64,000 nt of DNA from Eledone cirrhosa. Taxonomy: Eukaryota. The translations under genes and the position numbers were made by a program. The stretch spans positions 20,894,001 through 20,958,000 of the forward strand of contig OZ024752.1 in NCBI GenBank assembly GCA_964016885.1. The letters are read 5' to 3'. Positions within the stretch are counted from its first letter, which is position 1; each line of letters begins with the position of its first letter. The notes under the pieces were generated by a model, which saw only the letters and a list, made by a program, of their open reading frames with translations, had not been told where the DNA came from and ran no database searches. Positions 1 through 64,000 of the stretch are shown here, piece by piece.

Positions 1-3000
1 TTACACCTACTATTGTATGTTACATGTAGTATTGTTTGTTTCACCTCCTATTGTATGTTACACCTAGTATTGTATGTAACATGTAGTATTGTATGTTACA
101 CCTCGTATTGTATGTTACAATTAGTATTGTATGTTACATGTAGTATTGTAACTAACACCTAGTAATGTACGGAAAACTTAGTATTGTATGTTACAACTAG
201 TATTGTATGTTACACCCAGTATTGTATGTTACACCTAGTATTGTATGTAACACCCAGTATTTTATGTTACACCTAGTATTATATGTTACACCTAGTATTG
301 TATATTTCACATATTATTGTATGTTACATCTGCTATTGTACGTAACACCTTGTATTGTATGTTGCACCTAGTATTTTATGTAAGACTTAGTATTGTATGT
401 TACACCTAGTTCGGTATGTAACACCTAAGAGTATATGTTCCACCTAATATTTTATGTTCCACCTAATATTTTATGTTACACCTAGTATTGTATGTTAAAA
501 CTAGTATTGTATGTTACACCTAATATTTTATGTTACACCTAGTATTGTGTGTTACCCATATTGTATTTTACACCTAGTATTATATGTTACACCTAGAATT
601 GAATGTTACACTTACTATTGTATGTTAATACCTATTGTATGTTACACCGAGTATTCGATGTTACACCTAGTATTGTATGTTACAAGTAGTAATGTTTGTT
701 ACACCTAGTTTTGTATATTACACCTACTATTGCTTGTTACACATAGTGTTGTATGTTACACCTAGTATTGTATTTAACACCTAGTATTTTATGTTACGCC
801 TAGTATTGTTTGTTAAACCTAGTGTCGTATATAACACCTAGTATTGCATGTAACACCTGGTGTTGTATGTTTCACCTAGTATTGTGTTACACCTAGTATT
901 GTATGTTACACCTGATACTTTATGTAACACCTAGTATTGTATGTTAACCCTAATATTGTATGTTACTGCTAGTATTGAATGTAACACCTAGTACTGAATG
1001 TTACACCTAGTATTCTATGTTACACCTAGTATTGTATGTTACATCTAGTGTTGTATGGAACAACTAGTGTTGTATGTTACACCTAGTATTGTATGTTACA
1101 CCCTTTATTGTATGTTACACATAGTATTGTATATTACACCTAGTATTTTATGTTAAACCTAGTATTTTATGTAACACCTAGCATTGTATGTTACACGTGG
1201 TATTGTATGTAACACGTAGGGTTGTATGTTACACATAGTCTTGTATGTAACACTTAGTACTCTATGTTACACCTAGTGTTTTATGTTACACCTAGTATTG
1301 TATTTTACACCTAGTATTATATGTTATAACTAGCATTGTATGTTACACTTACTATTGTATGTAACACCTAGTATTTTATGTAACAGCTAGTATTGTCTGT
1401 AACGCCTAGTATTATATGCTACACCTAGTATTGTATGTTACACATAATATTCTATGTTACACCTTGTATTGTATGTAACACCTAGTTTTGTATGTTACAC
1501 CTAGTATTGTATGTAACACCTAATATTGTACGTTGCACCTAGTATTGTACGTTACACCTAGTATTATGTTAAACATACTTATGCAAGTAACACCTAGTGT
1601 TGTATGTTACACCTAGTATTATATGTTAGACCTAGTTTTGTATGTAACACCTAGTGTTGTATGTTACACCTAGTGTTTTATGTTACACATACTATTGTAT
1701 CATACACCTAGTATTGTATGTTACATCTAGTATTATGTTACACTTACTATTGCATGTAACAACTAGTATTGTATGTTGTACCTGGTATTGTATGTTACAC
1801 TTAGTATTGTATGTTACACCTAGTGTTGTATGTTATACCTAGTGTTGTATGTTATACCTAGTATTGTACGTTACACTTAATATTGTATGTTACACCTAGT
1901 ATTGTTTGTTAACCCAGTATTGTATGTTACACCTAGTATTGTATTTTACACCTAGTATTGTATTTTACACCTAGTATTGTATTTTACACCTAGTATTATA
2001 CGTTATACCTAGTATTGTATGTTCAACCTGGTATTGTATGTAACACTTAATATTGTATGTTACACCTAGTATTGTATATTACACCTATAGTTGTATGTTA
2101 TACCTAGTATTGTATGTAACACCTAGTGTTGTATGTTACACATAGTATTGTATTTTACACCTAGTATTATATGTTACACCTAGTATTGTATGTTACATTT
2201 ACTATTTGTTACATCTAGTAGTGTATGTATCACCTAGTATTGTATTTAACACCTAGTATTGTGTGTTACACCTAATATTGTATGTTACACATAGGGTTGT
2301 ATGAAACAGCTACTGTTGCATGCTACACCTAGTGTTGTATGTTTCACCTGGTACTTTATGTAACACCTAGTATTGTATGTTACCCCTAGTATTGTATGTT
2401 ATACCTAGTATTGTATGCTACACATAGTATTGTATGTTACACCTAGTATTGTATATTACACCCAGTATCGTATGTAACACCCCGTATTGTATGTAACACC
2501 TAGTACTTTATGTTAAACCTCTTATTTTATGTTACACTTACTATTGTATGTAACACCTAGTATTGTATGTTGCACCTAGTATTGTAACACTTAATATTGT
2601 ATGTTACACCTCGTGTTGTATGTTACACCTAGTATTGTATGTAACACCTAGTGTTATATGTTACACCCTGTAAGGTATGATACACCTAGTATTATGTAAT
2701 AATAGTGTTGTATTTTACAGCTTGTATTGTATGTTACACCTAATATTGTCTGTAACACCTAGTAATGTATGTTACACCCAGTATTGTATGTTACACGTAG
2801 AACTGTATGTTACACTTATTATTTTATGTTACACCTAGTATTGTATGTTACACCTAATATTGTATGTTACACCTAGTATTGTATGTTAGAGCTAATATTG
2901 TGTGTTACACCCGGTATTTTATTTTACAACTAGTATTATATGTTACACCTTGTATTGTATGTTACACTTACTATTGTATGTTACACCTAGTAGTGTATGT

Positions 3001-4038
3001 ATCACCTAGTATTTTATGTAACACCTAGTATTGTATGTTACACCTAGTATTGTATGTTACACCTAGGATTTTATGTAACAGCAAGTATTGCATGCAACAC
3101 CTAGTCTTGTATGTTTCACCTTGTATTGTATGTTACAACTAGTATTGTATGTAAAACCTAGCATTATATGTTACACCTAGTATTGTATGTTACACCTGGT
3201 ACTTTATGTAACACCTAGTATTGTATGAGACGACTAGAGTAGTATGTGACACCTAGTACTGTATGTTACACCTAGTATTTTATATTACACCTAGTAGTGT
3301 ATGTTACACCTAGTATTGTATGTAACCTAGTGTTGAATGTTACACCCAGTATTTTATGTTACACCTAGTATTGTATGTAACACCTAGTGTTGTATATTAC
3401 ACGTAGTATTGTCCGTTACACCTATATTGTCTGTAACTCCTAGTATTGTATGTTACACCTAGTACTGTATTTTATACATAGTATTTTCTGTTAAACCTAG
3501 TGTTGTATGTAACACCTAGAGTTGTATGCTACACCTAGTATTTGTATGATACACCCAGTATGGTCTGGTACACCTAGTATTGTATGTAACATGTAGTAAT
3601 TTATGTGAAACCTAGTATTGTATGTTAACACCTATTGTACGTTACACCGAGTATTCTATGTTAAACCTAGTATTGTATGTTCTAAGTAGCATTGTTTGTT
3701 ACACCTAGCATTGTATGTTACAAGCAGTATTGTTTGTTACACCTAGTATTGTATGTTACGCCTAGTATTCTATGTTACACCTAGTACTCTATGTTACACC
3801 TAGTACTGTATGTTTCACCTAGTATTGTATTTAACACCTAGTATTTTATGTTACACGTAGTATAGTATGTTACACCAAGTATTGTATGTTACACATAGTA
3901 TTGTATGTTACACCTAGTATTGTATGTTACCCCTAGTATTATATGTTACAACTATTATTGTATGTTACATCTAGTATTGTATGTCACACCTACCATCGTA
4001 TGTAACACCGCGTATTGTATGTAACATCTAGTATTGTA

Positions 4039-5021
<983 letters not shown>

Positions 5022-8000
5022 TGATACACCTGTTATTGAATGTTACACACGCATATTATTGTATGTAACATCCAGTATTGTATATTAGAGCTAGTATTGT
5101 ATGTTACACCTCTTATTGTATGTAACGCCTAGTATTGTATGTTACACCTAGTATTCTATGTTACACCTAGTACTGTAAGTTACACATAATATTGTATGTA
5201 ACACCTAATATTGTATGTTACACCAAGTATTGTATGTAACATCTTGTATTGTTTTTTACACATAGTATTATATGTAACACCTAATATTGTATGTTACACC
5301 TAGAATTGTAGGTTACAGCATTTGTTGTATGTTAAACCTAGTATTGAATGTAACACCTAATGTTGTATGTTACACCCAGTATTGTATGTTACACCTAGTA
5401 TTGTATGTTACACCTAGTGTTGTATATTACACCTAGTATTGTATGTAACACCTCGTAGTGTATGTGACACCTACTATTGTCTGTAACACCTAGTGTTGTA
5501 TGTTATACCTAGTGTATGTTACACCTAGAATTGTATGTTGCACCGAGTATTGTATGTTACACCTAGTATTGTATGTAATAACTAATATTGTATGTTACAC
5601 CTAGTGTTGTATGTTACACCTAGTATTGTATGTAACACCTAGTGATGTATGTTACATCTAGTATTTTATGTTACACGTAGTACTGTATGTTACACCTACT
5701 AATGTATGTAACACCTAATGTTATATGCTACACCTCGTATTTTATGTTACACCTAGTATTGTATGTTATCATTAGTATCGTATGTAACACCTAGGGTTGT
5801 ATGTTACACACAGTATTGCATGTAACACCTAGTATTGTACGTTACAACTAGTATTGTAGGTTACACCTAGTATTATGTTACACTTACTATTGCATGTAAC
5901 ACCTAGCATTGTATGTTGCACCTAGTATTGAATTTAACACTTAATATAGTATGTTACACCTAGTGTTGTATCTTACACCTAGTATTGTATATAACACCTA
6001 GTGTTGTATGTAACACCTAGTATTGTATGTTTACATAGTATTTTATGTTACACCTAGTATTGTATGTTACACCTACTATTGTATGTTCCACTTAGTATTG
6101 TATGTTACACCTAGTATTGTATGTTACACCTAGTATTGTATTATACACCTAGTATTATATGTAACACCTAGTATTTTATGTTGCACCTTGTATTGTATGT
6201 TACACTTAGTACTATGTGTTACACCTAGTATCGTATTTTACACCTAGTATTATATGTTACACCTAGTATTATATGTTACACCTAGTATTATATGTTACAC
6301 CTAGTATTGTATGTTACACCTGGTACTTTATGTAACACCTAGTACTGTATGTTAAACCTAGTATTGTATGTTACCCCTAGTATTGTATGTTATACATAGT
6401 ATTGTATGTAACACCGAGTACTGAATGTTACACCTAGTATTCTATGTTACACGTAGTACTGTATATTACACATAGTATTGTATGTTGCACCCAGTATTGT
6501 ATGTTACACCTAGTGTTGTATGTAACAACTAGTATTGTATGTAGCACCTAGTATTGTATGTAAAACCTAGTGTTGTATATTACACCTATTATTGTATGTT
6601 ACACCTAGTGTTGTCTGTTACACCTAGTATTGTATGTAACACCTTGTATTGTATGTAACACCTAGTAATGTATGTAACATCTAGTATTGTATGTAACACC
6701 TAGTGGTGTATGTTACACCTAGTGTTTTATGTTACACCTACTATTATATGTTACACCTAGTGTTGTCTGTTACACCTGGTATTGTATGTAACACCTTGTA
6801 TTGTATGTAACACCTAGTAACGTATGTAACATCTAGTATTGTATGTAACACCTAGTGTTGTATGTTACACCTAGTGTTTTATGTTACACCTACTATTATA
6901 TGTTGCACCTATTGTTGTATGTAACACCTAATATTGTATGTTACACCTAGTGTTGTATATAACACCTAGTATTGTATGTTACACCTAGTATTGTATGTTA
7001 AAGCTAGTATTGTATGTTACACCTAGAAGTGTGTGTTACACCTAGTATTTTATTTTACACCTAGTATCGTATTTTACACCTTGTATTATATGTTAATCCT
7101 AGTATTGTATGTTACACTTACTATTGTATGTTACACCTAGTATTGTATATTAGACATAGTATTGTATGTTACATCTAGTATTGTGTGTTACACCTAGTAT
7201 TGTATGTAACACCTAGTATTGTATGTAACACCTAGTATTGTATGTTACACCTAGTGTTGTGTGTTACACCTACTTTGTATTTTACACATAGTATTATATG
7301 TTACACCTAGTATTGTATGTTACACTTACTATTGTATGTTACACCTAGTTTTGTATGTAACACATAGTATTGTATATTAGACCTAGTATTGTATGTTACA
7401 CCTAGTATTATGTTACACTTACTATTTCATGTAACAAAAAGTATTGTATGTTGCACCTATTATATTATGTAACACCTAGTATTGTATGTAACACCTAGTA
7501 TTGTATGTTACACCTAGTATTGTATGGTACACTTAGTATTGTATGTAACACCTAGTGTTGTATATTACACCTAGTACTGTATGTAACACCTTGTATTGCA
7601 TATAACACGTAGTATTGTACGTTACACCTAGTATTGTATGTTACAGCTAGTGTTATATGTTACATCTATTATTGTATGTTACACCTCTTAATGTATGTAA
7701 CACTTAGTATTGTATGTTACACCTAGTATTGTATGCTGCACCTAGTATTATCTGTAAAACCTAGTGCTGTATGTTACACCTAGTATTGCATGTTACACAT
7801 AATATTGTATGTTACACCTAGTATTATGTTACACTTACTATTGCATGTAACAAATAGTATTGTATGTTGCACCTATTATTGTATGTAACACTTAGTATGT
7901 TATGTTACACCTTTTATTGTATTTAACACCCAGTTTTGTATGTTACACCTAGTATTGTATGTTACACCTAGTGTTGTATATTACACCTAGTACTGTGTGT

Positions 8001-11000
8001 AACGCCTTGTATTGAATGTAACACGTAGTATTGTACGTTACACCTAGTATTGTATGTTACACCTAGTATTGTATGTTACATCTATTATTGTATGTTACAC
8101 CTCTTATTGTATGTAACACCTAGTATTCTATGTTACACCTAGTATTGTATGTTGCACATAGTATTATCTGTAACACCTAGTGTTGTATGTTACACCTAGT
8201 ATTGCATGTTACACATAATATTGTATGTTACACCTAGTATTATGTTACACTTACTATTGCATGTAGCAAATAGTATTGTATGTTGCACCTATTATTGTAT
8301 ATAACACTTAGTATGTTATGTTACACCTAATATTGTATGTAACACCTAGTATTGTATGTAACACCTAGTATTGTATGTTACACCTAGTATTGTACGTTAC
8401 ACCTAGTGTTGTATGTAGCATCTAGTATTGGATGTAACACCTAGTGTTGTATGTTTCACCTAGTATTGAATGTTACACCTAGTATTGTATGTTACACCTA
8501 GTATTGTATGTTACACCTAGTGTTGTATGTAACAACTAGTATTGTATGTAAAACCTAGTATTGTATGTAAAACCTAGTGTTGTATATTACACCTATTATT
8601 GTATGTTACACCTAGTGTTGTCTGTTACACCTAGTATTGTATGTAACACCTTGTATTGTATGTAACACCTAGTAATGTATGTAACATCTAGTATTGTATG
8701 TAACACCTAGTATTGTATGTAACAGCTAGTATTGTATGTTACACCTAGTATTGTACGTTATACCTAGTGTTGTATGTAGCATCTAGTATTGGATGTAACA
8801 CCTAGTGTTGTATGTTTCACCTAGTATTGAATGTTACACCTAGTATTGTATGTTACACCTAGTATTGTATGTTACACCTAGTGTTGTATGTAACAACTAG
8901 TATTGTATGTAACACCTAGTATTGTATGTAAAACCTAGTGTTGTATATTACACCTATTATTGTATGTTACACCTAGTGTTGTCTGTTACACCTAGTATTG
9001 TATGTAACACCTTGTATTGTATGTAACACCTAATATTGTATGTTACACCTAGTGTTGTATATAACACCTAGTATTGTATGTTACACCTAGTATTGTATGT
9101 TAAAGCTAGAATTGTATGTTACACCTAGAAGTGTGTGTTACACCTAGTATTTTATTTTACACCTAGTATTGTATTTTACACCTTGTATTATATGTTAAAC
9201 CTAGTATTGTATGTTACACTTACTATTGTATGTTACACCTAGTATTGTATATTAGACATAGTATTGTATGTTACATCTAGTATTGTAGGTTACACCTAGT
9301 GTTGTGTGTTACACCTACTTTGTATTTTACACATAGTATTATATGTTACACCTAGTATTGTATGTTACACTTACTATTGTATGTTACACCTAGTTTTGTA
9401 TGTAACACATAGTATTGTATATTAGACCTAGTATTGTATGTTACACCTAGTATTATGTTACACTTACTATTTCATGTAACAAAAAGTATTGTATGTTGCA
9501 CCTATTATATTATGTAACACCTAGTATTGTATGTAACACCTAGTATTGTATGTAACACCTAGTATTGTATGCTACACCTAGTATTGTATGTTACACCTAG
9601 TGTTGTATATTACACCTAGTACTGTATGTAACACCTTGTATTGCATATAACACGTAGTATTGTACGTTACACCTAGTATTGTATGTTACAGCTAGTGTTA
9701 TATGTTACATCTATTATTGTATGTTACACCTCTTAATGTATGTAACACTTAGTATTGTATGTTACACCTTGTATTGTATGCTGCACCTAGTATTATCTGT
9801 AACACCTAGTGCTGTATGTTACACCTAGTATTGCATGTTACACATAATATTGTATGTTACACCTAGTATTATGTTACACTTACTATTGCATGTAACAAAT
9901 AATATTGTATGTTGCACCTATTATTGTATGTAACACTTAGTATTATATGTTACACCTTTTATTGTATGTAACACCCAGTTTTGTATGTTACACCTAGTAT
10001 TGTATGTTACACCTAGTGTTGTATATTACACCTAGTACTGTGTGTAACGCCTTGTATTGCATGTAACACGTAGTATTGTACGTTACACCTAGTATTGTAT
10101 GTTACACCTAGTATTGTATGTTACATCTATTATTGTATGTTACACCTAGTATTGTATGTTGCTCATAGTATTATCTGTAACACCTAGTGTTGTATGTTAC
10201 ACCTAGTATTGCATGTTACACATAATATTGTATGTTACATCTAGTATTATGTTACACTTACTATTGCATGTAACAAATAGTATTGTATGTTGCACCTATT
10301 ATTGTATGTAACACTTAGTATGTTATGTAACACCTAATATTGTATGTAACACCTAGTATTGTATGTAACACCTAGTATTGTATGTTACACCTAGTATTGT
10401 ATGTTACACCTAGTGTTGTATGTAGCATCTAGTATTGGATGTAACACCTAGTGTTGTATGTTTCACCTAGTATTGAATGTTACACCTAGTATTGTATGTT
10501 ACACCTGGTACTTTAAGTAACACCTAGTATTGTATGTTACACCTAGTATTGTATGTTACACCTAGTGTTGTATGTTACAGCTAGTATTGTATGTAATACC
10601 TAGTACTCTATGTAACACCTCGTATTTTATGTAACACCTAGTATCGTCTGTAACACCTAGTGTTCTATGTTACATCTTGTATTGTATATTGCACCTTGTA
10701 TTGTATGTTACACCTCTTATTGTATGTAACACCTAGTATTGTCTGTAACACCTAGTGTTGTATGTTACACCTTGTCTTGTATGTTAAACCTAGTAATATA
10801 TGTTGCACCTAGTATTGTATGTAACACATAGTATTGTATGTTACACTTAGTATTGTATGTAACACCTAGTAGCATATAACACCAAGTGTTATATACTACA
10901 CCTAGTATTGTATGTAACACCTAATGTTGCATGTTACACATAGTATTTCATGTAACACCTAATATTGTACGTTACACCTAGTATTGTATGTTGCACCTTG

Positions 11001-13715
11001 TATTGTATGTAACACTTAATATTGTAAGTTACACCTAGTATTGTATGTTACACCTAGTGTTGTAGGTTTTACCTAGTATTGTTTGGTATACCTAGTATTG
11101 TATGTAACACCTAGTACTGAATGTTACACCCTGTATTCTATGTTACACCTAGTACTGTATGTTACACATAGTATTGTATGTTACACCTAATGTTGTATGC
11201 AACACCTAGTGTGGTATTTTACACCTAGTATTGTATGTACCACATAGTGTTGTATGTTATACCCAGTATTGTATGTTACACCTAGTGTTGTATGTTACAC
11301 CTAGTAATGTATGTTACACCTAGTGTTGTATGAAACACCCATTATTGTATGTTACACCTAGTATTGTATGTACCATCTAGTGTTGTATGGTACACACAGT
11401 ATTGTATGTTACACCTGGTACTGTATGTAACAACTAGTATTGTATATAACACCTAGCATTGTATGTTACACCTAGTATTTTATGTAACACCTAGTGTTGA
11501 ATGTAACTACTAGTACTTTATGTTACAACTAGTAAATGTATGTTACACCTAGTATTGTATGTTACATCTAGTATTATGTTACACTTACTATTTCATGTAA
11601 CAACTATTATTGTAAGTTGCGCCTAGTATTGTATGTATCAAGTACCATTGTATGTTACACCTAGTGTTGTATGTTACACCTAGTGTTTTATGTTATACCT
11701 ACTATTTTATGTTAAACCTCATATTGTATGTACCACCTAGTGTTGTATGTTACACCCAATATTGTATGCTACACCTAGTATTGTATGTAACACCTAGTGT
11801 TGTATGTTACACGTAGTACTGTATGTTACAACTAGTGTTGTATGAAACACCCATTATTGTATGTTACACCTAGTATTGTATGTACCACCTTGTGTTGTAT
11901 GTTACACCCAGTATTGTATGTTATTCCTAGTATTGTATGTTACACCTAGTGTTGTATGTTACAGCTAGTATTTTATGTAAGACCTAGTACTCTATGTAAC
12001 ACCTAGTATTGTATGTAACAGCTAGTATCGTCTGTAACACCTAGTGTTGTATGTTTCACCTAGGTTTGTATATTGCACCTAGTATTGTATTTTACACCTA
12101 GTATTGTATGTAACACCTAATATTGTATGTTACACCTAGTGTTGTATGTAACACCTAGTATTTTATGTTACACTTGCTATTGTATGTAACACCTAGTATT
12201 GTATGTAACACCTAGTATTATCAATAACACCTAGTATTGTATGTTACACCTAGTATTGTATGGTACACCTAGTATTGTATGGTACACTTAGTATTGTATG
12301 TTACACCTAGTATTATATGTTACACCTAGCATTATATGTTATACCTAGTATTGTATGTTACACTTACTATTGTATGTAACACCTAGTATTTTATGTTGCA
12401 CCTTGTATTGTATGTAACACTTAATATTGTATGTTACACCTAGTGTTGTATGTTACACCTATAGTTGTATGTTACACCTAGTATTGTATGTAACACCTAG
12501 TGTTGTATGTTACACCCAGTTTTGTATGTTACACCTAGTATTGTATGTAACACCTAGTATTGTATGTAATATCTATTGTTGTATGTTACAGCGAGTATTG
12601 TATGTTACACGTAGAACTGTATGTTACACCCATTATTTTATGTTACACCTAGTATTTTATGTTACACCTAGTATTTTATTTGACACCTAGGGTTGTATGT
12701 GACAGCTAGTATTGCATGCAATATTGTATGGAACATCTAGGGTTGTATGTTACACCTAGTATTGTTTATTACGCCCAATATTGTATGTTACACCTCGTAT
12801 TGTATGTAACACCTAGTATTTTATGTTAAACCTAGTATTTTATGTTACACCTAGTATTTTATTTGACACATAGGGTTGTATGTGACAGCTAGTATTGCAT
12901 GCAACACCTAGTGTTGTATGTTTCACCTCGTATTGTATGTTACACCTAGTATTGTATGTAAAACCTAGTATTGTATGTTACACCTAGTACTGTATGTTAT
13001 ACCTGGTACTTTATGTAACACCTATTATTGTATGTTAGCCCTAGTATTGTATGTTATACCTAGTATTGTATGTAACACCTAGTACTGAATGTTACACCTA
13101 TTATTCTATGTTACACCGAATATTCTATGTTACACCTAGCATTGTATGTAACACCTAGTATCGTCTGTAACACCTAGTGTTGTATGTTATACCTAGTGTC
13201 GTATGTTCCACCTAGTATTGTATATTGCACTTAGTATTGTAAGTAACACGTAATATTGTATGTTACACCTAGTGTTGTATGTAACACCTAGTATTTTATG
13301 TTACACTTGCTATTGTATGTAACACCTAGTATTGTATGTAACACTTAATATTGTATGTTACACCTAGTATTGTATGTTACACCTAGTATTATCAGTAACA
13401 CCTAGTATTGTATGCTACACCTAGTATTGTATCGTACACCTAGTATTGTATCGTACACCTAGTATTGTATGTAACAGGTAGTGTTGTATGTTACACGTAG
13501 TATGTATGTAACACCTAGTATTGTATGTAACACCTAGCATTGTATGTTACACCTAGTATTGTATGTTAAACCTAGTATTGTATGTTACACCTAGTATTGT
13601 ATGTTACACCTTGTATTATATGTTACACCTAGTATTGTATGTTACACATAGTATTGTATGTCACACCTACCATTGTATGTAACACCGAGTATTGTATGTA
13701 ACATCTAGTATTCTA

Positions 13716-14345
13716 CTAGCAGAATGGCCAGGCGTTGCTAAGGATTTTCTCTAGAGTTCTTATATATTTGATATATATTTATCCTTATCGAGCCTCGTGA
13801 AATAAATACGTTTGTCTATATTTTGTTATTGTATATGCAAAGATATCTGTACACGAATATATAATTATATATATATATTTTTAAATAACAGATTAAAGTT
13901 TAAGAAAAGAATCGCTGCTTTAACCCTTAACGGGACAATCTAAAACTAAAAAAAATCAATTTGTGAACGCAGAAGTAAATATTTCGAAAAACGTTACACA
14001 CTATATATATATACGCACACACTATATATATACATATACACGCACACAGATAGTCTCATAATGTCGTTATGCAGACAGGTAGGCATAAGGTCAGATATTA
14101 TAAGGGCGAAACTTTATATCTATGTATCTATCTAAAAAGAAACACTCATAATTATAGAGAGAGATCGCTAACTCGCCTAATGCGGTCCCTAGGTCATTGA
14201 AAATATAAAATATCTTTTGCTCACAACACTCACAAGACCATATGTATTACATTTGTAAAGTTTGAAAACAATAGGTTGGGTGGTTCTCGAGTTTTAGGGA
14301 ATCAGACAGAGAGAAAACAGACATTCTCTGTTTTGGATATATAGA
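13716..14345 (-). mobile_element. Non-autonomous Helitron-like element, copy B (630 bp)
   Basis: Minus strand begins TCTATATA and ends CTAG after a GC-rich subterminal segment; inserted between A and T with no TSD; removing it restores a satellite monomer (TATTGTA|TGATACACC type); short GACA repeats near the 5' end. Confidence 0.8.
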
Positions 14346-17300
14346 TGATACACCTGCTATTGAATGTTACACACACATAGTATTTTATGTTACACCTAGT
14401 ATTGTATGTTACACCTAGTATTCTCTGTAACACCTAGTATTGTATATTAGACCTAGTATTGTATGTTACACCTAGTACTACATGTTACACATAGTATTGT
14501 ATGTAACACCTAATATTGTCTGTTACACCTAGTGTTGTATGTTACACCTAGTATTGTATGTTACACCTAGTATTGTCTGTAACACCTAGTATTGTATGTA
14601 ACACATATTGTTGTATGTTACACCTAGTACTGTATGTAACACCTAGTATTGTATGTAACACCTAGCATTGTATGTTACACCTAGTATGTATGTAAAACCT
14701 AGTGTTGTCTCTTACACCTAGTGTTGTATGTTATACCTAGTATTGTATGTAACACCTAGTACTGCATGTAACAACTAGTATTGTATGTAACACCTAGTAT
14801 TGTCTGTAAAACCTATTGTTGTATGTTACACGTAGTGTTGTATGTTAAACCTAGTATATATGTTGCACCTACTATTGTATGTAACATCTTGTATTGTATT
14901 TTACACCTAGTATTGTATGTAACACCTAATATTGTATGTTACACCTAGTGTTGTATGTAACACCTAGTACTCTATGTTACACTTAGTATTGTATGTTAAA
15001 CCTAGTATTGTATGTAACACCTAGTATTGTATGTTACACCTAGTGTTGTATATTACACCTAGTATTGTATGTAACACCTAGTACTGTATGTAAAACCTTG
15101 TATTGTATGTAACACCTATTATTGTCTGTAACACCTACTTTTGTATGTTACACCTAGTGTTGTATGTTACACCTAGTATTGTGTGTTACACCGAGTATTT
15201 TATTTTACACCTAGTATTATATGTTACACCTAGTATTGTATGTTACACTTACTATTGTATGTTACACCTAGTAGTGTATGTATTATCTAGTATTGTATGT
15301 TACAGTTAGTATTGTATGTTACACCTAGGGTTGTATGTAACCGATAGTATTGCATGCAACACCTAGTGTTGTATGTTTCACCTCGTATTGTATGTTACAC
15401 CTAGTATTGTATGTTACACCTAGTATTGTATGTTACACCTAGTATTGTATGTAAAATCTAGCATTGCATTTTACACCTAGTATTGTATGTTACACCTGGT
15501 ACTTTATGTAACACCTTGTATTGTATGTTACCCCTAGTATTGTTTGTTATACCTAGTATTGTATGTAACACCTAGTACTGAATGTTACACCTAGTATTCT
15601 ATGTTACACCTAGAATTGTATGTTACACCTAATGTTGTATGTTATACCTAGTGTTGTATGTTACACCTGGTATTGTATATTACACCCAGTATTGTATGTT
15701 ACACCTCGTATTGTATGTAACACCTAGTATTTTATGTTAAATCTAGTAATGTATGATAATATCTGTTGTATGTTACACCGAGTATTCTATGTTACACCTA
15801 GCATTGTATGTTACACTTACTATTGTATGTTGCACCTAGTATTGTATGTAACACCTAATATTGTATGTAAAACCCAGTATTGTATATTAGAAATAGTATG
15901 GTATGTAACACCTAGTATTGTATGCTACACCTAGTATTGTATGTTACACCTAGTATTGTATGGTACACCTAGTATTGTATGTTACACCTAGTGTTGTATG
16001 TTACAGCTAGTATTTTATGTAAGACCTAGTACTATATGTAACACCTAGTATTGTATGTAACACCTAGTATCGTCTGTAACACCTAGTGTTGTATGTTGCA
16101 CCTAGTATTGTATTTTACACCTAGTATTATATGTTAAACCTAGTATTGTATGTGACACCTTGTACTGTATGTTACACATAGTATTGTTTGTAACACATAA
16201 TATATTATGTTACACCAGGTATTGTATGTTACACCTAATACTGTATGTAACACCTAGTATTTTATGTACCACGTAGTATTGTAGGTAACACCTAGTATTG
16301 TATGTTGCACCTAGTATTGTATTTTACACCTAGTTTTATATGTTACACCTAGTACTGTACGTTACACTTACTATTGTATGTAACACCTAGTATTGTATGT
16401 TACACCTACTGTTGTATGTAACACTTAGTATTGTATGTTACACCTAGTATTGTATGTTACACCTAGTATTATATGTTAGACCTAGTATTTTATGTTAAAC
16501 ATAGTATTGTATGTTACACTTACTATTGTATGTTACACATAGTATCGTATGTAACACTTAGTATTTTATGTGACACCCAGTATTGTATATTAGATCTAGT
16601 ATTGTATGTTACATCTATTATTGTATGTTACACCTCTTATTGTATGTAACAGCTATTATTGTATGTTACACCTAGTATTCTATGTTACACCTAATACTGT
16701 ATGTTACACATAGTATTGTATGGAACATATAATATTATATGTTACACCTAGTATTGTATGTTGCACCTAGTATTATCTGTAACACCTAGTGTTGTATGTT
16801 ACACCTAATATTGTATGTTACACATAATATTGTATGTAACACGTAGTATTGTACGTTACACCTAGTATTTTATGTTACACCTAGTATTATGTTACACTTA
16901 CTATTGCATGTAACAAATAGTATTGTATGTTGCACCTATTATTGTATGTAACACTTAGTATGTTATGTTGCACCTAGTATTGTATGTTACACCTACTATT
17001 TACGTTACACCTAGTGTTGTATGTAACACATAGTATTCGATGTAACCCCTAGTGTTGTATGTTTCATCTAGTATTGTATGTTACACCTAGTATTGTATGT
17101 TACACCTGGTACTTTATGTAACACCTAGGATTGTATGTTACACCTAGTGTTGTAGGTTTCACCTAGTATTGTATGTAACACCTAGTGTTGTATGTTACAC
17201 CTAGTACTGTATATAACAACTAGTATTGTATGTAACACCTAGTATTGTATGTAACACCTAGTATTATGTGTTACACCTAGTACTGTATGTTACACCTAGT

Positions 17301-17588
17301 ATTGTATGTTACACCTAGTATTGTATGTTACATCTAGCATTATGTTACACTTACTATTGCATGTAACAACTATTATTGTATGTTCAACCTAGTATCGTAT
17401 GTTACCCCTAGTATTATATATACACCTATTATTGTATGTTACAGCTAGTATTGTATGTTACAGCTACTATTGTATGTTACACATAGTGTTGTATTTTACA
17501 CCAAGCATTGTATGTTACACATAGTATTGTATGTCACACCTACCATTGTATGTAACACCGAGTATTGTATGTAACATCTAGAATTGTA

Positions 17589-18218
17589 CTAGCAGAATGG
17601 CCCGGCGTTGCTAAGGATTTGCTCTAGAGTTCTTATATATTTGGTATATATTTATCCTTATCGAGCCTCCTGAAATAAATACGTTAGTTTACATTTTGTT
17701 ATTGTATATGCAAAGATATCTGTACACAAATATATAATTATATATATATATTTAAATAACAGTGTAAAGTTTAAGCAAAGAATCGCTGCTTTCACCCTTA
17801 ACGGGACATTCTAAAACTAAAAAAAATCAATCTGTGAACGCAGAAGTAAATGTTTCGAAAAACCTTACGCACTTCATATATATACACACACACTATGTAT
17901 ATACATATACACACACACAGATAGTCTCATAATGTCGTAATGGAGACAGGTAGGCATACGGTCAGATATTATAAGGGCCAAACTTTATATCTATGTATCT
18001 ATCTAAAAAGAAACACTAATAATTATAGAGAGAGATCGCTAACTCGCCTAATGCGGTCCCTAGGGCATTGAAAATATGAAATATCTTTTGCTCAGAACAC
18101 TCACAGGGCCATATGTTTTACATTTGTAAAGTTTGAAAACAATCGGTTGGGTGGCTCGAGTTTTAGACAATCAGACAGACAGAGAGAAAACACACATGCT
18201 CTGTTTTAGATATATAGA
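17589..18218 (-). mobile_element. Non-autonomous Helitron-like element, copy C (630 bp)
   Basis: Collinear with copy B; same TC...CTAG termini and A|T site. Confidence 0.8.
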
Positions 18219-19094
18219 TGATACACCTGTTATTGAATGTTACACACACATAGTATTGTATGTTACACCTAGTATTGTGTGTTACACCTAGTATTGTATG
18301 TAACACGTAGTATTGTATGTAACACCTAGTATTGTATGTTACACTTAATATTGTATGTTACACCGAGTATTTTCTGTTACACGTAGTATTGTTTGTTACA
18401 CCTTAGTATTGTATGTTACACCTAGTATTTTATGTTACACCTCGTACTGTATGTTACACCTAGTATAATATGTAACACCTAGTATTGTATAGTACAACTG
18501 GTATTGTATGTTACCCCTAGTATTATATGTTCCACATATTATTGTATGTTACAGCTAGTATTGTATGCTACACCTACTATTGTATGTTACACATAGTCTT
18601 GTATGATACACCTAGCATTGTATGTTAAACCTAGTATTGTATGTCACAACTACCATTGAATGTAACACCGAGTATTGTATGTAACATATAGTATTGTACT
18701 AGCAGACTGGCCCGGCGTTGCTACGCATTTGCTCTAGAGCTCTTATAAATTGATATATATTTATCCTTATCGAGCCTCGTGAAATAAATACGTTTGTTTA
18801 TATTTTGTTATTGTATATGCAAAAATATCTGTACACGAATGTATCCTAAATGGACGGTAGTCCGTTTAGTAATATTGTTGTAGTCGTGTTTTCGTTGGCA
18901 ATCGTCTGTTTACGACAGTACAACGCGGCTCTACTTTATTTAACTGAGATAAAACTTATATGAGCATGAACAGTAGATCATTACGCATCTTTTGGCTTAA
19001 AAATCTAGAAATTTGGTCCAGCGGGAAAAAGTTTATAACGAAAGTTTGCTGATAAATCTTGTGTTCAAGTGAGTGAGTAGTAAGCGTGACGCTA

Positions 19095-19220
19095 GGGGAG
19101 GTAATCCAGAAATGACGAATTTTTTTCGGCGGAACTCTTGTGATTGTGATTACGTTAGTCAAATGTAGTCAAATCGCCGAATCCCCTCCTCCTAATTGAC
19201 TACATCATTTCTGAACGGCC
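19095..19220. mobile_element. Small PIF/Harbinger-like MITE
   Basis: Imperfect TIRs GGGGAGGTAATCCAGAAATGACG / CATCATTTCTGAACGGCC flanked by CTA on both sides. Confidence 0.5.
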
Positions 19221-19793
19221 CTACTTGCGTCAGTGTGAAACATTACTTCACTTTTCACTGCTAAAATGCTTTTTAAATACTTTAATTTAAATACTTAAAT
19301 TTATGTTTATTATCAAAGCTATTTTTTGTACCAATCTATCAATAGTTTGCGAAAATATAGGTAAACATGTGAGTTAAATTTTTTTTAATCGCATCGATCG
19401 CTTTGTCGCACCGACTGTGACACTGTCTGACTGTCTGTCTGACTGACACCTTTGTCGGACCGACACCTTTGTTCAAGCGGACAACTTTGTGTCACTGACA
19501 CCTTTGTTCGTGCCGGTATCTCTGCAAAACACCGATGACAACAACCAGACCAAAATTTCACTTCATTCTTCATTCTTCTTCAAGACCGATCGCCGACCGA
19601 TCGTATCGGTTGCTCTTCATATACCAGATATTCAACAGATAGTTTGCACTTCTAGTATTATTAACAGTCGTGCGATTTTTTTGTACCGATAGGTGCGAAT
19701 AGTGTACAATATTTTCTGAGATTTGCATCCACTAATTTCGCTTAATTAAAAATGATGTTTTGCAGCTTTTTGATCGGCTTATTCATTTTTTCC

Positions 19794-20547
19794 ATGGCAC
19801 GGAAATGGAGTATTTCCATTTCAAATCAAAACTTTTCACTAAAATCGGGCAATTGGACTGATCAAATTCACATTCATGCCAGTTTTTACAAATCCATAAT
19901 TAGAAATGTGGCGAAATCGAATGACCAGAAGGTATAAAAATATTAATTCAAATGTATTTACTTATCATACCAACAAAAATACTTAGATATTTTGTATACC
20001 TGGGGCCCGTCAGGGCCAGGTAATGTTAATCGCCAACATTGTTATCTGTTGTCCTTTTGTGAAAGTATTGGTGGTTCATGTCGGCTCTAATGATCTGAAT
20101 CCTCGTCGCGCCGTTGGCACTACAAAGCTGTGCAAATTAATACAATAATTTTTGCCCAAGTATTTTTTATTAATCATTTATTTGTAAATTAAGGACAAAG
20201 TGCCCATTCAAGGCACAAAACCGGAAAAATAGGGGAAGAGTCTCTTTGCAAGGCTACAGAAAATAGTGGAAAAGCACCACTGTACACCCATTTTCTACAG
20301 TGGTGTCATTCCACGTCCATAAAGTGTAATTGAAAATAAAAATGACTTGGGCAAAAGAAATTCTCGTTTGGAAAAGTTTAATTACTGCATGAAAGAAATG
20401 ATTCAAAAATTGAACTTGCCCAATCTTCACAACATTGAAAATTGGTCAAAATTTGACAAATCTGACTTCAAACCAGATATGATTCATTTGAACAATGTTG
20501 GAAATCTTAAATTGACACAAATTTTTGCCAATGTTTTTGCCACCTGA
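19794..20547 (+). pseudogene. Three-exon SGNH/GDSL-type hydrolase (transposon-esterase-like) pseudogene; exons ~19794-19931, 19987-20127, 20194-20547
   Basis: Manual translation gives KSIIRNV (block I), CIPGA, HVGSND (block III), FYSGVIPR and PDMIHLNNVG (block V); phase-0 introns of 55 nt (GT-AG) and 66 nt (donor reads CT); in-frame stops at 20230 and 20320; AATAAA at 20585. Confidence 0.75.
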
Positions 20548-20587
20548 TCCTTGTTCTATGGCTGACTGACTAATTTTGTGACTTAAT

Positions 20588-21350
20588 AAAATGTCATCAT
20601 ACTAGTAATGCACAATGGTCATTTTTAAATTTAAATTTTATTAAATAGTTGTTGCTTGCATTGCCTTAAAATAGTAAGAAGAATGTACACATACTTTTTA
20701 AAAATACATCATTATCAGTCAAATCAGTCAAATGTCACTAAAAGCCAGGTGGTCGATAACAACTTCTATAAGATTAGTTACATGCTCACACATTGGATCA
20801 CCTCTCATCAATGGCATTGGGTGTCTGAGATAATCGTGGAGATAACTGATGAAGTCACAAATGAAGTGATGGTCTTCCAGTGTGAACAACTCCCTATATC
20901 CATTGATATATGTGATGGCTTCCGATTCATAGGTGCATTTTATGAGGAATTCCATGCATCCGATTTTCAGTGATTCAATGTGCATTTTATCAGAGATGAT
21001 AAGGTATTTGACCACGTTTTGTAAATTGGAGAGAATCACTGCAGTCAAAGTCATTTCTTTGCATGGGTTTTTGTCCATTCTAAAAAGTTAAAATGATAAA
21101 GTATTACTACTATATAACTTACATCTATTGTTGTAACACCATTGAAATGCACAAGTTTCACCAATTCACTATTATGCACTAATCATCTCAAATGCATTCA
21201 TGATTTACTAGCTTTGTCATTAAGCCAGTTGCCTCAACTAGATTGCAATTATACTCAAAAGAACTTTAAAATGTCAATCACTTGTCAGTAATTCACTATG
21301 ATCATTTAATTATTAGATAGTTGTTACTTGCATTGCCTTAAAATATAGTA
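20588..21350 (+). repeat. Imperfect ~85-bp direct repeats (20588-20678 and ~21268-21350) flanking the BACK-like exon
   Basis: Core ATAGTTGTTRCTTGCATTGCCTTAAAATA at 20645 and 21317, with upstream AGTAATKCACWATGRTCATTT in both. Confidence 0.8.
20728..21079 (-). CDS. Exon or ORF encoding a BACK-like (BTB C-terminal, SPOP-type) helical domain
   Basis: NLQNVVKYLIISDKMHIESLKIGCMEFL resembles the pattern NvxxlLilAdxyxxxxLKxxcxxFi; preceded on the minus strand by TTTTAACTTTTTAG acceptor. Confidence 0.55.
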
Positions 21351-21351
21351 G

Positions 21352-22323
21352 ACCAGATAGAAAAATGCGTACAGCAAAAAAAAAGTAATAAAAGAATAGG
21401 ACAAGAAACTAAGATAAAACTTTAAAGAATTGGACAAGAAATAAAAAATTTTACAATAATATTAGTGGCAAAACTTTTTTATTCGTTTCCTGTGCTATGC
21501 TCCAGTATCTTCTTGATTAGTGCATAATAATTGTCATGCTCTCATTGTGCGTTGCCCCTGAGCGGTTGGTTCTGGTTGGGGTTGGTTGGCTGAGCAGCTC
21601 TGCTCCGTCAGAATGACCATTGCAAAAAGAATTGGCCGATGCAGCTGCAGGTCTCCTCCAAGAATGCACTTCTGGTCCCGCAACACCAGACGGAGATGGA
21701 GAAGACGACCGGGACAAGATGTCGACTCTGACCACCGACTACGGCACCTGCCTCAACCACCGATCCTTCCTCCCTCTGTCCCGTCATCCCTCCTGTCCTA
21801 CTGCTCCCCCTTCCTGTACCAGAAAGCTGTGGCACGCATTCATCTGGACTGCCGGACTTGAACTCAAGGACAAGATGCAAGAAGAAGATGGACGGGTTGG
21901 TCAAGATCAAGGATGAGCGGGACGACAAGACCGTCCACTGCTGCTCAAGATCTGTGTTCATGGGCCCATGGGTTCATTCACATTATGCATGACACATGAG
22001 GCGTGTCGCCGAATGATGAAATAGGGTATGGTTATGGCCCAATTGGTGTTCAAACCAGGATCAAATGATCCCCCCGGTCTGACGACGACCTCTGAATGTG
22101 GAAGCCAGAGCCTATGAATGTGGAACTCGATTTTTTACCAATAAAAATTTTGCCACTAATATTATTGTAAAATTTTTTATTTCTTGTCCAATTCTTTAAA
22201 GTTTTATCTTAGTTTCTTGTCCTATTCTTTTAAAGTTTTATTTTAGTTTCTTGTCCTATATTTTTAAAGGTTTATATTCCAACAATATTACTTTTTTTTG
22301 CTGTACGCATTTTTCTATCTGGT
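21352..22323. repeat. Long inverted repeats (21352-21483 / 22140-22323) enclosing a GC-rich degraded ORF-like segment
   Basis: ACCAGATAGAAAAATGCGTACAGC...GTGGCAAAA matches the reverse complement of the right arm; left arm lacks ~50 bp present in the right. Confidence 0.9.
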
Positions 22324-25300
22324 AATTATATATATATATTAAAATAACAGATTAAAGTTTAATCAAAAATTCGCTGCTTTCACCCTTAACGGGATCTTCT
22401 GAAACCCCAAAAAATCAATCTGTGAACGCAGTAAATATTTCGAAAACGTGACACACTATATATATATATATATACACACACTATATATACATATACACAC
22501 ACACACACAGATAGTCTCATAATGTCGTTATGCAGACAGCCAGGCATACACACAGATATTATAAGGGCCAAACTTTATATCTATGTATCTATACGAAAAG
22601 AAAGACTAACAATTATAGATACAGATCGCTAACTCGCCTAATGCGGTCCCTAGGGCATTGAAAATATGAAATATCTTTTGCTCAGCACAATCACAGGACC
22701 ATATGTATTACATTTGTAAAGTTTGAAAACAATCTGTTGGGTGGTTCTCAAGTTTTAGGCAGTCAGACAGACAGACAGAAAACAGACATTCTCTATTTTA
22801 GATATATAGATGATACACCTGTTATTGAATATTACACACACATAGTATTGTATGTAAAACCCAGTATTGTTTATTAGACCTAGTATTTTATGTTACACCT
22901 AGTATTGTATGTTACCCCTCTTATTGTATGTAACAGCTAGTACTATATGTTACACCTAGTATTGTATGTTACACTTACTAGTGTATGTTACACCTAGTAT
23001 TGTATGTAACACCTAGTATTGTATGTAACACCTAGTATTGTGTGTTATACCTAGTATTTTATTTTACACCTAGTATTATATGTTACAGCTAGTATTGTAT
23101 ATTAGACCTAGTATTGTATGTTACACCTAGTATTGTATTTTACATCTATTATTGTGTTACACCTCTTATTGTATGTAACACCTAGTATTGTATGTTACAC
23201 CTAGTACTGTATGTTACACATAGTATTGTATGTAACACATAATATTGTATGTTAACCTAGTGTTGTATGTTACACCTAGTATTGTATGTTACACCTAGTA
23301 TTGTCTGTAACACCTAGTGTTGTATGTTACACCTAGTATTGTATGTTACATGTAGTATTGTATGTTACACCTAGTATTGTATGTTACACCTAGTATTGTA
23401 TGTAACACATGGTATTGTATGTAACACCTACTATTGTATGTTACATGTAGTATTGTATGTTACACCTAGTATCGTATGTTACACCTAGTATTTTATGTAA
23501 CATCTAGTAATGTATGTAACACAAAGTGTTGTATGTTACACCTAGTATTGTATATTACACCTAGTGTTTTATGTTACAACTGGTATTGTATGTTACACCT
23601 AGTATTGTATGTAACACCTAGTATTGTATATTACCCCTACTATTGGATGTTAGATGTAGTATTGTATGTTACACCTAGTGTAGTATGTTACACCTAGTGT
23701 AGTATGTTACACCTAGTATTTTATGTAACACATACTATTGTTTGTTACACATAGTATTGTATGTTACATCTAGTATTGTATGTTACACCTATTGTATGTA
23801 ACAACTAATATTTTATGTAACACCTAGTATTGTATGTAACATCTAGTATTGTATGTTACACATAGTATTGTATATAACACCTAGTATTGTAATTTACACC
23901 TACTATTTTATCTAACACCTAGTATTGTATGTAACACCTACTATTGTATGTTACATGTAGTATTGTATGTTACACCTAGTAATGTATGTTAAACCTAGTA
24001 TTGTATGTTACACATAGTGTTGTATGTTACACCGCGTATCGTATGTAACACCTAGTATTGTTTCTTACACCTAGTGTTTTATGTTACATCTAGTATTGTA
24101 TGTTACAGCTAGTATTGTATTTTACATGTAGTATTGCATGTTACACCTAGTAATGTATGTTACAACTGGTACTTTATGTAACACCTAGTATTGTATGTAA
24201 CACCTAATATCGTATGTTACACCTAGTATTGTATGTAACACCTAGTATTGTATGTAACACCTACTATTGTATGTAAACAACTTGTATTATATGTAACACA
24301 TAGTAATGTATGTTACACCTGGTATTTATGTTAAACCTTGTATTATATTTTACACCAAGTATTGTATGTTACACAGTATTGTATGTTACGCATACTATTG
24401 TATGTAACACCTACAATTGTATGTAACACCTAGTATTGTATGTGACACCTAGTATTATATGTTATACCTAGTGTTGTATGTGACACCTAGAATTGCATGT
24501 TACACCTAGTATGGAAAGTAACACTTAGTACTGAATGTTACACCTAGTATTGTATGTAACACCTAGTATTGTATGTTACACCATTATTGTATGTATCACG
24601 TAGTATTGTATGTTACATCTAGTATTGTATGTTACACCATTATTGTATGTAACATCTAGAATTGTATGTAACACGTAGTATTGTATGTTACACCTTGTAT
24701 TGTATGTTTCACTTAGTAGTGTATGTTACACCTAGTATTGTATGTTACACCTACTATAGTATGTTACATGTAGCATTGTTTGTTACACCTAGTATTGTAT
24801 GGTACACATAGCATTGTATGTAAGACCTAGTATTGTATGTTACATGTAGTATTGTATGTTACACCTAGTAATGTACGTAACACCTAGTATCGTATGTTAC
24901 ACTTACTATTGTATGTTACACCTAGTATTGTATGTTATACCTAGTATTGTATGTAAAACCTAATATTGGTTGTTACATTCAGTATTGTATGGAACACCTA
25001 GTATTGTATGTTATATCTAGTATTGTATGTAACACCTAGTATTGTGTGTTACACCTAGTATTATATGTTACACATAGTATTGTAGATTGCAACTACTATT
25101 GTACGTAACACCTAGTATTGTATATTGCACCTAGTATTGTATGTAACACTTAGTATTGTATGTTACACATAGTACTCTATGTTACACCTAGTATTCTATG
25201 TAACACTTAGTATGGTATGTGATACCGCGTATTGTATGTTGCACCTAGCATTGCATGTAACACCTAGTGTTGTATGTTACACTTAGTATTGATTATACCC

Positions 25301-28279
25301 CTAGTATTGTATCTTACACCTAGTGTTGTATGTTAAACCTAGTATTGTGTAGTACACCTAGTATTGTATGTTTCACCTGGTATTGTATGTTACACCTAGT
25401 ATTGTATGTAACACCTAGTATTGTATGTTACACATAGTACTGTATGTAATATCTAGTATTGTATGTTACACCATTATTGTATGTAACACCTAGTATTGTA
25501 TGATACATGTAGTATTGTATGTTACACCTAGTATTGTATATTACACTTAGTATTGTATGTTACACCTAGTATTTTCTGTAACATCCAGTATTTTATGAAA
25601 CACCTAGTATTGTATGTTACACCTAGTATTGTATGTTACAGCTGGTATTATATTTGGCACCTAGTATTGTATGTAACACCTATTATTTTATGGTACACTT
25701 AGTATTGTATGTTAAACCTACTATTGTATGTTACATGTAGTATTGTTTGTTTCACCCAGTATTGTATGTTACACCTAGTATTGTATGTAGCACCTAGTAT
25801 TGTATGTTACAGCTACTTTTGAATGTTAAACCTTGTATTCTAGGTTACACTTAGTATTGTAAGTTACACCTATTATTGTATGTTACACCTAGTATTGTAT
25901 GTTAGACCTAGTGTTGTATGTTATACCTAGTATTGCAGGTAACACCTAGTTTTGTATGTAACACCTAGTATTGTATGTTACACCTAGTATTGTATGTTAC
26001 ACATACTACTGTATGTAAAGCTAGTATTATATGTAACGGCTAATATTGAATGTTACACCTCGTGTTGTATGTTATACCTAGTCCTGCATGTAACACCTAG
26101 TGTTGTATGTTACTCCTAGTATTGTATGTTCAACCTACTATTGTATGATACATGTAGTATTGTATGTTACATGTAGTAACATACAATAATGTATGTTATA
26201 CCTAGTATTGTATATTACACCTAGTATTGTATGTTACACCTAGTATTGTATGTTACACTTACTATTGTATGTTACACCTAGAATTATATGTTACACCTAG
26301 TATTCCATGTTAAACCTAGTATTGTATGTTACACCTAGTATTGTATGTAACACCTAGTATTTATGTAACACCTAGTATTGTATGTTACACCTAGTATTGT
26401 ATGTAATATCTATTATTTTATGTTACACCTATTATTAACATCTAGTGCTTTATATTACACCTCGTATTGTATGTAACAGCTAGTATTATATGTAACATCT
26501 ATTACTGTACGTTACACCTAATGTTGTATGTAACACTTAGTATTGTATGTATCACCTATTATTGTATGTTACACCTAGTATTGTATTATACACCTAGTAT
26601 TGTATGTTGCACCTAGAGTTCTATGTAACACCTACTATTGTATGTTACACCTAGTATTGTTTGTAACACCTAGCATTGTATGTTACACCTAGTATTGTTT
26701 GTAAAACCTACTATTGTATGTTACATCTAGTATTGTATGTTACACCTAGTATTCTATGTTACACGTAGTGTTGTATGTTACACCTATTATTGTATGTTAC
26801 TCCTAGTGTTGTATGTAACACCTACTATTGTATGTTACACCTAGTGTTTTATGTTACACCTAATGTTGTATGTTACACCTAGTATTGAATGTTACACCTA
26901 GTATTGTATGTTACACCTAGTGTTGTATGTTACACCTATTATTGTATGTTACACCTAGTGTTGTATGTTACACCTTGTATTTTTTGTAACACCTAGTATT
27001 GTATGTTACACCTAGTATTGTGTGTTACACCAAGTATTGTATCTTACACCTAGTATTGTATGTTACACCTAGTGTGGTATGTTACACCTAGCATTGTATG
27101 TTACATCTAGTATTTTTTGTAACACTTAGCATTGTATGTTACATCTAGTATTGTATGTTACACCTAGTATTGTATGTTACACCTAGTGTTGTATGTTACA
27201 CCTAGTATTGTATGTTACACCTAGTATTGATTGTTACACCTTGTATTGTATGTTTCACCTAGTATTGTATGTAACACCTAGTGTTGTATGTTACACCTAA
27301 TGTTGTGTTACACCTAGTATTGAATGTTACACCTAGTATTGTATGTTACACCTAGTATTGTATGTAACACCTAGTATTGTATGTAACACCTAATGTTGTA
27401 TGTTACACCTAGTGTTGTATGTTACACCTAGTGTTGTATGTTACACCTAGTATTGAATGTTACACCTAGTATTGTATGTTACACCTAGTATTGTATGTTA
27501 CACCTAGTATTGAATGTTACACCTAGTCTTGTATGTTACACCTAGAGTTGTACGTTACACCTTGTATTGTATGTAATAGCTAGTGTTGTATGTTACACCT
27601 AATGATGTATGTTACACCTAGTATTGAATGTTACACCTAGCATTGTATGTAACACCTAGCATTGTATGTAACACCTAGTATTGTATATTACACCTAGTGT
27701 TGTATGTTACACCTACTATTGTATGTTACACCTTGTATCGTATGTAACACCTAGTGTTGTATGTTACACCTAGTGTTGTATGTTACACCTAGTGTTGTAT
27801 GTTACACCTAGCATTATATGTTACACCTTGTATTGTATGTAACACCTACTATTGTATGTTACACCTTGTATTGTATGTTACACCTTGTATTGAGGAATTC
27901 ATCATTTTAACAGCTTTTGTTTTTTGTGCTGCTGGTGTTCCACTTAATTTACCAGACCAGGGTCTTGTGGGAGAGCTGCTTTAGTCAATTGCCACTGAAC
28001 TATTAAGTAGGTTGCACTGGATTACATGGTACCAGTAGCAGTCAGATGCCTGACCTGATATTCATAGCAAGGAGTTTAATTGTTGCATTGATTAAGTAAC
28101 ATTTACTACAGTACAGTGAATTGCAAGTTTAGAATTTGCAATTTCAGATTCCTTAGCAGTATATTATTATTTAGGTGTATAAATTTTATTTCGATGTATA
28201 AATGGTATTATTTAGGTGTATACATGTTGTTATTTAGGTGTATAAATGTTGTTATTTAGGTGTATAAATGTTATTTAGG

Positions 28280-28730
28280 TATCATCATCATTATCATCAT
28301 CATCACCGTTTTAGGTCCATTCTTCCACGCTAGCATGGGTTAGACGGGTTGTCCTGCTGTGGGCAGTGTCCGGTCGGCTGACCTTGTCTTGCTCATACGG
28401 GAACTGATCCTGACTTGATTTCTACAGCTGGATGCCCTTACTAACACCAACCTCATTTACAGTGAGTACTGGGTGCTTTTTTTCCGTGGCGCCTACATGT
28501 CCACTTTACAGTGTGGGCTGGCTGCTTTTTTGCCGTCGCACCTCCACGACCACTTTGCAGTGGAATGATAGGGACCCCAGTCCTATCATCTCATTTCTAC
28601 AGCTGAGTAAACTGGAGCAATGTGAAATAAAGTGTCTTGCTCAAAGAAACAACACATCACCCGGTCCGAGAATTGAACTCACAACCTTTCGATTACAAGC
28701 TCAATGTTCTAACCACTAAGCCATGCGCCT
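28280..28730 (-). mobile_element. tRNA-derived SINE with RTE-like (GAT)n tail
   Basis: Minus strand A box TGGCTTAGTGG, B box GAGTTCAATTC, central TTGAGCAAGACACTTTATTTCAC domain; homologous to 36182-36454 and 50268-50668. Confidence 0.85.
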
Positions 28731-28809
28731 TCCATTATTTAGGTGTATAAATGTTATTTACGTATATAAATGTTATTTAAGTGTGTAAATGTTATTTAGG
28801 TGTATAAAG

Positions 28810-28998
28810 AGCGGTGTATTGGCAGTATCAGTAGAGGGTCGGATGTCATGCTTTGCTGCATAGAGTTATGGCCCTTTACGGTCTGAGTTCAAATCCCGTC
28901 GAGGTTAACTTTGCCTTTCATCCTTACGGGGTCAATAAAATAAAGTACCAGTAATGCACTGGGATAATTGCTGGCCTTGTGCCAAAAGTAGAAACAAT
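28810..28998 (+). mobile_element. Second tRNA-derived SINE family (Meta-domain-like core GCCTTTCATCCTT..GGGGTC)
   Basis: B box GAGTTCAAATCC; inverted homolog at 31799-31986. Confidence 0.75.
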
Positions 28999-29013
28999 TA
29001 TTTAGGTGTATAA

Positions 29014-29103
29014 ATGTCATTATTTAGATGTCTAAAGGAATGGAATAGTAGGAAGGAAGATTGGATGAATTATGTGGAATGCTTGAGATTTTATTTTTCT
29101 GCC
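29014..29103 (+). pseudogene. Possible remnant of a Gypsy-type gag N-terminus
   Basis: MSLFRCLKEWNSRKEDWMNYVECLRFYFSAN resembles the gag start motif (G..eF....EDW..YvERle.yF.AN). Confidence 0.35.
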
Positions 29104-29174
29104 AACACTCCTTACTTTTTTTTCTATTTTCTTTTTCTTTTAGTAATTTTCATCTTTTTCATTCTCTTTGGAAG

Positions 29175-29600
29175 GAAATCCGACAAAAAGTCAGTGAGAT
29201 GCGATTAGAAGCTGAAAAAGCATCAAAGACAAAATCTCAAATAATCGATGAACTCCAGAGCAGTAAAGTACAGCAAGAAATGGAGATGAACAAATTGAAT
29301 CGAAAAGTAGAGAGCCTCGTTTTGAACATGGAGAAAACGATGGCTGATGTTTCAGCCTTCAAAAAAACCCAGTTTAATTTTGAAAAGAAACAATCACAGA
29401 TCAAACACATGTTAAGTGATCTAACTGCACAGATAGAAAACATACAAGATAAAACGTCAGTGATTCCAGTCGAATTGAAAAACGTGAAAATAGAATCGGA
29501 TAATTTAAGTAAAGGTTTGGCGGAGATTAACATGAGAGACAAAACTCTGCAGCATAACTTAGAGACTATTAAACAAGAAGTTCTGTATGCACGTCAAAAG
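29175..29600 (+). CDS. Internal host-gene exon (426 nt, phase 0-0) encoding a long coiled-coil segment
   Basis: Long polypyrimidine tract plus AG at 29173-29174; open frame EIRQKVSEMRLEAEK...VLYARQK with heptad composition; GTATGA donor at 29601. Confidence 0.85.
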
Positions 29601-29627
29601 GTATGAAGTGTTTTTCTTTCTTTAGAT

Positions 29628-29878
29628 TAGTGATTCTCAACCTTTTTACCCTTGTGGAACCCTTAATATAGTTTTCATGTCTCAGGGAACCCCTGCATAA
29701 AAAATTATTATATACCATTATTAATATCTATCTCTTTTAGATTTTCCAACAGTAAAATTACAAGTATAAAATTAAACAAAAATTACTCAGAAATACATCA
29801 GCTTATTTATCACTGTTTCTTGCAGAACTCCTAGTAAACTCTTTGCAGAACCCTGGGACTACTGGTTGAAAAATGCTG
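29628..29878. mobile_element. hAT (Charlie-like) MITE
   Basis: TIRs TAGTGATTCTCAACC / GGTTGAAAAATGCTG; 8-bp flanks CTTTAGAT / CTGTAGAC resembling an NTCTAGAN TSD. Confidence 0.7.
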
Positions 29879-31798
29879 CTGTAGACATAACATTTTACTG
29901 CTAATGATATATTCCATAATTACTGTTGTTGGATAGCTTTGATCTGCTCTGCTTGAGCTAACCTAGAGCTCAGATTTAACTCATCAAAGTATTCATTTGA
30001 TTGGTGTTACTACTAAAAATTTGTTATTTTGTTTTTTTTTTGTAAGGCATGCTGTCCTGAGGTTTAGGGGGTTAAAACATGTAGTTTGACACTTAATTAC
30101 AGTAGAGAGTTTGTTGACAGAGATTTAGTTTGTTACATTTTTGAGCGGATGAATTCTAAAATAATTTCTGTGGCCTTTTCTTTCCTTTCTGTTCTATGTC
30201 TTCTGTGTTTTCTTCTTTCTTTCCAGTCATTTAACCCTCTCCTTATGAAATACACTGCCTGTGTTTCAACTGATTTCGAAAATAACCAAAAAATAATTTT
30301 TTCATTAGTAAGCTGATATTTAGAACATTGCATAACACAGATTTCTAAAATAAAATCCTGATGAAAGGTTGTAATATAAGGATAAACATTTTTAAATGAG
30401 CAGTTTTGTAATAAATCCAGAGTGGTTTCAGGCAGTTTTCGTATCAATACAGGAAATATTGTCACCCATTATACATTGATTTATACAGACTTCTCTCCTC
30501 ATCTTGGTTGGTATAGATACATTTCAGCCATTTTACCATCAAGCTTTCTCCAGGTACCTGTTGTATTTGGTAACATTCTCAGAATATTGAACTAAACCCT
30601 TTTTTCAAAATACAAAGGTAAAATATTCTCATTATATTGTTCATGTCTGGGTTATTCTCATATTATTTGTTAGTTACCATTCTGTCAGTTTGTTGAGGTC
30701 TGTCTGTATTCCAATCAAAGAAAATCAAAACAAGCTCTAAACATGATTTCTCCTTCCCAGCCAAATAAATAAAATATTTAGAGACAAATATATCCATAAA
30801 GTAACACTTCTGTCTTAATTTCTAAGATAGAAAATTATCATTATTAAACACTGATTTATTCAGACTAGTAACCCCAATTTGGTTGTGATAGTCGCAATAT
30901 TTTAGTCACTTTTATGGCTGGCCTTTTTCAGGTGGCTGGCCTTTTTTAGCATAGTTCATATAAACATTAATTAAGTTTTAAATGTTGTACTTTACCAGGT
31001 GAGACTTTACCTGGACATGAGATCAATATCCAGATCAGTGTATTTATAAATACTCTAGTTTAAGTAGAATGAGCAAGCAGAGGTCAGCTAGACCCATTAT
31101 AGGTGTGAGCTGTAAATTACATTTTTTCAATTCAAAACTACATGATAACAAATAATATGTAATGCTTGTTTTTTTTTATTGCTTAATCCAAGGCGAAAGA
31201 AGAGGGCTCATAACCCCTTTAAGGCCTTCAAGACTGCTATGAGGAAAGAAGGAATTTCTTCTTAGACCAGAGACCTGGCTTGAATGTGTGCACCAGAGTG
31301 GACTCAGCTAAAGGTATCCAAGGACCAGGTGATGGTGTTAGACCTGGTGATATGGTACATAATACTACATGATAGGAAATAATATGTTGTATTATATGGT
31401 TATAGAAAAAAGAGGAGACTTCTGAGTTTTTAATTACAAATATTGCCAAATAAAGAGTTGAGAAGACCTTTTAGTTGTGCCAAAAGTATGGCAAACTCCC
31501 AAGACCTGCTGCCATGATAAAACACACCCAGTGCACTCTCTAACATGGTTAGAGTTAGGAAAAGCATCCAATTATACCAACCATGCCAAACCAAAGGTTG
31601 AAAGAACTTTTCAGTTGTGTCAAGAGCACTGTAGCTTCCTTAGTGTTGATGCTATGATGACATCTACCAAGTACACTCTGTAAAGTGCAGTAATGCATGT
31701 GAGATACAGCCACTCAGTGTGTATATAAAGACAGTAGCTCTGAATGTCATGATCACCTCTTCTATCCTTGTTTGCATGAAAAAGAGGATGTTAAAAAA

Positions 31799-31986
31799 TA
31801 ATTGTTTCTACTTTTGGCAGAAGGCCAGCAATTATCAGTACATTACTGGTACTTTATTTTATTGACCCCGTAAGGATGAAAGGCAAAGTTAACCTCGGCG
31901 GGATTTGAACTCAGAATGGCAAGGGCCGTAACTCTATGTGTCAAAGCATGGCGTCCGACCCTCTACCGATACTGCCAATCCATTCC
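31799..31986 (-). mobile_element. SINE, same family as 28810-28998
   Basis: Reverse-complement match including the B box and core. Confidence 0.75.
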
Positions 31987-32024
31987 CATTATGTTAAATA
32001 GTAATGATGATGGTATGTGTGTGT

Positions 32025-32056
<32 letters not shown>

Positions 32057-32057
32057 G

Positions 32058-32667
32058 TATCAGGTCACCAGTTGGTGCTACTGGTAAGATGTATCGCAGT
32101 ACAACCTGTCTCATGGTCGGGTCATTGGCGACTAAACTGGCAACCCCACCAAGATTTCTTGGTGAGGAGGGTGACTTTGGACATCCTGCAGGACTAAAAA
32201 CAAAACCTGTCAAAGGGCAAAGGAGCTTGTAAGAGTCAATGGCCATCCAAAATCACCGGGAGAGATGACCCCTTAGCCTTTGTCAAGGCAGAATTCTAGG
32301 AGAAGGAAAACTCTGATATAGCACCTGCAACTCTGATGGTATCCAATGATGTTGACTTGTTCTTCTTTTTGGTAAATATCATCTTGGTTAAGAGAGTGGG
32401 ACTGGCTTTGTGCAGTGCCTTTGCTCACTATAAAAGCTTCACGGCACAGGCATTGCTTTATATCTGGAGATCTCTCTGCACTTGTCGTCACATGGTACCA
32501 AGGGCCCAGCACTATGTGTCAATAATTGTCACAAGTGTAGTGTTTGTACCAGAGTTTTCAAGTCGCTGGCTGGACTAAAAAGCCACACTCGTTCAGCGCA
32601 TCGGTAGGGGTTCTCCTACATGGATATAAAGTAGTGGCCGTACTCGAAAACGAGTTGGCAGCCACCA
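32058..32667 (+). mobile_element. ~610-bp interspersed repeat, probable solo LTR (copy 1)
   Basis: Three collinear copies in the window; family termini TGTCAGG...CCACCA (TG..CA; this copy starts TATCAGG); internal TATAAAAG at 32429; flanked by (TA)n. Confidence 0.6.
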
Positions 32668-33199
32668 TGTATATATATATATATACCCACTCTGTATCTA
32701 CCCATGCATCAAGTATTCTCATCATTAGTGGATTCCTCGGTCTCAGCACCACAGACTCTCTCTCTCCATATATATATACACACATATATATATATTTATC
32801 ATCATCATCACCGATTTATGTTTGTTTTCCAAGCTGGCAAGAGTTGGAGAGGTTATCATGTCCTGAGATTTAACAACTCAGATGAAAACATCATGCTCAT
32901 ACATTTCATTTTGGATGGTTTCTGTGGCTGAAGGCCCTTCCTAATATGAACCACTCTACAACATATCCTGGGCCCATTTTTTTTATAGTACTGGCACTAC
33001 CACATTACAGAGTGGACTGAGTGCATTTTATCATGGCACCAACAAAATCAATTCACAGAGCTGGTTGGATGTATTTTATAATGGTACTAACATTTGGGCA
33101 GTTGTTGTACTCAGCAGGACAGAAAGAAGCAATGGTGGGAGTGGGTGTGGTTTCAGAAATGAGAACATGGTGGAATTGGCAATGTGGGATGGGTAGCAA

Positions 33200-35850
33200 T
33201 AAGTGGCCCAGCTTATGTTGTTGTCCACAATTACTCCCAAGTCTCTGATGTTGTTGGATGCCATGAGAGTTTCACCTGAAGGAAGAGAGTATGGGAGTTT
33301 CAGGGCATCCTCTTTTCCAAAGTGGATTAACTCAAATTTATCCTCGTTCAGCAGCATATTGTTCTTTTCTGCCCATTGGATGACAGCCAGTAGGTCTAAC
33401 TGAAAGCAAGTCCAGTCACCCACTTCATTGATAACCTTCTGGAGCTTGGAGTCATCTGCAAAGATTCTGATGTTGATGTGCTTGATGATGTCTGTAATGT
33501 CATTAATGTAGATAATGAAAAGAAGTGGGCCCAACACAGTGCCTTGTGGGATGCCACTGCTGACTTTGGCTGGGCTTGCAGTGAACTACCAACGCCTTCG
33601 ACTACAACATGCTGGGCTCTGTCTGTCAGGAAACACTTGATCCACTGTTGTAACTTTCCAGAGACGCCAATGTTGGATAGTTTTTTTCAATAGAATCTTA
33701 TGATTAACCCTGTTGAAGGCCTTGCTGAAATCAAGGTAGATGACATCAGTGTTGGAGCCCTCTCCCAAAGCTCTCAAAATATCATCAAAGTGATGCAGGA
33801 GTTGCGTTAGGCAGTCCCTTCCATTACGGAACCCATGTTGGTTGGAGTTCAGCGGTCTGTTGCTTTCGAGAAAGTGGGTTATTCGTGATCTCACCACCCT
33901 CTCAAATACCTTGATCATATGAGAGGGGAGCGAGATCGGACGGTAGTTCACTGCAAGGGACTTGTTTCCCTTTTTGAAAACTGGGACAACGGACTGGGAC
34001 AGAAAGTTTTCAGGAATATAGCCAGTATCCAGTGAGTTCTTCCACAGATTAGCAAGAGGAGATGCAAGTTGGTGTCGACACACCTTCAGGACACAAGCAG
34101 GGAATTTATCGGCGCCTACTGCTGAATTGTGTTTAATTTCGTTCATTGCCGCTAAGACATCAGAGGTGCCAAATGTTATGTCTGATATAGTGTGTTGGGG
34201 ATTAACATCACTGATACAGCCCAGATCGGCCATATCAGGATTGCTGAAAACAGAGCAGTATTGTTTCTGCAGTATCTTGCCCATGGTTTTGGCATTATCT
34301 TGGAGTGTGCCATTTTCATCAATTAGAGGGCCAACAGTCCAAAATGTTCTCTTGATGCCTTGTTAGTGCAAGGACAAGTTGGGACAAGAAAAACTCATTC
34401 ATAAAGTCGAGAAGTGACTCGACTGTCAGTGGTTGAGATTGGAGTGCCTGGTTTCAAACTGTTTGTAGACCAATCAACACGGGTAGATTAAAGTCCCCCA
34501 CCAAAAGTATGTTACTAGAATGGCACTGTTGAATAAAGCACTTAATGTTGTTGAGGAATTCTTTGAAGCGCATTATGGGTGTTTGGGGTGGCCTATAGAG
34601 CCCAAGTAATATCATGTCATTGGCTTTGTTGTGCATGGTGACTGATTCAAAGTAGCCATTGGAGAATGTTATGTTTCCATCTGCTGTAAATGAATCGCAG
34701 GAAAATGGCAGTTCAACCCTTCCTTCTGTCAATACGATCCGCGTGGATGGTTGTGAAATTCCTCACTCTTACTTCGGCCTCCAAGTGGGAGTTGTCAAGG
34801 TGGGTCTCAGTAAGAATGAAGAAAGGGATGTGGAATGGATGGTTACCAACCCAATCCTCAATGAATTGGATCTTCCATTTCTGTGCATTGATGGATGGGC
34901 TGATACCTTGTGTATTGAGTAGAAATGTGGAGGTTAGTGTGGTGGCTGGCTTTGATTGTTGCCGGGGGCTTGTTTTGAGATTGTGTGTTAGTGACAGCAA
35001 TGTGGGGGGTTGGTGAACTGGGGTAATATCATAGAATGGTGTTGGGTGATGGCTAAAAGGTTTTTCTGTATTTCTTTTGCCAGGTTCAACATGGCTAAAA
35101 AACAAAAATTTTCTTGTTCAGGGAGCAGATTTTGACTGGAATTGTGGTTACACTGTTGGATAGGGTTCCCTCTTTTGTTGTTGTTGTATTTATGTCTTTG
35201 TGAAAAGACTGGACCAGCATTACTGCAGAAGGGGGTGGCTTTATTGTGGTTTGTGTGTTGGCTTGGAGCCCCTTTTCTGTTAGTGCATTGTGTCCCAGGA
35301 AGATGAGTGAAGGGGCAGTCATTCAGCAGACATAGTCTCTCGCGTTAGGAATGTCAGCAGATTTTGAGACTCCAACTTATGCATGTGGGAAGCCTGCTTT
35401 GGCGTTGGCTGGAAGTGTTTGTGCATCTAGTGCCAGGTAAATAGGTAAAGATACAGTCGCTATATGTGCAGAGCCTCTGATGTAGTAAGTAGCGGCATAA
35501 TTTTGGGTTTCTTGTTTGTTTAGTGGGGGGTGGGGGTGCATAGAGCTTCATAGATTTTCTAAGGTTGTTTTTACTACAGCATGACTGTGGTGGCGATGTA
35601 GGGGAAGAAAGCAGTGGTATATTATTAGCAGTAGTTGACATGGTAGAATACAGTGGTGGTAGTGGTGGTGATGACCATGATGATAACTGTTGTGGTAGCT
35701 GTGAGAGTGGTCGGAGAGGAAGCAGTGGTCCTCTACCAGCAGTTGATGTGGCAGAAGACGATGGTGGCAGCGGTGGTGATGATGACAACGATGATAGCTG
35801 TGGTGGTTGCTGGAGAGAGAGGGTGGTGGAGAGGTACAGTCGTTCAGTAA
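33200..35850 (-). mobile_element. Degraded CR1/L2-group LINE: ORF1 remnant with Cys-rich finger, AP endonuclease (~34440-34930), RT (~33200-34360); internally deleted and 3' truncated
   Basis: Motifs LTETHL, LYRPP, VGDFNLP, NYRPISL, QHGFR, YLDFSKAF, PQGTVLGPLLF, IFADD; frameshifts. Confidence 0.9.
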
Positions 35851-35861
35851 CTCAGCTATTA

Positions 35862-36181
35862 TGCTGGAATTTAGTAGTGGAATCAAGAAGCCTGAGCGTG
35901 AACCTAGCTAAGACAAAGGCGTTGATAAGTAGAAGAGAGGACAAAACTCTGATTCCATCAGGGAAATGGCCATATGTAGGAAAGGAGTTGGCATAGATTC
36001 CATAAAATGTACGCAATGCAGATTTTGGGTACACAAGAGATGTAGCGGGATAGCAGGCAAACTAACAGGTAGGGAGAAATATGTATGCAGTAGATGTACA
36101 GGGAAAATTGGCAGTGGTAATCACAGTGATAGACTCATTTTTACAATGCAGGTGGAGGCTATAGAAGTGGTGGATAGCTTG
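35862..36181 (+). mobile_element. RTE LINE fragment (post-RT Cys/His finger region)
   Basis: Highly similar to ~40870-41180. Confidence 0.85.
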
Positions 36182-36454
36182 CAAGGGTGGGACGGGAACT
36201 GATTCTGGCTTGATTTCTACAGCTGGATGCCCTTCCTAACACCAACCTCATTTACAGTGAGTGCTGGGTGCTTTTTTTGCCGTGGCACCTCCACGACCCC
36301 AGTCCCTATCATCTCATTTCTACAGCTGAGTAAACTGGAGAAATGTGAAATAAAGTGTCTTGCTCAAGGAAACAACCCATCACCCAGTCTGAGAATTGAA
36401 CTCACAACCTTTCGATTGCAAGACCAATGCTCTAACCACTAAGCCATGTGCCTC
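36182..36454 (-). mobile_element. tRNA-derived SINE (partial)
   Basis: Homologous to 28280-28730. Confidence 0.8.
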
Positions 36455-36485
36455 CATATGTATATATGTATATGTATATATATAT

Positions 36486-38590
36486 ATTATAAAAATAAAC
36501 AAAGAAGCCTTCAATACATCAAAAGTCTTTATTAGCCTACAATGTTTCGTCCCATTAATAAGGACTCATTAGAGCAAGTAAATTGACAAGAAGCATTAAC
36601 GGCCAGAACAAGCCAAAACTCAGAAGAATAGGGAATTCATATCCATGAAAGTTTAGGAAAGATATCAAGGAAAAGCATGCTAAAGCTAAAAGTGTGCAGT
36701 TACAAATATAGACTATAGGGCAAGAAAGTGAGTAATATGTCAAACCTACGTTGAAAGTACAGTATAAGACAAATACATTAAATACAACATGGTAATATAA
36801 TGTTAGAATTACAATATGATATAGTGGATAATAATAAATAAAAAGCTTAATATATGTATATATATATATATCCATATATATACACATTTACACAAACACA
36901 TACTAACACTTATTAAGTATTTAAATATAAATATACTCTTTATAATATAAAAATCACCCTGACGGTGTGCATAAACTATACGAAAAAAAAAAAATTTTTG
37001 AATCTCCTACATCTAAAAATAATGAACCTCATCCTTTCCACACTTAATATTCGCCCCTTTTTATTATATTATATATAAATTTTTACTTTTATACTCCTTT
37101 TTATTATTATATTATGTATTAATTTTTTACTTTTATGATCCTTCCTATCCTCCATAGTTTCACTTCTTTCTGTTCCCTTTGGTCTACCATAGTTTTATTT
37201 TGAGTTTTTTTCTTTGATAACGTAATTCGTCTGAACGCATCGTATTATATATTGATAGTATTTATAGAAATATCCTAATTTTATACGACTTTGATGACTT
37301 AAACTTTATTCAATTTGAAGGGACCTATAACATCTTTTAAGCAATTTTTAATATTAATTGATTTAATAAGGTTTTCTATTCAATTCTTTAGTTTAGAATA
37401 ATAATATCCTCTATATTTACATAACGACTTGTTATACCTACGTTACTGTGCTTGTTTTTGTTTTTACTTTTGTTTTTTATTTTTGTTCTTCGTTTTTTTG
37501 TTTTTTTTTACTACCACATGCTGTCTGTCTTCCTATCATCATCATCACTACTTCTTTACTACCACTTGCTGTCTGTCATATTTACATTTTCTGCTTTGCA
37601 TGTCTTTCTTCCTATATTAACCGCGTAAATATATCTTAAACATTTTCCATTGACTCTGTCTGTCTGCTATTATATTATTTTATTTATAATTATTATAATA
37701 TTGATATATCATATTATTTCTATGTAATTGAGTTATAGGTATTAATATATGTCAGATATTTGAGGTACAATTTTGTAATATTTTGTAATACTTTATGAAT
37801 GTAAACTGCATATACCTCTATATATATTTATTGTCAATACTTTATGTATAACTTTAGTTTTATATGATATTTTTTTCTTACCCTTGAAAAACTTTATATA
37901 CAATTTGTTTACATCAAATGATATGTATGATGTAGTTTTGTATGTTCTTTGATGTCTATATATTATATTATTATTCTATTGGTTTTTTGTATAGTTTATG
38001 CACACCGTCAGGGTGATTTTTATATTATAAAGAGTATATTTATATTTAAATACTTAATAAGTGTTAGTATGTGTTTGTGTAAATGTGTATATATATGGAT
38101 ATATATATATATATATACATATATTAAGCTTTTTATTTATTATTATCCACTATATCATATTGTAATTCTAACATTATATTACCATGTTGTATTTAATGTA
38201 TTTGTCTTATACTGTACTTTCAACGTAGGTTTGACATATTACTCACTTTCTTGCCCTATAGTCTATATTTGTAACTGCACACTTTTAGCTTTAGCATGCT
38301 TTTCCTTGATATCTTTCCTAAACTTTCATGGATATGAATCCCCTATTCTTATGAGTTTTGGTTTGTTCTGGCCGTTAATGCTTCTTGTCAATTTACTTGC
38401 TCTAATGAGTCCTTATTAATGGGACGAAACATTGTAGGCTAATAAAGACTTTTGATGTATTGAAGGCTTCTTTGTTTATTTTTATAATTTTTCGGTTCTG
38501 TTGTATTACATTGAGCTATATCTTATACTGTCATTTCTATAATACGACGAGTGTGTTTTACTCCAACGCACTCTAGTATTTTAATTCTTA
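36486..38590 (+). mobile_element. Penelope-like 3' fragment with ~500-bp inverted repeat (36486-36985 / 37983-38488)
   Basis: Near-identical inverted arms (mirror ORFs in the track), hammerhead motif in the arms, AT-rich spacer, (TA)n flanks. Confidence 0.65.
38398..38440 (+). ncRNA. Type I hammerhead ribozyme motif with a G5A core change (mirror copy at ~36535-36577 on -)
   Basis: GCT-CTAATGA-GTCCT TATTAAT GGGAC-GAAAC ATT GTA-GGC. Confidence 0.7.
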
Positions 38591-38598
38591 TGTATATA

Positions 38599-38687
<89 letters not shown>

Positions 38688-38700
38688 GTATATATATATC

Positions 38701-41700
38701 AGCATAGGAACAACAACAAAGTATGAAGTTGCAACACTTAATGTTGGCACTCTCAGAGGTAAATCTGCTGAAATAGTGGAGATGCTGGAGAGAAGGGATG
38801 TGGATGTATGCTGCGTGCAAGAGGTGAGATGGAGAGGTGCCTCTGCGAGACTAGTCGCAGACAAACATCTTAGCTATAAGCTTTTCTGGGTAGGTAAGGA
38901 TGATGGGTTAGGGCGAGTAGGCATTTTCCTGGCTGAGAGATGGATCAATAAAACAATAGAGGTAGTTCGAGTTAGTAATCGAATAATTAAGCTTAGATTA
39001 GTTGTAGGCGGGAGACTACTGACAATCATCTGTGCCTATGCTCCCCAGGCAGGCCTAGGTAAGGAAGAGAAAGGCTGCTTTTACGAGCAACTTTTACATA
39101 CAGCCACAATGACAGAGGATGGAGACATCGTTATGCTAGCAGGGGACTTCAATGGTCATGTTGGACAGCTCCAGGATGGTTACACTGGGGTACATGGTGG
39201 GCACTGTTACAGCTCAAGAAATAAAGAAGGAGTGAGACTTCTTGAATTTTGTGATGCAAGTACACTGACTATTTGCAACACAGACTTCCAGAAACCTGCC
39301 AATCACCTAATAACCTACAAATCTGGCGAGCACATAAGCCAGATTGACTGCTTACTAGTTAGGCAGCGGGACAGGCAGATAGTGTCTAATACCTACGCAT
39401 ACCCTTGGGAAGAATGTACCCCACAGTATAGGTTAGTCATTAGTGATATCTCAGTAAGCAAGAGATGGAATGAGACATACAGGAAGGTGTGGAGAAAAAA
39501 GGTCTTGAAGCTAAAAGGCCTTTCACTAAAATATAAATTTAGCAAAGCCCTTCAAGATGTATATGACGAAAAAGAAGACGATTTAGAGTCGTATGACATA
39601 GATGATAACTGGAATCTCTTACATGACAACATACTGCAGGCTTCTGAAGAAATTTGTGGCTGGAGCAGAGCTCCAACCAGACAGAGTGACTTGGTGGTGG
39701 GACAGCACAGTAGATAAGGCCATTAGAGACAACAGACTAGCATGGAAGGCTTGGAAAAAGGGTGGGAGTAGAGAAGGATATACAGCCGCTAAGAGAGAAG
39801 CTAGACGTCAGGTGTACTTAGCACGCAGGGAGGCTGAGAATAAGAGGTTTGTCAATGTTCTGCAATGGGAAGATCAGAGACGTGCGGTGTTCCACATTGC
39901 AAGGCAGTGTGTCAATGCAAATCAGGATGTTGTTGGAGATAAATGTGTCCGGAATGATGCCGGTGTACTTAGTGTCACGAATGATCAGAAAAGGAGGCCT
40001 GGAAATGTCATTATGAGAGACTGATGAATGTGGAGAACGAATGGGAGAGAGAGAGAAATTACCCCAGTAGATCCGACAGAGAGACCAGCTATTGAGATTG
40101 ACGAATATAGGGTCCAAGAGGCGATTAAGAAAATGAAAAATGGTAAGGCCACTGGACCATCGGGGATAGTTGCTGAGATGATGAAGGCATCAGGGGACGT
40201 AGGCATTTAACTGGTTGCACGCATCATCCATCAGGCTATATATGGCGGTGTCATACCCAAAGACTGGTGCAGCAGTATTCTCATAAATTGCTACAAAGGT
40301 AAAGGGGATGGTCTGGAGAGGAGCAATTATAGGGGTATAAAACTGATTGATCAGGTTATGAAAGTGGCAGAAAGGATATTAGCGCAACTAATTAGAGAAA
40401 GGGCAAACTAGATGAGATGCAGTTTGGTTTTGTGCCTGGGAAAATTACAACAGATGCCCTCTTCTTGGTGAGACAATTACAAGAGAGGTTCTTAGAGAAG
40501 AATAAGCCACTATACTTAGCTTTTGTTGACCTAGAGAAGGCCTTTGATAAGGTACCCCCGATCTATCAACTGGTGATCCCTAAGGAAACTCGGTGTTGAG
40601 GAATGGCTTGTGAGGACAGTGCAAACTTTGTACAGAGGTACTGTCAGTAAAGTCAAGGTAGGAATGGTGTTTAGTGAGGAATTCCAGATACAAGTAGGAG
40701 TACATCAGGGTTCGGTCCTCAGCCTGCTCTTGTTCATTATAGTCCTCCAAGCCATAACAGAGGAGTTTAAGACTGGCTGTCCATGGGAACTTCTCTATGC
40801 TGACGATCTGGTTCTTATAGCAGAATTAGTAGAGGAGCCAGAGAATAAATTCTGGCTATGGAAACAGCAGTTGGAATCAAGAGGACTGAGAGTGAACCTA
40901 GCTTAGACAAGAGTGCTGATGAGTAGAAAAGAGGACAACACACTTATTCCGTCAGGGAAATGGTCATGTTCGATATGCAGAAAAGGAACTGGCATAAATT
41001 CTATAAAATGCACACAAAGCAGATCTTGGGTACACAAGAGATGCAGTTGGATAGCAGGCAAACTAACAGGTAGGGAGAAATACGTATGCAGTAGATGTAT
41101 AGGGAAATTAGACAGTAGAAGTCGCATTGATAGACACATTTTTCAAATGCAGGTGGGTGCTATAGAAGTGGTTGATGGCTTACGGTACCTAGGTGATCAG
41201 ATTAGCATGGGAGGGGGGTGTTCCGAGGCCATAGTATCTAGAATAAGGAGGGGTTGAAAGAAGTTTAGGGAGCTGCTTCCTCTGCTGACGAAGAAGGGAG
41301 AACCCTGCGTATGAAAGGCCAGTTATATGATGCCTGTGTGAGGAGCACGATGCTGCATGGTAGTGAGACATGGGCAGCAACTGCAGAGGATATGCGACGG
41401 CTGGAGAGAAATGAGGCAAGCATGCTCCGTTGGATGTGCAATGTCTATGTGCATGAATGACCCAGCATGGATATGTTGAGAGAGAAACTGTGCCTGAGAG
41501 GGATAGAATGTAGTGTACGGGAGAGGAGACTGAGGTGGTATGGACATGTGATGCGCATGGGGGATGACCGATGGGTGAAGAAGTGCCAGGAAATGCCAGT
41601 TGAAGGAAGACGTGGTAGAGGTAGACCACGAAAAACATGGGCGGAGGTGGTGAGAACATACCTCAGAGTGCTGAAGCTCACGGTGGAGATGATGAAGGAC

Positions 41701-41783
41701 CGTGACAAGTGGAGGGATGCTGTGCTGAATAAGACTTTACCTCCCCTTGCAAGCAGGGAAAAGCTGACGTAAAATGATGATGA
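38701..41783 (+). mobile_element. Near-full-length RTE-clade LINE (AP endonuclease + RT), frameshifted
   Basis: [75 protein letters not shown]; (GAT)n tail; (TA)n flanks. Confidence 0.95.
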
Positions 41784-42050
41784 TATATATATATATATAT
41801 GTATGTGTATATATATATATATATATGTATGTGTGTATATATATATATATGTATATATATATGTATATATGTATATATATATATGTATATATGTATGTGT
41901 ATATATATAAATATATATATATATATTTATATATATATATGTATGTATGTATATATGTATGTATATATATATGTAGATATGTATGTATATATATATGTAT
42001 ATATATATATATATATATGTATGTGTATATATATATGTGTATATATATTT

Positions 42051-42680
42051 ATCAAGGCCTTAAAATTAACCTGGCTAAGACTAAAGTTCTAGTTTGTAGG
42101 AAAGAAAATAAGGCGCCGGTCCCTTCCGGGAAATGACCATGCTCAGTGTGTAGGAAAGGCGTAGGTAGAAACTCCATTTTATGTCCCAAATGCAAAATAG
42201 GGGTGCATAAAAGATGTAGTGGGATCACAGGTAAGCTAACTAAGAACATAGGTTTTACATGTGGCCGGTGCTCTGGTGCAATAAGTAGCAGCAAGTGCCC
42301 ACAGAATACTAGCTCTTTCAATTGCGCAGAGGGTTCTATAGAAATAGTGGACAGCTTCCGTTACCTGGGTGACAAAATCAGCAGTGGGGGAGGGTGCTCT
42401 GAAAGTACAATAGCTAGAATCAGAACTGGATGGAAAAAGTTCAGAGAGCTTATACCACTATTAGCCGCTAAAGGGTTCTCCCTAAAAATGAAAGGCAGGC
42501 TGAATGATGCCTGCATACGAACAGCAATGTTGCATGGCAGTGAGACCTGGGCATTGTGTGCAGAGGATATACGCAGACTAGAGAGGAACGAAGCTTGCAT
42601 GCTCCGCTGGATGTGTAATAGTAATATACGCGAACGGCAAAGCATAAACGAACTAAGGGAAAAATTTGAAATAGGCATCT
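42051..42680 (+). mobile_element. RTE LINE fragment, related subfamily
   Basis: [38 protein letters not shown]. Confidence 0.9.
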
Positions 42681-42861
42681 CTAACAAAATACACCCCCGT
42701 CCCACCCCCACCCCATCCACACCGCCCCTTTCAATGTAAAGTTATGTTGGTGCCACAACATCCAGGCCGAAACAAATGAGATCGTGTAGGTGTCACGACA
42801 AAAAAACACACAGTCCTCGCTGTAATGTGGCCGTGTAGGCAACACGATAAAAACCTCCCAG

Positions 42862-43037
42862 TCCCACACTGTAAATGTCGTTGGTGTTAGGAAGGGCATC
42901 CAGCTGTAGAAAACCCGCCAGACAGTCCTATGCGAGCAAGACAACCACTCTTGCCTCAAGTGGGAAAACTCCCGTCCAAACCCATGCAAGCGTGGAACAT
43001 GGACGTTAAACGATGATGATGATGATGATGATGATGA
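42862..43037 (+). mobile_element. SINE 3' part with (GAT)n tail
   Basis: Matches ~50475-50668. Confidence 0.75.
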
Positions 43038-43097
43038 TATGTATGTGTGTATATATATATATATATATGTATGTGTATATATTTATATATATGTATA

Positions 43098-43176
<79 letters not shown>

Positions 43177-43212
43177 ATATATATATATGTATGTGTGTAT
43201 ATATATATATGT

Positions 43213-43248
<36 letters not shown>

Positions 43249-44132
43249 CAGGGTGCGGACGATATTTGTTCGCAAGTTTACTGTCTAGGAAAAAGTAACA
43301 CAGTAGTTTTATTTTTTAAGATTTATTTATCAAACTTGGGTCAGTTTGACTTCATGACTTGCTCTTTCGATCTCACTCGATAAAACTGCCATTTGCTTTG
43401 ATGACGGCCTCAAGGCGACCTCGGACCCGGCTACAGGTCTTCGTCGCTGTCCCCCGAATTAAGCCCCTAAAGGCACTTGTGATCCTGGCCTTCAGATCGT
43501 CTTTCGTATTGCAGCTAGATCTGTTGGTGTCTCATTCCCCATACAAAGAAGTCGAGGAGATTGCAGTCAGGCGAGCTGGGAGGCCAGATGTCAGGTAAAG
43601 TGTGGTCGACGAAGTTCTCTGACAGCCAGGCTTGGGTCTTTCGGCTGGTATGGCAGGGCACTGAATCTTGCTGCCACACGTACGGCCTACCTGCAGCTAC
43701 CTGGTCGATCCAGGGCTTTACTACCTCGCTCAGAACACGGATGTAGCCATCGGTGTTCAGCTTGAGGCCCTTAGGGAAGAAGTGAGGTGGCATGACGTCA
43801 CCTTGACTGCTGACGACACCTAAGACCAACCTTGTCGCAGGAAACTTTGTCTGCATGACTCTGGGCACGTCTTTGGATGAGACAGCGAGCCACCTTTTGT
43901 TCTGGGAGTTGATCTTCTGGCCTTATTTGTCCTCCCAGCGCGGATTCCAAGAAGAACTCCGTGTCTCTTCTGCAAATTTGGAGATTCAAAATTATTCATA
44001 ATCAATTATTTTGAAAATAAATAATGGAAATATAGTCACTGTTTTTATGAAGACAAGAGTGACAACGGAAGTTAAAAAAATTTGCATAAAATTAGCAGTT
44101 GAAAATTGCGAACAAATATCGTCCACACCCTG
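43249..44132 (-). mobile_element. Tc1/mariner maT-type (DD37D) DNA transposon, internally deleted
   Basis: TIRs CAGGGTGCGGACGATATTTGTTCGCAA / TTGCGAACAAATATCGTCCACACCCTG in (TA)n; transposase QQDSVPCH...WPPSSPDCNLLD with 37 residues between the last two catalytic Asp. Confidence 0.92.
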
Positions 44133-44143
44133 TATATATATAT

Positions 44144-44215
<72 letters not shown>

Positions 44216-44337
44216 ATATATATATATATATATATGTGTGTATATATATATATGTATACGTATATATATATGTATACGTATATATATATATGTATGTATA
44301 TGTATATGTATATGTATATATATATAAATGTGTATAT

Positions 44338-44371
<34 letters not shown>

Positions 44372-44510
44372 ATAAATGTGTATATATATGTGTATATGTA
44401 TATATATATATATATATGTATGTGTATATATATATATATGTATGTGTATACACATATATATATATGTATGTGTATATATATATATATATATGTGTATATA
44501 TGTATATATG

Positions 44511-44558
<48 letters not shown>

Positions 44559-44559
<1 letters not shown>

Positions 44560-45033
44560 CATCATCATCATCATCATCTCACGTCCGCTTTTCCCTGCTT
44601 GCAAGGGTTGGATGGGTCCTATTCAGCACAGCATCTCTCCACTTGTCACGGTCCTTCGTCATCTCCTTGGTGAGTTTCATCGATCTGAGGTCTGCTCTCA
44701 CCACCTCCACCCATGTTTCTCATGGTCTTCCTCTATTGTGATTTCTTGGCACTTCTTTACCCAGCGGTCATCCTCTATGCGCATCACATGTCCACACCAT
44801 CTCAGCATTCTCTCCTGCACACCACAACTTATCCCTCTCATACCCAGTTTCTTTCTCAACTCGTCTATGCTGGGTCGTTCACGCACATTGACATTGTACA
44901 TCCAACAGAGCATACTTGCTTCATTTCTCTCCAGCCGTTGCATATCGTCTGCAGTTGCTATCCATGTCTCACTACCATGCAGCATCGCGCATCTCACACA
45001 GGCATCATATAACCGTCCTTTCGTACGCAGGGA

Positions 45034-45035
<2 letters not shown>
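44559..45035 (-). mobile_element. 5'-truncated RTE 3' end
   Basis: [28 protein letters not shown]; (GAT)n tail; homologous to 41310-41783. Confidence 0.9.
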
Positions 45036-45099
<64 letters not shown>

Positions 45100-45234
45100 A
45101 TGTATATATATATGTCTGTATATGTATATATATATATATATATATGTATATGTATATATATATATGTATATGTATATATATATATGTATATGTATATATA
45201 TATATGTATATATATGTATATATGTATATATATG

Positions 45235-45265
<31 letters not shown>

Positions 45266-46115
45266 GTATATATGTATATGTATATATATGTATATATATG
45301 TATATATATGTATATGTATATTTGTATGTATATATAAATATGTATATATATATGCATATGTGTATATAAATATGTATATATATATGCATATGTGTATATA
45401 TATATGTATATATATATATTCATATGTGTATATATATATATATGTCTATATATATATATGTATGTATGTATATATATATATATATATATAAGTATGTGTA
45501 CGTACATACATATATGTATACAGACGTACAGTAGTATGTATATATATATACATACATGCACACATATATATATATGTATGTATGGATTCACCGAACATTT
45601 ATTATAATGCTCGGTTTGTTTGTAAACAAACATCCCGAATTAAGCCGTACAGTGTCTAGCAACCATCGTTGCAGGAAGGTACACGTTGCTGAAGATAGCT
45701 AATAAGCTTGATACTAGTACAGCGTTCATTTGTCAGTGTTGAACAAATGAGCAACGATGGTTGCCAGACACTGTACGGCTTAATTCGGTATGTTTGTTTA
45801 CAAACACACCGAGCATTATAATAAATGTTCAGTGAATCTCTACGTACATATATATATGTGTGCATGTATGTATATATATATATACATACTACTGTACGTC
45901 TGTATACATATATGTATGTACATATACATACTTATATTTAAGTAACAGCCGTACTAAGAGTGAGAAATCAAATATCGTTTCATTTTTTTCGTTTATCGTT
46001 TTCGGTGCTCCCGGCCGATTAACCCATTTGATATGCAAATTAGGCTGCTCAGCCGTTAATATGGAAAAGGAAAGTATATACTTTCAGACGTTCAATCATC
46101 TGGCAGGAAGGTATA

Positions 46116-46156
46116 CGTTGCTGACGATAGCTAATAATCTTGAAACTAGTACAGCG
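46116..46156 (+). ncRNA. Minimal type I hammerhead (array copy 2, stem II mismatch)
   Basis: CGTTG-CTGACGA-TAGCTAATAATCTT-GAAA-CTAG-TA-CAGCG. Confidence 0.75.
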
Positions 46157-46552
46157 TTCCTTTGTCAGTGTTGAACAAATGAGCAACGATGGTTGCCAGA
46201 CACTGTACGGCTTAATTCGGGATGTTTGATTACAAACAAACCGAGCATTATAATAAATGTTCGGTGAATCCATACGTACATATATATATGTGTGCATGTT
46301 TGTATATATATATATATATATACATAACACTGTACGTCTGTATACATATATGTATGTACGTATACATACTTATATTTAAGTAACAGCCGTACTAAGAGTG
46401 AGAAATGAAATTTCGTTTCATTTTTTCCGTTTATCGTTTTCGGTACCCCGGCCGATTAACTCACTCGATATGCAAATTAGGCTGCTCAGCCGTTAATATG
46501 CATAAGGAAAGTATATACTTTCAGACGTTCAATCATCTGGCAGGAAGGTATA

Positions 46553-46593
46553 CGTTGCTGACGATAGCTAATAAGCTTGAAACTAGTATAGCG
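46553..46593 (+). ncRNA. Minimal type I hammerhead (array copy 3)
   Basis: CGTTG-CTGACGA-TAGCTAATAAGCTT-GAAA-CTAG-TA-TAGCG. Confidence 0.85.
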
Positions 46594-46980
46594 TTCCTTT
46601 GTCAGTGTTGAACAAATGAGCAACGATGGTTGCTAGACACTGTACGGCTTAATTCGGGATGTTTGTTTACAAACACACCGAGTATTATAATAAATGTTCG
46701 ATGAATCCATACGTACATATATATATGTGTGCATGTATTTATATATATATACATACTACTGTACGACTGTATACATATATGTATGTACGTATACATACTT
46801 ATATTTAAGTAAAGCCGTACTAAGAGTGAGAAAACAAATTTCGTTTCATTTTTTCCGTTTATCGTTTTTGGTACCCCGGCCGATTAACTCACTCGATATG
46901 CAAATTAGGCTGCTCAGCCGTTAATATGCATACGGAAAGTATATACCTTCAGACATTCAATCATCTGTCAGGAAGGTATA

Positions 46981-47021
46981 CGTTGCTGATGATAGCTAAT
47001 AAGCTTGAAACTAGTACAGCG
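46981..47021 (+). ncRNA. Minimal type I hammerhead (array copy 4)
   Basis: CGTTG-CTGATGA-TAGCTAATAAGCTT-GAAA-CTAG-TA-CAGCG. Confidence 0.88.
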
Positions 47022-47419
47022 TTCCTTTGTCAGTGTTGAACAAATGTGCAACGATGGTTGCCAGACACTGTACGGCTTCATTCGGGATGTTTGTTTACAA
47101 AAACACCGAGCATTATAATAAATGTTCGGTGAATCCATACGTACATATATATATGTGTGCATGTATGTATATATATATATATATATATACATACTACTGT
47201 ACGTCTGTATACATATATGTATGTACGTATACATACTTATATTTAAGTAACAGCCGTACTAAGAGTGAGAAATGAAATTTCGTTTCATTTTTTCCGTTTA
47301 TCGTTTTCGGTACCCCGGCCGATCAACTCACTCTATATGCAAATCAGGCTGCTCAGCCGTTAATATGCATAAGGAAAGTATATACTTTCAGAAGTTCAAT
47401 CATCTGGCAGGAAGGTATA

Positions 47420-47460
47420 CGTTGCTGACGATAGCTAATAAGCTTGAAACTAGTATAGCA
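47420..47460 (+). ncRNA. Minimal type I hammerhead (array copy 5)
   Basis: CGTTG-CTGACGA-TAGCTAATAAGCTT-GAAA-CTAG-TA-TAGCA. Confidence 0.82.
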
Positions 47461-47954
47461 TTCCTTTGTCAGTGTTGAACAAATGAGCAACGATGGTTGC
47501 TAGACACTGTACGGCTTCATTCGGGATGTTTGTTTACAAACACAGCCAGCATTATAATAAATGTCCGGTGAATCCATACGTACATATATATATATGTGTG
47601 CATGTATGTATATATATATATATACATACTACTGTACGTCTGTATACATATATGTATGTACGTATACATACTTATATTTAAGTAACAGCCGTACTAAGAG
47701 TGAGAAATCAAATTTCGTTTCATTTTTTCCGTTTATCGCTTTCGGTACCCCGGCCGATCAACTCACTCGATATGCAAATTAGGCTGCTCAGCCGTTAATA
47801 TGCATAAGGAAAGTATATACTTTCAGAAGTTCAACCATCTGGCAGGAAGGTATACGTTGCTGACGTTAGCTAATATTTTTTTAAACTAGTACAGCGTTCA
47901 TACTTATATTTAAGTAACAGCCGTACTTATATATATACATATATAAATATATAT

Positions 47955-48008
<54 letters not shown>

Positions 48009-48010
<2 letters not shown>

Positions 48011-48682
48011 GGAGGGTCATATTTGTGTAATATTGCCAGAATTAATAACAGAACAAACTCACTGTTTGTTTGGTTTTCGCTTTTCGCTTCTGTGTCATTT
48101 ATATCGGTTAATTTAATTTATTCGGTCCTCAATGTTGCCATTGATTGACCAACGGTCACAAATACAGACACAATATAGACACAAATACATATATATAGTT
48201 TATGAAAGTTCTTTCGTTGCACATCTGCAACATCAGTGGTGCTATTGTTTCCTCCCGTTGCATTGTATTTTCTATGCCATCTTTATTTACTCTGTTTATA
48301 TATTTATTTATTTATTTATTTTATTTTGTCTTCTCTGCGCATGCGTTTGCGTGTGTGTATAGTGTTTTGTTTGATTTGTGTTCGTGATTGGGCGACTGTG
48401 TATTGGTTAATGTATTCTATCTTTACTAGTGTGTGTTTATATGTGTTTGTTGTTATTGTGCTTGTGTATGTATTTATTTATTTATTTATCTATTTATTTA
48501 TTTATACTTCTCTTAGGTCAGTGTTGTTTGTTTGGGTGTTGTTATTCCATTCATTGTTTCTGTTTAGCCTTGGCCTTCTAAGTTCTATTTCACTGGCCTC
48601 TCTGATTTGCCAAACAGTGACTGCGTTCTGTTATTAATTCTGGCAATATTACACAAATATGACCCTCTACAAGTATAACAAT
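48009..48682. mobile_element. ~670-bp non-coding element with ~55-bp near-terminal inverted repeats, inserted in (TA)n
   Basis: GAGGGTCATATTTGTGTAATATTGCCAGAATTAATAACAGAAC and its reverse complement at 48625-48667; similar end (ATGACCCTC..AAGTATAACAA) at ~55805-55828. Confidence 0.7.
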
Positions 48683-48692
48683 ATATATATAT

Positions 48693-48738
<46 letters not shown>

Positions 48739-48777
48739 TTTTATATATATATACATATATTTATATATATATACATA

Positions 48778-48825
<48 letters not shown>

Positions 48826-48828
<3 letters not shown>

Positions 48829-49435
48829 TGGCTGCCAACTCGTTTTCGAGTACGGCAACTACTTTATATCCATGTAGGAGAACTCCTACCGATGCGACGA
48901 ACGAGTGTGACTTTTTAGTCCAGCCAGCGACTTGAAGACTCTGGTACAAACACTACACTTGTGACAATTATTGACATATAGTGCTGGGCCCTTGGTACCA
49001 TGTGACGACAAGTGCAGAGAGATCTCCAAATATAAAGCAATGCATGTGCCGTGAAGCTTTTATAGTGAGCAAAGGCACTGCACAAAGCCAGTCCCACTCT
49101 CTTAACCAAGATGATATTTACCAAAAAGAAGAACATGTCAACATCATTGGATACCATCAGAGCTGCAGGTACTATATCAGAGCCCTCCTTCTCCTAGAAT
49201 TCTGCCTTGACAAAGGCTAAGGGGCCATCTCTCCCGGTGATTTTGGATGGCCATTGACTCTTAAGAGCTCCTTTGCCCTTTGGCAGGTTTTGTTTTTAGT
49301 CCTGCAGGATGTCCAAAGTCACCCTCCTCACCAAGAAACCTTGGTGGTGTTGCCAGTTTAGTCGCCAACGACCCGACCATGAGACACGTTGTACTGGGAT
49401 ACATGTTACCATTAGCACCAACTGGTTTCCTGACA
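48826..49435 (-). mobile_element. Probable solo LTR (copy 2)
   Basis: Reverse complement of 32058-32667; TG..CA ends; microsatellite flanks. Confidence 0.6.
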
Positions 49436-50267
<832 letters not shown>

Positions 50268-50271
<4 letters not shown>

Positions 50272-50668
50272 TTAGTGGTTAGAGCATTGGCCTTGCAATC
50301 GAAAGGTTGTGAGTTCAATTCTCAGACTGGGTGATGTGCTGTTTCCTTGAGCAAGACACTTTATTTCATATTGCTCCAGTTTACTCAGCTGTAGAAATGA
50401 GATGATAGGACTGGGGTCCATATCATTCCACTGCAAAGTGGTCGTGGAGGTGCCACGGCAAAAAAGCACCCAGCACTCACTGTAAATGAGGTTCGTGTTA
50501 GGAAGGGCATCCAGCTGTAAAAATCAAGCCAAAAAGTGGAAGAAAACCTGCCAGACAGTCCTATGCGAGCAAGACAATCACTCTTGCCTCAAGTGGGACT
50601 ACCCCCGTCCAAACCCATGCAAGCGTGGAACACGGACGTTAAACGTTGATGATGATGATGATGATGAT
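50268..50668 (+). mobile_element. tRNA-derived SINE with RTE-like (GAT)n tail
   Basis: A box TGGCTTAGTGG, B box GAGTTCAATTC, tail GGACGTTAAACG..(GAT)n similar to the RTE 3' end. Confidence 0.88.
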
Positions 50669-50674
50669 ATATAT

Positions 50675-51101
50675 ATATCATAAAACATGTCTATAGAATC
50701 ACAAGATAAAATATATACTATTTCCTCTCCCAATTAGCATAATTAACTATATAAAAAATCGAATAGACCAGGCTATAAGAATGAGGCTTCTATGAAGAAA
50801 TCTCCGACAAATAACCGAAACTAAGCGCTTCTAATGTATTCTATTTTCTCCTAGTTTATTTTACACCTAATTCTGTTTAGTTGACTATATCTGGGCGATT
50901 ACGCTGTCGAAATATTCGATAAATATTCCGCTGCGGCCGACGCGAAGCGCTAGTTTCGGTTATTTGTCGGAGATTTCTTCATAGAACCCCCATTCTTATA
51001 GCCTGGTCTATTCGATTTTTTATATAGTTAATTATGCTAATTGGGAGAGGAAATAGTATATATTTTATCTTGTGATTCTATAGACATGTTTTATGATATA
51101 T
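50675..51101. repeat. ~155-bp near-perfect inverted repeat with ~113-bp spacer (foldback element)
   Basis: 50675-50830 matches the reverse complement of 50944-51101. Confidence 0.9.
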
Positions 51102-51200
51102 AGCTCTGATTGTTTAATTTATTAATTTTTCATTGAGCCACAAAGTGACCAGTTGCAAAACACGTATATGTATATGTATGTATATATATATGTAAACTTT

Positions 51201-51382
<182 letters not shown>

Positions 51383-51389
51383 TATATAC

Positions 51390-51498
<109 letters not shown>

Positions 51499-51551
51499 CA
51501 TACACATATATATATATATATACATACATATATATATACATACATATATAT

Positions 51552-51608
<57 letters not shown>

Positions 51609-51617
51609 CATATATAT

Positions 51618-51748
<131 letters not shown>

Positions 51749-51769
51749 CATACATATATATATACATAC

Positions 51770-51880
<111 letters not shown>

Positions 51881-51884
51881 CAGG

Positions 51885-52843
51885 TATTGAAGTTTCCGTT
51901 GAAAATTGAAAAAGTCATAGGAGTGAAGAATGCTCTATGTAAGTTACAGAGCTATATTTAATGTATAATAAACAATACAATATAATTACCTCATTACCAG
52001 ATGTTTTCCGAATAAGACGAATACAAGAAACGTCCTCATTCGTTCGTCAGACAAGGCAATTTAAAACATAGTGAAATATTTGAAAAAATCTCCCGAAGAA
52101 AGGCAAAAGTTTAACGGGAAAAAAAAATATAAATAAAAGTAATGCAAGAGATATATAAAAATAAAATAAGGAAATATAGTAAGGGTATGTGTATAAATGT
52201 GTGTATATGCACCTACAAATGTACATATCTGTGTATGTACAAATGCATGTGTATAGTGAAAAAATGTGTTCGTAAGTACATACATGAGGGCAAGCATATC
52301 AGTGTATGTGTGACCACAAATACGTATATAATATATGTTGAAAAAGGAAATTGTAAGATAATAGAGTTAGCGTACATACAGACTCAGGGACTAAGGATTG
52401 AAATATATACACATACAAGTATGAAAGCAATCGTATAAACACACACACGCGCGCAACCACATACATGCATGTGATATATACGGGGAAGGGAGTGTATCAG
52501 GCAAAGCAGTGTCAGGCTGAAGGTCGATAGATATAAAAATATAAAATATGAAAATGAAAAAATGAAAAAATATATGAGAATAAAAAAATTAAATCAAAGA
52601 GAAAGTAAGAGGGAGGTGTTATCAATTATAAAGTAACACTAGAAAAAATAGAAAACATAAAGAGGTTCGTTCTCACACATATATATATATAAATACGTAC
52701 AGACAAAAGCACATACATGTGTACATACGTACAAAAGCGCGCATACATACACACGAAGCATCTATATATATATACATATACATCTAATCACACGCACCCG
52801 ACCATATATATATATATACATATATATATATACATATATATAT

Positions 52844-52896
<53 letters not shown>

Positions 52897-54470
52897 CACA
52901 CACACACACACATATATATAAGTATGTAAAAAACAGATATAAAAACACACATACACACACACATACACATACACGCGCACATACGAATGCATTCGTATAC
53001 ATATACAAACACGTATACACGCATATACAAACACGTATACACACATATGCACACTTACACGCATACATACAATATAAAAACCAGCCGTATGAATACATGA
53101 GTACAAATTATACGCAAGTAAACATGCATAAAAGCGGCCGAGGGACAACAGAATATATCTGGAGTTAAAAACGCAAGTGACATGTATTATCAGGTAGTGA
53201 AAGAAAAGGGGGAAGTAAAATATGTAAAATTGTGAAGATATAAAGTAAGTGAATCAAAAAGCAGGGGTGGGGTGGGGTGGGGGGGTCACTGGAGGATGTG
53301 AAGTAAAAATAAAGTTAAAAATAAAAATAAAAGAAAATCAGAAAGAGAAGTCTGTAAAGAAGGTAAGTTAAGGAAAGTGAAGAACAAGAGTTTATGGAGG
53401 ATAAGTATCTGAAAGTGAGTTAAGTTTATATGAGCTGGAAAGCAAGTGTGATTTCATGTGTGGGCAACTGGTGAAAATTTCTGTTTTTGCATTTAGGCAT
53501 GTTTTTGGTGATTTAGGTTCTGTAAAATTCAATAATTTTCACTTATGCAGAGTGCGCATCTTCTTGTTCCTCTTGCATATTCTTTAGATTGGTTCAAAAT
53601 TGACCAATCTAATTTATATTGGATACCTTGGTCTTTCAAATCCCATATTCTGCTAGCCAGAGCTGTTGTAAATCTTTTTTCAGGATGTCGACATGTGAGT
53701 AATAACGCATTTTGAATTTGTCTTGTGTCATACCCACATATCGTTCGCTGATGGCTAGTGTTTGTCACTTTAGCAGCATATACAATGGCTTTGGTGTTGC
53801 ATTTACCTTGTAATGTGCATTCACTTTTGACTCTACAGGAGCAATTTTGATGTTCTCTGGGTATTTTCTTATTGAGGATATAAGATTTAATAGGGGGACC
53901 GCAGGAGTAGCTGATTTTGACACTATAAGATCTTCAATAGAAACTGTATCTATGTGTTCTAGGGAAATGTTTATCTAAGAGCTCTAGGAATTTTTTGCCT
54001 ACATTAGTTTTAACTGCTAACGAGAAGAGGGGTGTGAACCAGATTATTTTTCTTTTCCTATTATTATGTTTAAAGGAGTTAGTATTGTTGGGTATGTACT
54101 TAATCGGTTCGCTAAATCCGCTATTTTGAAGGGCTTTATTATAGTTATTATAGTAGGGGGGATGCCTTATTGAAAATAGCTTCTGAGGAAGAGAGGGTGG
54201 AGATCCTACGGTTAATATTAGGGATAAAATTTTAAAAAACTATAGGAGGATGGCAAGAGCCTTTATTTATATATTTTAAATTTTCATTAGGTTTATGGTA
54301 CGGTTTATAAGAAGCAGTAGGCAGATCTAGGTTTATATCTAGAAAATTAACATTAGAAAGGTTAGATTAAAACTAGCGAAGGTTTTTATTAAGTCTTTCC
54401 TGAATCTATCTAAGTTATGGCCTATAGTGGTGTGGGGAAAGTATTAGACCATCGTCGCGATAAAGCCCCA
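51885..54470 (-). mobile_element. 5'-truncated Penelope-like retroelement (RT C-terminal part + GIY-YIG endonuclease, degraded) with 3' UTR
   Basis: GLYRDDGL at ~54445-54468; IIWFTPLFSLAVKTNVGKKFL; CSCRVKSECTLQGKC; LASRIWDLK; CALCISE; hammerhead at 3' end. Confidence 0.88.
51989..52056 (-). ncRNA. Degenerate type I hammerhead at the Penelope 3' end
   Basis: CCTTGT-CTGACGA-A-CGAATGAGGACG..CGTCTTATTCG-GAAA-ACATCTGG-TA-ATGAGG; stems I and II pair. Confidence 0.65.
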
Positions 54471-55053
54471 AACCGTTGGGCTTTATCGCGACGAAGGTCT
54501 AAGACTGTTATAAGGAGCGAAATAACAGCCTTTCCTCTCTCTCTGTTTGGTTGAGCACACTTCTCTGAGTGGTTTTGGGCTGCCCTTTCTAGCAGCTCAT
54601 CCCAGGGAGGCCACTGGTTCAGTGCCCTTAAACACGCTGTGACTTCTCTCTCCCACGTGTAGCTGGACAGTCACTTTAAAATCCTCTTAGTATTGTCTGA
54701 AATGTATAGCCTTACACATGCTAACGAACCGGGGTTATTTCATTTCTGTCAACAACTTACTGGCGAAACAGATCTCTTTGGATTTGTACGTGTGTTATAT
54801 AGTTATAGATGTATTTATTTACGCTTTAATTATCGTATTTCTACTCTGCCTTTCATAGGTTATAGATTCCATACACTGGTGGTTTTTCCCTGTTTTATTG
54901 ATAGCGCACTGTATCTCTCTCTACTGTGTTAACTTTTCAGCATATTGTATTTTATGTATATATATATGTATATATGTAGATATATATATGTAGATATATA
55001 TGTATATATATATATGTATATATATATGTATATATATATGTATATGTATATGT

Positions 55054-55099
<46 letters not shown>

Positions 55100-55162
55100 G
55101 TATATATATGTATATAAATATGTATATATATATATGTTTATATATATGTATATATATATATG

Positions 55163-55193
<31 letters not shown>

Positions 55194-55431
55194 GTAGATA
55201 TATATATATGCATAAATTTAAGTAAGTAAGTAAAAAATTTTTAAAAAATTTTTTTAAAAAATATTTTCTTATTTTACGTCTTTTATATATATATATGTAT
55301 ATATATATATGTATATATATGTATATATATATATATATGTATATATATATGTATGTATATATGAATATATATATATGTATATATATATATATGAATATAT
55401 ATATATGTATATATATATATGTATATATATG

Positions 55432-55463
<32 letters not shown>

Positions 55464-55550
55464 CATATATATACATATATATACATATACATATATATAT
55501 ACATATATATATACATATATATATATACATATATATATACATATATATAC

Positions 55551-55583
<33 letters not shown>

Positions 55584-55606
55584 CATATATATATACATAT
55601 ATATAC

Positions 55607-55637
<31 letters not shown>

Positions 55638-55881
55638 CATATATATATACATATATATATATATATACATATATATATACATATATATATATACATATAT
55701 ATACATATATGTGGAACCAACCAACCAACCAGAAATTTATAAATTTATAAATATATAATAAATTGAAGTGAAAGCAACTGGTGCGTGTGTTTCTTATTGG
55801 CAACATGACCCTCCCAAAGTATAACAATATATATATATATATGTATGTATATATATATGTATAAATATATGTATATATATG

Positions 55882-55932
<51 letters not shown>

Positions 55933-55971
55933 GTATATATATATGTATGTATATATATATGTGTATATATA

Positions 55972-56679
<708 letters not shown>

Positions 56680-56773
56680 GATAGATAAATATACACGGGT
56701 GTGAATGATTGTGTATATAAGATTATATCAATAAGAGGAATTCCAACTTTGTCTTGACTGTCACCACATATCA

Positions 56774-56812
56774 TGAACCTGAAGATTGCGAAAGCATGAA
56801 AGTACTTGTTCA
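56774..56812 (+). ncRNA. Minimal type I hammerhead in a ~240-bp element (56690-56930) with a 28-bp inverted repeat
   Basis: TGAAC-CTGAAGA-T TGC GAAA GCA T-GAAA-GTAC-TT-GTTCA: perfect stem I, GNRA-capped stem II, palindromic stem III. Confidence 0.85.
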
Positions 56813-57024
56813 ATTAACACTTAGAATTTAATATTCTATAATACTATTTCATTATAATACCATTATAAATTTTAAAGGATTGTACATAAAACGAGTAAAT
56901 CAGACAAAGTTGGAATTCCTCTTATTAATATATATATATATATGTAGATATATATGTAGATATATATATATATATATGTAGATATATATATGTAGATATA
57001 TATATATATGTGTAGATATATATG

Positions 57025-57890
<866 letters not shown>

Positions 57891-58033
57891 GTGTGTAGAT
57901 ATATATAAGTATGTATATATATATATGTATATATATATATGTGTGTGTAGATATATATAAGTATGTATATATATATATGTATATATGTATGTGTGTATAT
58001 ATATATATGTGTATATATATATATGTATATATT

Positions 58034-58266
<233 letters not shown>

Positions 58267-58272
58267 ATATAT

Positions 58273-60372
58273 CTCGGGCGTTTAAAATTCCCGAGATCCA
58301 TGGACGAGTTCTCTCCAGCGGTCTCTGTCCCTCATTATCGTTGCCATGTCCTGTGTCTCCAACAGACCAGTGACTGTCCTTAGGGCATTAACGTACGTTA
58401 ACCATGGTCTTCCACTAACAGTGTGTCCATGTAGGGGCTCCCACAAGAGCACTGAGTGCAATGTCAACTCTGGGTGCCGGTGAGCATGTCCAGCTAACCT
58501 CAGTCTCCTCTGTGTCACTTTGAGCTGACTTTTGGGAGGCTCCCATACAGCTCTGAGTTTTTCATCCTCAGTGTATACTGATTAATGTTCAGAGCCATCC
58601 TCTGCATTCTCGTGTAGCACCCATCCACTATCTGAGTGAGTTTCTTGGTCAGTGTCCAAGTCTCAAACGCGTACAGCAGCACAGACTCCACTACAGCAAT
58701 GAAGAGGTGGATTTTCAGGTCTTCACGAAGGTCCGATTTCCACACCAATCTCAAGCTGTGGCACGCCGCCCAGGCTTTGCTCTTCCTCTCAACCACATCA
58801 TCTTCTGTATTCCCAATCTTTGCTACCAAATACAGGAAGTCCTCAACCAATTCAAGCGGCTTCCTGCCTACATTAGTGATCCCCTCTGGCTTCTCACCAT
58901 TCTCTACCAGATATTTTGTTTTAGTCTCATTCATTCTCAGCCCACACTCATTGACACAGTCTCAACCTCCTGCATCAAATCCTCTGCCTCCTTCACTGTA
59001 TTTGTCACCAAAACTATGTCGTCGGCAAATTCAGCATCCAATATTTTTTTCGCCTTAACTCTCCTGCTCTGAGCCGGTGCTACAGTAAAGCCAGAGTCCT
59101 GGTGTTTCTCCAGTGCAAGGCGCATACAATAGTCCACTACGCTGATAAAAAGGTAGGGAGCCAATGTATCTCCCTGGAGCACTCCAGCCAGTATCTCAAA
59201 GAATTCTGTCATCCCATCAGGTGTAATGACTTGTGCTTTGGTGTTGGTGTAGAGCAGTGATATCAGGTCCACTATCTTCTTGGGGATTCCATAAGCCTGT
59301 AAGATCTTCATTAGGCAGTGACGGTCCACAGAATCAAAGGCCTTCCTAAAGTCAATGAAAACCATGACCGCAGGCAGCCACTTTGCTCTAGCTCCCTCTA
59401 ATATCCTCCTCAGCATCAGGATGTGACTGGTGGTTGATCTTCTCTCACTGAAGCCGTTCTGGTTGTCCCTCAGCGTCTTCTCCATCTCAGGCTGGATCCT
59501 GTTAAGAATCATCCTGCTGAGGGTCTTTGCCACAAGTGACGTCAGTGAGATCCCCCTGTAGTTGTTGGTGTTAGAGAGATCTCCCTTCTTTGGCACTGGG
59601 ATGATGTTACTGATTCGGGGCAACTCCTTTCTCCAGTACCTGGTTACAGAACCCCAGGATGATAACATCAAAATCACACCTCTTCATCACCTCTGATGCC
59701 ACTCCATCTTCTCCATGAGCCTTGCCCTCCTTGATCTTCTTCTTGGCTCTCTGAAGCTTCTCTCTGGTGAAGGGCTCTGTCTCAATATCCAGTTCTTCAA
59801 ACAGCTGCCTGATTTTCCCGGGGCTCTGGGCTGTGGAGGGCGCCTCTTTTAGTAAGGTCCTAAAATGGTCTAGCCATTTCCTGTCCTCAGGCCCTGTTCC
59901 CTGGATCTGACTCGAACACCTTCTCTTCCTCCCTGTGATCTCGTTGATGATCATCCAGCTCTCCTTACATCCAGATCTGTCAACCGCTCTCTCCACACTT
60001 CTGATCTTCTCTATCAGTGCCTCCTCTCTGGCCTCAGTGTAAGCGGTACAGAGTTCTTCCCTCATCACCTCCACAGTCTCCATCATCTCCGTAGGATCAG
60101 CATAGAATTGGTCCTTGGCAGCTTTCATGTGTTCTCTGGCTGCACACACTTTTGGTCTGCAGAGCTGACGTGCTTCCTTTTTTTCTTTCTCCTCGGCACC
60201 AGGGTCTCACTTGCTTCCGCCACTGCATTGATGAAGTGCCCGTACCTCCTCGTCACATTCTCCTCAGTCCATCCAATTTCTCTCTCCTCTGTCTCTCCAC
60301 ACAAAGCACTGAACCTGTTCCTCACTTCCACTGTGAACCTCTTCTGTAGCTTATCATCTTCCTTGAAAGCTG
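58273..60372 (-). mobile_element. RTE-clade LINE, 3' part (linker + RT + C-terminus), degraded
   Basis: NYRGISL, QNGF, FIDFRKAFDS, GVLQGDTLAPYLF, EFADDIVL, RRLRLAGH. Confidence 0.93.
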
Positions 60373-61540
60373 GTATGACATTAAACTACATCCAGTGGCA
60401 AGGCTCTAGCTCGGGAGTTCAGGAGCTGTGGGGAATATGGAGTTACCCCTTAGTTGTCATAACTCCCAGGTCTGCTCTGGCCCGGAGTAGTAGTACCTGT
60501 TAGGGCCCCATTTATGGGTTAAATAACTACCTCATTCGAGTGGCGTCGGTAAGGTATTGTCAGCCATTGAAAAGAAATATGGAGAGTCTATCTAACAGCA
60601 CTAGGGTTAGAGCCCCTAATTACACTGTCAACGAGCAGTCTGGTCGTTATGACTCTGCTGGCTTAGAGCCACAGGGAGGGCCAGTGGATGATGGATCAGC
60701 TGTCTCTGAGACAAATATAAAGAATGCAGTTTTGTCCTGCAGAAGAGCCATCAAAATGGGCACTTTGAATGTGAGGACTATTCGGACGCTGGAGAAGAGA
60801 GAGGAGTTGGGACATCTGTTCGAGGAGAGTGGTATACAGATACTTGCGATCCAAGAACACAGGATCCTACACGATGAGCCCGTGAGCAGTGTGATGATTG
60901 GGAAGATGAGCCAGCTCATCACCACATCGGCAGTGAGGAACATGACCAATGCTGCAGTAGGAGGAGTGGGTTTTGTTTTCAGCACAAAAACCAGTCTATT
61001 GGTGAGGGAAATAATACCTGTCTCCCTGCGAGTGTTGAGGGTGACCTTCAATGGAAACCCAAGACTGACAGTCATCTCAGCCTATAGTCCAACCGAGGGA
61101 GACAGTGATGTGAGTGCGGAAGCGTTCCATGAAGAGGTGTGTAGTGCTGTCAACACCACACAAGCACACAACATCCTGCTTGTTTTGGGGGACTTCAATG
61201 CACATCTGAGTAAGGAGGGCAGTGAAGATCCTTGCTGGTACTTCCATAACAACACCAACCGAAATGGAAGACTACTGAGAGATACCCTGCTGGAGGCGAA
61301 CTTGATAGCGAACAACCTAAGGTTTAGGAAGAATCTGGGGAAGATGTGGACCTACATCTCAGATATGCACCTGTCCAAGTCCCAGATTGATTTCATTCTG
61401 GTGAGGAAAAAGTGGCGGAATAGTGTTCTGAATACAGAACCATACAACTATTTCAGTACACTGGGTAGTGACCACCGGCTTGTGAGTGAGGTCCGGGTGA
61501 GCTTAAGAAAGAGCAAGGCTCAGCCCCGGAGAACAATCTA
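60373..61540 (+). mobile_element. Inverted 5' part (5' UTR + AP endonuclease) of the same RTE LINE
   Basis: GTLNVRT, IQEHR, AYSPT, LGDFNAHL, QIDFILV, SDHRLV; ends at RRTIY where the minus-strand part would continue. Confidence 0.9.
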
Positions 61541-61589
61541 TGTATATATATATGTATATATATATATATATATACGATATTAATAAATG

Positions 61590-64000
61590 GAAACTATATT
61601 TATAAAACCATATTTATTTCATTATACATATTTCAGGGATACCAAATTAAAATATGGTATGCCTTCATCAGACAAAATACAATATATAAACAGTTTTATA
61701 AATAATTTTGACGTACCCTATTAAATGCAACCATTATTTTTGGAAGCTGTCTGGATAGTGAAATGTTTATATTATTTTATTAGTTATAGTGTTAAGCACA
61801 ATTAGAAAAAGACGGAGAGAAAGAAAGAAAAAAACGGAGAGAGAGAAAAAGAAAACCTAGAGAAATCCTGGAGAGAGAGAGAAATGTATGTAGAAAAGAA
61901 AGAGATAAATAGATAGGAGGAAATAAAAAAGAAAGAAAAAAGGAAGAAATAAGAAAAACAAAGGAAAGCAACAGAGAGATAATAAGTCATCATACAGATA
62001 GAAAAACTCAAGAGAGAGAAAATACTATATAGAGAGAGGGGGAGACAACTTTACGTCATGTCATATTAAGTTGAGTTAACAATTTATATGAAATGAATAA
62101 TAAAAATATAAATATCAATATTCATGAATGGGACATAGATATATAATATGAGAAAATAACATTGTTCAATAATGACCATATGTTTAGTTTAAAAACTTGA
62201 GATCAATATACCAAAATCTGAGTTAAATCTTTCAAAAAGTACCCTATTTATAAAAATCAGGATACAAATATGTATATATATATACACACATATGTACGTC
62301 CTGAAAATAGAAATTATGTCTACTCAAGCCAATAATATAGACGCACAAAGCGCAAATGATTTCACTTGATCACTGTTATACACTCCTTGTGTTATAAAAA
62401 GTTCACAGTATATATACATAAATATACGATTAATATTCATGTCCTCATATATACAATTACCGTTCATGTATTTAATATCATGCATATCTGCAACATACAT
62501 CACATATACACACACACATATATACACATACATATGTATAAATAAATATCTGCGTGAGTCCTCCAGCATCGCTCATGTATATATACAGACATATATACAA
62601 ACACATAAATAGACCCTATAACACTTTTATATGCATGTTAATACACACATAAGGCATTTGTATAGAGATAATCAAATATCAATATATTAATATAGAAATA
62701 TCAAAGCATTAATTACCTTTAAAACACTATAGAGTATCTCAAGTTAAAATAATGTTTTATATATTTAGTATAGAAATTTATCCTACCTATATCTCAAACA
62801 AGATATTGAAAGGGTAGACTTATGAAAGTTATTAGAAGCTATCAGAGTCAAAACAAATAAAAAAATAAAAATAATCTAAAAGATTTAGAAGACCCAGTGA
62901 TTCTACGGATAACCTTATATTTAGTATAGAAATTTATCTTACGTATATTTTATTTAATACATTGGGAGCATATACATTTTAGAGTAGTTTATTATATCCT
63001 TGTTTATATTTAGGAAGAAAGTTTAAAATGAAAAAGGTGAAGGAATCTAATGATTTATCGACAGGTTTCATATATTAACTAAATTTCTTAATTAATTATA
63101 CTACATTTTAAATTTATATTTATATTTAAACGTTGAGTTCAATCTATGTCTGCAGCAACTGAATAAATTGCTCCTTAAATTAAGGGAATTTTTGGACTTT
63201 AATATAAAGAATATTTCTTCTATACAAAGATCACAATTTTCTGAAGAGGAATTAAAAGGAGTAGCTTTTGAAATAATATTCCAATTCATCGAATATTTAA
63301 TATTATCTCGTTTAAGGTGCCAGAGTAGGCTAGATAGCGAAGTTGAAGATTTTTTGTTTGGATCTGTGAAAGAATTCTTATGATTATTGAAGCGAAGTTT
63401 AAATTCTGTCGAGGTGGAACCAACATAGTTGAAAGAATTTAAATTAGTTTTAACATTACAATTGTATACTACATTTTTAGCTAAGCAGTTGTTATTTAAC
63501 GGACAGTTAGATTTATTTCTACAGTTACAGTTATTTAATTGAATATTGTTTGGGTTATTATTGGTATTTTGGTTAGGTTTAAATTCCTATTATTAATTCT
63601 ATTAATATTTTGTGCTAAATTTTTGGTGGACGAGTAAGTTAATTTTATAGTGTGTCTATTAAAAATTGAGTAATATTTATGTGTTCTATGGAAGCGTTTG
63701 TCAAGAGCATTAAAGAATAGTTTAGCAATATGGGTTTTAATATTTAGTGAGAAGGGGGGGGGGGGGCAAACCATAATATATTTCTAGTTCTATTTCTTTT
63801 TCGGCTTTTGGAATTATTGTAATGTTTTCTATTATAGTTGTTAAAGTTGTTACCGTAATTGAAATTGTTATTATTTTGGTTAGTTTGCTTATTATTATTA
63901 TCGATGTATTTAATTTTATCTCTATATCCTGCTCTACCTAACGCTTCATTGTAATACTGCGCTTTTTCATCAAAAATATTTTTATTATGTGAAATTCTTG
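61590..64000 (-). mobile_element. Penelope-like retroelement 3' part (GIY-YIG endonuclease region + 3' UTR), running off the window end
   Basis: PPFSLNIKT, CNCRNKSNCPLNNNC, VVY..YVGST...FKLRFNNHKNSF, LSSLLWHLK, CDLCIEE, CRH. Confidence 0.9.
61621..61680 (-). ncRNA. Degenerate hammerhead-like motif at the Penelope 3' end
   Basis: CTGATGA-AGGCATACC..GGTATCCCT-GAAATATGTA; stem I pairing poor. Confidence 0.5.

What the first reader, a model, noticed from the sequence alone, without database searches (positions are those of the whole stretch)
18845..22323. Unclassified 3.5-kb gene-carrying element nested in a Helitron inside a satellite
Seen: three sister Helitron copies, two of which (B, C) retain the uninterrupted site and define the boundaries, with at most 1 bp duplicated. 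The insert has a 10-bp-stem hairpin at its left end and a 13-bp motif AGTAATATTGTTG about 25-30 bp inside both ends in inverted orientation. Cargo is a spliced SGNH-esterase gene, a BACK-like exon and a Cys/His-containing ORF remnant; no transposase is visible. Established: short subterminal inverted repeats plus a terminal stem-loop and no TSD are typical of Helentron/DINE-1-type rolling-circle elements. Inference: a deletion derivative of a large multi-gene mobile element or virus-like element with its own compact intron-containing genes.
Basis: partly seen in the sequence, partly recalled or inferred. Interest (0 to 1): 0.8.

Follow-up and report, generated by a model that had tools for sequence, protein, structure and literature searches.

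The report
Helitron derivative with mirrored end copy
This 3.5-kb insert is one of several hundred internally deleted copies of a 12.6-kb rolling-circle transposon (Helitron group HLE2), and it and its relatives carry an inverted copy of their own right end about 1 kb inside, which likely folds back on that end during copying.

Summary
The insert is real and classifiable. It spans 18844-22322 (TCC…CTGG), sits between A and T without a target duplication, and belongs to a family of roughly 400-500 copies about 98% alike. A 12.6-kb copy with the same two ends encodes an HLE2-clade Rep-helicase (DUF6570, no endonuclease, C-terminal UCH deubiquitinase) and an intron-containing NADAR-SGNH gene. The window copy is a ~9-kb deletion derivative that fuses the Rep-helicase leader to the SGNH gene minus the G-D of its GDS motif. 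It occurs in three families in this genome and in one family from another assembly, matches each family's own end, and is kept by 45 of 47 two-ended copies. My literature searches did not find it described. A role in transposition (fold-back) is inferred, about 40%. Verdict: new variant of a known kind.

The parts
18844..22322 (+). Non-autonomous HLE2 derivative, 5'-TC…CTGG-3', inserted between A(18843) and T(22323), no target duplication
18846..18869 (+). 5' terminal hairpin, 10-bp stem, GGTA loop (one mismatch in this copy; compensatory changes in related families)
18868..18880 (+). Left 13-bp subterminal inverted repeat
19752..19894 (+). N-terminal hydrophobic leader of the parent's Rep-helicase ORF; a ~9-kb deletion junction lies at about 19894
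19895..19931 (+). Remainder of the SGNH block-I exon (SIIRNV; parent reads VGDSIIRNV), fused in frame to the leader
19987..20136 (+). SGNH exon with PGA and VGSND motifs; splice donor GT changed to TT at 20137 in this copy
20194..20547 (+). Last SGNH exon (DMIHLN); two stops in this copy, open in many sister copies
20731..21087 (-). 119-codon open frame, weakly BACK-like, unassigned
21353..21486 (-). Inner inverted copy of the right terminus (about 215 bp in sister copies; partly deleted here)
21487..22136 (.). Interior of the ~1-kb terminal module; unrelated between families; holds the unassigned Cys/His frame
22137..22322 (+). Right terminus with 34-bp tandem repeats (22180-22275), right subterminal repeat (22280-22292) and CTGG end; no strong hairpin
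18699..18843 (-). Host canonical-type Helitron copy A, 3' part (CTAG end)
22323..22810 (-). Host Helitron copy A, 5' part (TC start)
17589..18218 (-). Host Helitron copy B, empty site
13716..14345 (-). Host Helitron copy C, empty site
1..27892 (.). 19-bp satellite array that holds the host Helitrons

Best explanation
The insert is an internally deleted, non-autonomous copy of a 12.6-kb HLE2-clade Helitron, likely moved in trans by the parent's Rep-helicase through rolling-circle copying, and it landed at an A^T site in an older Helitron inside a satellite. Shown: the ends, the target, the parent, its domains, the ~9-kb deletion and the inner inverted copy of the right end. Inferred from Helitron biochemistry (PMC4778049): Rep nicks one end, the helicase peels off one strand, and the copy is joined between A and T. 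My committed but weaker step (about 40%): on the peeled single strand the last ~200 nt pair with the inner inverted copy as a panhandle. That structure would stand in for the missing 3' hairpin as stop signal or second-strand primer, and would keep the two arms identical.
For: Same ends on a Rep-helicase element (G000:C28:42936072-42948699), with DUF6570, Helitron_like_N, PIF1 and UCH hits in a sister long copy. The tree places it in the DUF6570 clade, apart from EN-bearing and HLE1-type Reps. A precedes the left end in 285 exact matches against 2 with another base (patterns of 38 and 34 nt). T follows the right end in 47 of 47. A nested sister-family copy gives an empty site without duplication. 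Inner copy: 390 inner against 404 outer exact junctions; present in 45 of 47 two-ended copies and 28 of 30 copies picked by the right end; carries family-specific bases in three families; present in L227, L228 and L230 from another assembly. One junction lacking the inner copy is single in the genome.
Against: Every long copy that I translated has frameshifts or stops in the Rep-helicase, so no active partner is shown. No head-to-tail junction was found. For the panhandle step: no experiment; the module interior was flipped in only one copy (44 of 44 standard); 11 of 16 outside relatives with 4 kb or more downstream of the helicase show no near-perfect repeat of this kind; many deletion classes share one left breakpoint and may not be independent; copies truncated at either end exist.
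Confidence: 0.9

Rival explanations
1. Same element, but the inner inverted end is a neutral relic of an old self-insertion in reverse orientation, kept identical to the terminus by intramolecular gene conversion.
For: The inner copy ends CTGG followed by T like an ordinary insertion junction. Reverse self-insertion is a published model for FoHeli (PMC5148889 section 16). A few two-ended copies lack it (L063, L083, L242).
Against: Long inverted repeats appear deletion-prone here (truncations cluster at its edge), yet it persists at about 1 kb in families with 85% and 66% DNA identity and in a family with about 35% protein identity, while the interior has been replaced.
Confidence: 0.35
2. Same element, but the inner inverted end acts at the RNA level: read-through transcripts form a ~200-bp hairpin that yields small RNAs, or it promotes the minus-strand cargo frame.
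For: The arms are long and about 98% identical within copies, and a minus-strand frame lies 270 bp from the inner copy.
Against: This does not explain why the repeat reproduces the exact transposon end, including the subterminal repeat and CTRR.
Confidence: 0.2
3. The last kilobase is an independent MITE or foldback element nested at the end of the insert.
For: It has long terminal inverted repeats and is inverted in one long copy. One long copy begins with a short inverted right end.
Against: No stand-alone module in 30 copies picked by the right end nor in 18 hand-picked exceptions; no target duplication; its arm carries the repeat that pairs with the element's left end; the flank of the inner arm is homologous across three families.
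Confidence: 0.03
4. Strict Helentron/DINE-1 derivative, or a virus-like element.
For: Subterminal repeats, a terminal stem-loop, no target duplication and a short GTCT-rich tract.
Against: A^T target, no endonuclease, capsid or integrase family among 9 parent ORFs scanned, and a Rep outside the EN-bearing group.
Confidence: 0.03

Closest known systems
HLE2 subgroups c/d with UCH (HELIANO, PMC11417382)
   Same: DUF6570-marked Rep-helicase, UCH domain, no endonuclease, short terminal inverted repeats.
   Different: HLE2 are said to insert generally at T^T with the stem-loop after the right repeat. Here: A^T, TC…CTRR, 5' stem-loop, inner inverted end. UCH is in the Rep-helicase frame. NADAR and SGNH are not named in that paper's text or supplement text.
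HLE2-reverse (FoHeli3-5 of Fusarium; PMC5148889, PMC11417382)
   Same: 5' hairpin upstream of the left repeat, no 3' hairpin, 9-13 kb, multiple 5' termini in some copies.
   Different: FoHeli3-5 start TGCCT and end CTCCTGT, with no target preference established; fungal; no inner inverted end in the passages that I read.
proto-Helentron of Phytophthora (PMC4067079 section 11; PMC11417382 section 24)
   Same: HLE2 Rep without endonuclease, A^T target, CTAG-type 3' end, 5' stem-loop, no target duplication.
   Different: 5'-TT rather than TC; stem-loop 3.6 kb from the left repeat; SET and TIR cargo; reported only in Phytophthora.
Helitron2 (Bao and Jurka 2013, PMC3627910)
   Same: 5' hairpin near the end with compensatory changes; 3' repeat 20-30 bp from the end; no endonuclease.
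   Different: Helitron2 has a 3' hairpin and a TTTT^T/C target; its 5' repeat forms the hairpin, whereas here it follows it.
texim SGNH genes in fish Helitrons (PMC4021074)
   Same: Intron-containing SGNH hydrolase gene carried by a Helitron.
   Different: Here it is fused to NADAR and lies downstream of the Rep-helicase; kinship to Texim was not tested.

Membership tests
HLE2 (Helitron-like element group 2) | Autonomous partner with HUH Rep and PIF1 helicase | tested here: met
   (all copies seen are broken by stops or frameshifts)
HLE2 (Helitron-like element group 2) | DUF6570 marker and Rep phylogeny apart from HLE1 | tested here: met
   E=1.9e-14; quick tree, SH-aLRT only; HLE1 label of the outgroup rests on a recalled motif
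HLE2 (Helitron-like element group 2) | Short subterminal inverted repeats; no target duplication | tested here: met
HLE2 (Helitron-like element group 2) | T^T target (typical, not defining: the A^T proto-Helentron is placed in HLE2) | tested here: not met
   PMC11417382 section 24
Helentron / DINE-1 (HINE) | AP endonuclease fused to the Rep-helicase | tested here: not met
   UCH in its place
Helentron / DINE-1 (HINE) | TT target and 3' stem-loop after the right repeat | tested here: not met
Helitron2 (Bao and Jurka) | Hairpins at both ends; TTTT^ target | tested here: not met
   the last 70 nt fold at only -2.7 kcal/mol; A^T target
HLE2-reverse | 5' stem-loop upstream of the left repeat, none at the 3' end | tested here: met
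HLE2-reverse | Rep groups with FoHeli3-5 | not tested
   no FoHeli sequence was in the tree
proto-Helentron | A^T target, CTAG-type 3' end, no endonuclease | tested here: met
   CTGG here, CTAG in two related families
proto-Helentron | 5'-TT start | tested here: not met
   TC in all families examined
proto-Helentron | Rep groups with the Phytophthora element | not tested
   sequence not in the tree
HLE1 (canonical Helitron) | 5'-TC, CTRR-3', A^T target | tested here: met
HLE1 (canonical Helitron) | 3' hairpin and HLE1-clade Rep | tested here: not met
HLE2 subgroup c/d | UCH domain | tested here: met
HLE2 subgroup c/d | Placement among HELIANO's c/d sequences | not tested
   those sequences were not fetched

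The most novel reading that the evidence does not exclude
A widespread HLE2 lineage with fused deubiquitinases uses a distinct end architecture: A^TC, a GGTA-loop hairpin and a short repeat at the 5' end, CTRR^T at the 3' end, and an obligatory ~200-bp inverted copy of the 3' end 1 kb inside. The copy folds the displaced strand into a panhandle that terminates or self-primes rolling-circle transposition, a mechanism not described for Helitrons; the lineage also carries a NADAR-SGNH fusion gene.
Probability: 0.3. Interest if true: 0.75.

Novelty: new variant of a known kind. Interest (0 to 1): 0.5.

Why it matters
HLE2 transposition has been inferred from sequence and from joined-end PCR (PMC5148889); I found no reconstituted assay. 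This family gives defined ends, natural deletion series down to 1.4 kb and a conserved structural element to test. It shows the proto-Helentron combination (HLE2 enzyme, A^T target, CTRR end) outside Phytophthora, where a 404-genome survey reported none (PMC11417382 section 24), in what is likely an animal genome (inferred). So target site does not separate HLE1 from HLE2, and tools that expect T^T or a 3' hairpin would mis-call such families, or call their last kilobase a MITE.

Tried and rejected
Head-to-tail junctions in the genome: none. Flip-flop replication as in parvoviruses: rejected as the main mode; the hairpin loop is flipped in 6 matches against 285 and the module in one copy. Independent MITE at the right end: rejected. 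Apparent target duplications occur only in (TA)n tracts. Which end is the origin: undecided; both 5'- and 3'-truncated copies occur. Selection on SGNH exon 3 among 12 copies: 6 silent and 13 replacement variants, uninformative. Homologue searches for SGNH exon 3 and a NADAR exon among longer proteins: no hit (weak evidence). BACK-like frame: unassigned; the full HMMER search could not be run. Rfam: nothing. No RNA holder listed. Long repeats in L183 and L184 could not be tied to element ends. One search was aimed at wrong coordinates and is not used. Earlier scan notes: nothing.

Full report
Observation. The window begins with a 19-bp satellite that holds copies of a ~630-bp Helitron on the minus strand: C at 13716, B at 17589, A split at 18699-18843 and 22323-22810, and a decayed fourth at about 4039. 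All four share the same variant satellite flank, so they are likely duplicates of one insertion and B and C are true empty sites. Against them the insert is 18844-22322, TCC…CTGG, between A and T, with nothing duplicated.

It is a transposon family. A search of the 3.0-Gb own genome gave 830 candidates, 38 scored, many covering the whole insert. Twelve full copies are 97.7-98.8% alike and have unrelated flanks. Exact matches: 285 for the left end with a preceding A (38 nt), 2 with another base (34 nt), 404 for the outer right end. Of 69 left ends examined, most of them chosen by a pattern that included the A, 47 had a right end within the fetched stretch, all followed by T; lengths ran from 0.6 to 6.5 kb (14 further rows were the hairpin's other arm and were dropped). 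Many sit in (TA)n tracts. Contigs of organism A and organism B span the internal junction at about 19894, so it is no assembly error.

The parent. A left end 10.5 kb from an SGNH exon led to L013-L014, and a search with its middle to more long copies. G000:C28:42936072-42948699 has both ends and is 12.6 kb. Pfam on 9 plus-strand ORFs of L013 found DUF6570 (E=1.9e-14), Helitron_like_N, PIF1, UvrD_C_2 and UCH, and no endonuclease. Helicase and UCH share one frame in two copies. Every long copy that I translated is broken by stops or frameshifts. Downstream, three successive exons match successive thirds of the NADAR profile (positions 4-67, 81-116, 118-162; E=0.002, 0.02, 0.13, each below cut-off), and the third runs in frame into the SGNH block-I motif VGDSIIRNV. 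The window copy maps to parent positions 1-1165 and 10136 to the end. The deletion removes the Rep-helicase and NADAR and fuses the Rep leader in frame to the SGNH serine, without the preceding G-D. Loss of activity is inferred; in the window the gene also has a lost donor and two stops.

Placement. A homologue search gave 55 long proteins, nearly all with DUF6570 and 13 with UCH. In a quick tree of the Rep region (62 of 67 rows had the anchor motif; SH-aLRT only; the careful search did not finish) the three local families form one clade (100) inside a 38-row group (87) that holds all UCH-bearing proteins, apart from the EN and tegument-domain group and from six presumed HLE1 Reps of this genome. 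HELIANO reports DUF6570 as an HLE2 marker and UCH as enriched in subgroups c and d (PMC11417382 sections 22-23).

Ends across families. A sister family (85-87% DNA identity in Rep-helicase) starts A^TC with a compensatory change in the stem and ends CTAG^T; one copy nested in a parent gives an empty site without duplication. A third family (about 66%) has a different 10-bp stem with the same GGTA loop, A before the start in 17 of 17 recognised among 20 loci, and CTAG^T. In another assembly, L227-L230 (about 35% protein identity; OTU in place of UCH in L227) start A^TC with further stems around GGTA, followed by a 15-bp repeat. The record title names a bacterium; host DNA is my inference. This mix of HLE2 enzyme, A^T target, CTRR end and 5' stem-loop resembles proto-Helentron and HLE2-reverse.

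The feature that was missed. An inverted copy of the right end lies about 1.06 kb inside (median), about 215 bp in most copies and partly deleted in the window. Inner and outer junction counts are 390 and 404. It is present in 45 of 47 two-ended copies and 28 of 30 copies picked by the right end (the samples overlap). Of 17 copies mapped on the parent, 16 keep it, across about nine different internal junctions, the nearest 140 bp upstream. In each family the inner arm carries that family's own terminal bases; the third family's arm stops 2 bp short of the end. The sequence before the arm is homologous across the three families, while the enclosed interiors are unrelated. In L227, L228 and L230 a 173-229-bp repeat spans 1.07-1.2 kb, and the inner arm holds or adjoins the 15-bp terminal repeat; only L227 appears to keep a full outer end. 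Of 16 outside loci with 4 kb or more downstream of the helicase, 5 have a near-perfect repeat of this size, and 2 of these could not be tied to element ends.

Mechanism. Shown: anatomy, target, parent and derivation. From established work on Helraiser (PMC4778049, passages): nicking at 5'-TC, a 3' hairpin as stop signal, circles, A^T insertion. Inferred: the same chemistry in trans here. This family has no strong 3' hairpin, so I propose that the inner copy pairs with the end on the displaced strand and acts as stop signal or primer (about 40%). Rivals are a neutral relic of reverse self-insertion kept by gene conversion (35%; model in PMC5148889 section 16) and an RNA-level role (20%). Against frequent fold-back replication: the module is flipped in one copy, the hairpin loop in 6 matches, and no head-to-tail junction was found.

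Literature seen. Passages and named sections: PMC4067079 (section 11), PMC11417382 (sections 22-24; supplement searched and part 2 of 111 read; figures not held), PMC5148889 (section 16). Passages only: PMC3627910, PMC4021074, PMC13085455, PMC12477816, PMC12273014, PMC4778049. SGNH cargo in Helitrons is known (PMC4021074); NADAR is reported in retrotransposons (PMC12477816). Searches (listings) did not show an inner inverted end or a NADAR-bearing Helitron; Repbase, Dfam and subscription papers were not searchable, so absence from print is not established.

Verdict. Observation largely right, classification corrected: a non-autonomous HLE2 Helitron derivative (confidence 0.9). New variant of a known kind. 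Interest 0.5, resting on the conserved inner inverted end and the A^T/CTRR termini on an HLE2 enzyme.

Noticed in passing
L013:1207-1460; L044:4951-7122: The parent Rep-helicase has a hydrophobic leader followed by LLIIGCVELNPGP, close to the 2A/StopGo motif D(V/I)ExNPGP (motif from the listing); it could split off the leader that the window copy keeps.
   Followed up: partly
L040, L115-L119: Six copies have the hairpin loop inverted (GGTA to TACC), which suggests occasional template switching in the stem.
   Followed up: partly
L033 (G000:C28:42936072-42937120): The 1-kb terminal module is inverted in this long copy.
   Followed up: partly
G000:C12:22461600 (L035): A long copy begins with a 30-bp inverted right end in place of the left end, preceded by A.
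   Followed up: no
L122, L124, L125, L049, L042: Sister and third families often carry two left ends 0.6-1.2 kb apart, as reported for FoHeli.
   Followed up: no
L045:4047-4661: The sister family's module interior holds a 205-codon Cys/His-rich frame that looks PHD-like by eye; no Pfam hit.
   Followed up: partly
window 20587-20673 and 21267-21345: A 75%-identical direct repeat brackets the BACK-like frame; the sister family lacks the SGNH and BACK-like region.
   Followed up: no
G000:C20, C27, C19, C16: Many near-identical Helitron Rep hits are spaced about 100-170 kb apart on these contigs, which suggests large tandem repeats that contain a Helitron.
   Followed up: no
L227-L231; P0001: Records titled as bacterial genomes hold multi-copy HLE2 Rep-helicases; likely mis-binned eukaryotic DNA.
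   Followed up: no
window 45671-47899: A 428-bp tandem array of 5 copies, 93% matches.
   Followed up: no
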